From positions 3,168,001-3,232,000 of the forward strand of contig OY969763.1 of the NCBI GenBank assembly GCA_963702845.1: a stretch of 64,000 nucleotides of DNA. The letters are read 5' to 3'. The notes under the pieces are model-generated. The model ran no database searches. It was not told the origin of the DNA and worked only from the letters and a program-made list of their open reading frames with translations. This DNA comes from an uncultured Verrucomicrobiae bacterium. GTDB taxonomy: Bacteria; Verrucomicrobiota; Verrucomicrobiia; Limisphaerales; Palsa-1400. Position numbers and translations under genes: made by a program. Positions 1-64,000 of this stretch are shown in pieces; position 1 is the stretch's first letter; every line of letters starts with the position of its first letter.

Positions 1-10
1 GACCACGGCA

Positions 11-115
11 TCCCCCCACCGGGGGGTTAGAGCCGTCAGGCCGTCAGGAATGTTGATGGTCAACATATTGTGACTGGTTTTACCCGTCATGCTGACGGCT
101 GGTAGCCGTCAGGTT
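11..115. repeat. 105-bp CCGTCAGG-motif element, copy 1
   Basis: Gap-free alignment to 21601-21705 (82/105 identical by hand count); C6-ACC-G6 hairpin, tandem GCCGTCAGG x2, TGATGGTCAA-N4-TTG, CCGTCA-TGC-TGACGG palindrome, further CCGTCAGG. Confidence 0.85.
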
Positions 116-130
116 GCCGGGAACCCGTTG

Positions 131-162
131 AGATTAGAACAAATTGTTTTGATCTTCGCTGC
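131..162. repeat. ~32-bp direct repeat shared with 4881-4912
   Basis: agattaGAACAAATTGTTTTGATcttcgctgc vs aaatttGAACAAATTGTTTTGATgttcggtgc. Confidence 0.7.
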
Positions 163-242
163 CGCGAAGCGCCTGACGGCTGGTTGCTGGCAGTGAACGC
201 GCCAACCGGTCCAGTGGAACGCCACTAAAGCTAGAGGTGCCG

Positions 243-411
243 AGAGGCGAAGATGGATGGAAGATGGCAAGCTTGCCTACGATTCGCCACGGCACGCTGC
301 GCGGGACTTCCTGGCTGCGCTTGTCAGGAACACGAAGGCCAGGCTTTTTTTCCAGACGCTCAATAAAGCCAATGTTTATGCAATCGTGTATCGACTCCAA
401 ACCGCGAAGAA
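243..411 (+). pseudogene. Fragment of YdeI/OmpD-associated family gene; inverted duplicate of 4354-4527
   Basis: Encodes AYDSPR...DFLAAL.RNTKA.LFFQTLNKANVYAIVYRLQTAKK with indels; high identity to reverse complement of 4354-4527. Confidence 0.85.
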
Positions 412-540
412 ACACGATCAACTCCTTCGTCGCACAGTCGTGAAGTTCGTTTGGGGTTTTCGCACCGGCACCGTCGTCGATTTGGGGTAGCTTGACCTAC
501 CGAAAGGAGCTAACTACCCTTCACCAGACTCAGCCTCAGG

Positions 541-1254
541 ATGAGACGGAACTCTCAATTGTTCTTCCGTGCATTTGTTGCCGTTGCCGTTGCGACGGGC
601 GCAGCCTTACCTGTTCTCTGGCCAATCCTTTCGGGGACAAACAAGGACTATGATCGTGGGGGGCTGATCTTTATTGTGTCGTTGATGGCGATGGGCAATG
701 TCGGCTTTTTAGCGGCTGCGCTTTGGGCGAAGCGGAAAGAATCCAGACCGGTGAAAGTGCCTCGAATTCCGATTGAGACGGCGAACCGATTTCTCGCGAC
801 TTTCGGGATTACGAAACCGACAAAGGATTATGAACGATGGGTAAAGGAGGATGGGTTCGATCTCGATGATTTTGCAAACGTTCTAACCGAGAGCCCTTTC
901 ATTTTTGTTGTCGACTGGAGGGCAGACATCGCAGATGAGCTTCCGCGAATCGTCGACGGCCTCGCGAAGCTTAGGGTCAGGCTAGAGAGCAAAGTAGATG
1001 CAGTTGCCAGCACAGCATTCGTCGGCAGCGGTGAAAACAAAATTCTAGTGAAGTACGTGCCAGCTGATCACGACGACTTCACGGACACGATTGTGGCGAT
1101 CCAATCAGTTGTTCCGTCGCACATCGAATTTCGGAAATCGCCAGATAACGAACTTAGGGATACATGGTACTTTGCGGCGCTGCCACGGGCTGAATGGTCG
1201 GAACTTGAAGCACTGGATTCGGCGGCTCTGCAGAGGTTGTATGTTCCGCTATAG
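541..1254 (+). CDS. Hypothetical membrane protein (two N-terminal hydrophobic segments plus acidic soluble domain)
   Basis: 237-aa ORF with ATG start; no recognised family motif. Confidence 0.7.
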   Translation: MRRNSQLFFRAFVAVAVATGAALPVLWPILSGTNKDYDRGGLIFIVSLMAMGNVGFLAAALWAKRKESRPVKVPRIPIETANRFLATFGITKPTKDYERWVKEDGFDLDDFANVLTESPFIFVVDWRADIADELPRIVDGLAKLRVRLESKVDAVASTAFVGSGENKILVKYVPADHDDFTDTIVAIQSVVPSHIEFRKSPDNELRDTWYFAALPRAEWSELEALDSAALQRLYVPL

Positions 1255-1335
1255 TACGTGGATTGGTCGACAGGAATTGCTGAGAGGTTTTTAGCTCCTT
1301 TGTCGCGCTGTCGTGAAACTTCGTTTTGGGCTTTT

Positions 1336-1400
1336 ACCCAGGGTAGCGCCCCGCATCCCTCCGCAACACCTGGGCTAAATGCTTTAACCCCGTCGGGGTT
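1336..1400. repeat. Dispersed REP-like double hairpin of the family flanking the Y1 transposase
   Basis: CCCAGGGTAGCG...CGCAAC(A)CCTGGGCT-N9-AACCCCGTCGGGGTT; same layout and 9-nt spacing as 21320-21386. Confidence 0.7.
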
Positions 1401-1431
1401 TCTGGAAGCTGCGTTCCAAATTGAGTCGGGA

Positions 1432-2274
1432 TTATGCGATTTCTATCACGAGGGCGGTTGTGTTGTCGCGACCGCTCTTTTCCACCGCCTCTTTCACCAG
1501 GCGTTGAGCTAGATCCGCGCGCGATTGCCCCGATTTTGATTCGTGGAGGATTTCTACCACGTGGTGATCATAAAGGCCCTCGACCAAGCCGTCCGTGCAC
1601 AGCAGAAAAATATCGCCGCTTTCGTAGCCAACTGCGCCGAGTTGCGGGTCGACGAATTGATTGCCGCCGCCGAGCGCTTTCTGCAATACGCTTCGTCGTG
1701 GATGTGTCCGAGCTTCCCGTTCGCTGATCTTGCCGTTGCGAAATAACCAGGCTACGTGCGTATCGTCGTGACTGAGCTGTTTGATCTTGTCCTCCTTTGC
1801 GGGGAGGTAATAGAGGCGACTGTCGCCGATGTGCCCGAAATGCATCCAGCCGGGGGTAAACCAGCAAAGGGTCAGCGTGGCTTCCATTCCATTGCATTCC
1901 TCGTAACTGCCACCCAGGTAGACCAACGCCTTGTGCACCTCGCCGAAAAGCTCTGTCAGCACGCCATCGTAGTCCGTTATGAAGCCGGTCGCGGATTGTT
2001 TGAAAGAGCGCGGGAGTAAAGTCGTGATCTTTTCGATAGTGATGCGACTGGCGTATTCGCCCGCGAGCGCGCCGCCCATGCCGTCGCTCACCGCGAAGGC
2101 AAAATCGGTTTTCGCGGTCGAGGTCTCGCCTGATTTGCCAAGTCGATGAACTTCTTTGGCATCAAATCGCAGCGCCAAAAAGGCGTCCTCATTGTTGGGA
2201 CGCACCTTGCCACGATCGGTGTAACCGGACCATTTGAGCAACGCAGGGGTGGAAACGTCTTGGGGAGGATTCAT
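1432..2274 (-). CDS. PP2C (PPM/PrpC-type) Ser/Thr protein phosphatase
   Basis: Motifs TDRGKVRPNNEDA, AVSDGMGG, HIGDSRLY, LCTDGL, GRDNTT. Confidence 0.95.
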   Translation of the reverse strand: MNPPQDVSTPALLKWSGYTDRGKVRPNNEDAFLALRFDAKEVHRLGKSGETSTAKTDFAFAVSDGMGGALAGEYASRITIEKITTLLPRSFKQSATGFITDYDGVLTELFGEVHKALVYLGGSYEECNGMEATLTLCWFTPGWMHFGHIGDSRLYYLPAKEDKIKQLSHDDTHVAWLFRNGKISEREARTHPRRSVLQKALGGGNQFVDPQLGAVGYESGDIFLLCTDGLVEGLYDHHVVEILHESKSGQSRADLAQRLVKEAVEKSGRDNTTALVIEIA

Positions 2275-2669
2275 TGCGGGGGCTTCGGCGTTTTATCGGA
2301 AAGAATCGTCGCGAGTTCGAAATCCACGAGACAGAAGCGACCGTCGGATTGGCGATACGTGACATTTCGCGGGTCTGGATCGTCGTGGCGCACGCCGTAG
2401 CTTTCAAGTTCCGCAAGCAATTCCTGCAATCGTTCGTCATCGATCCGTTCAACGCGCGACCCGCAACTGGTGGTGACGATTCTCGTTTCGACCGGGTCCG
2501 CTTCGAGCAGGCGTGGCACAAATTTGCACCGTTGTTGCTCCAAATATCGAAGGACCTCTACCTCATGATCGAAACGCTCGCGGGCGTTGGGGCCGTGATA
2601 GGATTTCACGACCCGACCATCGAAGGTCAGGTTGACGGTCGAGCGCAGCGTGTCTTTAACTTTTAGCAC
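2271..2669 (-). CDS. Minimal protein-kinase-like (APH/RIO/Kdo superfamily) protein
   Basis: VVK lysine, HEVEVL alphaC glutamate, HDDPDPRNV catalytic loop, LVDFEL; 4-nt overlap with the PP2C start. Confidence 0.8.
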   Translation of the reverse strand: MLKVKDTLRSTVNLTFDGRVVKSYHGPNARERFDHEVEVLRYLEQQRCKFVPRLLEADPVETRIVTTSCGSRVERIDDERLQELLAELESYGVRHDDPDPRNVTYRQSDGRFCLVDFELATILSDKTPKPPQ

Positions 2670-2878
2670 TTCGCAGAGAATAATCGCGTAAAGGAAAGGG
2701 CTTGAAAAGCACCGTTCAACAGGCGTCGAGAGATGGCTAAATTTTACCAGCCTGAAATAAACTCAACAGCGATTGCGCCGAAAACATATAGGCACAGAAA
2801 GGTTATATTTTAAATTTGCGCGTCGAAACGCCTTATTAATACGGTTTTAATACGTCTGCCTCCAATTTGCTTGCGGCA

Positions 2879-2894
2879 TGGCATTTTCCCTGCT
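2879..2894 (+). promoter_or_regulatory. Putative sigma-54 (-24/-12) promoter of glnII
   Basis: TGGCATTTTCCCTGCT = TGGCA...GC with exact GG-N10-GC spacing, ~75 bp upstream of the ATG; AT-rich tract upstream. Confidence 0.7.
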
Positions 2895-2970
2895 GAGCTT
2901 ATGTGCGCCGGTGGAAGCTGAACCTATTCCCCTGCGATTTACAAAGATCCGTTTAACCCTGTATAAACAA

Positions 2971-4059
2971 ATGGCGAAATATAAATTAGAGTACATTTGG
3001 CTGGACGGCTATGAGCCCGTTCCCAACCTCCGCAGTAAAACCAAGATCGTCGAATATTCCAAGTTTCCGAAGCTGAGCGAATTGCCCTGGTGGGGCTTCG
3101 ATGGCAGCTCGACGCGCCAGGCCGAAGGCAAAACCTCGGACTGCATGCTGAAACCCGTTGCGGTTTATCCCGATTCCACCCGCAAGAACGGCGCGCTGGT
3201 GATGTGCGAAGTTTACATGCCCGACATGAAGACGCCGCATCCGAGCAATAGTCGCGCACCGATCCTGGACGATTCCGGCGCGTGGTTCGGCTTCGAGCAG
3301 GAATATTTCTTCTGGAAGGACAATGCTCCGATCGGTTTCCCCGCCAACGGCGGCTATCCCTATCCGCAGGGTGAATATTACACTGGCGTTGGTTACAAGG
3401 GCGTCGGTTGCGTCGCTCGTGAATTGGCCGAGAAGCACATTGATCTGTGCCTCGACGCTGGCATCAACATCGAAGGCATCAACGCTGAAGTTGCGAAGGG
3501 CCAATGGGAATTCCAGATCTTCGGCAAAGGTTCCCGCACCGCCGCCGACCAGATGTGGGTTGCGCGCTACATCCTGATGCGCCTGTGCGAGTCTTACGGC
3601 ATCGATATCAACTGGCATTGCAAGCCGCTGGGCAAGGACGTCGATTGGAACGGCTCCGGCATGCACAGCAACTTCTCGACGACCTACATGCGCGAAGTCG
3701 GTGGCCAGGAATACTTCGAGAAACTGATGGCGGCATTCGACAAATACAAGAACGAACACATCGCCGTGTATGGCCCGGACAACCATCTGCGCCTGACCGG
3801 TCTGCACGAAACGCAGTCCATCGACAAGTTCAACTACGGCGTGGCCAACCGCGGTGCTTCCGTGCGCGTCCCGCACAGCTTCGTGAACGATGACTTCAAG
3901 GGTTACCTCGAAGATCGTCGTCCGAATTCGCAGGGCGACCCGTACAAAATCGCCAGCCGCATCCTGCAGACGATTGCCACCGTTCCGACGAGCCCGGCCA
4001 AGGGTGCGAAGAGAAATGGAAATGGCAAACTCGGCAAGCGCGAAGTGGTGGCTGCTTAA
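2971..4059 (+). CDS. glnII: Glutamine synthetase type II
   Basis: MAKYKLEYIWLDG, WGFDGSST, GFEQEY, NAEVAKGQWEFQ, DWNGSGMH, RLTGLHET, YLEDRRP; start set at ATG 2971. Confidence 0.95.
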   Translation: MAKYKLEYIWLDGYEPVPNLRSKTKIVEYSKFPKLSELPWWGFDGSSTRQAEGKTSDCMLKPVAVYPDSTRKNGALVMCEVYMPDMKTPHPSNSRAPILDDSGAWFGFEQEYFFWKDNAPIGFPANGGYPYPQGEYYTGVGYKGVGCVARELAEKHIDLCLDAGINIEGINAEVAKGQWEFQIFGKGSRTAADQMWVARYILMRLCESYGIDINWHCKPLGKDVDWNGSGMHSNFSTTYMREVGGQEYFEKLMAAFDKYKNEHIAVYGPDNHLRLTGLHETQSIDKFNYGVANRGASVRVPHSFVNDDFKGYLEDRRPNSQGDPYKIASRILQTIATVPTSPAKGAKRNGNGKLGKREVVAA

Positions 4060-4120
4060 GCGGCTCGGAGCTGGCAGCGTTTTTTGCCTCCACTATTACG
4101 CTTAGTGGGGGTGCTCAAAG

Positions 4121-4153
4121 CGGCGCGGACGAAAGTCCGCGCCGTTTCGCTTT
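4121..4153 (+). terminator. Rho-independent terminator of glnII
   Basis: CGGCGCGGAC-GAAA-GTCCGCGCCG followed by TTTCGCTTT. Confidence 0.8.
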
Positions 4154-4280
4154 CGACCACGGATTACGCGGATAGGAAATTTTATCAGTGCATTCCGCCT
4201 AATCCGCTGTTTATTTTCTGAAAAACCAGAGGATTAGGGACAAGAGGAGGCTCAGAAGCAAGACCCAGTATTCGCCAAAC

Positions 4281-4646
4281 TCACGGATGAAACTTTTCAC
4301 CGCGCTCCAACATTTCCACGATCATCTTCATTCGCCTGGCTCTTGTTTCGGGCTTCTTCGCGGTTTGAAGGCGATACACGATTGCATAAACATTGGCTTT
4401 ATTGAGTGTCTGGAAAAAAAGCGTGGCCTTCGTGTTCCTGGCAAGCGCAGCCAGGAAGTCCTCTGGCGGAGCAGCCTGCCTCGGCGAATCGTAGGCAGCT
4501 TGCCATCTTCCATCCGCCTTCGCCTCTTCCACAGCTTTGCGGCCTGCACTTTCCATCAGCCCGGATCGCGTGAGTCGTTCGACGTGTTGCGTGTTAGTTT
4601 TCGACCACCCGCTGCCCGCACGTCGCGGAGTGAACTTCTGCAGCCA
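4281..4646 (-). pseudogene. ydeI: 5'-truncated YdeI/OmpD-associated family gene
   Basis: Frame reads WLQKFTPRRAGSGWSKTNTQHVERL...GRWQAAYDS...LQTAKKPETRARR; homology and start codon are missing upstream of 4646. Confidence 0.75.
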
Positions 4647-4731
4647 AAAAAGGGGTCGGTTCTTTGTATTGACAACTAAATGGCAGCCGCCGGAAAACTC
4701 AGGCCGATTTATCGGAGCCTGTTGCAGTCCT

Positions 4732-4789
4732 AACTGTTCGACAACACTTCAATCCGGCATTCCCGATTTCAGATAAAAGATAGAAGACC
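4732..4789. repeat. ~58-bp imperfect direct repeat, copy A (partner 5517-5573)
   Basis: aactgttcgacaacacttcaatccggcattcccgatttcagataaaagatagaagacc vs aactgttgacacaactttaatccgccatcctcgatttcagttaaaagattgaagacc. Confidence 0.8.
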
Positions 4790-5001
4790 GCTGGAGAAAG
4801 TTGAGGGTTGAGTGCAACGCAGAATTACAAATCACAGATTACAAAAACATCGAAGGGCGATTGCAAATTGGCGGTGCGGGAAATTTGAACAAATTGTTTT
4901 GATGTTCGGTGCGAGTCGCACTTCCCAAACCGTGAACCGGTTGAAAACCTGCGCTAGGTAGCAATGCCGGTTTGCACCGAAGTTTGGCGCGTCACATCTG
5001 T

Positions 5002-5448
5002 TCAATTGTAAGATTTTAGCACAACGCCAGCTACCAGAATGAATGCGGTTCCGAGGCCGAAAAAACACCACGTTCCGCCGTGAATGCCGGGTTCAAGAAC
5101 GGCCTGGGCAGGATCGGACGGGTTGTAATGCACTAATACTTTTTTGCCGACGGGATAGATGCGTGAGTCATCAAATGAGGAGGAGCCCCCCATCATTCCG
5201 AATGCGATGGTTTCGCCGGTGAACTCCGAGGCGCCGACGTTGTAATCGTAGGTGATCTTCGGTGACCAGGTCGTTCCTCCTTCTCCACTACTACGTGATG
5301 TCATTTCGGCTGTGCGAATGATGCCGTCAACAACCGGCCAACCGTAGGTTCGGAGGCTTTGCACGACTAACCATCCGCCTATACAAACCATGGCAAGGCC
5401 AAAGAGAAAAAACAGCCGTAAAAATCTGATGCTTTGTTTGGGTTTCAT
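5002..5448 (-). CDS. DUF3592-family membrane protein
   Basis: TM - WPVVDGII...P.ITYDYNV....TG...YPVGKKVLVHYNPSDPAQAVLE - TM. Confidence 0.85.
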   Translation of the reverse strand: MKPKQSIRFLRLFFLFGLAMVCIGGWLVVQSLRTYGWPVVDGIIRTAEMTSRSSGEGGTTWSPKITYDYNVGASEFTGETIAFGMMGGSSSFDDSRIYPVGKKVLVHYNPSDPAQAVLEPGIHGGTWCFFGLGTAFILVAGVVLKSYN

Positions 5449-5516
5449 AACATCTTTTTTGCGAAGGATTAAATAAGTTCAGGTATCAGTGTCAACTATT
5501 TCAGGTAATCGGTTTC

Positions 5517-5573
5517 AACTGTTGACACAACTTTAATCCGCCATCCTCGATTTCAGTTAAAAGATTGAAGACC
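5517..5573. repeat. ~57-bp imperfect direct repeat, copy B
   Basis: See 4732-4789. Confidence 0.8.
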
Positions 5574-5729
5574 AGATGAGGCCGGATTCGTTGCGGCCGA
5601 TGAGCGGTCTCAACGATCAACCGTTTCAACTAGATACTCTTGAAACAGTGTCTACTTTACCATAGACTAACGCAGCTACTGAACGTGCAGCCCGGGAGCC
5701 AAGAGGACTGATCAAAGGCGGACTTGTCG

Positions 5730-5753
5730 CGCCGAAGCCTTGGCGAAGGCGGA
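5730..5753. repeat. Possible REP-type short palindrome
   Basis: CGCCGAAGCCTTGGCGAAGGCGGA, intergenic; single copy here, resembles a dispersed repeat type recalled from related genomes. Confidence 0.4.
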
Positions 5754-5900
5754 TTGTTCTTTGACAGTGTGGGACGTTCCGGACGGCCGATTGGTTCTTA
5801 ATGTGAAACAGCAACGTCATCACCGCGTTCAGTGCAGGTGTGTGTTAGATTCTAAACAACTAGCGCGCCTAGCAAAAAGGAGAATGTCACCATTAATAGG

Positions 5901-8265
5901 ATGAAACCTTTCCGGCATATTGTTGCGAACGCCTGTCCGTTGGTGCTGGGCATCGGACTGTTCCTGGTGAGTGCGTCCGTCTCCGCTGCGACCGGGAAGG
6001 CGTCGCTTCCGATGGAGCCAAGCCTTTCCAAAGATCCCGCCCATGCACCGGACTGGGCGAATCGCCTGCTGGCCAAGGACCCGAAGGTCCGCGCCACCGC
6101 TCAAGCGGCCCTGGTGCAAGGAGGACGAAGTTCGTTCCCGTTGCTGAAAAAATTCCTCGACCCTGAGCGAGAAGACCTGCGCGTCGTGACGTTTCAAATC
6201 ATTCAGCGGATCGGTCCTCCTGCCATCCCGCTGTTGGTAGAGTTGCTACGGCATAAGTCCGACTCCATCCGGCGTGCCGCCATCAGTGAATTGATCGACC
6301 TTGCCCCCCACACCGAAGGGGTTCAACCGGCGTTGAGCCTTGCGCTAAGAGACGCGGACTCGATGGTCGCAGGCGATGCCGCACGCGCCCTGGGCGCTTT
6401 GGGCAAGCGGGCCGGCCCTTCAGTAGACGCGCTCGTCAAAACTCTGGCGCACAAGGATCCATACGTCCGTGTCTATGCAGCGGAGGCTTTGGCGTCCATC
6501 GGGCCGAACGCGACTAATGCAATTAACGCGTTGGTGGAAGCAGTGAGCGATCCCATGCCGGGCGTTCGCTGGGCGGCGTGTGAGGGGATTGCAAGCATGG
6601 GCCCCGCTGCGCAGCCTGCAGTCCCGAAATTGATTGAAGCTTTGAAGGATGAATTCCTCTATGTGCGTATCTGTGCGGCTGGGGCGTTGGGAAGTATCGG
6701 GCCAAAGGCACAGTCGGCACGTGAGGCACTGACGGCGGCAGCAAACGATCCTGCATTGCGAAACGAAGCAGAGTGGGCATTGAGTCGAATTGTTGGAGTC
6801 AAATCTGGAGAAGTGCTTCCGCACGGGCACCAACCGGACGCGCACCGGGTCGCATCACACGTTGCGCCCGCAACTTCTGTCACACCGGCCCTTCAAACCA
6901 CAGTTGCCCAACCGGGCAATCCACCGGTTGACTGGGATACCACGACCGGTCGGAACATCATCTGGAGCGTTGAGTTGGGAAATGAAACGTTTGGTCGTCC
7001 TGTGGTTGCCGGCGAAGCGGTCTATGTGGGCACCGACAACTCAAGGCACCTCAATCCTCGCTGCCAGGAAGAAGCCGGAGTGCTCGTGGCATTTCGAGCG
7101 AACGATGGGAAATTCCTTTGGCAGGACGTGGCCCCGCGAATAGAGCGAGGTCTGCGAGAGTTCCTGTTGCCCTCGACGACAAGCGCGCCGTATGTGGAAG
7201 GGAACCGGTTGTACTATGTCACCGCCGAGTGCCAACTCCGTTGCCTCGACACAGAGGGATTTCGTGATGGGGAGAACAATGGTCCGTATCAAGATGAAGT
7301 GTTTCACGACGACGCTGCCGCCGACATCATCTGGGAGTTGGACATGTGTGCACGATTGGGCGTCTTTCCACATGAAGCCTCCAATAGCGAAGTGTTGCCC
7401 GTAGGCGATCTGCTGTTGGTCTCTACATCCAACGGTCGAAATGAAGGTCACACACGCGTCCCATCGCCGCGCGCTCCCAGCCTGATCGCAGTGGACAAAC
7501 GTTCGGGCGAAGTGGTCTGGCGCGCCATCGGGGCGGGCGAGCATGTGCTGCACGGCCAGTGGTCCAGCCCGGCGGCCGCCAATATTAATGGCCGCATGCA
7601 GGTGCTCTTCGGCGGAGGAGATGGTTGGCTGCGCTCCTACGACGCGACGTCCGGTCGCGAAGTCTGGCGATTTGACGGCAATCCGAAAAACGCCCCGTGG
7701 CCTCCGCGGCCCGGAGTCCTTTCGCGCGGCGCTATCATTGCTTCACCAGTCTTCGACGGCGGCCGCGTGTTCGTTGCAATGGGAGAGAGCCCCGGGCAGC
7801 TCAATGGACCTTCATTGATTCATGCAATAAGTCCCAACGGCCAGGGAGACGTCACCGAGAGCAGGCTGCTCTGGACCTCTGGCGATGTCGGTCGCGTGGT
7901 CGGAACACCCATTGCGAAAGACGGTCTACTATACGTCGGGGACCTGGGCGGAACGATCCATTGTCTGGACGCGGCGACCGGCGTCTGCATCTGGAAGCAC
8001 GAGACGAACGAGGCCATTTGGGGAAGCCTCCTGCTGAGCCGGCGATCAGCTGTACGTTGGGAACGTTGGAGGGACCATGACCGTTCTTCGGGCCGGGCGG
8101 CGGAAGGAGTTGCTGGCGCAGATCAAGATGGATGCGCCGCTTTATTCGCGTCCGGCGCAAGTCGGCGATGCGCTTTATCTGGCGACCGCAACCCGGTTGT
8201 ATTGCATCGCGACGAACGGTTTGAATGAACCGGCGGGCGCCGAGCAGTCTCACGACAAAAAATAA
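5901..8265 (+). CDS. Secreted HEAT-repeat + PQQ-like (BamB-type) beta-propeller protein; +1 frameshift at ~8037
   Basis: Signal peptide; HEAT repeats (VRVYAAEALASIG, VRWAACEGIASMG, VRICAAGALGSIG); propeller repeats (DATSGREVWRFD, DAATGVCIWKHE); removing A8037 gives GSLLLAGDQLYVGN...LYCI to stop 8265 (~787 aa). Confidence 0.85.
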
Positions 8266-8283
8266 TTTTGGAATTCGCGACGT

Positions 8284-8313
8284 TCTATAAACAGGTCACG
8301 CCTAACGGAGTTT
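8284..8313. repeat. REP-like unit, second family (partner 62802-62823)
   Basis: acaggtcacgcctaacggagtt vs acatggcactcctgccggagct (16/22); both just 3' of genes. Confidence 0.45.
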
Positions 8314-8408
8314 ACCGCGTTTGGATTCGTCCAGCCTCGCTGCTCTTTTCAGTCGGCTGCGAAAAGCGCCCAGGACATTGATGCATTTTGTCTCCGCTCT
8401 AAAATCAA

Positions 8409-8437
8409 TTGACTGACTGCCGAACGAGGTCTAAATC
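8409..8437 (+). promoter_or_regulatory. Possible sigma-70 promoter, near-leaderless transcript
   Basis: TTGACT-N17-TAAATC, 8 nt before GTG 8446. Confidence 0.4.
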
Positions 8438-8445
8438 ACAGGGCT

Positions 8446-10905
8446 GTGGGTTTGAATGAAAAGCGATTCTTCTCAGCCGCGACGGCTTGCAACAAGCAAT
8501 TTCCTCTCATTTGGCATCGACGAACTTTCTTAAAAGCCATGGCTCTGGCAAGCGCGGCATTGCCAATCTTGACGCGCAAGGCTGCTGCCGGTGGATTGGA
8601 GAAACCGGCTGCACCGCAGCTCGAAAACGCTTTTTTTTCGATCCAGTTTGACCTCACCACAGGTCGTTTTAGCGCCTGGCGTAAAGAACAGGCCCTGCTA
8701 ATCAATGCAGCAGCAACAGCGTCAGTGCCGCCGGGCATTTGCAGCAGCGCGGATCCGCAATATTCGCACTCAATCAAGGTGGTTCCCTTTCAGAACGAAC
8801 TGGGCGCGGGCCGGCAATTGATTGCGACTTGCCGCGATTCCAAACGGCAGCTCGATTTCGAGATTCACCTCTCGCTTTACGACCATCGCGAAACACTTGG
8901 GATCGAAACTATCTGCCACAACATTTCGAAGAAGCCATTGAACCTGCAGACAATTAATCCAGTGCAAGCGCTTCAGGTGGACAATGGAGGATTGTTTTGG
9001 CCGGGCGCGAAGGCGCTGCTGACCAACGGGCAGATTTATTATGACGCCGGCAAAGTCAAACAACTCAAAGAGGGCGAGAAAAGCAAAAGTTGGTGGAACA
9101 TCGCGCTGAGTGCAGGTGAAAAAAGAGATGGCCTGGTCGTCGGCTACTTGGAAAATAAATCGTCTCGTGGAATGATTTACACAAAGCCCGGCAAACTATC
9201 CGGCGAATCACAGGATGCGTTGGAATTGACGGTTGAATCGCAATACGAACGTGATTTTATTTTGCCTCCGGGCGCGAGCGTCTCTTCAGACCGGGTGGCT
9301 TTTCATATCGCAGCCAATCCGTTTTTGACCCTCGAATCGTATGCACAGTCCATCGGCGATTTGCACAAGGTGCGGCTCAATCCGCCGATCAACGGGTGGT
9401 GCAGTTGGTTCTCATTTTTTGGCGCGATCAGCGAGGCAGAAGTCATCCGGAATTCCGTTTTTGCCGCCGAGCATCTCAAGCCTTTTGGCTTTGAATACAT
9501 TCAGGTCGACGACGGTTTCTATCGCAGCTTTGGCGATTGGGAAGGCAACGATCGTTTTCCTCATGGGATGAAATGGCTGGCAGAAACCATTCGCAAGCAC
9601 GGGCTGAAACCAGGGATTTGGCTGGCACCTTACGTGATCGCCGAAGGCACTGAAGTTCATCGCCAGCATCCCGATTGGCTGGTGCATCATCCCGATGGCC
9701 GCCTCAAGCAGATCGGGCCAAATCTAACCGAAGGCTCGCCTGAGGCGGCGCAGCAAAATCCGAAGCTTTACTCGCTCGACATCACGCACCCCGGCGCGGC
9801 GCAATGGCTGCATTCGCTGTTCAAGACCGTAGCGCAGGATTGGCGCTACGATTTCATCAAGATCGATTTTGTCGAATGGAGTCTGCTGGCGGCGGATCGC
9901 TTTTATGATCCGACTGTCACCAAAGCCGCGGCCTACCGGCGCGGCATAGAGATCATGCGCAAAGCGATGGGGCCAGACCGGCATTTGCTTGATTGCGGCC
10001 CGGGCAACGTCAGCGTGGGGTTGATCGACAGCATGCGCATCGAACTCGATCAACCGCCCGTCACCTGGCAGCAATACTTCCTGCACTCGGCCAGCAGCGC
10101 GCCGGCCGCGGCCAAGCGTTACTATTTCCACAAACGCACCTGGATCAACGATGACGATCACGTGGTCCTGGCAAATCTTACGCCGATCCAGGCGCAAGCG
10201 GCGGCGAGTATTGTGTCGCTCTCGGGCGGCAACATGATTTCAGGGGATCGAATGGCGGACCTCGATCCCATCCGGCTGGATATTTTGCGTAAAGCATTTC
10301 CTTCTTATGGCGAAGCCGCCCGGCCAATTGACCTCTTTCAGAGTGACAAGCCGGAGGTGTTCGCTTTGCAGGTCAAGAAGCCTTTCGGACAGTGGCTGGT
10401 GCTGGGGTTGTTCAACGCCGACCAAAAGTCCACGACGACAAAAACGGTTTCGATGGAGAGCCTTGGACTGGATTCGACCAAAACTTACGTGGCCTTCGAT
10501 TTTTGGAATCAGAAATTCTTTGGTGAACTGCGAGGCGAGTTTTCGGTGAAACTTGCAGCGGCCTCGTGCATGGTATTGGCCATTCACGAGCGTACCGGCA
10601 AACCGCAATTGATCGCTACCGACCGCCACGTCTCGCAGGGCGGCGTTGAACTCGAAAGCGTCACATGGGATGACGCGGCGGGAACATTGCGCGGGGTTTC
10701 CCTGGGCGCGCGCGGCGCCGATCACAACGTGTTCCTCTACCTCCCCGAAAAACATCCGTGGCAGCAAACGGACCCGTTTCTGTTCTACGATTTTCCGGGT
10801 TACACCCTCAAGATCACCGAAGAAAATATCCTGCGTGTTCATGTGCGTTTTGATCAAGGCGATTGCGTCAAATGGGAGTTGAACGTGAAAAAGTTTTTTG
10901 GCTGA
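8446..10905 (+). CDS. Alpha-galactosidase-like glycoside hydrolase (clan GH-D, GH36-like) with Tat signal
   Basis: RRTFLK Tat motif; NGWCSW, YIQVDDG, RFPHGMK, GLKPGIWLAP, FIKIDF nucleophile, SMRI. Confidence 0.9.
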   Translation: MGLNEKRFFSAATACNKQFPLIWHRRTFLKAMALASAALPILTRKAAAGGLEKPAAPQLENAFFSIQFDLTTGRFSAWRKEQALLINAAATASVPPGICSSADPQYSHSIKVVPFQNELGAGRQLIATCRDSKRQLDFEIHLSLYDHRETLGIETICHNISKKPLNLQTINPVQALQVDNGGLFWPGAKALLTNGQIYYDAGKVKQLKEGEKSKSWWNIALSAGEKRDGLVVGYLENKSSRGMIYTKPGKLSGESQDALELTVESQYERDFILPPGASVSSDRVAFHIAANPFLTLESYAQSIGDLHKVRLNPPINGWCSWFSFFGAISEAEVIRNSVFAAEHLKPFGFEYIQVDDGFYRSFGDWEGNDRFPHGMKWLAETIRKHGLKPGIWLAPYVIAEGTEVHRQHPDWLVHHPDGRLKQIGPNLTEGSPEAAQQNPKLYSLDITHPGAAQWLHSLFKTVAQDWRYDFIKIDFVEWSLLAADRFYDPTVTKAAAYRRGIEIMRKAMGPDRHLLDCGPGNVSVGLIDSMRIELDQPPVTWQQYFLHSASSAPAAAKRYYFHKRTWINDDDHVVLANLTPIQAQAAASIVSLSGGNMISGDRMADLDPIRLDILRKAFPSYGEAARPIDLFQSDKPEVFALQVKKPFGQWLVLGLFNADQKSTTTKTVSMESLGLDSTKTYVAFDFWNQKFFGELRGEFSVKLAAASCMVLAIHERTGKPQLIATDRHVSQGGVELESVTWDDAAGTLRGVSLGARGADHNVFLYLPEKHPWQQTDPFLFYDFPGYTLKITEENILRVHVRFDQGDCVKWELNVKKFFG

Positions 10906-10941
10906 TGGGATGGAGCGAAGGGAGCCGGGCAGCGTTTGGTG
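10897..10941. repeat. 3' end of the GH36 gene plus downstream DNA, duplicated at 12099-12140
   Basis: tttggctgatgggatggagcgaagggagccgggcagc vs tttggctgatggaatggaatgaaggagccgggcagc. Confidence 0.8.
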
Positions 10942-11105
10942 CCGATTCCGAACCGAGATCATCATGTCACCGTGCGAGCACGCGTATGCGCAAGCCCAAA
11001 TCACACCAGCGCCAACAAAAACAATAACACCATTCTCATAGGTGTTGCGTCTGTTTTGGGCGGCGAAGCAATGCTGAAGTTGCGCCGGCTAAAAACCGGC
11101 GCTTC

Positions 11106-11888
11106 TTACTTTGTCAGCGCGTTCGCGACGTTGAGCCAGGCGTTGGTTGGGGCGATCGTCCAGGCGAACACGAATATGGCCGTGAACGCCGCAAAGCCGA
11201 TCGCGTAGTAGCGATCGAAGGAACGGGTCAGGACTGATTTGATGATGAACAGAATAAGGCCTAAGACCAACGTCATTAAGGTCGGGCCGAAGATGGTTTC
11301 CAAAATAGTCCCTTGATAAAGCGAGTTGAGGAATCCGATACGGGCGATGGCCGCGCCCATCATTGCCAGAACCCCCATGAACATCATTGGTCGATGGATC
11401 TGCGGTTTTTTGCGGGTCCAAATGCCGATGGTGACAAAGACCGCGAACGTAATGATGCTGAACATAGGTATCGCCATGAAGTTTTTGGCGGGCAAGCCCC
11501 AGATCCGGACTTCTGCCGGTGTGAATTTGGCTGAGATAATCGCGGTGAGTAAGCCAAGCCCAAACACGCAGACAGCCAGCGCCGCGCCGAATTTGCCCAG
11601 GGTCATGTGAAGCTTGCGATTGCCTCGGGCTACGAGGATTGGTTGGACGATAAACAGGACGATCCACGTGGACATGATGGTGCCGTGCGCGAAGACTAAC
11701 TTGCGCATCGGCGGCGCTATCGGGCGGTTTGGGAAAGCATTGCCGTGGAGATAATATGACTGGAAGCCCAGGAACATCAGCACGAAGAGCACGATGGCAG
11801 CGCAGCTATAGAAGTAGCGCGCGCTGTCGGGCGTTTTGGCCGGGCTTGCGTTTGCTTTTTGAATGGGCGTTGTTGTCTGGGTACTCAT
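11106..11888 (-). CDS. Polytopic (~7 TM) membrane protein with conserved-looking His residues
   Basis: 260 aa, hydrophobic helices, AHG, KLHM, IHRPMM; family uncertain (DUF2306-like possible). Confidence 0.75.
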   Translation of the reverse strand: MSTQTTTPIQKANASPAKTPDSARYFYSCAAIVLFVLMFLGFQSYYLHGNAFPNRPIAPPMRKLVFAHGTIMSTWIVLFIVQPILVARGNRKLHMTLGKFGAALAVCVFGLGLLTAIISAKFTPAEVRIWGLPAKNFMAIPMFSIITFAVFVTIGIWTRKKPQIHRPMMFMGVLAMMGAAIARIGFLNSLYQGTILETIFGPTLMTLVLGLILFIIKSVLTRSFDRYYAIGFAAFTAIFVFAWTIAPTNAWLNVANALTK

Positions 11889-12098
11889 AAAAAGGCCTCT
11901 ATTGGGGCGCGCAGTCTAGGAGACTGTCAGCCAAACGTCAGCACTTTTTGAGCAAGGTTTTTGAGTCCCGGACATTCCCCTGCTGGCCTTTTCGTCGCGA
12001 CGTCGTAAACCGAGCAAATTCCCGCTAAGAAGGGCATCAACTTGTTTATTTGATTTTGTTTAGTTTTCTTGCGGCATGAGGAGATGGTGAAGCTTTAG

Positions 12099-12140
12099 TT
12101 TGGCTGATGGAATGGAATGAAGGAGCCGGGCAGCCTGGTG
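12099..12140. repeat. Diverged duplicate of the GH36 3' end
   Basis: See 10897-10941; a further degenerate half copy at ~12146-12172. Confidence 0.75.
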
Positions 12141-12191
12141 ACAAAAATGAAGGAAGAGCCGTGCAGTTTGGTTCTGCGCCGGGTAGTAAAT

Positions 12192-13055
12192 ATGGCCATG
12201 AAAGCCATTATCGGTTTGTCACTGTTGGCCGCGTTTTCCCTACAGGCGGCGTCGCCCCTGAGCAAGGAGACAAAAATCGGCGGTTTCTCGCTTGGTTGCC
12301 AGGCTTATTCTTTCAACAAATTCACGGCTTTTGAGGCCATTGAAAAAACGAAGGCAGCCGGGGGCAAGACGATCGAGCTCTTTACCTGGCAAAAACTCAG
12401 CCCGGAATTTCCGGCGCTGGAGGTGAACCAGACGTTGCCTGACGACAAGCTGAAACTGCTTAAGGACAAATTGAAGGAGGCCGGCATCCGGGCCACCAGC
12501 GCGTATATCGGCAACAACGCCTTCACCCAAAAAGATCCAGAAAAGGCGGCGCGGAAAGTTTTTGAATGGGCGAAGAAACTGGATCTCATCGCGCTGACCG
12601 GCGAACCGCCTGAAAGCAGTTTCGATTTGGTGGAAAAACTCTGCAAGGAATACGACATCAAATTCTGCCTGCACGGGCATCGACATGATGAAAAGCGCCC
12701 CGAGTACAAAAACTGGGACCCAAGCTATACCATCAAGCTGATGGAACACCGCGATCCACGCATGGGTTTTTGTCTTGATACCGGGCATTTGATCCGGTCG
12801 GGTGGCGACCCCATTGCGGCCATCAAAATTTTTGGCAAAAGACTTCACACCCTTCACCTGAAAGATCCGATCAGCGCGACTGGCGACGACACGATCTACG
12901 GGCAAGGCATCGGGAATACCAAAGGGATACTAGCCGAGCTAAGGAAGCAGAAATTCAAGGGCTTCATTTCGATTGAGTATGAAAACCCGGTGCCGGACGC
13001 CGTGCCGGACATCCGGCAGTGCATCGAGTTTGTGCGGGATGCGCACAAACCATAG
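12192..13055 (+). CDS. Secreted sugar phosphate isomerase/epimerase (xylose-isomerase-like TIM barrel)
   Basis: Signal peptide; LGCQAYSF, HGH, CLDTGH, LHLKD, ISIEYE; start moved to ATG 12192. Confidence 0.9.
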   Translation: MAMKAIIGLSLLAAFSLQAASPLSKETKIGGFSLGCQAYSFNKFTAFEAIEKTKAAGGKTIELFTWQKLSPEFPALEVNQTLPDDKLKLLKDKLKEAGIRATSAYIGNNAFTQKDPEKAARKVFEWAKKLDLIALTGEPPESSFDLVEKLCKEYDIKFCLHGHRHDEKRPEYKNWDPSYTIKLMEHRDPRMGFCLDTGHLIRSGGDPIAAIKIFGKRLHTLHLKDPISATGDDTIYGQGIGNTKGILAELRKQKFKGFISIEYENPVPDAVPDIRQCIEFVRDAHKP

Positions 13056-13229
13056 CACGCCCGGGAGGGGCAATTGCGACTCGCAACTTCATGATTCCCG
13101 GGAAGGACGCCTGATAGCGCTTCGGCCCTAACGCGTGATTTCTGCCCAAATCGAAAAGGCATTCCTGGCTGGACTGTGCAGAATTCTTGTTGTCAACATG
13201 AGAGCCGAAATCCACACGCGAAATAAACT

Positions 13230-13934
13230 ATGAACAAATTGCTCTGCCTTATTGGGCTCGCTTCGATATCAATTGCCAACGCCGCCACGAACGCTCCAGC
13301 CAAACCGGCGCCGGATTTGGGCGCGATGTTCAAGATGCATTGGGAGAATCGCGTCCGTTCGTTCAAGGAGCAGAACCTCACGTTGCAAAACGTCGTGTTG
13401 CTCGGCGACAGCATCACGGAGGGATTTGACCTGACGAAATATTTGCCCGGCCGGCGCGTGCTCAATCGCGGTATCGGCGCGGATGTCATCGGGAACGACA
13501 TGCCGACAAATGATTTTCGCGGCGTGTTGCAGCGGCTGGATAATTCCGTTTTCGACTGCGCGCCCACCGACGTTTTCATTCTGATCGGCATTAACGACCT
13601 GGGTTCGGGGAAGAAGGTTGAGACGATGGAAGCAGGCTACCGCGATTTGCTCAAACGGTTGCGGGCGAAGCGCCCGGATTTGCGGATTCATGTGCAATCA
13701 GTCCTGCCGACGCGCGATAAGTACGAAAAACACAACGCTCCTGTGCGCGACTTCAATGAGCGTTTAAAAAAGCTCGCGACGGAGTTCCAATGTTCGTTCA
13801 TTGATTTGCATGCGCTCATGAGCGACGAGAATGGTTCGCTGAAATCGGAGTTTACCAGGGACGGCTTGCATCTCACCGAACCCGCTTACCTCATCTGGCG
13901 GGAACAAATCCTTAAAGCGATGAATTGGAATTAG
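13230..13934 (+). CDS. SGNH/GDSL hydrolase
   Basis: LGDSIT, NRGIG, IGIND, DGLH; signal peptide. Confidence 0.93.
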   Translation: MNKLLCLIGLASISIANAATNAPAKPAPDLGAMFKMHWENRVRSFKEQNLTLQNVVLLGDSITEGFDLTKYLPGRRVLNRGIGADVIGNDMPTNDFRGVLQRLDNSVFDCAPTDVFILIGINDLGSGKKVETMEAGYRDLLKRLRAKRPDLRIHVQSVLPTRDKYEKHNAPVRDFNERLKKLATEFQCSFIDLHALMSDENGSLKSEFTRDGLHLTEPAYLIWREQILKAMNWN

Positions 13935-14008
13935 CTGGTCGATGATGGTCGGCTGAAAAAGGTAAAACTATCGTTTGACCCTTTTGGCGGTTGGTTACAA
14001 TGGCATCC

Positions 14009-14881
14009 ATGATCGCTCGTTTGGTAATGCTTGTTTCGATACTCGGCTGGTTTGCTCTTAGCAGCGCGCGCGGAGCTGAAACAATTCAAGATATTCGTGT
14101 GATGTCGTTTAACGTCCGCACCTCCACTGCGTCCGATGGCCAGAACGGTTGGTCACATCGCAAGGACCTGTTCTTTCAAACCATCGAGGCGTTCCATCCC
14201 GACCTGGTCGGATTTCAGGAGGTGCGCCCCGATCAGCACGATGACATCGCCACGCGAATGAAAGGTTACGGGCTGGCCGGCGTAGCGCGCGATGACGGCC
14301 AGCGAAAGGGAGAATGGTCCTTGATCGCGTTTCGCAAGGACCGGTTCGATCTGCTCGACGGTGGAACGTTCTGGCTCAGCGATAAACCGGATGTGCCGGG
14401 AAGCATTGGCTGGGACGCAAAGCTGACGCGGATTTGTTCGTGGGCCCGCCTTAAAGATAAAGCGAATGGCAAAGAATTCGTTTTCGCCAACACGCACTAC
14501 GATCACGTCGGCCATCTCGCGCGCGAGAATTCATCGCGGCTCATCATGAAAACATTGCCGAAACTTTCGCAGGGCAATCCGATCATCATGACTGGAGATT
14601 TTAACACGAAGGAAAACGATCCGCCGTACCAGACGATCATGCATCCAACAGAGCCGGACATGGCGCACTTCATTGACAGCTTTCGCGAAGTGCACCCGAA
14701 CCGCTCGCCCGACGAGTCCAGCTTTAATGGCTTCAAAGGAACGGTGCACGGCTTGCGTATTGATTTCATCCTGCATACGCCCGAACTCCACGCTTTGTCC
14801 GCGACGATTGACCGGACTCAATCCCCCGAAGGAAGATTTCCATCCGATCATTATCCTGTGACGGCGGTGCTGCGGTGGTAA
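14009..14881 (+). CDS. Endonuclease/exonuclease/phosphatase (EEP) family protein, secreted
   Basis: VMSFNVR, GFQEV, NTHYDH, TGDFN, RIDFI, PSDHYPV; start could also be 14000. Confidence 0.92.
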   Translation: MIARLVMLVSILGWFALSSARGAETIQDIRVMSFNVRTSTASDGQNGWSHRKDLFFQTIEAFHPDLVGFQEVRPDQHDDIATRMKGYGLAGVARDDGQRKGEWSLIAFRKDRFDLLDGGTFWLSDKPDVPGSIGWDAKLTRICSWARLKDKANGKEFVFANTHYDHVGHLARENSSRLIMKTLPKLSQGNPIIMTGDFNTKENDPPYQTIMHPTEPDMAHFIDSFREVHPNRSPDESSFNGFKGTVHGLRIDFILHTPELHALSATIDRTQSPEGRFPSDHYPVTAVLRW

Positions 14882-14967
14882 GCGCTGGACGTCATCACAA
14901 TCCCTCTTTGCAGCTTGAAGTTTGACCCACTCGGTTTCACCATCCGGCTAACACAATTGCCGTGACT

Positions 14968-15489
14968 ATGAAAAAAATCTTATCGTTCGCCACCATTTTC
15001 TGCGCCCTGTTGATTTCGGTCCAAGCCGCTGATTCCACTATCACCCTCAGCAACGTCCATCTTTGTTGCGATAAATGCGTCAAAGGCGTGGACACCGCTG
15101 TCGGGCATGTTTCCGGCGCCAGCGCCGTATCTGACAAGGCGGCCGGCACTGTCACGCTCACCGCCTCTGACAAGGCCACCCTCCAAAAAGCCGTCAACGC
15201 CATCACGAGGGCCGGTTATTTCGGAGAATCCAGTGATGCCTCTATCAAGGTCGCGTCCAAAACCGGCGCCAAAGACGCCAAAGTCCAATCCATGAAAGTC
15301 TCCGGCGTCCATCTTTGCTGCCCCAAATGCGTCAAAGCCGTCAACGCCGCTGTCTCAAAAGCCCCCGGCGTCACCGGCAACACCGCATCCAAAGACTCCG
15401 CCTCTTTTGAAGTCACCGGCGATTTCAGCCCCAAAGACGTTTTCGCCGAACTGAACAAAGCCGGACTCACCGGCAAAGTGGCAAAGTAA
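14968..15489 (+). CDS. Secreted tandem heavy-metal-associated (HMA-like) domain protein
   Basis: Signal peptide; two repeats with VHLCCDKC and VHLCCPKC. Confidence 0.8.
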   Translation: MKKILSFATIFCALLISVQAADSTITLSNVHLCCDKCVKGVDTAVGHVSGASAVSDKAAGTVTLTASDKATLQKAVNAITRAGYFGESSDASIKVASKTGAKDAKVQSMKVSGVHLCCPKCVKAVNAAVSKAPGVTGNTASKDSASFEVTGDFSPKDVFAELNKAGLTGKVAK

Positions 15490-15519
15490 GAGGATACTCT
15501 CTGAACCGTTCAGACGGGA

Positions 15520-16905
15520 TTACTGTTGATCAAGAATTTCGTTCAAAGGTCGACCGGTTGTTCCGGGCATTTGGATGTTCAGAAGTTTTGCAACCGTTGG
15601 AGCGACTGAAACATTGTCGATTTCGCCGAGTGTGGTTCCCGGTTTGATTCCGTTGCCGCAGGCGACGAAGGTGGCGTGCAGTTGCGGGATTTCAGGATTG
15701 TGACCGTGAGTGCCGCGCCCCTCTGGCTTTTCTTCAAACGGCAAATCGCCGCCAGCGGTGTCGCCGAAAGTTGCGCCGTAGTCGGCAAAGAGAATCATGT
15801 CAGGCGCGTTCGGATCGTCTTTCGGATTGCCGACGCCGTATTTTTTTAATTCTTCAGTGTGAACAATTTTGGAAATGCCTTTTTGGTTTTTGAAGGCTTT
15901 ATCGACCTTCTTCATGATCGCGTCGCGATTTTTTTGATCGAGGACATAGACCATGCAGGTGCCGGCCTGGACAACGATACGGACCGAACCGCTGCTCACC
16001 TTTTTATTCGTGACCTTGACCAATCCGGTTTTGCGCAGGACGACGTTTGGGAAAAGCATGGTGTTGATGGGTGAAAAGCCGTGGTCGGAAACGATGAATA
16101 GAGTGGCGTGACCCGGGAAATCTTTCTGCAACTCTTGCCAGATTTGGCCCACTTCTGCATCGGCTTCTTTGATCGCGGCGTAGGCTTCGGGCGATTGCGG
16201 CCCTTTCTCGTGTTGAACGTGGTCGGAATTTCCGATGTGCAGCAAGACAAAGTTCGGGCGCTTGTTCGCGATCAAGAGCTTCAAGACACGTAAGTTGATC
16301 GCATCGGTTTCGTATTCTTTCTTGCGAACGCCACCGGGAAACATTTCGTCAACGAGCGAAAATCCATTTTCGCGGCAGAGGTCGAGGACTGCAGGTGTGG
16401 TGTATTTGAGATACAGATCGGCTTTGTGAACTTCGGGCGTGGTCCAATCCAGATTTTTTGCATTGCGCGACCCCGGCCAATTGATCGCGGCGGTGTGGAG
16501 TCCACTTAATTTCGCGACATCGTAAAGTGTCGGAACTTTGACGATCTGCTCTTTGTCTAATACAGGATCAAAGATCAGCGTGATCTGTTCCTTTTTGGCG
16601 CGGTCGTAATAGTTGTTTCCAACGACGCCATGAACGGCCGGCGTGACGCCAGTGACCAGAGTGGTATGGTTCGGCCAGGTCACAGATGGCGCAACCGCTT
16701 TCATTGATTTCGCTCGTGCTCCAGCGGCGGCAAGAGCGTGAAGGTTCGGCATTTCCGCTTTCGGATCATCGAAGTAGTAAGCGGCCAACCCATCAAGGGT
16801 CACCATCACAACTATGTTCGAGTTGGCGTTTGCCGCGTTGGCGTGCGCAGTGATGGTCAGTGCCACGAAGAGGAATACAGTTGGAAGTAATTTATGAAGA
16901 CGCAT
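15520..16905 (-). CDS. Alkaline phosphatase superfamily nucleotide pyrophosphatase/phosphodiesterase
   Basis: TLDG, PSVTWPNHTTLVTG, DHVQH, VSDHGF, GTHG; signal peptide. Confidence 0.92.
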   Translation of the reverse strand: MRLHKLLPTVFLFVALTITAHANAANANSNIVVMVTLDGLAAYYFDDPKAEMPNLHALAAAGARAKSMKAVAPSVTWPNHTTLVTGVTPAVHGVVGNNYYDRAKKEQITLIFDPVLDKEQIVKVPTLYDVAKLSGLHTAAINWPGSRNAKNLDWTTPEVHKADLYLKYTTPAVLDLCRENGFSLVDEMFPGGVRKKEYETDAINLRVLKLLIANKRPNFVLLHIGNSDHVQHEKGPQSPEAYAAIKEADAEVGQIWQELQKDFPGHATLFIVSDHGFSPINTMLFPNVVLRKTGLVKVTNKKVSSGSVRIVVQAGTCMVYVLDQKNRDAIMKKVDKAFKNQKGISKIVHTEELKKYGVGNPKDDPNAPDMILFADYGATFGDTAGGDLPFEEKPEGRGTHGHNPEIPQLHATFVACGNGIKPGTTLGEIDNVSVAPTVAKLLNIQMPGTTGRPLNEILDQQ

Positions 16906-17051
16906 GGTTCAGCTTTTTTTAGTAACGTTTATCAGACGTCGTAAACACTGTTTTCTTCAGAAAAATCTTTCCGGCAGGCCGGTGAGAAAAGGGGTTCCGC
17001 GACAATTACAACGTCGCAAAAAGTTAATCAATGCGGTAACAAGTGAATCGT

Positions 17052-17348
17052 ATGAGGCTTGGATTATGGATGTTAATGGTTTTCTTGGTGCAACTGATCC
17101 TAATGGCTCTTTACCGCGTCATTCCAAGCTCTGCTTCTACTATTTGGAATCTGATTCTTCTCATCCTGATTTGGGGAGTGTCATTGAGGGGTTATTATTT
17201 CGCTCTGACCAGAAGTCGAGGTGGCAAACCTCCGACAGAATTTTGGCAAATCGTTCTTGGTGTGTCGGCGGCGATCATTGGAGTCATCTTGCTTTTTTGT
17301 TCAGCAGTTTTCTTAGAACTTTTGGGATTACCTGGTGTAATCGATTAG
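17052..17348 (+). CDS. Small 3-TM hypothetical protein, T-rich accessory gene
   Basis: Three hydrophobic segments; lower GC than neighbours. Confidence 0.55.
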   Translation: MRLGLWMLMVFLVQLILMALYRVIPSSASTIWNLILLILIWGVSLRGYYFALTRSRGGKPPTEFWQIVLGVSAAIIGVILLFCSAVFLELLGLPGVID

Positions 17349-17386
17349 CCATCGTTGCAAGATGGTCCCGTGAAGAATGCTTCGAC

Positions 17387-17437
17387 GAACAGCGGGTTGG
17401 TGATATACAACCCACTGTTCGTGGTTAATTGTTAGAC
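17387..17437 (+). other. attI-like relic, copy 1 (internally deleted relative to 21841-21930)
   Basis: GAACAGCGGGTTG-N8-CAACCCACTGTTC inverted repeat, then TTAATT-GTTAGAC (GTTRRRY core). Confidence 0.5.
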
Positions 17438-17797
17438 GTGCTATGCTCGATTATTACAGATCCAGTGCAGCTACCGATAATGCTGTTGAGCATAGGCGTT
17501 TTGGGGCTGTTCTCGTTATTCATGGGTCGTAAGTCCCCGAAATCATCATGGCCGACTTGGCTGTTTGTTCCTTTAGCAGCATTTGTATCGCTGCCGCTCG
17601 GAACAGAATCGAAGCCACCTGACCCACTACATCCATTCAACCTCATCGTTATTTCATTGATTTTGTTACGATGGGCGGTCGCGGTTGCTTTGCGCGAACG
17701 AGACAAAAGTTGGACTTTTTATATCATTATGCTTTTCGCGATTCCTTGCCTTGTGTTTCCCGCCGTACAAGGTGTTGTGCATGATTTGTCACGTTGA
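17429..17797 (+). CDS. Small 4-TM hypothetical protein (start uncertain: 17438 GTG or 17480 ATG)
   Basis: Four hydrophobic segments; begins at the GTTAGAC core. Confidence 0.55.
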   Translation: MLDVLCSIITDPVQLPIMLLSIGVLGLFSLFMGRKSPKSSWPTWLFVPLAAFVSLPLGTESKPPDPLHPFNLIVISLILLRWAVAVALRERDKSWTFYIIMLFAIPCLVFPAVQGVVHDLSR

Positions 17798-17854
17798 TTA
17801 GACAATTGCCACTCGCAACTTCACAAATTCAGGCTAAACTTCCGACTTTGTCTG

Positions 17855-19642
17855 ATGACCACGGTTCATAACATCGCTGCATACAAGTTTGCTCAACTAA
17901 GCGGGCTCAAAGAGCTCCGCGCTGATCTGCTGGCGCTCACGAAACGTTTGTGCCTGAAAGGAACCATCCTGATCAGCAGCGAAGGGATCAACCTCTTCGT
18001 CGCGGGTGGTCCGGACGAAATTGGCGGTCTCCTTGACCAATTGCGAAAAATTCCGGGCCTCGAAACTCTCCAAGTCAAAATCAGCGAAACGACGCATCAG
18101 CCCTTCAACCGCATGCTCGTTCGCATCAAAAAAGAAATCATCGCGTTCGGTGTTCCCGGCATCAACCCTGCCCTGCGCACTTCCCCCAAACTTCAAGCAA
18201 AGCAACTCAAGCAGTGGCTCGATGAAGGACGTCCCGTCACTTTACTCGACACACGAAACGATTATGAGGTGAAGCTGGGCACATTCGAAAATGCGCTGCC
18301 AATCGGCATCGATCACTTTCGCGATTTTCCATCGGCCGTGGCAAAATTGCCTGCGGAATTGAAACAGCAGCCCATCGTCATGTTTTGCACCGGCGGCATC
18401 CGTTGCGAAAAGGCCGGGCCTTATATGGAATCACAGGGCTTCAAGAACATCTTTCAGCTCGAAGGCGGTATTCTGAAATATTTCGAGGAATGCGGCGGCG
18501 CTCATTACAACGGCGAATGTTTTGTTTTTGATCAACGCGTCGGTGTCGATCCGAACCTGCATGAAACGGAAAGCACCCAGTGCTTTAATTGCCTTACGCC
18601 GCTCACGCAAGCTGAACAGGAGGATGAACGTTACGTAGCGGGAAACTCTTGTCCTTATTGCTTCAAAACGACCGTGGAACAGGCGGCTTTGAACCTCAGT
18701 CGAAGCCAGGAGAAAATTCGGCTGGCCGCCACGCCGTTGCCCGGCAGTGTCGCCTACGATAATTTTCGTCCGATCACCGTCCCCACCGAATGCGATGGCA
18801 ATTCTGTGATCGATTTTCTCACGACCACTCTCAAGCATCTCAAGGCCTCCAAATGGGTGAACCTTGCCGAAAAAGGACTTCTTCTCGGCCCTGATCGGAC
18901 GCCTGTCGCGCTCACTCACCGGGTCAGCGCCGGTGAACGTTATTTGGAAAAACTCCCAGCCATGGTCGAGCCGGATGTGAACCCGAACATTACCATCCTG
19001 CACGAAGACGAAGCGCTCCTGGTGCTCAATAAACCGGCTCCTCTGCCCATGCATGCTGGCGGTCGTTACAATCGAAACACGCTCTGGTACATTCTCAACA
19101 TTGCCTACCACCCGCAAAAACCGCATCCGGCCCACCGGCTCGATGCTAATACAACAGGCCTGGTGCTGGTCCCTCGCACACGTCATTTCGCGAAGCTGCT
19201 TCAGCCGCAATTCCAGCGTGGCAAAATAAAGAAGACATACCTTGCTCAAGTGCAAGGCACGCCCGCTGACGATACGTTTGTTTGCGAAGCGCCCATCAGC
19301 CTTGAAGCAGGTAAAGCTGGCTCGCGCGATGTCGATCACGAAAACGGATGCGCCGCCCGAACGGAGTTTAAAGTTCTGAAGCGCCACACAGATGGCACAA
19401 CGCTGCTTGAAGTCAATCCTGTGACCGGACGGACCAATCAGATTCGTATCCATCTTTGGGAACTTGGGTTTCCGATCTGCGGAGATCCTGTTTACCTGGC
19501 CGGCAAGCAGCTTGGCACAACTCAAACGTTGGCTGTCACCGATGCGCCACTTTGCTTGCACGCGTGGAAGTTGGAATTCACGCACCCGCTCACCAAAGAA
19601 CCTATGGCGTTGGTTGCTCCTGAGCCGGGTTGGCTACAGTAA
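17855..19642 (+). CDS. TrhO/YceA-type rhodanese (tRNA U34 hydroxylase-like) fused to RluA-family pseudouridine synthase
   Basis: N-half LLDTRNDYE, MFCTGGIRCEKA, LEGGILKY, CFVFDQR, Cys cluster; C-half [44 protein letters not shown]. Confidence 0.92.
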   Translation: MTTVHNIAAYKFAQLSGLKELRADLLALTKRLCLKGTILISSEGINLFVAGGPDEIGGLLDQLRKIPGLETLQVKISETTHQPFNRMLVRIKKEIIAFGVPGINPALRTSPKLQAKQLKQWLDEGRPVTLLDTRNDYEVKLGTFENALPIGIDHFRDFPSAVAKLPAELKQQPIVMFCTGGIRCEKAGPYMESQGFKNIFQLEGGILKYFEECGGAHYNGECFVFDQRVGVDPNLHETESTQCFNCLTPLTQAEQEDERYVAGNSCPYCFKTTVEQAALNLSRSQEKIRLAATPLPGSVAYDNFRPITVPTECDGNSVIDFLTTTLKHLKASKWVNLAEKGLLLGPDRTPVALTHRVSAGERYLEKLPAMVEPDVNPNITILHEDEALLVLNKPAPLPMHAGGRYNRNTLWYILNIAYHPQKPHPAHRLDANTTGLVLVPRTRHFAKLLQPQFQRGKIKKTYLAQVQGTPADDTFVCEAPISLEAGKAGSRDVDHENGCAARTEFKVLKRHTDGTTLLEVNPVTGRTNQIRIHLWELGFPICGDPVYLAGKQLGTTQTLAVTDAPLCLHAWKLEFTHPLTKEPMALVAPEPGWLQ

Positions 19643-19713
19643 CTCGCGCTTGACGCTTTTCTATCCTGTAGCAGCCGAGGTGACGATTATTTAGCTAGTC
19701 CGCGAGTAGATCC

Positions 19714-20529
19714 CTACTTTGATTGATTGACGTCGGCATTAGAGTCCAATTCGTCCTGCCCATCTGAGTGTTTTTGAGTGCTCCAATTGACAAAACTGGA
19801 AAGGCCCTCCAAGTCAGGAAAAAGCGTTTTGCGACTAACGCCGACTGAGCTCAATTGGCGTTGAAGAATTTGCTTCAGCTTCGCAGGAATCTGAATAGCT
19901 ACCAAATTCTCAGTTAGACCTTCTGTCTCCATTGCCTTTTGCTCCGGAGTAAGTTGCCCCATGATAAGTTGCTGCTTTGGGAACGGGTGATAAGTGAACG
20001 TACTGCTTTGGGCGACGACTCGGCGGTCGAACGGACTAGGTTGCAATTTGGCAACGACACTAACGCCCTCGAGTGATATTTTATCATGTTCGATTACAAG
20101 CCAAGGGTTGTGACAGACTACAACTCCATCTAGATGTAAATTGTTCTCAACTGCAAAGAACAACGCCACCAAGGGATTGGTTGTCCAATCGAGCAGTCTA
20201 GTTGCCAGTCCGTAATGCTGAGCAAAGGCAAGACACTCAAAATCGTTCGACGGGAGTTTATCACAATAGGCTATCGCATTTCTTCGCCATTCCCGAAATC
20301 TGCCAAGATCATTAGAGTCTTGTCCCTTTTCTCTCCAGTAATCATTTGCCACACTAAAGTACTCGGGTCGCCCAGCCTTTGGCAAAAGAGGCCATTCGCT
20401 TAAACCTTTCGTTTGACCACGGAATATCCAACCCATTTCGTTCCAATATTGGCCAGCTATCGCGATAAAGTGTGGCAGCCCTATAAGTTGATACGGTAGA
20501 GCAATAGGTTGATCTAATTTATCTGTCAC
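19714..20529 (-). CDS. FRG domain protein
   Basis: IFRGQ, AQHYGLATRLLDWTTNPLVALFFA, RVVAQSSTF, TLFPDLEG; lower GC. Confidence 0.92.
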   Translation of the reverse strand: MTDKLDQPIALPYQLIGLPHFIAIAGQYWNEMGWIFRGQTKGLSEWPLLPKAGRPEYFSVANDYWREKGQDSNDLGRFREWRRNAIAYCDKLPSNDFECLAFAQHYGLATRLLDWTTNPLVALFFAVENNLHLDGVVVCHNPWLVIEHDKISLEGVSVVAKLQPSPFDRRVVAQSSTFTYHPFPKQQLIMGQLTPEQKAMETEGLTENLVAIQIPAKLKQILQRQLSSVGVSRKTLFPDLEGLSSFVNWSTQKHSDGQDELDSNADVNQSK

Positions 20530-20690
20530 GGGTTAGTTGTTAGAAGAATAAAACGCTCGCGTCAATAAATCGCGCTTGACGATTTTTCCTGCCTTTGGCA
20601 CACACGCGGCGTCCCCATGAATCTGTGTGAGTCCAGACAACTCATGGGCTGGGGAATCGGAATCAGTCCGGCAATCGGCTTCACTCTTCC

Positions 20691-20797
20691 CAATCCCAAA
20701 GGGATTGCGCCCTCCAGCCCAAGGTTGAGGAGGGCAGCGGGGCTCTACCTTGGGATCGATGTCACGAAATTCGTTGCAACCTCGAAGAGGTTGCGGC
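20691..20797. repeat. Left REP array of the Y1 transposase
   Basis: CAATCCC-AAA-GGGATTG; CCCAAGG...CCTTGGG; GCAACCTC-GAA-GAGGTTGC. Confidence 0.85.
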
Positions 20798-20808
20798 ACA
20801 CAACGCGC

Positions 20809-21264
20809 ATGCCACAGGCTCTCTCGGCGGTTTATATTCACGTGGTGTTCTCGACAAAAGAGCGACGTCCATTTCTCCGCAACGCTCAAATGCGGCATTC
20901 ATTGTACGAGTATTTGGGTGGCGTTACCAAAACATTGGAGTGTCCGCCGATTATTATAGGAGGGGTGGAGGACCATGTTCATCTGCTCTGCTGTTTCGGA
21001 CGGACAATTACGCAGGCAGAGTGGATAAAAGAACTCAAGCGCGTCTCCAATGCGTGGATCAAATGCCAAGGCCGAGCGTATGAGGATTTTGCATGGCAGG
21101 GTGGCTATGCGGACTTTTCGGTCAGCCAGTCGAATTTGGAAAAGGTGGAGGCGTATATCGCAGGACAAGACGAACATCACCGGACAATGAGTTTTCAGGA
21201 TGAGGTGCGAGCGATGTTGCGCAGGCACAAGCTTGAATTTGACGAGAGGTATCTCTGGGATTGA
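20809..21264 (+). mobile_element. tnpA: IS200/IS605-family Y1 HUH transposase, REP-associated (RAYT-like)
   Basis: YIHVVFSTKER, EDHVH (HUH), FAWQGGY, YIAGQDEHH; no tnpB; flanked by inverted REP arrays. Confidence 0.92.
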
Positions 21265-21276
21265 TGACGGGATGGG

Positions 21277-21386
21277 GCCGCAACCTCTTCGAGGTTGGAT
21301 GTTATTATCGTCGTTTGTTCCCAGGGTTGGCCCCTGTTCGCCCCCCAGCCAACCCTGGGCTGGAGGTCGCAACCTCTTTGAGGTTG
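21277..21386. repeat. Right REP array of the Y1 transposase
   Basis: 21277-21297 is the exact reverse complement of 20777-20797; then CCCAGGGTTGG...CCAACCCTGGG and CAACCTC-TTT-GAGGTTG. Confidence 0.88.
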
Positions 21387-21398
21387 TTGGGCAACGCG

Positions 21399-21596
21399 GA
21401 TGGAACGACGCTGCTTGAAGTCATTCCTGTGACCGGCCGCACCAATCAGATCCGCATCCATCTTTGGGAACTCGGATTTCCGATTTTGCGGCGACCCCGC
21501 GTATCAGCCCAGCAAAGAGCTTGGCACAACACAAACTCTCCCCGTCATCGCCTCGCCGCTGTGCCTAACACGCATGGAAGTTGGAATTCACGCACC
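21399..21596 (+). pseudogene. Diverged duplicate of the RluA-domain 3' region (19391-19586)
   Basis: [33 protein letters not shown]...[11 protein letters not shown] with two 1-nt insertions; mostly third-position differences. Confidence 0.92.
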
Positions 21597-21600
21597 GCCC

Positions 21601-21705
21601 TACCCCTTCCAGGGGGTTACAGCCGTCAGGCCGTCAGGGATGTTGATGGTCAATCGGTTGGGATGTAAACGAGCCGTCATGCTGACGGCAGGCACCCGTC
21701 AGGTT
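21601..21705. repeat. 105-bp CCGTCAGG-motif element, copy 2
   Basis: See 11-115. Confidence 0.85.
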
Positions 21706-21840
21706 TCCTTCCGCAGTCACCGAAACCCTTTCCGTGACCACCCAAAGGACTTCCGCGACCACGACAACGCAGCCACGGAAACTTCCGCCGTGGTCATCCC
21801 CCTCCCTTTCCGCTGTCAAAAAAACGTGAGGAATCTTGAT

Positions 21841-21930
21841 GAATGGCGGGGTGGGGATTTACAGCCCACTGTTCGCAGAAAAAACTATCCGAACACATGT
21901 CGTAAATTTGCCGTATATTAATTGTTAGAT
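21841..21930 (+). other. attI-like site, copy 2
   Basis: 29/35 match to 17387-17421, then TTAATT-GTTAGAT core 17 nt before the ATG of a cassette-like gene. Confidence 0.55.
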
Positions 21931-21947
21931 CGCAATCGAGGTAGCAC

Positions 21948-22394
21948 ATGGACATAGCAATTATTGGCGCCCTTTCAGCAGTCTTGGGATCAATCGTTGG
22001 TGGCGCGGCATCGATATCTACTGCTTGGCTTACCCAACGCTCGCAAAGCAAACGAGAATCCATGATTTCGGAGATAAGGCGGCGCGAGCAGGTCTATGCT
22101 GAGTTTATCCAAGAATGCTCTCGACTGGCAATGGATGCACTAGACAGCACTCTGGATAAACCAAACCTACTGATACAGGTCTATGCAATCCATCATCGAA
22201 TTCGTCTCGTATCGACAGATGCTGTGTCGGGCGCTTCAGCGGAGACCATAAAATTGATCATCGCTCGATACCAGCAACCCAAGATGACATTGGAACAGAT
22301 GCGCAAGCACCCCGACTCAGAGCTCTACGACCCGTTACGCGCTTTTAGCAACGCCTGCAGAGAGGAATTACAGGCCCTACACCGTGCGCTCTAA
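21948..22394 (+). CDS. Hypothetical protein with N-terminal TM; probable integron gene cassette
   Basis: 148 aa, GAGG RBS; bounded by GTTAGAT and a TCTAAC overlapping its stop. Confidence 0.75.
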   Translation: MDIAIIGALSAVLGSIVGGAASISTAWLTQRSQSKRESMISEIRRREQVYAEFIQECSRLAMDALDSTLDKPNLLIQVYAIHHRIRLVSTDAVSGASAETIKLIIARYQQPKMTLEQMRKHPDSELYDPLRAFSNACREELQALHRAL

Positions 22395-22421
22395 CCATGC
22401 GCTGAGCTTGGGTTGTTAGGG
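22389..22421 (+). other. Collapsed attC-like site
   Basis: CTCTAAC-CATGC-GCTGAGCTTGGGTT-GTTAGGG: inverse core and core present, central arms missing. Confidence 0.6.
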
Positions 22422-22440
22422 AGCCTCTCCCTGCCTGGGA

Positions 22441-23487
22441 TCAAGACGCGCCATGTTTGCGCCGACGCGGCAGATGGCGGACGTGCCCGAAACTGACCAG
22501 CTTGCGGCGTTGTTCATCCCACAGCCGAAACGTGAACGACTTTAAGCTGCCCCAAAAGGTGACCGGCTTGACGCTTTGAAAAAGCGGATGCGCCCGGTGG
22601 CATCGCTCCAGGTTGTAATTGGGGATGCGCGCGCTCAAGTGATGGATGTGGTGATAGCCGATGTTGCCGGAGAACCATTGGAGTATCTTCGGCAATTTGT
22701 AGAAGGAACTGCCCTGCAATGCCGCCGTCGTGTAATCCCAGTCAGCGCTGCGTTCCCAGTAAACGCCTTCGAACTGATGCTGGACGTAGAAGAGCCAAAC
22801 CCCGACCGACCCGCCCACCGCCATCACGATCAGTTGCAGCAAGAGATAATGTTTGATGCCGAATATGGCGCTTAACCCCACCGCCATCGCCAGCAGCGCC
22901 AGGTTCATCCAATAGACCGACCATCGTTCGCGCTCGCTCGCGCCGGAGGTGGTAAAGCGGTTTCCGATCAGGAACAAATAGAACGGGCCCAGCCCGAACA
23001 GAACGAATGGATTGCGCGCCAGTCGATACGCGAAACGTTTCCACGGTCCCGACTCCAGATATTCCTGCACCGTCATCGTCCAGACATCGCCCGTGCCGCG
23101 TTTATCGAGATGGCCGGAAGTCGCGTGGTGAATCGAGTGTTCCCAGCGCCAGTGAAAGTAGGGCGTCAACGTCAGCATGCCGGTGAAGAAGCCGACGATG
23201 TCATTGGCCGTGCGCGATTTAAAATAGGACCCGTGCCCGCAGTCGTGGAAGATAATAAAAATCCGCACCATAAACAGCCCGGCTAAAATCGCCAGCGGCA
23301 GGGTCAACCACCACGACACTTGCAAAGTGAAATACATCAAATACCAGAGCGCCGCATAAGGGACCAGCGTGTTGATCATCTGCCACACCGCGCGTCCGAG
23401 GGAGGGTTTCTGATATTGCGCGACCATTGCCTTCCATTGGCTCGTATCAGGCGCGGGGTTATTTGCCGTCGAATCCGGAGTTTTCAT
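22441..23487 (-). CDS. Membrane fatty acid desaturase (Des-like)
   Basis: His boxes HDCGH, HSIHH, HHIHH; FYVQHQF. Confidence 0.95.
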   Translation of the reverse strand: MKTPDSTANNPAPDTSQWKAMVAQYQKPSLGRAVWQMINTLVPYAALWYLMYFTLQVSWWLTLPLAILAGLFMVRIFIIFHDCGHGSYFKSRTANDIVGFFTGMLTLTPYFHWRWEHSIHHATSGHLDKRGTGDVWTMTVQEYLESGPWKRFAYRLARNPFVLFGLGPFYLFLIGNRFTTSGASERERWSVYWMNLALLAMAVGLSAIFGIKHYLLLQLIVMAVGGSVGVWLFYVQHQFEGVYWERSADWDYTTAALQGSSFYKLPKILQWFSGNIGYHHIHHLSARIPNYNLERCHRAHPLFQSVKPVTFWGSLKSFTFRLWDEQRRKLVSFGHVRHLPRRRKHGAS

Positions 23488-23573
23488 AGGATACCACTAT
23501 GAATGTAAGGCCGTTTTCACTTTTGGCCTATGAGGTGTTTCACGCGATGCAGAATAGCCTCGTAGAAGCAGAA

Positions 23574-23619
23574 CGGCATCTGCGTGGAAGCCTTGCGGCT
23601 GAACCATTCGCAGATGCCG
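23574..23619 (-). terminator. Stem-loop downstream of the 23668 gene, probable terminator
   Basis: CGGCATCTGCG...CGCAGATGCCG 11-bp stem; weak U tract on the minus strand. Confidence 0.55.
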
Positions 23620-23667
23620 AAATTGCACTGGCGCGACTACGCGAGCAACGCTCGCAAGGGCGCTAGT

Positions 23668-26600
23668 TTAATGCTTCAAACGATAGTAGGCAGCGCCGTT
23701 GATCGGCACGCTCACCTGATATTCGTTTCCAACGACTGTTGCGCCTCCAACCGTGTTCCATGAAACCTGATTGACCGCTGTCGCGGTTTCGAGATTGAAA
23801 CCAACGACGCTCGAAGGCCAGGCGAGGACGATATTGTTGCCGGAGATGAATGCGCGCATTGTCGGAGACGGTGACACACAGATGTTCTGGGCCGTTGCGC
23901 TATTGCGCGGGCTCACAGGCGCGGAGGTGAAGTCCGCGGCATTGTCACCTGTATCCACACAACCGGCACTGGCGCGGAACATGGCATTGGCGTTTGCCGT
24001 GGTCCAATTCACTGGAGCACTACCTTCATACGCAGTCGTGCCCGTGCCGTAACCAACGAAATCCATCACAAACGAAGTGGCCAACGGGCTTGCACCCGCC
24101 AACGGGGATTCGCTATTGCACAACGCTATCTTGCCGGCGCCTTGCGCCGGATTGATTGCAGCGAGTGTAAAATCCGGGCTTGCCGGCAACGCGGCGCCCG
24201 TCGTTCCATTTGTGCTCAGTACGACGAGGTAGTAACGATATGCCGGGACTGTGACGTTCGGCAGGTTGCCGGCGGCCCAAGTAGAACCAGTCGACGACGC
24301 ATACTGCAACGACCAGTTATTCAAGCTGACGGGGTTTGCCGAGTGATTGAACAACTCGACGAACTTGCTGCTGTATGTCGCTCCTGCATTGCCGCCACCG
24401 GGATAAACCTGGCTGATGACAAGGCCATTGGTCGCGGGCGCGCCGACGGTCAACAGGAACGTGGTCGTGTTAGCGTTACCGGCTGAGTCGGAAACATTCA
24501 CGGAAATGTTCGCAAAGCCTTGCTGACCCGCTACAGGAACAACCGTTACCGTCCGATTGGTTCCGCTACCACCGAATGTAATACTGCCATTGGCAACGAG
24601 CGATTGATTATCGGACGAACCGCCATAAGTGCAGGTATCTGGCGATACCGATTTGTCCGTGACAATAAACGGAATAGGCCCCGTCGAGGTGCTGACCGGC
24701 GTGGTGCGATTCGCGATCGAATTGACAATGAGCGCAGGCGCCACATCGGCAAACGCGGTACTGACCACCATGTTATCGATGTATTCGATACCTTCGCCGG
24801 CTATGCCTTCGCGAAGTGCGATGTGATCAATTTCCTGCGGCGGCGTGCCATCGGCTGCGGTGACGCTGGCGCTGCTTTCAGAGGTTGGATTGATCCAAAG
24901 CGTCGTTGAAGCACTACCGACGATGTATCGGACGACGACATAATACGAACTGTTCAAACTGGAGATCCTGGGGGAAGTCAATATTCGGAGCAGAACCGCC
25001 GTTGGCAATACCAACACGATATTTGCCCGGCGCGGCGTTACCGCTGGAAACGAATGCTTTCGCTTTGAAACCCGAAGTCGTCGTGTCTTTCAACAACGCG
25101 AAGTAATCGCCAGCAGCACCTGGCAGTTTACCTAAGGTGAGCTTGAAGCCGTAATAGAGGATCGAACCATCGTTGGTGCCAAACGGTATATGAGCCAGTG
25201 GCGCATAAATATCTTCTGAATTCGTCTCGTTGATAATCGCCACCTTGTTGCTGACGATTAATTGATAGAGCGTCCCACTGAATTGGAACCATGGGCTGCT
25301 CGCTGACTGAGACAAAGCGGTGTTATCAGGATATGCATCAAAATTATCCGAGAACAGCAAACCGTACTGCGGCGCGACGTCGAATGTGAACGTGTTTGTC
25401 ACAGGTACTGTTGCCAGTCCCGCTGTTATTATCGCTGCACGTAACCGTAATCGTAGTAAGACCTGTTTGCCCGGGTTGTGGCGTGACGGTCAATGTCCGG
25501 TTGGTGCCGCTGGCATCGCTCGTCAAAGCCAACGCAGAGGGTGTACTGGGCACCAGCGTTGGGTTGGAGGAAGTGGCAACAACGGCTAGCGCTGTCGCCG
25601 CCGACTCGTGGTCTGACACTTGAAAGGTTACGACTTTCGGTGCATCACCAACGTGCGCGAGTTGAGACGGAATCTGCGAGATAGAAGGCGCACCAACAAA
25701 CACCGTAAACGTCACGGTGTTCGTAGCTTTACCAGGGTTGGATGCTGAGACTTGGATAACGGCGGGACCTTGACGGTTACTAAGAGGGGTAATCTTTAAA
25801 GAACGCTGCGATGGGTCCGTGGCATTGGTTGTAATGACCACTCCGCTGTTCGCAACCACCGTCGAACTTAAAGAGATGGCGGTAGTGCCAATGGTGCTGG
25901 CCGGATTATGATCATCAGTGACGACAAAAGGAATAGTCAAAGCGACATTCCTTGGCGTGTCGGCTCGACTTAAAGGCAGACCACTGATGCTTGGCGGGGT
26001 GTTCGTGCCCGCCACGTCGGTAAATAAAGTCCCAATCTTCAGGTTACCGGCGCGCACAACCCCCGGAAAACTGCTGCCGACCTGGCGAAACGCGAAATAG
26101 CTCAAGTCAACGGCATTGCCGGGACCCGGCACGGAAACGCTTGCGTCGCCCTCTTGATTCGGATTAATCCACATCTGCGAGTTGCCATCGTTGACGCCAA
26201 CGCGCAGGACGATCGTGTAAGCGGTATTGGTGGACAGCGGCGTCGAATTGACAACGTATTCAGAGTTCGTGAAGCTGCCGCCGGTTGCCGTTAGCCCGAG
26301 CAAAAGCTTTCCGCTCGGTGCGCCGTTGGTATAGGCAAATACACGGCAGCGGAAACCATTGGTTTGCGCCGCATTGGCGGACGTATCTTTGAAATGCGCA
26401 AAATAGTTTGCGGTCAGTGAGTTTGTGTCGCCAGGCAACGATTCAAAATTGAGCACCATGCTCGCGTAAAGCGCACCGACCAGGGGATTACCGGTAGCGG
26501 TTCCGTTATAAGGGCTGTTGGGAAACAGCACGCTGCAATCTTCCGCGTTTGCGAACACGATGCGGTCGGATTGGTTGGTGACAGTCTGCGGGCCTGAACC

Positions 26601-26747
26601 GCCGCCAGAGTGGGCAGTCCATCCAGGTTCATTGCCGATCAGCGAGCCGTCAGGATAGGCGAAAGGCTCTGTCAGCACGACAGCACCATGCGCTATAACA
26701 GCACAGAAAAGAGACGACAAAAGAATGAGTTTTTTCATGCGATTCAT
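23668..26747 (-). CDS. Secreted multidomain surface protein (~1025 aa): lectin-like x2, cadherin/Ig-like repeats, lamin-tail domain, C-terminal W...YYRL domain; +1 frameshifts at ~25403 and ~24961
   Basis: Three ORFs join after removing one base at each site (NST-VTNTFTF; FPQDL-SLNSSYYVV); signal peptide; SSNPTLV...GTNRTLTVTP repeats; LVISQVYPGGG...FVELFN. Confidence 0.85.
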
Positions 26748-27039
26748 GCGGGGTCTGAGTCAGTGTAATGATGTCTACCGAAGTCTTTACCTCTAAATAT
26801 TATTCCACGAATTCTATTAGAATCTCTGAAATAGGTCTAGCCCGATTTAGCACCTTGAGCGAGTTTTCGGCGTTTCTTTGACGGAAGTCCATGTTGCATC
26901 TGACGTTCTTAAATCGCCGATTCGTGCGCAAAAAAACAGCTAATCATCAAGCTCGTCAATGATTATACCATAAAGTAGCTACGCGGCAATCTAAAGTAGT
27001 AACGCTCAACTGAACGACTATCAGCAATGACAGCATAAC

Positions 27040-27071
27040 AAAAAAGGCGTCCCGCTTTTGCGGGACGCCTT
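27040..27071 (-). terminator. Rho-independent terminator
   Basis: AAAAAAGGCGTCCCGC-TTTT-GCGGGACGCCTT; U tract on the minus strand 16 nt after stop 27088. Confidence 0.9.
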
Positions 27072-27087
27072 GTGAATCAATTTCTAA

Positions 27088-30000
27088 TTACGGGTGGTTC
27101 GAGAACACAGCCGTATTGGTCCGTCCAGGAGTCATGGTGAAGGTCAACGGATTGGCCAGTTGATCAGCCAATGGGCCAGTGCTGTCTGACACGGTCCATT
27201 TCTGGAAGGTAACGAGGTGACCGATTGGCGTGGCCTTTATTGTGTAATTGTGGCCCACCGCCAGCACTGCTGTGTTCGTCGGGTTGCCCCAGTTCTTCGT
27301 GGTCGTGTCAGTCACCGAGGTGATATTGCCAGTTCCACTCTTCGCCAAGGTCAGCGCTTGCGGATTGGCAATGAAGAACACTTTGGTGCCCTTCGCGGTA
27401 TTGGTCGTGTTACCGTCCGAGTCAGTCGCCAAACCCCAGAAGATGTTGGTTCCATCTACCAGGCTCACGTGCGAGAGGAAGAACGCCGGCTTGCCAGCCG
27501 AGGTGTTCGTTCCCGTCAGATCGGTTATCTTCTTCACGAATGTCGCCGGGAACACCGCCTGATTGACGGAGTTGCTGACCCAGGCTGAGACGATTAGACC
27601 TTTATCCACTGCCTTGCCGATGAAGTCGACATCAGGCGCGTGATTGGTTCCGGTCGCATCGAGTGGGACGTCGTTGGTCGTCAACGCGTGTTTGGCCGCC
27701 ATGTCTGTCGGCTTCAACAAGAGCACCACTTTGGGAACTTCGGTGTCTAGAGTGACGGACAGCGTCATGCTGGCCGAGCCAACCGTCGGCGAGTTGTTGC
27801 TCACCGAGCAGGAGTAAACCGCAGCATCAGGAGGGTTCTGAACGTTCACCAGCGAGTAGGTCGAGGTGGTTGCACCAAGGATGGCGTTTCCATCCTTCTT
27901 CCATTGATAGCTCAAGGTCTGCCCAACTGCGCCCTTGGTCACTTTGGCAACGATGGTGTAATTGAAACCAGCCAGCAATGTCTTGGTTGGCGGAGCGATT
28001 ACTACCGTCGGTGCATCGTAAACAGTCAGCGTTCCATTGGCGCTCTGCGCACCAAGGTGGAGGGTGGTGTTGGTGACAACACAGTAGTAGGAGCCGTTAT
28101 TGGCCGGGCCAGCTACGTTGTTGATGATAAGCGTGGCGTTGGTCACAGACGGGACTGTCGCGCTCTTGACCATCTTCTTGGGAGTCGTGGTGCCAGTCTT
28201 GATGAAGTACCATTGATAGCCGAACGGTCCAGTTCCGCCAGCAACGATGCTGTTTGTCGCAGAGGCCTTGGTGGTGACGACCAGGTTGACCGGTTGCACA
28301 ACAACGCTAACGAACGGCGCACAGGAGGCGACAGTTACGACGCGAATCGCGGTCGAAACGTTGGCACCATCGGTTGCCGAGTAGGTCAGCGTATAGGAAC
28401 CAGCAGTGGTGGTGTCAACAATACCGGAGACAGTCGGAGTGATCGGGCCCAGGCAAGCGTCGTTCGCTGTGGCTCCCGGATCAGCGTAAACGCCACCGTT
28501 GAGGCATGCTGAATCGGGGCTGCTGCCGAGGACTGTGATCACAGGCGCTGTCGTGTCAGCGACGTTGACCACGCGGGTCGCGGTGCTGGTCGTGGCGGAG
28601 GCTGTGTCGGTCGCACTGTAGGTCAGCGTGTAGCTGCCAACCGCGTTCGCGTTGACGGAGCCTGAGGTCGAAACGCTGAGCGAGTTGCCGCAAGAATCAA
28701 CGGCGGTCGCACCTGCTTCGGTATATGTGCCATGGCACTCAACAGGCGTCGGGTCAACTCCCAACACGGTGATCACAGCCGAAGAGGCGGTGACGTTGAA
28801 GGTCTGCGTCACGCTTGCGGCCGCGCTATAGGTTGCATTGCCGGCCTGGCTGGCGCGAACGGTGACTGCACCTGTGCCAGTGATATGAACGAGACCGCCG
28901 ACGATGGTAGCGTTGCCGCTATCAATCGAGTAGCTCACAGCAAGGCTGGAGCTGGCAGTTGCACCGGGGTCGAAATCACCGGCGCAATTGAATTTATCAG
29001 CAATGGCGCCGAAGGTAATCGTCTGGCTGGTGCCAGGGGCTGTGCGGATACCAGCGAAGGTGCCGCCGACCGCGGTTGCGATCGTGCTGATTGAGGAGTT
29101 CGCGCCCGTATCAACAACTTTGACGATGTCGTTTGCGTTGTGGACAAAGTTGTCGCCGTTGGTTGCGCCGCCGATTGAGGTTGTCGCATAGACGACCGGG
29201 TTCGCACCATTCCAATCAACGGTCAAACCACGTGAGGCTTGTCCGATACGATAGCTGTAGCTCCAAACGCCACCGGATTTGTCGTAACGTTGGATACCAC
29301 CGATGTCAGGAGCTGAGAAGCCCTGGTCGTCGGAGACATATGCAACCGTTCCAGCCGGATTGACAGCGAAGTCATACAGACCGAAGTCGTTTTGGTTGGT
29401 GGGGCCAACAGGCAGATACCAACCGGTCGTGGTGACTGTCGTGCCGGTGAGCGGCAATCCAGTCAACTTGTAAACACCGTTGCTGCCGTTAGGAGCCGTG
29501 CCAAACACGGTGCTGCTGGAGAACATCAGGTCGCCATTGACAGGTTGCACGACGCGCAGGTTGAAAATGCTCGGGCAAATCTGCACACCGTTGGGGTTGC
29601 CACTGAGGTAGGCTTCAATGCCTGCCGTCGCACCTGCGGTCCAGAAGTTACCGAGACCGTCGCCAGCCGCGGAGCGGATGTTGGTGCCGCTGTGGTTGGT
29701 GCCTCTGGCAGCCAAGGTGTAGTTACCAAGCTTGTCGAGTGTGCCAACGCCGCGGTTAACCGCAATGCCGGTGGAGGTGGCAAGCGTCGGAGCTCCGGAC
29801 AACGCGGTGGCGTAACCGGCGAACACGAGTGAATTGCCGTCAGCAGCTTTGGTCAGCCAGCCTTCGCTCGGGGTGTTACCCGCTTGAATGAGGGAATCAA
29901 CGCCGCTGTTCGGCACTTGATAGCAGCTCACGAGCGAACCAGAAGGCGTGTATTGCAGCAGGAACAATGTGTTGCCGTTTGCGCTACCTACTTCGAGACC

Positions 30001-33000
30001 ATCGCCGCGTTGCAGAACAACGAGGTTGGTTGCGCTAATGGCCTGAGGCGTGGTTTGAGCGATAGCGATTGTTGCAGGGATCGTCGGGCTGGAGCCGAAG
30101 TCGCTGTTCAAGGCGACGGAATATTCACCGGCGTCACTGGCGTCAGCGGAGGTGATACTCAGGGTCGACGTCGTCGAGCCAGAGATGCGGCCGCCGTCGC
30201 TCAGAGGATTGCCGTTCTTGCTCCAGGCGAAGGTCATGCCTGTGCCAGCAGCGGAGACGCTGACAGTCAGAGTCGTGCCTGCAACCACGATGTGGCTGGC
30301 CGGTTGAATCGTAACGACAGGATCGTAGACGAACAAGACAGCTTGATAGGTCGGACCTGAATCGGTCGAACCACCGGCGTTGCTGACGACGCAATGATAC
30401 GAACCGTCGTCGCCACCGAGAACTCCAGCCAGGGTAAGGATGGAAGTCGTCGCACCAGCAACGGTCGCGCCGTTGAGATGGGAGCCATTGGACAGGTTGG
30501 CCGCGCCGTGTTTCCATTGATAGGTCAACACGCCGCTGTCATCGGTTGCACCGATGGCGATGCTGCGTGTGCTACCGGCGTTGTTAGTGACGGTACCGGA
30601 GGGGTTGATCACAGTGATGCTTGGCGCAGCCGGTGTATTCACTGTGATACTGCCCGCGCTGCTGGTTCCACCGAAACCGTTGGTGATACCAACGTAGTAG
30701 TTACCAGTGTCACCGATGACAACGCCAGTGATGGTCAATGTAGAGGTGTCGCCACCAGGGTTGGTGGAGATCGCATAACGACCGCCAGCGCTGATCGGAC
30801 CGCTTGGACCAGCCCATGAGAAGGTATAGGGCGATGTTCCGGTGACGGTGACAGACATGCTGACCGTTTGTCCGGCGAAGCTTGGGTCGTGGTCAGGTGT
30901 GACATCAAAGAACACTGTGGGCGGCTGGCCTGCAGGATTAACTGTCAGGGTCGCGCTCGCGCTAGCCGCACTGCCTTGAGCATTGCTGACTTCGCAGTGG
31001 ATTTGCGTATTATTGTCGCCCAACTGAGCATTGCTGAAGGTATACGAGTCAGTAAGGATACCGGGCGTATGAGTCGCGAGGGTGGCACCGAGACCGTTTT
31101 TCCAGACGTAAGTTAAACCGCTCGTGCTGGTTCCCGATGCCAGGGTAATACTGAACGCGGCATCGTTACCTTCCGTAACAGCAGTCGCTTGAGGCTGGAC
31201 TGTGACGACCGGTGCGCCGAACGGAGCGAACTTGATTCCGTGGAAGGAATAGAAGCTTCCTGCCGTCGCGATGGTCGTGCCGACCGCGCTCGATCCGGTA
31301 TCGATAATCTTCACGATCGAGTTGTTGACGTTGTTCGCGCCGCCGTCATTAACTGTGCAATATAGGATTGGATTTGCTCCGCTGTAGTCCACAGCCATAT
31401 CGAACGGTCCAATGTTCGTGCTGATGGTGTTGGTCAACGCATATTGGAAAGTCCAGGCGCCGCCGGATTTGGTGTATTTACGAGCGCCACCTGTGCTGGT
31501 GCCGACTGCGTTAGCGTCACCCATATAGATGGTGTTGCCGTCCGGGCTCATCGACAGACCCCATGGGCTGCCGCCGGTATTGGTAGCCATCAAGGTCGCG
31601 GCCGAAGTGGTGGTCGGAAGACCCGAGAATTGCAGCGCGCCAGTACCCGCTCGAGGCACTGCTTCTCCACAGATTACCGTCAGGCATCACATAGCAACCG
31701 CGGGAGTTAATTGCATCAACCGCCACGCCGGTGTTCATGTAGCAGGTGCCGGTGGCGAGGGTCGCCCAGAAATTACCGGAATTATCACCAGTGCCGCCAC
31801 GGATGTTGCTGGCCTGGCCAGCAGTCAAAGTATATTGGATGCTGAAATTACCAGCGGAGTCGAGGGTCGCAATACTGCGGCGACCATTTGCCGCCGTGGA
31901 GGCAGCGACGTTGGTCACGGACAATGCGTTCGCGTTGTATCCGACGATGACCAACTTATTGGTATCGGGGGTGGTGGAGATCCAGCCTTCACCGAAAGCC
32001 TGTCCGGCAACTGTCAGAGCGAGATCACCGGTTGTCGGCAACGGAATCGCTTGAACCAAACTACCCGTTGTATCGAATTCAACGATGGACAGCGGGTGGT
32101 TGGAAGTGGTCAGGGAGGTTGCGCCATCACCTAAGCGCCAGACGACCAAGTGACCCTTGGTCAGGTTCTGGGTGAGGCTAAGCTGCGAAGTCGATGTCTT
32201 AACAGTGACGACAGAAACCGAACTGGTGACGGAGTTACCATTGTAACCAGTCGCAATTAAAGTATAGGAACCGCTGTCGCTGATGGTCACGGGAACGCTA
32301 AACGTACTCGCGGTCGCGCCAGGATAGTTGACGCCATTTTTCTGCCAACGATAGGTAATCGGAGCTGTACCAGTAGCGGCACCAATCAGGACGGGGATGT
32401 GACCAGCGCGAACTTCCACTGCGGCAGCAGGGTTAGTGCTGATCAAGGGATCAGTCACGTTCAGGACAAATGCCGAGCTGGTTGTTGCGCCTGCATTGTT
32501 GGTGGCGACGAGCGTATAAGAACCCGCATCAGCACCGAAGACGCCAGTCAAAGTCAACGTTGCCGTTGTCGAGCCTGCGATCGCCGCGCTGGTATTGGCG
32601 ACGGCAGCGACATCGGTCAAATTGCCCGCGTTATGCTTCCACTGATAACCGCCAGTAGCACCGGCGAATGTGCCGGTGATGGTCACTGTTGAATTAGCAT
32701 TCGAAGTTACAGGGCTGGCTGGGGTGAAGCTGGTAAATGTTGGCGGAATTGCCGAAACGTTGATGGTTCCGGAATCTACGGAAGTCAATCCACCGACAGC
32801 GGCATCAATCACAGCAGAACCGACGTTATTCGGATGGAAAACAGCACTCTTATTGTTGCCGGCAGGAACGAGGTCGCCACTAACAACCGCACCGGAGAGG
32901 CTAAGCAATGACCAGGTCGCATCCGGTGTATTTGTGAGGAAGTTATTACCGCCATCACGCTCGATCGCGTACACAGTCAAGTTTGCGCCGCCTTGAGAAA

Positions 33001-34051
33001 TCGTTTGGCCGGAAACGACGGTGCCGGAACCATCAGCCGCAGTCTCAACTCGAACCTGCGTCGGAGAACCAAGCTGAACCGTTACGGTTCCAGAATCAAC
33101 TGATGTCAAACTTCCGGCGGTGACACGGATCGTCGCCGTGCCGGTATGATTGCCAGTAAACACCGCACTGCGCCCGTTGCCAGCAGCGACGAGGTCGCCG
33201 TCCACAATGTTCCCGGTCTTATTGACCAACGACCATGTGGCGGTGTCATTGAGGAAGAAAGCATTACCGCTATCACGAACAATGGTGAAAAGAGTAACTG
33301 AACCGCCGACATTCATCGTCGTCCCCGCGTACGCACTGCCAGCAGAACCATCGGCGGCGGTTTCAGGCTGGATCGACGAACCGCAAGCGTTCAAGGTGCT
33401 GGTGCTGTTTTTGAGGGCACCTGCCACTGTTACAACAGCGAAATCGAGCTTGTTATTGTCCGTGTCAGTGCAACCGCCGTTCAAGCGCTGAATCTCCTGA
33501 GTGTTGGAGTTAATTGTTGCGTCGTTTGCCGAGCCGCCTTCAGCGGCATTGGCGGTAGCTCCATAGCCGATAAAATCAACGATGTTGGCGGCGCCCTGGG
33601 GATCTATGATAGCTCCGGGACCAGTGGCGCTGCTAAAAAGGCCGACTTTGGCCGCCGTTGCAGAAGAGTTAAATGTGCCGGTGGCATCAGCGGCCAGAGG
33701 CAGTGCTACGCCGCCACTCGCTGTCGTGCTGCCGGAAATCAGGTAATAACCATACCCTTGGATGGTAGCACCAGCTCCGCCAGTCCAGGCGGCTGCCCAA
33801 CTGGTGCCCGTGGCACTTGCGGCCTGGAGCGTATAGCCCTGAATGCTCTTCGCAGTTGCGCTGCGATTGAACAACACCACAAACTTCTGGTTGTAGGTTG
33901 AGCCAACGGAGCTCGAAGGACACACCTGAGCGATAACCACGTCAGGTGACAGAGGCGTCGCCCAAGCGCTGATTAGGGACAGGCAAGTTAAAATAAGGGT
34001 TACAACAGCGGCGCGACAACTGCGCCAAGCGAGGTTAGTTGAGGTGTTCAT
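27088..34051 (-). CDS. Giant secreted surface protein (~2320 aa): lamin-tail domain, Ig domains, two propeller-like domains, DUF5011-like repeats; +1 frameshift at ~31647
   Basis: Signal peptide; YQW.K....L.......D.G.Y Ig motifs; duplicated LVV..RGDG...NIR domain; removing one G joins SSASS-GTGALQFSGLP. Confidence 0.88.
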
Positions 34052-34389
34052 AATGCGGGTGGAGGTTTACTATGGACTTTTTCTACTTACTGCTTCTTTC
34101 TTGGTTTTTGTTTGGAAATTTTTTCCAGCGCTTTATTACTCGAGTGATGCGCCGATCAAAGGACTAATGTGTAACAATTGCGCAACAAAGCTGCTGGTTA
34201 GCAGTGCGCGAGGCTGAAGGGAAAGTGCGAAACTTCCTTTTACCATCAAAGTCATATCAATTCTAGCGGTCGGGGCGAATGCGTAATACTTCTCTTCTGT
34301 GTAGTGCGCCTATCTTTCCAGCTTTTCCCTGACGAGGTCAATAGAAAAAGTTACTTATTGACTGATTTTTGAAGAAAGAACGAAAACTA

Positions 34390-34403
34390 ATGACTTAAGT
34401 CAT
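34390..34403. promoter_or_regulatory. Perfect 14-bp palindrome, candidate operator
   Basis: ATGACTTAAGTCAT in AT-rich DNA upstream of the 34051 gene. Confidence 0.4.
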
Positions 34404-34481
34404 AAGTATTACCATATCTAGTGGTAGCGAGGCGCACTTACACAAAATTGTGACTGCAGTGACTCCGCGAAACCTAGGCAT

Positions 34482-36497
34482 TTAAGGCACCCCTTGATCG
34501 AGCAACTTAAGAGCTTCCTTGGCTTCTTGGGATTTGGGGTCGAGTCGTAACGCTTCGTTAACGTGCTTTCGCGCTTCTTCGTTCTTTCCGTGCATCGCAA
34601 GAAGCAGGCCCAACTGCAACTGCGTATCGGCATCTCCGGCGAACAACTCAACGGAGCGCTCGTAGTGCGCAAGGGCACCATCAATATCTTGTAACGTTAC
34701 GAGTGCCTTTCCCAGATTCGCGTGTGCGATCGCACTTGCGGGATTTAATTGGAGAGCCTTCCGATAAGCCTGCGCCGCGCGCTCCATTTGTCCAGTCTTG
34801 TCGTAGCAAACCCCCATATCGAGATAGATAGCAAATGACTTTGGATTAGAGTTCGCCGCCTGTTCGTAATGTGACATAGCTTCGTCGTAGCGCTTCAGTC
34901 GGCAAAGGGCGTCAGCAAATCGGTATTCCGCCCTCCATAAATCAACCTTCTCCATGTGACCGGGATTCTGAAGGCCCAGACGAAACTGTTCGACAGCTTC
35001 CGGTAATTGCCCCACTTCCACAAGCTCTTCGGCAACTGCCGCTCTCGCAAAAAAATTATCAGGTTCCTTAGCAAGGGCAGCTCGGTATTGCTCGATCGAG
35101 TCCTTGTGATGGCCTAACAACGAATCGATCGTCCCCATATTGACGTGTGCCATCACGTAATCCGGCTTGAGATTGAGCGCCTGAGTGCATTGCTCTTTCG
35201 CTTTTGGAAGATTTTGATGTAGCACGTAATAGTGGGCGAGGTTGTTATGCGCGAGAGCGGAGGCCGGCGAAATCTTCAACACGCGGATAAACACCACCTC
35301 AGTATCCTTCCAGTATAGGATTTGCGCGCGGGTCATAATGGCAAGGAGAACAACGGCGGCGAGAATTGCGAAACCGGAAATCCAACGCGCTCCAGCAACC
35401 CGCGCCAGTATTTCGGAAAAACCCCAAACCACCAGCATTGCGATTCCGATCGACGGCACATACGAATAACGATCAGCCATGCACTGGTCACCCACCTGAA
35501 CCAGGCCGATGACAGGAACCAGCGTCCCTAAATACCAGAGCCAACCAACCAAGAGATAACGTTTTGACCGGCCGTAGAACACGAGCATCCATGTAACAGC
35601 AGCTAGAAATAATATCGCGAGCAGCACTTGCCAAACAGGCCATGGTGTCAGACGCAAATACAGAGGGGCAAGGCTGTCAGGCCAAAACATCTTTCCCAGA
35701 TAACGGACGTACGACACCAGCGCATTTCCAATTCGATATCCGAACGATAATCGAAATGTTCCTTCCATCGCGCCGATGTTTCGTTGAGCAAGAAAAGTTG
35801 CAATGCTGAGTCCCGCGCTCAGAGCGAATAATGGGATTTTTTCGCGCAGCCGTTTCGGAAAATTATCCAGGCGGCGCAACGGCCAGTGATCCAGCAGAAG
35901 CAAGACGAACGGCAAGGTGACCACCATCGGCTTGGACATGACTGCAAGGCAGTAAAGCACAATGATAAGCGAATATTTCCAGAACCCGGGCCTTTTCACC
36001 CATTCGAAGTACGCTCCTATTGTCAGCAAAAAGAACAGCGTGCTTAAAACATCTTTTCTTTCGGCAACCCAGGCGACGGATTCAACTCTTAACGGGTGGA
36101 TCGCAAACAACACAGCGACGGCTGCGCTTCTCCAGATGTTTCCGGTTGCGTCGCGCAATAAAAAGAAAAGCACCAGGGTGTTGGCAGTGTGGATCAATAA
36201 ATTGGTGAAGTGGTGCATCGACGGATTCAGCCCGAACCACGTGCAGTCCAACATATGAGATAACATTGTGACTGGATGCCAATTTCCCAAGACACTGTGC
36301 GTAAAGGCCCACTGAATGTTTGCCAACGTCAACCCTGTGAAAACGTGACGATTTTCAATCACCAAAAAACTGTCGTCGTAATTCAGAAACTGGCACTGCA
36401 TCACGCGCCAAAAGGTCATCCAGATAACCAGCGCCAACCCGGCAGCAATCCCACAACTGAGCCAATCGAGGGCGCGACCTTTTTCAACGCTGTGCAT
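34482..36497 (-). CDS. TMTC-like GT-C membrane glycosyltransferase with C-terminal TPRs, paralog 1
   Basis: NYDD loop, [31 protein letters not shown], ~10 TM then TPRs. Confidence 0.88.
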   Translation of the reverse strand: MHSVEKGRALDWLSCGIAAGLALVIWMTFWRVMQCQFLNYDDSFLVIENRHVFTGLTLANIQWAFTHSVLGNWHPVTMLSHMLDCTWFGLNPSMHHFTNLLIHTANTLVLFFLLRDATGNIWRSAAVAVLFAIHPLRVESVAWVAERKDVLSTLFFLLTIGAYFEWVKRPGFWKYSLIIVLYCLAVMSKPMVVTLPFVLLLLDHWPLRRLDNFPKRLREKIPLFALSAGLSIATFLAQRNIGAMEGTFRLSFGYRIGNALVSYVRYLGKMFWPDSLAPLYLRLTPWPVWQVLLAILFLAAVTWMLVFYGRSKRYLLVGWLWYLGTLVPVIGLVQVGDQCMADRYSYVPSIGIAMLVVWGFSEILARVAGARWISGFAILAAVVLLAIMTRAQILYWKDTEVVFIRVLKISPASALAHNNLAHYYVLHQNLPKAKEQCTQALNLKPDYVMAHVNMGTIDSLLGHHKDSIEQYRAALAKEPDNFFARAAVAEELVEVGQLPEAVEQFRLGLQNPGHMEKVDLWRAEYRFADALCRLKRYDEAMSHYEQAANSNPKSFAIYLDMGVCYDKTGQMERAAQAYRKALQLNPASAIAHANLGKALVTLQDIDGALAHYERSVELFAGDADTQLQLGLLLAMHGKNEEARKHVNEALRLDPKSQEAKEALKLLDQGVP

Positions 36498-36578
36498 TTG
36501 AGCCTATAAAGTAGGGATGGATTTTTTCGCTAACAAGCTTAACCGTGAACATCTGGTTTCCCGATGTCTTGCTTGGAG

Positions 36579-38160
36579 TTATTTCTCTTCGTGATATCCA
36601 GTCTCGGTATTGATCGACCAGAGATTATCTTTGGTCGAGATATTCTGGATGATATTGTCGACTGCCGTCATCGCTGTGAGCATTGAGTGGTCTTGATTGT
36701 TGTAGCGATGCATGCCATTGCGCCCGATCAGGAAAAGGTTTTCGAATCTGTCGGTGAAAGCGCGAATCTCGTGGAACCGATCATACTGTACCCCAATACG
36801 CCGGATACGTTTTAGGAACCCTTACAACTGTGCCGTCGAGGAAATCTTCCGCATCGATAAAACCTAGTTGGACCAACTCGCGCTTCGCGAACTCAATCAT
36901 CTTATCCCGGGGCAACTCCCACAAACTATCACCTTCGTTGCAGAAGTATTCCAAACCGATCCAAATCGTTTCTGCATTTTTCACCAGATATGGGCTCCAG
37001 TTATTGAAGACCTGTATCCGTCCTACTTTGACGTCTGGTTCCTGCACATAGATCCAGTTATCGGGAATCAGGTCTCCCCCATTATGGGTGGTTGTGTTCT
37101 TAACCTTCAGTTTTTTTAGCAGCAGACCAACAGTGATGAAGTCTCGATACACCAGGCCATTGGCAATCGTCTGGATTTCTCGAGGAGCCGAGTCCTCCAT
37201 GCATTGGATAAGATCCCGGACCGGCATCGACGAAAAAAAATAATCTCCCGCAACGGAATTTTGTGTCCCGTTGACGATATCAGTGACTTGCAGCGAACCG
37301 ACGCGTGCGCCATTGCATTCAATGTGAGATGCTTTCTGGTTAAAATGAATCTCGCCGCCGCGCTTTATCACCTCGTTAGCTACTTCTTCCCAAAGTTGCC
37401 CGGGGCCGAACTTCGGATATAGAAAACGCTCGATGAGACTCGTCTCCGTTGACGATTGCGCGATGGAACTGTCGCGAGTGAACGATTTTTTTGATGCATC
37501 TTTCAATGTCGACCAGACGGACAAACCTTTGATGCGTTGGGCCCCCCACTCTGCTTTTATCTGATGGCAAGGCACCCCCCAGACTTTTTCGGTGTAATCC
37601 TTGAAGAACGTTTCGTAAAGAACGCGACCAAAGCGGTTGATGAAGAAGTCTTCCAATGAGCGCTCTGGCCTGATCGGCACCAGGCGTGCACGGATGTAGC
37701 TGGCAAGGATACGGAATACTCGAACTACCCCGAGGAGCCTCAATGTTTCGAAACTCAATGAGATGGGATATTTGAAAAATTTCCGCAGATAAAAGATTCG
37801 CGAAAACCTGCGACGCACCAGCATAACTTTGTCCGTCTGCTCCGGGTCAGGCCCGTTTTGGTTCAGGACAACGTCATGTTGCTGTTGTTGATACCTGATT
37901 GAGACGTTGCCATCCTCAATGCCGCCCTGTAGAGGCAAAATCTGGTCCCACCATTTCATCACGCGTTCGGATTTGGAAAAAAAACGGTGCCCGCCGATGT
38001 CCATTCGATTGCCTTTGTATTGAATTGTCCGCGCCAACCCCCCGACCCCTTCACCTGCTTCGAAAATGATCGGAATAATGTCTGTTCGTTGGACCAATTC
38101 ATAAGCCGCAGTCAAACCCGCCGGGCCCGCCCCAATGATGATTGCTCGCCGACGGCTCAT
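36579..38160 (-). CDS. FAD-dependent oxidoreductase (COG1232/UDP-galactopyranose-mutase-like); +1 frameshift at ~36786
   Basis: [22 protein letters not shown]; corrected tail YWGT-YDRF...[19 protein letters not shown]...YHEEK*. Confidence 0.88.
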
Positions 38161-40175
38161 TTCGATTGAACTCCAGATTTTTGTTCGTGCCGTGAAGCAG
38201 CGATCTCTTCGAGAGCTTCCTTTGCTTCTGATGCGCTCGGATTCAACCGTAACGCTTCGCGCAAATGTTTTTCGGCCTCTGGAAAGTTGTTATTCAATGC
38301 TAGCAATAACCCAAACTGCGTTTGTATATCCGGATTCCCAGGAAAGAGCTCAATGGAACGCGAGTAGTGGCCGATACCTTCATTAACGTGATTTAGGACC
38401 ACCAAAACCTTGCCCAGACACGCGTGGGCCAAAGCATTGTTCGGATTAATACGCAATGCCTCCCTAAACGCCTGGGCTGCGTCATCATTTTTACCTAACT
38501 TCTCATAGCAAACCCCCAACCCCGTCCGTGTGTCCGAGATTTCAGGGCCAAGTTCTACCGCGCGCAGGTAATGCGTCAACGCTTCCTCAAACCTACCTGC
38601 ATCCGCCAGTGAATGCGCCCAGTTGATTTCAGGGTTTGCCCAACGAGGTTTCAGTCGCAACGCGGCTTCAAATTCAGCTGCTGCCTCAGACATATGCCCC
38701 TTGAGCGCGAGTTCTGCCCCAAGATTGTTATGCGCATCGGGGTACGACGGAACAACACGCAATGCATGTTCAAAATGCTCTATAGCGTCTTTGTGCTGTC
38801 CTCGACGAGATTCGATAGACCCGAGCAAGTTGTGACCAATGTAGTTGTCGGAGCATGCCGTCACCATGCTGGTGTACAGTCGTTCACTATTTTCCCAAAT
38901 TCCTACCTGCTGCCTGCTCAATACGATCAATCCTGCCGTTACGGTAGCTACGATGGCGCCGGCAAAACTTGCGATCCACCGCCCCCCCGCGAGGAATGCA
39001 CCCGCACCCCAAATCATGGCGATAAGAAACCCGATGCATGGAATATAGGTGAAGCGATCGGCCTGAGCCTGCACGCCGACAGGAACAAATCCGATCACCG
39101 GCACTAGGGTTCCTAGAAACCAAAACCATCCAACCGCGATGAATGGTTTCCGGCGCAATCGCACCGCGACCAGTGTAACAGCTACCAGCAACGCAAACGC
39201 CATCCCAATATGGAACCAATTGAGAACTTTTGGCAAATCGACGCGAGGCGCAAGTTCGAACGGCCAAACTAACTCCCGCAAGTAAAGAACGTACGATGTT
39301 GCTACATCGCCAAGTCGCCCAAGATAGGAATAGGTTTGGACAGAATAAATATTTCCCTGCGTCCGTCCCAAACTCGATGCCACCACTGAGGTTACGGCAC
39401 TCATCACGAACAACGGGATCTTCTCGACTATCAGTCGTCCGAGAAGGCGTACAGCGTCTTTGCTCCCTCCTACAGACGTGTCAGAAGTTGTCGCCAAATT
39501 TCCGGGGAATCTTCGAAGAGGCCAATAATCCAATAAGAGTAAGACGAATGGAGCCGTCACCGCCATTGGCTTAGACATCAATGCTCCCGCATATAAAAGC
39601 AGCGTTGCGACGTAGTAAACCAACTTCGACTTCTTTACCCATGCTGCGTAACTCCAAATCGTCAGGAGATAGAAAAGAGCACACAGCAAGTCTTTGCGCT
39701 CTGCTACCCAAGCCACGGACTCAACGCGAAGCGGATGGACTGCGAAAAGTAGTGCCACAAACGCACTCCGCCATATCGCCCCAGTGAGAGACCGTAATAG
39801 AAAAAATAAAACAATGCTGTTGATTGCGTGCAAAACAACATTTACGAGATGATGGGGGCCGGCATTCAACCCAAACAGCTGCACATCCAAGGCGTGTGAC
39901 AGCATGCTCAGGGGATGCCAATTCGATGCAGCCGTGCCGGTAAAGGTCCACTTCACGGTTTCCCACGTCAGCCCCTGCTGGATATGCGGATTCGAGTAGA
40001 CGTATTCAGGATCATCGATTGAAACGAAATCGAAGTGAATGGTCGGCCAATAGATCACCCAAGTGCAACCAATCAATACCGCAACGATAAAAATGGGGGT
40101 AAAGACCGATGAACTGAAGATAGTCGGTTTGCGGTTCAAGCCGTGAAAAGCAAGGCTAGCAACAGCGTGTCTCAA
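38157..40175 (-). CDS. TMTC-like GT-C membrane glycosyltransferase with TPRs, paralog 2
   Basis: [31 protein letters not shown], TPRs; overlaps the oxidoreductase start by 4 nt. Confidence 0.88.
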
Positions 40176-40217
40176 ATCAAAGGTGATAATTAGGTTGCAC
40201 GTTACGCTGCCGTTCTA

Positions 40218-42056
40218 CTATCGCTTAATGCCCGCATTCTTCGATTGCTGCGCTTGCTCCAAACTCGCTTGCGCTTGCGCGTTCTGCGGATCGAGGCGCA
40301 ATGCTTCTTTAAATTGCGCGATCGACTCATCGTGCCGGCCCACCCGGCCATAGGCATTTCCAAGGTTGATGTGCGTTTGCGAATTATCGGGCGCGATCTT
40401 CAGCGCGGCTTGATATTCGGCGACGGCTTCAGGCAGTCGGCCGGTCGCGAATAGCAGTGTGCCTATATTATTATGGACGTGCGCGCTGTTGGGTTGCCGT
40501 TGGAGCACGGCCCTTAACTCAGCCTCGGCGTCATCCGGTCGGCCCACCGCGTTCAAGAGTTGAGCGAAATCTTCGTGCACGTTGCTGTTACCGGGATCCA
40601 GCTTGATCGATTCGCGATATAAACGAATGGCTTCGTCATAATCGCCGCGACGCATCACCGCATCGGCCAGGTTCGCCCAGGCCATCGGCGCGGCCGGATT
40701 TTTCCGCGCGTTGTCGCGCCAGAGCATTTCAGGATTTGCAAACAATCGTGCGCGCGCAAACGAGCCCGCGGCCAGCGCGCAGGTCAAACACACGGTCACA
40801 ACACCGAGATTGAACGCATCCCCCTGCCCTTTCGCCGACCGGGCCGATGAACAAGCGCGAACCAGCTGATGCACGACAAGGCCTATCACCGCCACAAGCC
40901 CGATCATCGGAAAATATTGTAAATGATCCGCAACTTGAGTTTGCAGCAGGTAGGAAATCGGTATGACGCCCAGCACCGGGATCGCCATCACGGTAAAAAA
41001 TAGAAAGCCGTAAAATGGAATTTTCCCGACGACCGTGTTTCGTCGCAACCCCCACAAAACCGCTAACCACACCAGCCACAGCAACAGTGGCAACCACGTG
41101 AGGAAATTTTTCAGGTCAATCTCCCAGTGCGGATAAATTGGCATCAGGTTGATCGGCAGCAAAATTTTGCCGGTATAGAACCAAAGCGCATATCCGCCAC
41201 CAAGCACCCTCGTCATGAAGGGCGCGATCTCGCCGGCCTCAACCGACACCATCGCGCGATGGTGTTGAAACCAAATGCCCGCCAATCCCGCCGCCAGCGA
41301 TAACAGAAAAAACGGAGCCATGCGCGCCAGGTCCGCTCTCTTTCGCCAGCCGACCATCGCCAGCAAACCAAACGGCAGCATGACCACGGAGATCTTGCTT
41401 AACAACGCACCTGCAAATGCCAGCAGCGCGCATGTATATATGGCATTATCCCATCCGACTGCTTTTGGACCATTCAGCACCGGACGCGCGCGCAAAAACA
41501 GCAACACCGAGGCGAGCGCAAGAAAGGTCGATAACGTGTTCTTCAATTCCGCGACCCACGCGACCGTCCCGACGCAGACCGGATGGACGCAGAAGATGGC
41601 AGCGGCGATTCCTGCGCCAGGAAGTTTCAATCGCCGCAGTATCCGCCAGATCAAGAAAGACGAGCCGGCGTGCAATAATAAATTCAACACTCGATATCCG
41701 CCCGGATTGTCGCCGAAGAAACGCCACTCGAACCAAAATACTGTCGACGTCAGCGGAAGATAATCCACGTCTTTGCCCGACCAAATCCCCAACAGACCAT
41801 CCGGGGCGCGCACCAGGGAGTTGTTCGAAACCATGATCGCATCGTCCCAGATGAACGGCCCCTTGATCGCCGGCGCGTAAATGATAAACGCCAGCGCAGC
41901 CAAAGCCGCGAGCGCGAACATCATTCCGGGAAATTCTGATTTGGCGGTTGTCTGGCGGGAAGCCACGGGCAGCCAAAGTAAGAACTTAGCTAATCGGCGG
42001 CAAGCAAATGCCGAGGCAATGCTCACCATCCGCAACCGGCGCAGGATTGCGACCAC
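40218..42056 (-). CDS. TMTC-like GT-C membrane glycosyltransferase with TPRs, paralog 3 (divergent subtype; start uncertain)
   Basis: FIWDD, YLPLT, HPVCVGTVAWVAELKN, ADHLQY, TPRs. Confidence 0.86.
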   Translation of the reverse strand: MVAILRRLRMVSIASAFACRRLAKFLLWLPVASRQTTAKSEFPGMMFALAALAALAFIIYAPAIKGPFIWDDAIMVSNNSLVRAPDGLLGIWSGKDVDYLPLTSTVFWFEWRFFGDNPGGYRVLNLLLHAGSSFLIWRILRRLKLPGAGIAAAIFCVHPVCVGTVAWVAELKNTLSTFLALASVLLFLRARPVLNGPKAVGWDNAIYTCALLAFAGALLSKISVVMLPFGLLAMVGWRKRADLARMAPFFLLSLAAGLAGIWFQHHRAMVSVEAGEIAPFMTRVLGGGYALWFYTGKILLPINLMPIYPHWEIDLKNFLTWLPLLLWLVWLAVLWGLRRNTVVGKIPFYGFLFFTVMAIPVLGVIPISYLLQTQVADHLQYFPMIGLVAVIGLVVHQLVRACSSARSAKGQGDAFNLGVVTVCLTCALAAGSFARARLFANPEMLWRDNARKNPAAPMAWANLADAVMRRGDYDEAIRLYRESIKLDPGNSNVHEDFAQLLNAVGRPDDAEAELRAVLQRQPNSAHVHNNIGTLLFATGRLPEAVAEYQAALKIAPDNSQTHINLGNAYGRVGRHDESIAQFKEALRLDPQNAQAQASLEQAQQSKNAGIKR

Positions 42057-42358
42057 TTATCGCCGACGCACTTCTATTTAGTCACTTGATCGCCCGCCGG
42101 TAGCTCCAGCCAAAAACGGCTGCCGCGATCAGGAGCTAGTTACTGTTGAGCTTTCAACCGTTTAGTGTCTTCGAGAATCGTGACACTGATCATTGTCATC
42201 ATAGCTCTCGTTGGCGCTTTCTGAGGGAACGGCCTTATGGGTTCGCGCCCCCGCCACTCGGGCCTTTCTCGGTGGAGAAAGGGTTTATGCAATGCGTGAA
42301 AACGCGCCGCTATATAACTCAAAACCTCAAACAATTTGTGTGGGACAGAGGATGACGA

Positions 42359-44362
42359 TCACGCCCGTTCGCTCGACGGTCGACACAGGTTTCGTTGCAA
42401 CTGCTCGAGCACACAATGCATCTCTCGCGCTGAACCATACCGCTCCGCCGCATCCGGATGGCAGGCTTTCAATACGACGTTGTTCAACAGGAAAAAATCT
42501 GCCGGATCTTTCTCACTTAGTAATGTGGCAGATAATTCGGGAAACAACGCCGGGCTGCGCCCTGTGCTGATCACATAAAGGACCATTCCCAGAGCATAAA
42601 TGTCTGCTTGCGGTGTCCCCGGCCGTTCGGGTGCAGGCGGCATATAGCCGGGCGTTCCGACGAGCGTGTGTTCCTCGTTTGGCGACCGGATATAGGCGAT
42701 AAGTCCCAAATCAGCGAGTTTCGGTCGTCCATTCGCAAAGACAATGTTCTGCGGCTTGATGTCACGATGCGTCATCCCCGAGCGATGAATGAAATCGAGC
42801 GTATCAGTCAGAATTAATCCGATACGCAGGCACTCCTCAATCGGCAGCCGCCGCTGTGGTGCGCGCGCGCATTCCCGGCTCAAATCACGCGGCTTATAGG
42901 CATTGGGAAACTTCTCCCAGCTGGCTTCGAGCGAGTCTCCGAGTTCCATGACGTAGTAGAAATGGCTGTCGAATTTTTTACTAACGAACTCGACTCGCAA
43001 GAGACCGGAATGTTTATCGCAAATGTCGCGATAACGCGTGACGCCCTCAAACTCGCGGTCATAAGGTCCGGAATCGTTGTCGAACTTATCGAGACTAACG
43101 ACTTTGACCGCTCGCCATTCCCCCCGTTTATTTTGCGCCAGCCAAACGGTGCCATAAGCGCCTCGACCAAATGGCGGTTCCACCAACCGATAGCCGGGGA
43201 TCTCCGGAGCTTCAACAACTGGCGCGCGTTGATTTTCCGGCTGGATTGGTGTCGTCGCATCCGTGCGCGATGCGACCAATGTCCAGACAAAGGCGACGGG
43301 CAATTGTCCTGCAACCACCAGCAGCCACGGGAACCAATAATTTGTGGCAGAACTGAGCGCGATCGACAGAACGGTCACCAGCGCGGCGATGCAAATTGCA
43401 GAAACGCAGGCGAATCGTGTTCGCAGCTTCGGCAGACCCGCGCCGATCGCTAACGCAGCGAGCAGCAGGCCGATCCATTCCAAATACGCGGAACGACGCA
43501 GCCACTCGTGGTTCGTGAGGTTCAGAAACGATGCGATAACGATTTCTGTTCCGGCCGAAGATTCACCTGTCCAACGGCTATAAGGCGTCCGGAATTTATC
43601 GGGTTCATTGTCGGCAACGGACGTTTTCACTTGTGTGCCGATGAAAACGATTTGGCCACGAAAGAAATTCGCCGGCTGCTTGAGCGCGACACTGTAACTG
43701 AGGTGAGTCCATGGCGGTTCCTTCCCATAATAACGGAGCCAACGCTCATTTGTCGTATCGGGCAGTTTGGCGCCCAGCGCCCGAGCCGCCGTTTCTGCAA
43801 GACTCGGGTATGGGCCGGGCGCGGGGAATGGCCAATGATGTCGGACGATGTTGTCTGGATCAGGATCAAGCCATGCGACGCCCCAATTTGTCCCGGAAGC
43901 GCTGTAGAAAGGCTCCGTGGGAAGGACGGGGCGCACGCCGGCAAACTCGGAATGTGCCACCAGCGCTTGCTCGGCCATGAGCACGATATGCTGCTGCCGT
44001 CGCATCGCACGCGCGAGCGCTTCGTCTTTTTGCGCGTCGCGCGGCTGCCTAAAAAAGGAATCCATGACAACCATCGCGCAATGATCGTCCGCCAATTTGT
44101 TGAGCAGTTGTGCGTGTAACGCGCGGTCCCACGGTTCACCCCGCGTTTGATGGAGCGCGTCGTAAGACTCGTTGTCCATCATGATGAACGTGACGTTGTT
44201 GGTTGCGCCACGGTTGCCGAAGAAAAATGAGTAGTCGTAGCTGGCGTTAACGAGAGGATCGGCAAACGGAGCTTTCCAAAGCAGCAGGCCGCAAAGCGCA
44301 GTCAGCGCCAGTCCGATCAGCGATCGGACAGTTTTATTGCGCATCAAGCCGTGCGAATTCAC
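42359..44362 (-). CDS. CHASE2-domain membrane Hanks-type Ser/Thr kinase
   Basis: TM, PWDRALHAQLL/DPDPDNIVR/VFIG CHASE2 motifs, 3 TM, GRGAYGTVW, AVK, HRDIKPQN, DLGL, GTPGY. Confidence 0.92.
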   Translation of the reverse strand: MNSHGLMRNKTVRSLIGLALTALCGLLLWKAPFADPLVNASYDYSFFFGNRGATNNVTFIMMDNESYDALHQTRGEPWDRALHAQLLNKLADDHCAMVVMDSFFRQPRDAQKDEALARAMRRQQHIVLMAEQALVAHSEFAGVRPVLPTEPFYSASGTNWGVAWLDPDPDNIVRHHWPFPAPGPYPSLAETAARALGAKLPDTTNERWLRYYGKEPPWTHLSYSVALKQPANFFRGQIVFIGTQVKTSVADNEPDKFRTPYSRWTGESSAGTEIVIASFLNLTNHEWLRRSAYLEWIGLLLAALAIGAGLPKLRTRFACVSAICIAALVTVLSIALSSATNYWFPWLLVVAGQLPVAFVWTLVASRTDATTPIQPENQRAPVVEAPEIPGYRLVEPPFGRGAYGTVWLAQNKRGEWRAVKVVSLDKFDNDSGPYDREFEGVTRYRDICDKHSGLLRVEFVSKKFDSHFYYVMELGDSLEASWEKFPNAYKPRDLSRECARAPQRRLPIEECLRIGLILTDTLDFIHRSGMTHRDIKPQNIVFANGRPKLADLGLIAYIRSPNEEHTLVGTPGYMPPAPERPGTPQADIYALGMVLYVISTGRSPALFPELSATLLSEKDPADFFLLNNVVLKACHPDAAERYGSAREMHCVLEQLQRNLCRPSSERA

Positions 44363-44425
44363 CGTTGGTTGCGCGCATCATACCGGGGCATTCGAAAAAC
44401 GCATATTATAAATTCGACAATTTAG

Positions 44426-44454
44426 TTGAAAGAAAGAGCAGTTTTCCAACGTAT
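44426..44454 (+). promoter_or_regulatory. Putative ECF sigma promoter of the lipoprotein gene
   Basis: TTGAAAGA-N16-CGTAT, identical motif and spacing at 49655-49683; followed by 5' hairpin CCTGAGGCC...GGCCTCAGG (44461-44490). Confidence 0.7.
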
Positions 44455-44500
44455 ATCCCTCCTGAGGCCATCTAACAACCCGGCCTCAGGCAAAACAACA

Positions 44501-45214
44501 ATGAACAACCGAACAAAAATAATGATGGGAATCGCCGCAACAACAGCATTGCTGGTGTCATGCTCGAGCGATCAAACAACGACCAAAGCACCCGCCACCA
44601 ACAAGACAAAGGCGCCCGTTGCGCAGGTCAATAATGTTGAAACAGTCCATGTAGGTCAGAACGTCACCTTGCAGACGAAAACATCCGGAGGGGTGCAGTT
44701 CCAATGGCTTAAGAACGGCAATCCTATTCCGGGTGCAACGGACAAAACCCTGACGTTGACAGATGTTCAACCTGCAGATGGCGGCTTCTATTCTGCTGAC
44801 TACAAAAATAGCGGCGGCAAAAGATTTATGTCGCCGACAACAACTGTGCAGGTAATAGCATTGGACTCTGGTGTTCTTACCATCTATGCACCTCCGACCC
44901 CCGGTATGGGAGGCTCTGGGACAGGTTGTCCAGGCACCTACGTCGGCCTGGTCAACTACACGAAAACTATCGCCAACGGCTGGGGGTGGAAGCCCGACTT
45001 GACCACTAACATTCATACCGCCTGCGATCCTTATATGAGCGGCACGAAAGTTGAATATCTCGGGAAATCAGCTGATCGCGGTTGCGACACGAATTGCGTC
45101 ACGATCACGAGCAGTCCTCCTTCGAGCACCGCTTATCGTTTTACGATCTATTTTCGGACGGGACCTGTCCCCACCACGAACTACCCGATCCAGTTGCACG
45201 GTTTTCTCCCGTAA
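44501..45214 (+). CDS. Lipoprotein with Ig domain and Cys-containing C-terminal domain
   Basis: Lipobox LLVS-C; FQWLKNG.PIPGAT..TLTL..VQPADGGFY; four Cys in the tail. Confidence 0.85.
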   Translation: MNNRTKIMMGIAATTALLVSCSSDQTTTKAPATNKTKAPVAQVNNVETVHVGQNVTLQTKTSGGVQFQWLKNGNPIPGATDKTLTLTDVQPADGGFYSADYKNSGGKRFMSPTTTVQVIALDSGVLTIYAPPTPGMGGSGTGCPGTYVGLVNYTKTIANGWGWKPDLTTNIHTACDPYMSGTKVEYLGKSADRGCDTNCVTITSSPPSSTAYRFTIYFRTGPVPTTNYPIQLHGFLP

Positions 45215-45230
45215 TGGTTCAGAATTTCGG

Positions 45231-45267
45231 CCCGCGCCCCAGCGCGAAAGGCGCGTTGGGGTTCGGG
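45231..45267. terminator. Stem-loop between convergent genes
   Basis: CCCCAGCGCG-AAAGG-CGCGTTGGGG. Confidence 0.5.
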
Positions 45268-45306
45268 TTGTTCAGGAGTGGGGATAGTTTACTCTCCCCA
45301 CTCTCA

Positions 45307-48300
45307 CTAAAATGACAGGCGCAGCTGAGTCATAAGCGTGCGACGATGAGGGAATTCTTCGTGTAGGTTCAGCGGATTCAAATGATAATCCTGATCCGCC
45401 ACGTTAAGCAGTGCTAACGTAACTTCCGCACGACGATGTAAGAAGCGATAACCTCCAAATATATTCATCTGCCAAAAATCGTCACCGGGTAGATCAGGAA
45501 CATATCCCTCGTTGTTTTGACTGTTCCAAATGCCTTCGGCCAAGGCGAAAAACCCGCTCGGATGATTGAAATTACTGCTCAAACGGACTTGATGAAGCAC
45601 GGCTTCGTTTCGATGTCTTGGTTGAAAATTACCGAACGTGGTGTGATCGGGCATCTGATAGAAATTTTCCTGAAACGTTGCATCGCTGACCCGATATTGG
45701 GCACCGAACGACCAAAGCGTTCCGACCAACTGGTTCGCCGTGAACTGAAGACTATCTTCGGTATAGTCGACTTTGTCGCGCATGCCTGATGGCCTGGCGA
45801 AGTCGAACTCATCGATCAAATAATCGTAAGTGTTGACCAGCTTGCGGACATTCGAATTCAGGATAGTTCCATAAATCGCCAGATAGGTCCCCGTCGGCAG
45901 TTTCTGCTCGAGGGAGAGGTTAAATGTCTCGAACGTCGCTCCCGCGCTTTCAGATGCTACAGATTCCGGGATGATGCTGCGAAAGGCCTGGGGGAAACCA
46001 GCCACCTGCGAGGGCTCTATTTGCAGGCTTTGGTCAAGCTGACTCCCTGCAACTGATGTCGTGTAAGCGAAGCGAACCGTCGTCAACTTCAGTGGTGTCC
46101 AGATCAAGCCAGCCTTGGGCGAGAATCGCTCGATCGAACGCTCAATACTGAGCAGCGGGCTGCCTTGGACCGCTTCCGGGAACTTCATCACGTCATACGC
46201 CAGGCCCCCGTCCAACTGTAGGCACTCAAGAACATTCCAGTTGTGATATGCATAAAGGCTCAGCCGATCGAAATGGGTGTGAATATCCTGATCAGCGACT
46301 GGAATGACGAAGGCGGATGCTAACATTGAAGGATACTGCTCGAAGTTTTTCGTTTCCTGTTCCCCATGCTGAACACGGCAACCCAACACTGTGTTGTGCT
46401 CGGCTGTCTGCCAGATCTGTTGAAGCTCGCCAGAATACAGCGTCAGCCTGTTTGTGAAAATCACCGGAAAAAGCGAAATATTGTCAGCCGACACCAGCGT
46501 TGGTTTTCCAGACGGGTCGTCGGGAAAAATGCGAAGGTAAGAGTTAATGCCACCTGACAAGAGGCCAAAATCATCATCCGTGCGACTGGCCAGAAAAAGG
46601 GTGTGAACGCCAGGACTCCATTCGTGATGGTAACCCAGATACGCCGTCGGATGCTGCGTCTCAAACGTTTGATAACGCAATGGATTTTTCGGATATGTAT
46701 AGTATTGAAACAGGTTGCCGGTGCCAATGTCAGCATCAACGACCTGGCCAAACAGAGAATCTTTGGGAGTAATCTGTTCCTTCAATGTCAGATATAGGAT
46801 ACGCTGTTCGTTCTGTTGGTTGGATTGCTGACCGCGATCTGAAAGATAATCGGCTCCCACGTTGTAGCTGAACTTTTCAGAGATGCCATATTGCTCCCCG
46901 CGCTGTATCCACGCCCCGCGACTCAGGTATGTCGTGTCGGATGTGACCCCAAGCCTGTTCTGTTCAAAAAACCGCGAGTTTTGATTCTCAGCCAATTCTG
47001 GCGTGAGCGTTCCGGCGGATGCAGGCGAAAGCAAATTAGCGAGCAGATACTCGATTCGCTTGGGCGTCTCATAGCGGCGAGCTAGCGTGTCAGGGTCAAT
47101 CAATTCGGCGTAACTGTTCGCCAGAAACAAATGCGCCGAATAATTCCCGTAGTCGTAGTTGACGCTGCGTGAGGCTTCACGATAGGCCACGTCATTCATC
47201 CCGGCATCCCGATAAATCGATGCCAGGTTCGCGCTGCGCACCGCCTGGTCCTGGTCCAGCAGCAATTGCGAACGGTAAACGCTCAGGTTGTTGTTCAGCG
47301 CTTGCGATGTTTCCAGATCGCGGATGGCGTCGTTGATTTCGTTCTTGTTGCGTTTGACCAACGCCGAATACAGCCACGCCGTCGGATCATTTGGGTCAAG
47401 CTTCTTTGCCAAACGCAGTTCTTTTTCGGCGCGCGGATAATCGTTCACCGTCGCGTAAGCCTTGCCTAAATAACTGCGCAATTCAGCGCGTTGCGGTTCC
47501 AGCGCAGCCGCGACTAACAAGTCATCCTTACCTGCTTTGATGTCGTTCATCTGGATCTTGCACAAGCCGCGTCCGAGCCACGCGTTGGCCATCGCGCCAT
47601 CAACGGCAATCGCACGATCAAACCAATCGATTGCTTCGCATGGCTTATTTTGGCCCGCGAGAATAAAACCTTTCAGTGACAATGCTTCCGGATTGCGCGG
47701 CGTGAACTCGAAGCTCTTGTTCAAGGCTTCGAGGGCTTTATCCGTCCGGCCAAAGCTAAATTCCAACTCGGCCACGCGCGCCCATGCGAAACCGGACTCT
47801 GGCGACTGTTGTGCCGCGCGCTTTGCCAAATCCAATGCCGCTTTCAGTGAAACGTCCGGAATGGCGCGAGACTGTTCGTAATAAGAACGCGCCAGCAGTT
47901 CAGACGTGAGCTTCGTCTCGCCAGAAGCCGGCGGAGCCTGCCGCTTGACCGCTGCGACGAGTGTTCGCAATGAGACAGCCCGCGCATCCGCGCCTTGCAG
48001 GGAGGCCAAATCTACTTGTGCTTTTTCAACCTGTCCGACCCCAAGCAACAAAGCCGCATGATAAATCGACGCGCTATCGGACGCAGGGGGTTGGCTTGGA
48101 AAATTTGCCAGCGCCTGAAGCACGTCGCCGCGCCGATATTCAATCAACGAATCAGAAAACGTTTTCTGTTCGTCATTACTGAAGTTCAAATCTGCCGGGT
48201 CCAGCACGACAGGATAATACAACGCCCATTGCAAAAGATTGTTCGCGATGAATCCCGTGCCGCGCACCGGCTCCTGGCCGACAGCGGCAGTTGCTTGCTC

Positions 48301-48942
48301 GCCGTTGGTCAGCACCAAAGTCGAATGTTCGTTCCCAAAACTCACCTTGCCATCGATCACTGACACCGTGCTTCGCTCCGTCTCATTCACTGCCAGCACA
48401 AACTCTGTGCCTTCAACCCCCGCGATCGCACCGCGCGTGATCACACGGATGCGCCCGGGACGGTCGCGATGAAAGAACGACGTGATTCCTTTCAGCAAAT
48501 GCAGACCGTTGTCGGCTCCAGTCTCATGCGGCTCCAACACCTCCACTTCGGTCGACGCACCAAACGACATGACGCTTTGACCCGACCATCGTAGGGCGAC
48601 GCGGCTGTCCGGTCCGGTCCGCAAACGATCAAACGCATGCAGCCATTGGTTCGTTTGTGCCACCCGCCAGTCCGCGGTGTTTCGCGCCAGCACCTGGACC
48701 TTGCCTTGAATCTCGACGATCCGAATTTGATTGGTTGCTGGCGACTCTTTCGCCAGAGCGGTTGTGACGGTTGATAAAATCAATGCAGCCGCCGCGTACA
48801 ATAAAACACATCTGCGATTGTTGGTTGTCAATCGATGCCTGTTGGTTGTCGCATGCAAAACACATGCGGGGTTGAGCGGCGTAATTTGCCGACCCGCGAA
48901 GTTTTTGCAATCCAAACCTGCCCAACCGTTCTTTGACTGCAC
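45307..48942 (-). CDS. FecR-domain + TPR + TonB-dependent-receptor-like beta-barrel protein (true start probably ~48830)
   Basis: Signal peptide; DRLRTGPDSR, IT....AGVEGTEF, VSVIDGKV (FecR-like); TPR block; FSPKAGLIW, LLNVADQDY, terminal LRLSF. Confidence 0.88.
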   Translation of the reverse strand: MQSKNGWAGLDCKNFAGRQITPLNPACVLHATTNRHRLTTNNRRCVLLYAAAALILSTVTTALAKESPATNQIRIVEIQGKVQVLARNTADWRVAQTNQWLHAFDRLRTGPDSRVALRWSGQSVMSFGASTEVEVLEPHETGADNGLHLLKGITSFFHRDRPGRIRVITRGAIAGVEGTEFVLAVNETERSTVSVIDGKVSFGNEHSTLVLTNGEQATAAVGQEPVRGTGFIANNLLQWALYYPVVLDPADLNFSNDEQKTFSDSLIEYRRGDVLQALANFPSQPPASDSASIYHAALLLGVGQVEKAQVDLASLQGADARAVSLRTLVAAVKRQAPPASGETKLTSELLARSYYEQSRAIPDVSLKAALDLAKRAAQQSPESGFAWARVAELEFSFGRTDKALEALNKSFEFTPRNPEALSLKGFILAGQNKPCEAIDWFDRAIAVDGAMANAWLGRGLCKIQMNDIKAGKDDLLVAAALEPQRAELRSYLGKAYATVNDYPRAEKELRLAKKLDPNDPTAWLYSALVKRNKNEINDAIRDLETSQALNNNLSVYRSQLLLDQDQAVRSANLASIYRDAGMNDVAYREASRSVNYDYGNYSAHLFLANSYAELIDPDTLARRYETPKRIEYLLANLLSPASAGTLTPELAENQNSRFFEQNRLGVTSDTTYLSRGAWIQRGEQYGISEKFSYNVGADYLSDRGQQSNQQNEQRILYLTLKEQITPKDSLFGQVVDADIGTGNLFQYYTYPKNPLRYQTFETQHPTAYLGYHHEWSPGVHTLFLASRTDDDFGLLSGGINSYLRIFPDDPSGKPTLVSADNISLFPVIFTNRLTLYSGELQQIWQTAEHNTVLGCRVQHGEQETKNFEQYPSMLASAFVIPVADQDIHTHFDRLSLYAYHNWNVLECLQLDGGLAYDVMKFPEAVQGSPLLSIERSIERFSPKAGLIWTPLKLTTVRFAYTTSVAGSQLDQSLQIEPSQVAGFPQAFRSIIPESVASESAGATFETFNLSLEQKLPTGTYLAIYGTILNSNVRKLVNTYDYLIDEFDFARPSGMRDKVDYTEDSLQFTANQLVGTLWSFGAQYRVSDATFQENFYQMPDHTTFGNFQPRHRNEAVLHQVRLSSNFNHPSGFFALAEGIWNSQNNEGYVPDLPGDDFWQMNIFGGYRFLHRRAEVTLALLNVADQDYHLNPLNLHEEFPHRRTLMTQLRLSF

Positions 48943-48988
48943 TAGTCAATAAAATTGCAAAACACCGTGGGGTTGCGATACATAGTCC

Positions 48989-49612
48989 ATGCCCAATCAT
49001 CGAGACGAGTTAATTCCTACGCGCGCGTCGCTCCTGGCGCGTCTCAAGAATCTCGAAGACCACGACAGTTGGCAGGATTTCTTTGATACCTATTGGAAGC
49101 TCATCTACGGCATCTGCGTAAATCGCGGGCTGACCCCAACCGAGGCCGAAGATGTCGTCCAGGAAACCATGTGCACCGCGATGAAGTCGATGCCTGGCTT
49201 CAAGTATGATCGAAGCGTCGGCTCTTTTAAGTCGTGGCTGTTGAATATGGTCCGTTGGCGCATCGCTGACCAATTCCGAAAACGATCGGTCGTTCGAAAT
49301 TTACCCCAGGATACTGGAATTGATGGTTCCGATGGCCTTGACGAACTTGTCGATAAACAAACCGAAGATTTCCAGGCGGTTTGGGATCAACAGTGGGAAC
49401 AGGCGCTTTTCGATGCCGCCGTCGACAAAACCAGGCGTGCGATCGACCCGGAAAAATATCGGGTGTTTGATCTCCTGGTGAACCATCAATGGCCCGCCGC
49501 CAAAGTAGCCGAAAACCTCAAAGTCTCTGTTGACCACGTTTATCTCGTCAAACACCGCGTGACTCAGCTCGTCAAAGCGGAAGTCGAGAGGCTCAAGCAG
49601 CATGTGACTTAG
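48989..49612 (+). CDS. ECF RNA polymerase sigma factor
   Basis: TRASLLARL, WQDFFDTY, EAEDVVQE, GSFKSWL, region 4 AAKVAENL.VS...VY..KHR; no anti-sigma gene adjacent. Confidence 0.93.
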   Translation: MPNHRDELIPTRASLLARLKNLEDHDSWQDFFDTYWKLIYGICVNRGLTPTEAEDVVQETMCTAMKSMPGFKYDRSVGSFKSWLLNMVRWRIADQFRKRSVVRNLPQDTGIDGSDGLDELVDKQTEDFQAVWDQQWEQALFDAAVDKTRRAIDPEKYRVFDLLVNHQWPAAKVAENLKVSVDHVYLVKHRVTQLVKAEVERLKQHVT

Positions 49613-49654
49613 CCACAGGGGCTTGAGGTCGCGACATTAGATTTTCCAGATTTT

Positions 49655-49683
49655 TTGAAAGATTCTTTGGAAGTCAGCCGTAT
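49655..49683 (+). promoter_or_regulatory. Second putative ECF promoter, downstream of the sigma gene
   Basis: TTGAAAGA-N16-CGTAT. Confidence 0.65.
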
Positions 49684-49820
49684 CCATGGTGTGGGCGATC
49701 GCTGTGCGAGGCCGCATCGGTGCGAGCCCTGCTAACGGGAAGCGCGTTATCCACAAATTCGCAACCTCGGGTTGGCGTTTGCGGAGAACGTCTTATGTGT
49801 TGCAAATGGGGCTGGGGAAA

Positions 49821-49897
49821 CTGTTGTGCTTCGGCACAACAGCTCCCTCGGCATGGCTTTTGATCCATGCTACTTGGACAACGCCGCTGCCAGCGGC
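49821..49897 (+). ncRNA. Candidate structured RNA (three consecutive hairpins)
   Basis: CTGTTGTGC-TTCG-GCACAACAG; GCATGG-N8-CCATGC; GCCGCTG-C-CAGCGGC; no family recognised. Confidence 0.3.
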
Positions 49898-50235
49898 TCC
49901 GGTTGGAGAATACGTGAAGCGTCGTACGGCATGCGAGGCCGACGTTCGGCTCCTCTGCCGCTTTGGATTTCTTCAAACGCCCTATTAAATCGAAAAAACC
50001 AACAACCCGATAAAACGCCTGTTTCCACTACCCACCCGCTACCCCTCCACTATTTCTCGGAACCCAGATGTAACTCTGCCTGAATAAAACGGCGATAGTT
50101 CCCGCTTGCATAACGACCCAGCCTGTCGCGTCGAACCGGACGGGAGCCCGTCGAGGCGTCCGTGGGAAGGAAATCAGCAGTTGGTTGTTTCAGTCGGGCG
50201 GAATCAGTGCGAGAATCGCGGGCTGGATTGCCATT

Positions 50236-50946
50236 ATGAAAATTTCATCCGCCATATTTGATCGTAGCGCTCCGGATCTGGATTCGTGTCCCGACGAGTC
50301 GCTGGCGGAATTCGCCTTTATCGGGAGGTCGAACGTGGGGAAGTCCTCGCTGCTGAACATGCTCGCGGGCAAAGACGGTTTGGCGCGCGTATCTCCCATG
50401 CCGGGCTTCACCAAGCTGATCAACATTTTCACGATCAACAAGAAATGGCGGTTGGTGGATTTGCCTGGCTACGGGTTCGCGCAGGTGGCGCGGCAGGACA
50501 GCGACCGGTTCAACCAAGCGGTGCTCCGCTACCTGGAACACCGGAAGAATCTTTCCGGCGTCTTCGTGCTCATCGACTCGAGCGTGCCTCCGCAGGAAAT
50601 TGATATCGACTTCCTGAAGTGGCTCACGGGCCGCTCAATCCCGTTGGTTCTGGTTTTTACCAAGACCGACCGGATGTCGCCCTCAAAAGTGCAGGCGAAC
50701 ATCGCGACGTTCACCGATCGCATCGCGACGTCGTTTGAAGCGCTGCCGGAGATTTTCACATGCTCAGCAAAGACCGGGGCGGGCCGGAATGAACTGCTGG
50801 AAATGATCGACCAGTCGCTGGCCGCAGAGCCGCTCGAAAGTTCCGCGGAGACGGAGTCGGTGACAGACGGCGAGTCAGCCGTTCCCGAGAAAATAATCGC
50901 GCCCGTGAATCACCCCGAGCATCTGAAGCGCACGCGCCCGTGGTGA
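50236..50946 (+). CDS. engB: Ribosome biogenesis GTPase EngB/YihA/YsxC
   Basis: GRSNVGKSSL, VDLPGYGFA, FTKTD; start at ATG 50236. Confidence 0.95.
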   Translation: MKISSAIFDRSAPDLDSCPDESLAEFAFIGRSNVGKSSLLNMLAGKDGLARVSPMPGFTKLINIFTINKKWRLVDLPGYGFAQVARQDSDRFNQAVLRYLEHRKNLSGVFVLIDSSVPPQEIDIDFLKWLTGRSIPLVLVFTKTDRMSPSKVQANIATFTDRIATSFEALPEIFTCSAKTGAGRNELLEMIDQSLAAEPLESSAETESVTDGESAVPEKIIAPVNHPEHLKRTRPW

Positions 50947-51045
50947 GATTGCAAAGTGGGCGGTTAAAAACGACGTCGTATTGACAAATTGACTCCCCGT
51001 TGCAACCCGACGAGTCATCCGAACTGACGCCGATTGTTCTGCTTT

Positions 51046-52767
51046 TCACAACCGATGCGATCGCCTTTTTTGCTGCGGATGCAGAAACTTTTCCGCCTCC
51101 TCGGCGGCCTGTTGTTTTTGGTCCCCACTCATTTCAAATTCCAGCCGTTCTCGTACGGCGCGAACCCTTTTGTCGTTGCTTCCACTCACAATGAACCATT
51201 TAAGAGCTTCGACCTGGTTCGTTTCGACTCCTTCGCCCATAGCGTTCATCACTCCGAACAGGACCTGGGACGAAGCGTCCCCCTGGTTTGCCGCCTTCAG
51301 ATACCATTTCGCCGCTTCGACCTTGTTCTGTTCCACACCCTCGCCCTTGTAATAGGTGGCAGCCAGCGCCTGTTGGAACTTTACGTCACCGTGTTCTGCT
51401 GCCCTGCGCGTCCAGTAAACACCTTTGCTTGTATCCTTTATTATAACATCACCAGCGAAATACAGCGTCGCGAGCAGCTTCTCGGCTTCGATATCGCCGT
51501 GGTCGGCGAGCATCGTCAACCATCTCACACCCTCTTCTTTATTCGTTTTTACCCCCTCCCCTCGAAAATACAGGCCGGCCAGGACTTTCTGGGCTTGCGG
51601 ATCCCCTTGTTCTGCCGCTGTCGTAAACCAACGCAGACCCTTTTCAATGTTAGTGGCAACCCCCTCGCCTTGAAAATACATAGAGCCAAGCAATTTCTGC
51701 GAAGTCAGATCGCCTTGCTCCGCCGCTTGTGTGATCCAATCCGCAGCGAGACTTCTATTCCGGCCCACTCCTCCCTCGCCGTGAAAGTACATCGCGCCCA
51801 AAAGCGTGTACCTTGTAAGATCGGGTCGGTTGGAATTTAACGCGGGTTTTAACAAAAAAACCATAACGGCACAGATTCCCGATGAAAGAGCCCATCCGCG
51901 AATGCGAGTTAAGGCGTTCCGCTCGACATCCTGCAATGGCCGCGCCCCCAGATAGCCGAATATCAGGCCCGCAATCAGCCCGCCCGCGTGCGCAGCGATA
52001 TCAATCCCGCCGCCACCGGCGTGAGAATTGGAACCATTCACCGAATTGATGATGTTATTCGCCGCTTGATTTACGGCGGACAACAGGCCGTACAACACGT
52101 TATAAGCAATGAACACGGTGGCTCCTTTACTTACTGACGCAACCGTGCCGCTCGGCAGACCACCCTTCTCTCTCGCCATATATCCGAGCAGAGCACCATA
52201 AACTCCGAAGATAGCTCCCGATGCACCCGCTGACACTATCATCGGATTAAACCACAATGAGGTGAGGCTGGCCGCCAAACCGGACGCCAGATAAATCAGC
52301 AGGAAAAACCAGTTGCCGAAAAGTCTTTCCGTTAGCTTTCCAGCTTGAAGCAAAGCGTACAGGTTGCACGCCAGATGGACCACGCCTATATGAAGGAAGC
52401 AACTGCTCAACAAACGCCACCACTGATGGTTCGTCACTGTCAGGGGACCAAAATCTGCCCCCCATGCTATCAATTTTGCTATCGACGGACTGAATATCGT
52501 TTGAGCATCCACCGATACGAGCAGGAACAAGATCACATTAAGCCCGACTATCGCGGGTGTAACCCATGCCCTTGGGGTGACGGCCGCGAGCGAGCGCATG
52601 AACTCAACCTTGCTCTCATCGATAGCGATGATCTCGGGTGGGGAATCAGAACCTTTGGCACCTTTGTTCGAGACCGGCGCTTCGGACTTAAACTCGCTCG
52701 TGCCGCACTCGCGGCAACTCAGAGTTGAATCGTCATTCTCTTTCCCGCACCACGTACAGATCTTCAT
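51046..52767 (-). CDS. Zn-ribbon + rhomboid intramembrane serine protease + Sel1-like repeats
   Basis: CTWCG...CRECG; WWRL, H....HL..N, GASG, AHAGG; about six Y..GEGV...W...AAEQG repeats. Confidence 0.92.
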   Translation of the reverse strand: MKICTWCGKENDDSTLSCRECGTSEFKSEAPVSNKGAKGSDSPPEIIAIDESKVEFMRSLAAVTPRAWVTPAIVGLNVILFLLVSVDAQTIFSPSIAKLIAWGADFGPLTVTNHQWWRLLSSCFLHIGVVHLACNLYALLQAGKLTERLFGNWFFLLIYLASGLAASLTSLWFNPMIVSAGASGAIFGVYGALLGYMAREKGGLPSGTVASVSKGATVFIAYNVLYGLLSAVNQAANNIINSVNGSNSHAGGGGIDIAAHAGGLIAGLIFGYLGARPLQDVERNALTRIRGWALSSGICAVMVFLLKPALNSNRPDLTRYTLLGAMYFHGEGGVGRNRSLAADWITQAAEQGDLTSQKLLGSMYFQGEGVATNIEKGLRWFTTAAEQGDPQAQKVLAGLYFRGEGVKTNKEEGVRWLTMLADHGDIEAEKLLATLYFAGDVIIKDTSKGVYWTRRAAEHGDVKFQQALAATYYKGEGVEQNKVEAAKWYLKAANQGDASSQVLFGVMNAMGEGVETNQVEALKWFIVSGSNDKRVRAVRERLEFEMSGDQKQQAAEEAEKFLHPQQKRRSHRL

Positions 52768-53268
52768 AAATACCGGTATACACAGCCCCCGGCGGTTGGC
52801 GATTGGTAATGGAAAGACCGATAACAGTCCGTCCCGCCGAGATCAAGGCTCAACCGTTTTCCGATAACCAAGCGTCTTATTGATGCGCCACAAAAATGAT
52901 AGATGGCATGAATGTTCGCGGGCGTGGAACGAAAGCTCTGCGACCACCAGCCTATGGGTAACCACAAGGAAAGTCCTGACTTTCAAGTTTGCGCGGAGCC
53001 AGTCGCAAGCAAGCTTTCACCCAAGCTTCAACACTAGCAGATCAAACTGGCCTTCACGAGCAATGAGCGAGCAGCGACAGAATTGTGGGCGAATCCGCGG
53101 AAACTGTGTAGCTACGTCTTGCAATTTTATCTGAAATATCCAAATCTCTTCCTGTCAATCAGCTCTGCGGTGCAGGGTTCGTACGACCGACCCACTTGCT
53201 ACCACTTTCAACAATCATGCGGATTCGCCGACCAGAACCTGTTCCAACAATTTGCCTCTCGGCTGAGC

Positions 53269-56200
53269 TTACGGAGACTTCAGTCGAAAAAACCGCATCC
53301 CGTTTGTCGCGGGAATCGTCATTGAGAGTTCGCTCGCGTTGGTGGTTGTGGTTTGCGCTACCGAGGTCCAGGAATTCGTTTCAAGAGTAGTGCTTTCTTC
53401 CAGTGAATAGCAGCGCGCACTCGCTGGCCACGAGACGACTATGAATGCATTCGAGCCCACCACCTTGAGCAATGGCGAAGGAGTGAGAGGATCAACGTTG
53501 ACCACGCGGGTCGCGGTCGAGCTGTTGCCGGTAATGTCTTGCGCGCTATAGGTCAAGGTGTAGGCCCCAGCAACGCTGGTATCGACTGTTCCGGTGGTGG
53601 TCACGCTCACGATGCCAGTGCAGGCGTCATCGGCCGTTGCACCTGCGTCTGTGTAGACGGTGAACTGGCAGACGCTTTCAGGGCTGTTGCCAGCGACCGT
53701 AATCACAGGAGTGGTCGTGTCGTTGACCGTCACAGCGCGGGTCGCGCTGGAGGTGTTACCGGAGGCATCCGTTGCGGAATAGGTCAAGGTGTAAACACCA
53801 GGCGTATTGGCGTTCACTGAACCGGTCAAGGTCGCGGTCGTCAGTGTCTCGTCGCAACTGTCGGACGCGGTCGCTCCTGGATTGCTGAAGCTTCCATGGC
53901 ATTCGACCGTGCTCGGCCCAGCGTTGATCGTCACCACGGGTGCTGTCGTATCGGACACGGTCACCACGCGAGTCGCCGTGCCTGTGTTGCTTGAGGCGTC
54001 AGTCGCTGAATAGGTCAACGTGTATGTGCCAGGTGTATTGACGTTCACTGAACCGCCGGACAACGTGGCGGTCGTTACACCAGCGTCACAAGTATCCGAC
54101 GCCGTTGCGCCAGGATTGCTGAAGCTCGTATGGCACTCCACAGTTGTAGGGCCGTCGTTGATCGTAACGACCGGAGCGGTGCTATCCGAAACTGTGATCG
54201 CGCGAGTAGCGGAACCACTGTTGCCGGACGCGTCGGTTGCCGTGTAGGTCAACGTGTATGTGCCGGGAGTATTGGCGTCGACTGAACCGGTGAGGGTCGC
54301 ATTAGTGACACCAGCGTCACAAGTATCCGACGCGGTCGCACCGGGGTTGCTGAAGCTGGTATGGCATTCCACTGTGGTTGCACCGGCGTTGATGGTGATT
54401 TCCGGCGCGGTTGTGTCCGTGACTTGAACAGTGCGAAGAGCGGAGGCGGTGTTAACGTTGTCCGAGGCAGTGTAAGTCAACGTATATGTACCAACCGTAT
54501 TCGTGTCGAATGAGCCGGTGATCACGATGCTGGCGGTCACATCGCCCGCGCATGCGTCTGACGCCGTCGCGCCCAATTCAGTATAAGCAGTGTGACATTC
54601 AACCGTTACCAAACTTGCGCCGGTAAGAGCGATGCTCGGAGGAGTTGTATCGACGACATTGACAACGAGCGTGGCCGAGCCGGTGTTGCCGGACGCATCC
54701 GTGGCGGAGTAGGTCAACGTATAGGCGCCGACGACGTTTGGATTCACTGAACCGCTCGTAACAGTCGCCGTCGTAACAGCCGCGTCGCAAGCGTCAGACG
54801 CCGTCGCTCCAGGTGCGCTAAACGAATCATGACAATTTAGCGTCAGCGGATTGGAACCAGAGATGGAAACAACCGGCGCGATAGAATCAGACACTGTCAC
54901 CACGCGAGTAGCTGTCCCTGTGTTGCCGGATGCATCGGTGGCCGAGTAGATCAGGGTGTAGTTGCCGGGCGTATTGACGTTGACCGAACCAGAAAGAGTC
55001 GCGGTCGTCACGCCAGCATCGCAAGCGTCAGACGCCGTTGCGCCAGGATTGGTGAAACTGGTATGGCATTCGACCGTGGTCGGGCCAGCGTTGATTGTAA
55101 CCACAGGCGCGGTGTGATCCGACACTGTCACGACGCGAGTAGCCGTGCTTGTATTGCCGGTCGCATCGGTCGCCGAGTACGTGAGGGTGTAAGTCCCAGG
55201 TGTGTTGGCGTCCACTGAACCGGACAGGGTCGCGGTGGTCAGAGCGGTATCGCAGTCGTCAGAAACGGTTGCACCAGGATTGGTGAAACTGCTGTGGCAT
55301 TCGACCGTTGTCGCACCGGGGTTGATTGTAACCACAGGAGCAACGTTATCCGAAACGGTAACAACCCTTATCGCCGAGCCAGTGTGCCCGGAGGCATCGG
55401 TCGCCGAGTAAGTCAACGTGTAGGTGCCCGGCAGATTAACGTTCACTGAACCGGAGAGACTGGCAGTGACGCCAGGATCGCACGCATCAGAGGCGGTTGC
55501 GCCAGGATTGCTGAAGCTGCTATGGCATTCGACGGTGGTCGCACCTGGGTTGATCGTAACAACGGGAGCGATGTTATCGGAAACTGTCACCAAGCGGAAC
55601 GATGTCGCGGTATTGGGAACCGAGTCGCTTGCTGTGTAGGTAATCGTGTAAGTCCCGGGAGTGTTCGCGTCAACAGCACCAGTGGTTGTGACACTGATCG
55701 ATCCCTCACAAGCATCCGTCGCTGCAGCGCCAGCATCGGTATATGAGGTGTGACATTCAACAGTCGAAACCCCCGCGTTCTGGGTAATGACTGGCGCCAA
55801 CGTGTCAACCACGGTAACGGTCGCAACGAAACTGGTAATGGAATTGCCAAAGGCGTTTGTGGCGATAACGAAGTAAGAACCGGCGTTTAGGGCGCGCGAA
55901 TCAGGGAAAGGCAGCGCGGCATTGGTGGCGTCAGTGATCACCGTAGAAGCATTTGTATCACCTTGATACCATTGGTAGGCGATGTTCGTGGTTCCAGCAA
56001 CGACAACACTCAACGCGTTCGACGTGCCGCAATTGAATGCCTGATTGGTCAAGTCAGTTGTGAACACAGGGTCAACAACTTGCAATGTCGTCCCCGCTGC
56101 ATCGGTGTTGGCGCTGCCATCGGTGGTTGTCAAATCGACAGTGTAAACACCTGCATCAGCGGCCATGACGGCGGCGAGGGTCAGGTTCGCGCTCTGGGAT

Positions 56201-59200
56201 CCTGCCACTGTGGCGGCATTATCGAACGCTCCGTTGGCAAGATTAACTCCGCCTTTTTTCCATTGGTAAGTGCCAGTGCGGCCGGTTGAAATCACAGAAA
56301 GATGAATCGTTGAACCAGCGTTTGTCGTAATCGTGCTGGCTGCGACAGGGCTGGTGATGACAGGCGGGTCAGTTACGGTCAAGCTGGCAGCAGTCGAGGT
56401 TGCCGCCGCACCATAAGTGCCGGTTGCAACGAGTGTATACGCACCTTCATCCTGATAGGTGACGCCTGAAACAGTGAGGTTGGCAGTGGTCGCACCGGAA
56501 ACAACCGAACCGCCCGCTTGTGCGCCGTTGGAAAGAGCAGTCGCACCTTTTTTCCACTGATACGAGACGGTGCCCGAACTGGTCGCGCTACCAGCGAAAT
56601 TAGCGGTTTGTCCGGCATTGAGGTTCAACGAGGTCGGATTGCTGGTGATAAATGCCGCACGGCGATAGGAGAGCACCAGATCACTGCCGCTGACGGTTAC
56701 AAACCAGAACCCGCCAGTACCTACAGTGTTTTGGAAGGCGGAACTATCGACATTGATTGCCGTTGCGCCGTTGCCAGTGATGGCCCCGCTCGCATGCAGG
56801 ATGACAAAGTCATAGTCTGTGTTGCCGTCGAAGTTTGCAGCCGAACCAGCAGCAGTGCCGTTAAGTGAAGTGACCTTGATGTTGAACTTGCTGCCAGTCG
56901 TAGCCGTGATGTTGGCCGAAGTGGCGTTAATCGTGTCGTAGGCCGAACCGATCGAGCCAGTCAAATTGTTAATTTCCCAAACGTAACTACCGCCGCCAGC
57001 CAGGGTGGCCGCGCCGGTTGTCAGTGTGCCCGGGCCCGCGCCGGGCGAAATCGTTCCGTTGACAGTCACTGCGGGAACCGTTCCATTACCGGCCAACGTT
57101 CCAGCCGCGCTCACCGTAACAGCCGAACTTGCCATGGTGCCGTCGACCCGAAGTGTGCCACCGCTAACCGTGGTCGCCCCCAAATAGGTGCTTGCGGTGC
57201 CGCTTGCCAAAACTAATGTTCCGTTGCCGGCCTTTGTTAGTGTGCGCGACCCGCTGTCCTGACCGACGCCGCCAGTCCCGGATAGCGTAAGCGTTCCGGC
57301 ATTCACAGTGACGGTGCGATTCGCGGCGCTGATCGTCACCGGTCCGGAGATCGTCATATCAGAGGTTCCAATGAAGGTCGGACTGCCGTTATTAAATAGG
57401 AAGGCGTTGGTCATGGTCATTGCGGAGCCCGATGCATTGTCGATCGCACTGTTCGCAGCCTGCACATAAGTACCGAAACCAAGAGCGGCTGCGTTACCAA
57501 AGGCCAAGGTGCCGTTGCCGCCGGAACTTAAATTGGTGGTGTTGCCGCTGTAGGTATTAACACCGCTGATGGTCCATGTGCCGGTGCCTGAGTGTGCCAA
57601 CGACGTGATGTTTTTCACGCCGGGAATGGTTATCGTTGCACCAGAGCTAATTGTTGCGGTGATAGCCGCGCTGATTGTGATTTTCAACGTGCTGTTCGTA
57701 ATTCCTAGAACCGTTGTACCCGCCGGAATGCTCGTGCCGGTTACAGCAGCTCCCACTGATATGCCGTTCACCGAGGCGAGCGTCAGTGAGGCAGCGCCGC
57801 TCGAGGCACTGGCCGTAGTCACCGTCGATCCAGTCGGGCCGTCGGGAATCGAACCGGAAATTTCGCCTGTGCCCGCGGTCGAACCTTGGAGAGTCAAAAC
57901 CTTGGGTGCATTGCCACTGGCTGTGTTAGCTGCAGTGAATTTTAACAAACCGGTTCCTGATTGATCGATCACTGCTCCACCGGTGGTGCCAGCGAGGTCA
58001 ACGATGCGATCAGTTGTTTCACCCGTGCCGGTGTAAAGCAACGTTCCAGCGACAGTGGTAGAACCGATTGACACCGTGCCGTTAGCCGAAGTGGTGGGAT
58101 GGCCAAGGCTGCTGCTGGCAGATCCGGAAGTGACTTTGTTCAGCGAAGTCACGTTTAACGTGCCGCCACTGATTGTCGTCTTGCCGCTATAAGTATTGGC
58201 GCCAGTCAACACGAGCGATCCGGTGGCGCTGCTCTTCGTAAGATTGCCCGTGCCGCTGATGACACCGGCAATCGTGCCAGTGACACTTGCAATGCAAGCA
58301 ATGATGGAACTGGAGCCGTTCCCCAACGTGATTCCACGGTTTGCGGCGAGAGTCGCGCCAGTTTGGTTAAATGCCAAAAACGCACCGTTCGTCAGCGTGA
58401 TAGCATCGGGGGTCGCGCTGGCGGGAACTGCTCCGAGGTTGCTATCGGTGTTGAAGTTCAACCCGCCCCCCTTGACAAAGAGTTTGCCTGTTATAGTGGA
58501 GCTGTTATCGGCGGTGAAGAAAACGGCACCGGAATCCTGCGATGTCGCATTTGCGTTGATCGTCAGCAAACCTGGCGAGGTGATTTGGCCTGGCACGGTA
58601 AGCGTGAAGCCTGATACCGCACCGATGGAACCGCCATTGTTGATCGTGATACCACGATTAGCGCTCAGGCTGAAACTATAGGAATTGCCGCGGATTTTTC
58701 CGCCATTTTTGAGCGTAACCGCGTCAGCCAGAAAGCTGCCCGGAGTTGCGCCTAAACATTCGTCGACCCCACCGACGGTGCTCTGGCCGATTGTCACCAA
58801 TGCAGTATCGACGACCAACTTAGAGAACGTGTTATGGCCGTAAGTAGCATTGACCGAATTTGTTTGCAGTCGGATGTCACCGGCTCCGCTCACTGTGAGA
58901 GTATTCCCGGCGCCTTGGATCAAGCCGTTGTAAATTAGAATTGCGGCAGAACTTGGAATGTTAAGCGCGCCACCGCTCGCTCCGATGTTGAACAAGCGGT
59001 TCGCTGTCAAACTATCAACGGTCGTAGTATCATCTTGATACGTTCCGTTGTTCAGCGTGATATTACCAGCACCTGCACTTGTGCCGCCGATAGCGCCGCT
59101 AAGGCTCAATTCGAGCACAGCGCCGCTCGTCACGGACGTCGGTCCGGTAATGGCACCCAGCACGTTGTTGGTAAGCTTGAGGGTGCCGGGCCCAACAACA

Positions 59201-59622
59201 CTGTAACCAACTGTACCAGCCAGTCCGGAGGTGATCAGTGTGGTTCCACTACCGGGAAGAGTAATTACACCTTTGCCCGCTCCTGCAAGAGTCAGGGTGG
59301 TGTTGGTAATCGTGTAACCAGCAGTTTGGAAGGTAAGATTGCCTGCAGTGCGAGGACCGGAAAGGGAAACTAAGCCAGCCGTGCCCCAGAAAAATGCATC
59401 GTTGCCTTCAGTCCATACGACATCTGCGTCTGTGCCGCAGTCGCTGGCCGTCCACAATGCGGTAGCGGTGCTCCAGCTACCGCTTCCCCCCAGCCCTACG
59501 CCAGTCGCGCAGATGTTGTTCGCGCCGCTACCATCAGAGTCATAATATTGGATAGCGCCGTGTGCCGGTTGGGCCAACGCAAGGCAAAGAGCAGAGAAAG
59601 CGATTACAGTATTTTTTGTCAT
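53269..59622 (-). CDS. Giant secreted adhesin-like protein: autotransporter-associated beta-strand repeats, Ig domains, 10 DUF5011/HYR-like repeats, C-terminal W...FFRL domain
   Basis: Signal peptide from MTKNTVIAF; LTK.G.GTL.L...NTY.G.TT...GTL repeats; no C-terminal beta-barrel. Confidence 0.9.
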   Translation of the reverse strand: MTKNTVIAFSALCLALAQPAHGAIQYYDSDGSGANNICATGVGLGGSGSWSTATALWTASDCGTDADVVWTEGNDAFFWGTAGLVSLSGPRTAGNLTFQTAGYTITNTTLTLAGAGKGVITLPGSGTTLITSGLAGTVGYSVVGPGTLKLTNNVLGAITGPTSVTSGAVLELSLSGAIGGTSAGAGNITLNNGTYQDDTTTVDSLTANRLFNIGASGGALNIPSSAAILIYNGLIQGAGNTLTVSGAGDIRLQTNSVNATYGHNTFSKLVVDTALVTIGQSTVGGVDECLGATPGSFLADAVTLKNGGKIRGNSYSFSLSANRGITINNGGSIGAVSGFTLTVPGQITSPGLLTINANATSQDSGAVFFTADNSSTITGKLFVKGGGLNFNTDSNLGAVPASATPDAITLTNGAFLAFNQTGATLAANRGITLGNGSSSIIACIASVTGTIAGVISGTGNLTKSSATGSLVLTGANTYSGKTTISGGTLNVTSLNKVTSGSASSSLGHPTTSANGTVSIGSTTVAGTLLYTGTGETTDRIVDLAGTTGGAVIDQSGTGLLKFTAANTASGNAPKVLTLQGSTAGTGEISGSIPDGPTGSTVTTASASSGAASLTLASVNGISVGAAVTGTSIPAGTTVLGITNSTLKITISAAITATISSGATITIPGVKNITSLAHSGTGTWTISGVNTYSGNTTNLSSGGNGTLAFGNAAALGFGTYVQAANSAIDNASGSAMTMTNAFLFNNGSPTFIGTSDMTISGPVTISAANRTVTVNAGTLTLSGTGGVGQDSGSRTLTKAGNGTLVLASGTASTYLGATTVSGGTLRVDGTMASSAVTVSAAGTLAGNGTVPAVTVNGTISPGAGPGTLTTGAATLAGGGSYVWEINNLTGSIGSAYDTINATSANITATTGSKFNIKVTSLNGTAAGSAANFDGNTDYDFVILHASGAITGNGATAINVDSSAFQNTVGTGGFWFVTVSGSDLVLSYRRAAFITSNPTSLNLNAGQTANFAGSATSSGTVSYQWKKGATALSNGAQAGGSVVSGATTANLTVSGVTYQDEGAYTLVATGTYGAAATSTAASLTVTDPPVITSPVAASTITTNAGSTIHLSVISTGRTGTYQWKKGGVNLANGAFDNAATVAGSQSANLTLAAVMAADAGVYTVDLTTTDGSANTDAAGTTLQVVDPVFTTDLTNQAFNCGTSNALSVVVAGTTNIAYQWYQGDTNASTVITDATNAALPFPDSRALNAGSYFVIATNAFGNSITSFVATVTVVDTLAPVITQNAGVSTVECHTSYTDAGAAATDACEGSISVTTTGAVDANTPGTYTITYTASDSVPNTATSFRLVTVSDNIAPVVTINPGATTVECHSSFSNPGATASDACDPGVTASLSGSVNVNLPGTYTLTYSATDASGHTGSAIRVVTVSDNVAPVVTINPGATTVECHSSFTNPGATVSDDCDTALTTATLSGSVDANTPGTYTLTYSATDATGNTSTATRVVTVSDHTAPVVTINAGPTTVECHTSFTNPGATASDACDAGVTTATLSGSVNVNTPGNYTLIYSATDASGNTGTATRVVTVSDSIAPVVSISGSNPLTLNCHDSFSAPGATASDACDAAVTTATVTSGSVNPNVVGAYTLTYSATDASGNTGSATLVVNVVDTTPPSIALTGASLVTVECHTAYTELGATASDACAGDVTASIVITGSFDTNTVGTYTLTYTASDNVNTASALRTVQVTDTTAPEITINAGATTVECHTSFSNPGATASDTCDAGVTNATLTGSVDANTPGTYTLTYTATDASGNSGSATRAITVSDSTAPVVTINDGPTTVECHTSFSNPGATASDTCDAGVTTATLSGGSVNVNTPGTYTLTYSATDASSNTGTATRVVTVSDTTAPVVTINAGPSTVECHGSFSNPGATASDSCDETLTTATLTGSVNANTPGVYTLTYSATDASGNTSSATRAVTVNDTTTPVITVAGNSPESVCQFTVYTDAGATADDACTGIVSVTTTGTVDTSVAGAYTLTYSAQDITGNSSTATRVVNVDPLTPSPLLKVVGSNAFIVVSWPASARCYSLEESTTLETNSWTSVAQTTTTNASELSMTIPATNGMRFFRLKSP
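53495..55809 (-). repeat. Ten tandem ~77-codon coding repeats
   Basis: D..APV.T.N.G.TTVECH..F.NPGATASD.C...G.YTLTY.A.D..GN...A.R.VTV; two Cys each; boundaries approximate. Confidence 0.9.
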
Positions 59623-60407
59623 AAGATTGGGGACACGGCGAGAGCGAACGCTTCGCAGCGGCTTAAAAAGGAACCTTTGGCGAATGATTTTACAGGGCAC
59701 ACCAGTAACAGTCTAACAATTGCAGTAGTATGTTGGTCCTCGGTGACCTCCTACAGTAACACGTTATTGCCGTGGCGTCAAATAAGCTACACGGATTTCT
59801 CGCAACAATCGTCCATTTTTAGTTCTAATCGCACTAACGAGGCTCCGAAGCGGCGCTCGACGTTTGAGGTTATCTTGACAGGGAGGCTCTAATTACAAAC
59901 TCGTCAAACATGCTCTGTCACGTTGTTGACCTCGACGGCCCTGCGGCCGCCAGCGGACACTATGCATTGTTCATTCACGGCCACGACGGCAATTACAAAG
60001 GGTTGACTCCGCGCGACACGCAAATGCATCGACGGCCCGTTTGAAAGTTATCGGCCATTTTCAAATCACTGCCATGAACCGCGCCATCCGCGCCCATCGC
60101 CGCCTTTGCCGTCTGGCTCCTGAAAGTTCGACAAAATCAAAGAAACACGTCGACCCTCCTCATTGCAGGAGTTTGCCTTTGACGTCCGCCCCTTCCAATG
60201 TCAGCGGAATATCCGACGACGACCAAGTCTAATCTAGATCACCACTCTGAATACCGAGTCAATTCACTTCTCCAGCGTCCGCAAACTCACTTCGCCGAAA
60301 ACCAAGCTGAATTTATGTTGACAACGTCCGTACCGCGGGAATCTACTCATTAAACATCCGTTACTGACCCCCTGGGCTGGACAGCGCTACCAAAAACCAA
60401 TTCTTGT

Positions 60408-62657
60408 ATGAGATCATCACCTCAAAACAAAACGCCGTTCGGTTTTGCCATCTCGATGGCAGCGGTGATCTGTTTCGGCATAGTCGCGGTATGGAGCGCC
60501 TCCAGGAACATCGAAACATTTCGTCAAGTTAACGAAATTCGCCAGACCGTAGAGTGTTGCGACCGCATCTTCGTGCAAATGCTCGATATCGAAACAGGGA
60601 TGCGGGAATTTGTCGGCTCCGGTGATGAAAAACTCCTTGATCGGTATTTGGAGGGTGTTACATCAATTCACGAGTCGTTCGCGATGGCGCAACGCCTGAC
60701 CCACCAAAATCCCAAACAGCGAGTCCAGTTGCAAACCCTTGAGCCGCTCATCGAACAGAAACTCGCGTTTGTAGACGAAACAGTCCAACTCTGCCGAAAG
60801 GGAGACCTCAGCGGCGCTCGCCAACGCATTGCATCAGGTCAGGGCAGACGGATGATGGATCAAATCCGAAAAGTCATAGCCCAGGTGGAAACCGAAGAGA
60901 GTGTGGAGCTGCGCACGCGTGTGGCAGACGAAGAGACGGCAACGCATACCACCATTGTGATCATAATTGTGAGCGGGCTGATTTCCCTGGCACTCGTGGG
61001 ACTTGCCGGCCTCATCGTCCGGCATGACTTTTGGAAACGGAAAGACGTTGAAGCCGATCTCCATGTCGCATCTGAACGGCTGGCACTGGCCACGCGCGCG
61101 ACGAACGTTGGCATATGGGACTGGAATATCGCCGACGCCAAATTGTTTTGGGACGACGCGACGTATGATATATACGGTGTTACACGAGGCCAATTTGTTC
61201 CGTCCTACGAGGCATTTGAGGCCATGATTCATCCTGATGATCGCCAGCGGGTGCGTGAAGATGTCCAGAGCGCTGTGCGGGGTGAGAAGGAATATGCCCT
61301 CGAGTTCCGCGTTGTATGGCCGGACAAATCGGTCCGCTATCTGGAAACGAAGGCTACCATTCTGCGCGATGATTCGGGCAAGCCCATTCGCATGCTGGGG
61401 ACGAACTGGGACGTCACTGAGCGCAAACAGGTAGAAGACGCTCTGCGCCAAAGCGAAGAAACCATGCGGATGATGACAGAGTCAGTTCCACAAATGGTCT
61501 GGATGTGTCGGCCCGACGGCTGGAACATTTTCATTAATCAAAAGTGGGTCGATTACACCGGACAAAGCGTCGAGGAGTGCAACGGCCACGGCTGGAACAA
61601 ACCCTTTCATCCCGATGACCAGTTGCGGGCCTGGAATGCCTGGAAGCTCGCCATCAAAACGGGCGGGCCTTACGACCTCGAATGCCGGTTGCGGCGGACC
61701 GACGGTGCCTATCACTGGTTTCTCATCAGAGGATTGCCAGTGCGAGATGCGCAAGGCGCAATCCTGAAGTGGTTCGGCACCTGCACGGACATTGACGACA
61801 GGAAAAAGGCCGAAGAGCAAATCGAAGCGCTCAATGCGAGGCTCGCCCAACAGGCTGCCAGCCTTGAAAAGGAAGTCTGCAAACGCACGGCCAAATTAAG
61901 CGAATCGATGAAATCGTTGGAGACGTTGACTTACTCCATGGCGCACGACTTGCGCACTCCTGTCCGCGCCATGTCCAGCATCACCGTTGCGTTGCTTGAA
62001 GACGTTCCCTTGGATAAAACCGGAAAAGACTACGCGCAACGAATTCATAATGCCGCCAGACGTATGGACAAGCTTCTCAGCGATTTGCTCGATTATGGTC
62101 GATTGACTCACATCCAATTCTGTACCCGCCCGGTCAACCTGAAACATCAAATCGATAATGTCCTGACGCACTTTGCTGAAGATATCTCGAAAACAAATGC
62201 CGCCATCCGCATCCATGAACCGATGCCCCTTGTTTTGGCCAATGAAAGGCTGCTCGAACAGACCCTGTCGAATCTGCTTTCCAACGCGCTTAAATTCGTC
62301 GCGCCCGGCATGGCTCCGAAAATATTTTTTCACGCCGAAACACGCGGCTCCGCCGTGCGCTTGTGGGTGGAAGACAACGGTATTGGCATCGCGCCGGAGT
62401 ATCGCGAAAAGATTTTTCAGCTCTTTCAACGTCTTCACCCGACCGAAGTGTTTCCCGGCACCGGGGTCGGTCTCGCCATCGTCCATCGAGCCGTCGAAGA
62501 CATGGGAGGTCACGTGGGCGTCGAATCAGAAAAGGGTTGGGGCAGCAGGTTTTGGATCGAACTCCCCGCAGCGGAAAACGCGGATGACACGACAACGTTT
62601 ATTTCGATTGGAGATCATGCCCCCACAACGAATCGTGCGTTGAAAACTGTTGCGTGA
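60408..62657 (+). CDS. CHASE3-PAS-PAS sensor histidine kinase
   Basis: DIETGMR between two TMs; GIWDWN, IHPDD PAS motifs; AHDLRTP, NLLSNALKF, DNGIGI, GTGVGL. Confidence 0.95.
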   Translation: MRSSPQNKTPFGFAISMAAVICFGIVAVWSASRNIETFRQVNEIRQTVECCDRIFVQMLDIETGMREFVGSGDEKLLDRYLEGVTSIHESFAMAQRLTHQNPKQRVQLQTLEPLIEQKLAFVDETVQLCRKGDLSGARQRIASGQGRRMMDQIRKVIAQVETEESVELRTRVADEETATHTTIVIIIVSGLISLALVGLAGLIVRHDFWKRKDVEADLHVASERLALATRATNVGIWDWNIADAKLFWDDATYDIYGVTRGQFVPSYEAFEAMIHPDDRQRVREDVQSAVRGEKEYALEFRVVWPDKSVRYLETKATILRDDSGKPIRMLGTNWDVTERKQVEDALRQSEETMRMMTESVPQMVWMCRPDGWNIFINQKWVDYTGQSVEECNGHGWNKPFHPDDQLRAWNAWKLAIKTGGPYDLECRLRRTDGAYHWFLIRGLPVRDAQGAILKWFGTCTDIDDRKKAEEQIEALNARLAQQAASLEKEVCKRTAKLSESMKSLETLTYSMAHDLRTPVRAMSSITVALLEDVPLDKTGKDYAQRIHNAARRMDKLLSDLLDYGRLTHIQFCTRPVNLKHQIDNVLTHFAEDISKTNAAIRIHEPMPLVLANERLLEQTLSNLLSNALKFVAPGMAPKIFFHAETRGSAVRLWVEDNGIGIAPEYREKIFQLFQRLHPTEVFPGTGVGLAIVHRAVEDMGGHVGVESEKGWGSRFWIELPAAENADDTTTFISIGDHAPTTNRALKTVA

Positions 62658-62801
62658 AGTGACAGCCACTGGGCAGGAACTGAAACTTCACCCTCTCCTC
62701 ACGCCGCAGGGAAACTAACCTAAACCAAAAGCAAACAAGTTGACGTCCCTCATGCTCAGAGCACTGCCGCACTCCACTTCGTGCGGGCGTTGGTGCAAGT
62801 G

Positions 62802-62823
62802 ACATGGCACTCCTGCCGGAGCT
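62802..62823. repeat. REP-like unit, second family
   Basis: See 8284-8313. Confidence 0.45.
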
Positions 62824-62866
62824 TGGGGCAGTGGCTTGTTGCTGGCCTAACTATTAGGTTTCACTT

Positions 62867-64000
62867 TTACTGATCCGAATTGCCCAGGACTTTTGCGCGT
62901 TTTTTGCCTGCGCCCTTGCCCGGTCGCTTCCTATCCCCGGCGGGTGCGCTGATGTCGTCCGCATAATCCGGAACGCGGAAGTCCACTAGCTTGGACTGAC
63001 GCTCGAACTCGGTTTGAAGCTGTGCGCGGAGGTCTTTCTGGGCGGGATTCGCGGCCAGGTTATCGGTTTCGTAAGGATCCGCTTTCAAGTTGAACATTTC
63101 GGTCCAATCCACGTGCCCAGGATATTGCACCAGCTTGCTGGCATCGGTCCGTACCGCATAGATGGTTGGCACGGCAAAGTTGCGTTCGAAAAAGTATTCG
63201 TAGAAGAAAGCTGTGCGCCAATCCGGCGGCGTAGCGCTTTTGTGTTCGAGCAATGGACGCCAGCTCCGGCCCTGCATCGGTTTGGGAACGGTCATCCCGG
63301 CGTAATCAAGCAATGTCGGCGCGAGGTCAATGTTCAACACCGTCTCGTCCACCAATGCACCGCGCACGCCGAGCCGTGGATAACGCAGCAACAGCGGAAT
63401 GCGCATGCTTTCTTCATAAGCGGAACGTTTGTCGCCCAGTCCGTGGTCGCCGAGGTAATATCCGTTGTCGCTGGTGTAGATCACCATCGTGTTGTCGGCA
63501 ATGCCTAGTTCGTCGAGCGTCGCCAACAGTTTGCCGAGGTCTTCATCTGCTGCCGCGATGCAGCGGAAGTAATTCATCCGGCCCTTGGTCTTTTTCCATT
63601 TGGCGTCCAGCCCAGCGGGCTTGTTCACCTTTGCGCGCATCTCGGCCAGGTAGGGCGGTTTGGCGTCTTCGTTGACGGCGGGATGCCATACCGCATCGGT
63701 AAAGGCATTTTTCCAACGGTCCGGTGGCGTGCGCGGATCGTGCGGCGACTTGAACCCGACAACCAGCGAGAAGGGCCGCGACTTATTCGTGCGAATGAAG
63801 CTAATGGCGAATTCTGTTGTGACATCGTCCACCCATCCGTGCGTGGGTTGGGAGACGCCGTTGATTTCGAAGGGGCAATCTTCGTAACGGCCGTGGCCGA
63901 TGTAGCTGGCCGAAAAATCGAATCCGGGCCGTTGCCCACTCTGACTGCCCATATGCCATTTGCCGATGTAACCGGTCTTGTAACCATTGGCGCGCATGAC
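62867..64000 (-). CDS. Sulfatase (family S1), 5' end outside the window
   Basis: GYKTGYIGKWH, PHDP, TSDNG, GDHGLGDK, YEESMRIPL, DPYETDNL. Confidence 0.93.
   Translation of the reverse strand, partial: VMRANGYKTGYIGKWHMGSQSGQRPGFDFSASYIGHGRYEDCPFEINGVSQPTHGWVDDVTTEFAISFIRTNKSRPFSLVVGFKSPHDPRTPPDRWKNAFTDAVWHPAVNEDAKPPYLAEMRAKVNKPAGLDAKWKKTKGRMNYFRCIAAADEDLGKLLATLDELGIADNTMVIYTSDNGYYLGDHGLGDKRSAYEESMRIPLLLRYPRLGVRGALVDETVLNIDLAPTLLDYAGMTVPKPMQGRSWRPLLEHKSATPPDWRTAFFYEYFFERNFAVPTIYAVRTDASKLVQYPGHVDWTEMFNLKADPYETDNLAANPAQKDLRAQLQTEFERQSKLVDFRVPDYADDISAPAGDRKRPGKGAGKKRAKVLGNSDQ

Follow-up and report, generated by a model that had tools for sequence, protein, structure and literature searches.

A four-gene locus of an uncultured Verrucomicrobiae bacterium may couple an NsrA-like outer-membrane barrel to an ECF sigma factor through a CHASE2 kinase

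Background

How could a signal perceived at the outer membrane reach an ECF sigma factor whose gene has no anti-sigma factor beside it? The question is raised by four adjoining genes in the window, a 64,000-nucleotide stretch of DNA from an uncultured Verrucomicrobiae bacterium, which encode an outer-membrane barrel protein, a CHASE2 kinase, an ECF sigma factor plus a secreted protein. The classical FecA/FecR/FecI system is an outer membrane-to-ECF relay with a FecR domain (PMC9239204), but it employs a separate inner-membrane anti-sigma factor, whereas here a kinase would bridge the inner membrane instead.

Both halves of such an arrangement have already been published: NsrA-CHASE2 signalling and kinase-activated ECF sigma factors. 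NsrA is known from Sinorhizobium meliloti, together with the CHASE2 adenylate cyclases CyaK, CyaD1 and CyaD2 and with Clr (PMC7529298, PMC13001267), and signalling there needs NsrA and the CHASE2 cyclases jointly (PMC7529298). The two halves joined to each other were not found in the literature searched. The reading that we favour, and regard as reasonably probable, is a relay in which the barrel would sense a cue at the cell surface, its periplasmic FecR/TPR part would switch the CHASE2 kinase, the kinase would phosphorylate and thereby activate the ECF sigma factor, and the activated ECF would transcribe the secreted Ig protein gene and a few others from a TGAAAGA-N15/16-CGTAT promoter.

Results

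Organization of the locus

The open reading frames of the window place the four genes in two divergent pairs. In the first, the CHASE2-kinase gene (42359-44362, minus strand, 667 aa) encodes an inner-membrane CHASE2 receptor with a cytoplasmic Hanks-type Ser/Thr kinase, and the secreted-protein gene (open reading frame from 44426 or 44501 to 45214, plus strand) encodes 237 aa from the ATG at 44501. The second consists of the barrel gene (45307-48942, minus strand, 1211 aa), for an NsrA-like outer-membrane protein, and the ECF sigma gene (48989-49612, plus strand, 207 aa), which belongs to a kinase-linked ECF family. The initial annotation had read the domains from the letters alone, and Pfam, with TIGR02937 for the ECF, confirmed all of them; the module is real in both its domains and its gene order. 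The claim that the ECF gene lacks an anti-sigma partner also held, since none of the neighbouring ORFs is anti-sigma-like; the separate membrane anti-sigma of classical cell-surface signalling is thus missing beside it.

The barrel protein and its CHASE2 partner

The barrel protein has an N-terminal signal peptide, a FecR domain (105-200), TPRs (about 367-527) and a TonB_dep_Rec_b-barrel match (738-970) in Pfam, and ends in a C-terminal beta-barrel with Phe as last residue. Its start is more likely the TTG at 48831 than 48942, judging by the position of this codon directly ahead of the single N-terminal hydrophobic segment. The kinase protein carries CHASE2 at 23-305, flanked by four hydrophobic segments, and Pkinase at 398-605, with the motifs GRGAYG, K420, E437, HRDIKPQN, DLG and GTPGY intact; it therefore has the Gly loop, Lys-Glu pair, HRDxKxxN and DFG-like motif of a Hanks-type kinase, and HRDxKxxN is kept in all 81 of 81 related ORFs.

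As in NsrA-CHASE2 signalling, a barrel protein of about 1200 aa with N-terminal FecR and TPRs is accompanied by a co-conserved inner-membrane CHASE2 receptor. A rhizobial 1216-aa FecR-TPR protein encoded upstream of a CHASE2 cyclase matches the window barrel in the FecR (E 4e-27) and TPR (5e-18) parts and weakly in the barrel part (E 6e-6); this pair, from unannotated records, would be nsrA/cyaK. The outputs differ, being cAMP and a CRP protein in NsrA-CHASE2 and a Hanks kinase and an ECF in the window, whose CHASE2 protein has no adenylate cyclase domain in Pfam. Members of the barrel family are partnered by CHASE2-cyclases, CHASE2-histidine kinases or CHASE2-Ser/Thr kinases, and this pairing with three output types marks barrel plus CHASE2 as the input unit. 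Distances between FecR domains and between CHASE2 domains correlate (Mantel r 0.83 over 25 pairs, from relatives that are not independent of one another; the barrel tree was built by a quick method). Sequence searches gave no solved relative for the barrel, FecR or CHASE2 parts. Direct contact between FecR/TPR and CHASE2 is what we infer.

It has also been proposed for ECF267 that the FecR domain itself acts as the anti-sigma factor, a FecR-TPR protein and kinases being described nearby (PMC7826278). For the window this is hardly credible: the FecR domain lies behind a signal peptide, is fused to an outer-membrane barrel and has no cytoplasmic part, and for the majority of the family's barrels no family ECF is near (13 of 82 have one within 10 kb).

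Conservation of the module

A gene-neighbourhood check, which the initial annotation had suggested, found all four genes recurring in 4 of 60 close relatives, with identical order in each (G004, G009, G024 and G014). Across 61 genomes, 19 CHASE2-kinase fusions were found, with a barrel within 1.5 kb in 14, a family ECF within 6 kb in 13 and both in 10; among 80 further CHASE2-kinase loci the counts were 42 with a barrel, 20 with a family ECF, 18 with both and 6 with all four genes. From the other side, a kinase match lies within 10 kb of 56 of 75 family ECF matches (1.2 by a rough chance estimate), a CHASE2 match lies within 6 kb of 46 of 82 barrels (0.6 by a rough chance estimate), and 47 of 65 CHASE2 matches have a barrel within 6 kb. 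The relatives behind these counts are not independent of one another. The kinase-ECF-barrel trio is also kept in re-ordered operons, as kinase-ECF-barrel in G050 and barrel-kinase-ECF in G057. Of 401 genomes sampled from the order, at least 85 carry a CHASE2-kinase fusion, and the CHASE2 profile was matched in 2 of 200 other genomes of the phylum sample (E<=1e-60); the closest relatives among the matches listed are titled Verrucomicrobiota.

The same genome has, at another place, a kinase and an ECF that are paralogous to these (62% and 66% identity, respectively). The two genes stand head to head with 65 bp between them and no barrel, a pair that is newly described here. With one barrel, three CHASE2 proteins and two family ECFs in this genome, the components may not be wired in a one-to-one fashion.

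The ECF sigma factor and its candidate phosphosites

The ECF protein matches Sigma70_r2 and scores above the cut-off of TIGR02937. Its region 2.2 retains the acidic motif E52-x-x-D55-x-x-Q58-E59; within the family, E52 and D/E55 are each kept in 32 of 32 members, and position 54 is Q (19), E (8) or F (5). In ECF43, represented by EcfP/PknT of Vibrio parahaemolyticus and EcfK/PknS of Xanthomonas citri, an anti-sigma gene is likewise absent and a membrane Hanks kinase adjoins, but the acidic motif is replaced, with Thr third where the window family has Q, E or F. The intact motif excludes the window's ECF from ECF43 and removes the known reason for phospho-dependence. In EcfK itself, region 2.2 still has an acidic residue and the site required lies elsewhere (PMC13147305), and the control of kinase-linked ECFs with an acidic core-binding motif was left open in PMC8999054.

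Both the EAED and the LTPT noted at the outset are present, but the LTPT threonines were rejected as phosphosite for poor conservation: T51 is kept in 5 of 20 further members and T49 is Ser or Thr in 23 of 32. A linker Ser/Thr like T106 of EcfK was rejected as well, as no fixed site was seen; many members have T-rich linkers, while that of the window is acidic. T11-x-x-S/T14 and T60 are invariant in all 52 of 52 family ECFs. The best candidates, ahead of T60 and S79, are the first-helix residues T11/S14, at positions that are acidic in ordinary ECFs; T11 could also be a plain helix-capping residue. A second ECF family is found at 16 of the 80 further CHASE2-kinase loci, at 14 of them no more than 250 bp from the kinase, and has the same N-terminal T-x-x-S/T pattern (one of its two tested members passed TIGR02937). 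T-x-x-S-L-L is common to the planctomycete kinase-adjacent ECFs of the compared loci, which score 80-146 bits on the family profile.

The retained acidic motif could mean that the sigma factor is intrinsically active and needs a brake, with the kinase holding it inactive, by docking through the invariant TRxS/TL helix or by inhibitory phosphorylation, until a signal frees it; an N-terminal motif common to two kinase-adjacent ECF families is what a docking site would look like. Both studied cases, EcfP and EcfK, are activating (PMC8999054, PMC13147305), and the replacement of acidic residues by Ser/Thr in the first helix is in line with activation, so that we consider a brake unlikely. The same intact motif would suit two loosely coupled modules, the barrel and CHASE2 kinase acting on another substrate and the ECF being active unphosphorylated or served by several kinases. 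Among 35 CHASE2-kinase loci flanked on either side by 6.5 kb or more, 21 are without a family ECF (and 15 without a barrel), and family ECFs pair mostly with kinases bearing other sensor parts. Against this stand the direct adjacency of kinase and ECF at the paralogous locus and in the re-ordered operons, the second ECF family that takes this position at 14 of 80 loci, and the sigma-family promoters predicted within the module; loose coupling thus appears rather unlikely, if slightly less so than a brake. In the activating relay, the kinase would phosphorylate the ECF directly.

Promoter-like motifs and the secreted protein

A predicted ECF promoter, TGAAAGA-N16-CGTAT, lies at 44427..44454 (plus strand), 46 nt ahead of the ATG of the secreted-protein gene. 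That ATG, at 44501, is the start, preferred because the TTG further upstream, at 44426, coincides in part with the -35 box. A second predicted promoter at 49656..49683 (plus strand), the best-scoring site of the genome, is directed away from the ECF gene. The window thus has two TGAAAGA-N15/16-CGTAT sites, against 0.03 expected, and the 61 genomes have 88, against 17 for the reversed control. Of the 88, 21 lie within 8 kb of a family ECF (about 0.5 expected), 4 of these 21 belonging to loci where the motif was first spotted, and four are directly upstream of a family ECF gene. The motif precedes the secreted gene in 7 of 9 loci. Its position before the secreted gene and after the sigma gene, and its clustering at sigma-family genes, are new here, and the secreted protein is predicted to be a target of the ECF. 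G060 has the kinase, the barrel and the Ig gene, but the ECF next to its kinase is an ordinary one and no motif precedes the Ig gene.

The ECF gene of the window has no promoter of its own family's type. A conserved TTGC(A/C)A box at 48955..48988 (plus strand), 34 nt ahead of the ECF start and read by eye in 10 of 15 loci, may be a promoter of housekeeping type from which a leaderless ECF message starts. If so, control of the ECF must be post-translational.

Beyond the second promoter, a non-coding stretch at 49688..49855 (plus strand) is homologous to a leader at the paralogous locus, where a PurA-family gene comes next; at the window locus it is not followed by a PurA ORF. It folds no better than shuffles (z -0.2 to -0.9), occurs in this genome and G002 only among 31 genomes, and an Rfam scan of 41000-53300 returned nothing at E<=0.1.

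The secreted protein contains Ig_2 at 64-143 and a C-domain with two cysteines, a jelly-roll beta-sandwich that belongs to no Pfam family. An Atlas search with the C-domain gave no usable match, and Foldseek with the whole protein gave generic Ig matches only. The protein had been called a lipoprotein, and here it does carry the lipobox LVS-C21, but the label fails as a family property, the lipobox being missing in the orthologues of G004, G009, G014 and G024. The Ig gene is a minority companion, at no fewer than 8 of the 80 further CHASE2-kinase loci.

In another reading, the barrel would chiefly be a channel that exports the secreted protein or displays it at the surface, with the CHASE2 kinase and ECF monitoring or inducing export. 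The TPR-plus-barrel layout, the large secreted Ig-repeat genes that often flank barrels of the family, and the motif preceding the barrel gene itself in G008, G018 and G020 are in keeping with this idea. The constant neighbour of the barrel is CHASE2, as the 47 of 65 matches above attest, rather than cargo, and PMC7529298 describes the rhizobial type of homologue as a receptor, which makes a channel role very unlikely.

Discussion

The relay model rests on the domains and gene order observed, the co-conservation of the genes, the promoter-like motif with its enrichment, the intact kinase motifs, the conserved Ser/Thr sites and the lack of an adjoining anti-sigma gene; its physical steps, binding and phosphorylation, we infer. 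As first proposed, the relay gained from synteny, from the sigma-family motif before the secreted gene and from the NsrA-CyaK and PknS-EcfK precedents, the former not named in the initial annotation, and lost its LTPT site and the lipoprotein as a family property.

Known kinase-linked ECFs resemble the module in part. The ECF43 kinase is N-terminal with periplasmic TPRs, whereas that of the window is C-terminal behind CHASE2, and the window, unlike ECF43, has an outer-membrane partner. According to the PMC7826278 supplement, ECF59, ECF217, ECF61 and ECF62 share a kinase neighbour and the lack of an anti-sigma, but in ECF59 and ECF217 the kinase is at +1, whereas in the window it is 4.6 kb away and divergent. 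These four groups are described there as 100% Planctomycetes; the likeness of the window's ECF is to planctomycete kinase-adjacent ECFs in general. The ECF59 promoter is given only as TC in the -35, and the supplement text searched makes no mention of CHASE2. ECF267 (Sorangium, Chondromyces), in the same source, also has a FecR-TPR protein and kinases near the ECF, but there the FecR-TPR protein is a putative anti-sigma at +1 with no outer-membrane transporter, whereas in the window it is barrel-fused and at -1.

A more elaborate version, which we put forward tentatively and hold to be doubtful, is that phosphorylation of the first helix at T11/S14 would switch the sigma factor on in an anti-sigma-free form of surface signalling, and that the induced jelly-roll protein would act back on the barrel, as its ligand or co-receptor, and so complete a feedback loop. 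If true, the T11/S14 site would be one not described for ECFs in the literature searched, and common to at least two PVC kinase-linked ECF families.

Conclusions

If the relay is true, it would lead from the outer membrane to an ECF without an anti-sigma factor and without proteolysis. Kinase-linked control of ECFs with an acidic motif becomes testable, given a named promoter and a handful of invariant Ser/Thr sites. For CHASE2 sensing, one barrel family with three CHASE2 output types points to the periplasmic part of the barrel as the input.

Organization of the module

ORF and domain searches found all four genes of the initial annotation at the positions and with the domains it had given. 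These are a CHASE2 Ser/Thr kinase (42359-44362, minus strand), a secreted Ig protein (44501-45214, plus strand, starting at ATG 44501), an NsrA-like outer-membrane protein with FecR, TPRs and a C-terminal beta-barrel, here called the barrel (45307-48942, minus strand), and an ECF sigma factor (48989-49612, plus strand). Because one hydrophobic segment precedes CHASE2 and three follow it, CHASE2 is placed outside and the kinase, whose catalytic motifs form a complete set, inside. The barrel carries one hydrophobic segment, at its N-terminus, and Phe is its last residue; its gene likely starts at TTG 48831. Among the matches listed, the closest full-length relatives were from Verrucomicrobiota.

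Genes on either side of the module were not shared by the related loci inspected; upstream they encode TPR membrane proteins, and downstream a GTPase and a rhomboid-Sel1 protein. The upstream region 34482-42056 codes for membrane TPR proteins, three in number and mannosyltransferase-like in type, and for a flavin oxidoreductase whose ORF has no obvious C-terminus at its end. Ig-like, lamin-tail and autotransporter-type repeats occur in large secreted proteins encoded at 31517-34051, where the end is apparently abrupt, and at 53269-59700.

Conservation of the gene set

Across 61 genomes, the organism's own (G000) included, matches to the barrel were found in 43, to the ECF in 33 and to the secreted protein in 9 (one via the Ig part only). 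Counted from coordinates, on fragmented contigs and among non-independent kin, a kinase-domain match lay within 10 kb of 56 of the 75 matches to the sigma family of the window's ECF (family ECFs; rough chance 1.2), and a CHASE2 match within 6 kb of 46 of the 82 barrels (rough chance 0.6). These genomes held 19 CHASE2-kinase fusions, with a barrel within 1.5 kb in 14, a family ECF within 6 kb in 13 and both in 10. The gene-neighbourhood check suggested initially recovered the four-gene order in G004, G009, G024 and G014, two genes of the last being frameshifted. In another relative, G002, three module genes are followed by the contig end; in G034, 52 kb separates the two divergent pairs; and G050 and G057 carry kinase, ECF and barrel as a single operon, in a different order in each. 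A cyclase-like domain, CHASE2 and a Ser/Thr kinase are fused in single proteins at L016:5235-8054 (G050) and L020:6035-8923 (G055).

A wider search of 401 genomes of the order found the fusions in at least 85; no more than two candidates per genome were scored, which makes this a minimum. Eighty further loci were obtained as the top 91 of 112 matches minus 11 already in the set, the last 21 being left out. Among these 80 of the 112, 42 had a barrel, 20 a family ECF, 18 both, 8 an Ig gene and 6 all four; for the 35 loci with at least 6.5 kb on each side, the counts were 20, 14, 12, 4 and 4. Of the full 80, 16 had a member of a second ECF family, which in 14 cases lay no more than 250 bp from the kinase. 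One or other ECF family accompanied 26 of 42 barrel loci versus 9 of 38 without a barrel. In the kinase tree the nearest labelled neighbour had the same ECF family for 42 of 45 labelled kinases, a result that relatedness alone could produce. We give a small chance to the modules being loosely coupled. At L006:5788-6348 (G060), a locus without a family ECF, an ordinary ECF lies directly 3' of the CHASE2 kinase.

The input half

Barrels of this family adjoin CHASE2-cyclases, CHASE2-histidine kinases and CHASE2-Ser/Thr kinases. Ten barrels from the divergent kinase loci grouped in a single clade that crosses family boundaries (support 100, quick tree). Distances in FecR and CHASE2 correlated at r 0.83 over 25 pairs (0.67 for the TPR part), which shows joint inheritance and does not imply contact. 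That FecR serves as an anti-sigma here is scarcely credible.

A plasmid search for barrel homologues returned 24 records, mostly rhizobial. In Ensifer a CHASE2 cyclase is directly preceded by a 1216-aa FecR-TPR protein, which the barrel-family profile matched in FecR (E 4e-27), TPR (5e-18) and, weakly, the C-terminal part (6e-6). The rhizobial records, themselves unannotated, are presumably nsrA/cyaK. The S. meliloti B399 homologue (L235:6941-9226) stops at 761 aa versus 1216 aa for the Ensifer copy. Excerpts of PMC7529298 and PMC13001267 describe NsrA of S. meliloti as a receptor in the outer membrane; perceiving a protein signal requires both it and CHASE2 cyclases. CHASE2-FecR clusters are also reported from Campylobacterota and Burkholderiales (PMC9239204 and PMC5192318, in part). 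Next to such a receptor, a barrel acting as an exporter seems quite improbable.

The sigma factor and candidate phosphosites

In 32 family ECFs, the window's included, T11, S/T14 and T60 are invariant, with S/T79 in 30 and S/T27 in 29; T11, R12, S/T14 and T60 are kept in all 20 further members. The region 2.2 motif is acidic throughout the family, as had been noted for the window's ECF. The LTPT threonines preceding it, flagged at the same time, proved a poor candidate, T51 being kept in just 5 of the 20 further members. Among 16 ordinary ECFs of G000, 14 have Asp at position 12 and 8 an acidic residue at position 14, as read by eye with L15/L16/L19 as anchor, the aligner having placed them one column off. 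The family thus has T-R-x-S/T in place of a usually acidic stretch, and T-x-W-S/T stands at the equivalent place in the second kinase-adjacent family. At the residue phosphorylated in ECF43, family ECFs have Q, E or F.

In the part of PMC8999054 consulted, activation of ECF43 brings back charge in region 2.2, and other kinase-linked groups retain the acidic motif, their control being unexplained. EcfK retains a single acidic residue and additionally depends on a site in the linker (PMC13147305, in part), and a serine is given as the ECF59 site (PMC8103513, in part). A kinase that acts as a brake is unlikely.

Promoter-like motif and predicted targets

Of 9 loci compared by eye, 7 had TGAAAGA (or TGTAAGG)-N15/16-CGTAT upstream of the secreted gene. 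The window holds two copies of TGAAAGA-N15/16-CGTAT, at 44427 and 49656, versus 0.03 expected. The exact pattern occurred 88 times in the 61 genomes versus 17 for the reversed control. Of the 88 sites, 21 had a family ECF no farther than 8 kb away (rough chance 0.5), and 4 of these 21 were discovery sites. Four sites are directly upstream of a family ECF gene, as in autoregulated ECFs, and in G008, G018 and G020 a copy lies ahead of the barrel gene. From this placement we infer that the sigma family probably reads the motif. The window has no copy before its barrel gene or upstream of its ECF gene; TTGC(A/C)A lies ~34 nt before the latter's start, an arrangement seen by eye in 10 of 15 loci. 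Receiver-histidine kinase hybrid genes lie 170-320 nt downstream of the motif in L003, L011 and L014.

A matrix trained on 45 other-genome sites ranked five in G000, versus ~0.8 for each control spacer length. Two of the five are those of the window, a third lies behind the paralogous ECF, and the remaining two are divergent and located near 1.979 Mb. The divergent sites flank 249-aa and 449-aa genes (G000:C1:1977652-1981488; L237:3652-7488). The former resembles C1-type peptidases (atlas lead, 20% of one cluster, the clusters being mostly viral). The latter had no match in Pfam or PDB; we presume a putative resemblance to glutamic peptidases.

Paralogues in the genome

G000 encodes one barrel, two family ECFs and three CHASE2 proteins. 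Besides the window kinase, the latter comprise a paralogue with 62% identity to it and a CHASE2-PAS-histidine kinase-receiver hybrid. At G000:4530943-4533667 the genes for the paralogous kinase and ECF lie head to head with 65 bp between them, and the locus has neither barrel nor Ig gene; G002 also carries such a pair. At G000:C1:4530943-4534333 (L001:8944-12334) the pair is followed by the motif, a ~250-nt non-coding leader and a PurA-family gene, a layout matched in G002 (L013). Window 49688-49855 is homologous to this leader and has possible hairpins; no PurA ORF follows, the segment folds no better than shuffled sequences and it has no Rfam match. It is a putative relic or small RNA. A short repeat of ~35 nt at 49927-49970 has 14 more matches genome-wide.

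The secreted protein

The secreted protein comprises an Ig domain and a 115-residue C-domain that has two invariant Cys. It has ~30 close relatives, several of which lack the Ig part. Its description as a lipoprotein does not extend to the family, four orthologues having no lipobox. The C-domain was modelled confidently (pLDDT 91) as a jelly-roll sandwich. Its top structural match was the Tk-SP subtilase's C-terminal domain (Z 8.4, rmsd 2.5, 88 aligned); next came collagen-binding domains and accessory domains of a similar kind. The matches suggest a putative binding module.

Predicted signalling relay

The module resembles NsrA-CyaK at its input half and PknS-EcfK at its output half, and differs from each in one defining feature; it also lacks a defining feature of ECF267 as given in the consulted part of PMC7826278. 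Literature on CHASE2 with FecR, on NsrA, CHASE2 and barrels, on CHASE2 with kinase and sigma, and on ECFs or kinases in Verrucomicrobia and Planctomycetes, thinly covered for subscription journals, did not yield the combination; nor was barrel-CHASE2 kinase-ECF found in the portions consulted of PMC8195603 and PMC7671368. With fair confidence, we consider most likely a relay, its physical steps predicted, in which a surface cue would pass from the barrel to the CHASE2 kinase, and the ECF, once phosphorylated, would direct expression of the secreted protein along with that of a few further genes.
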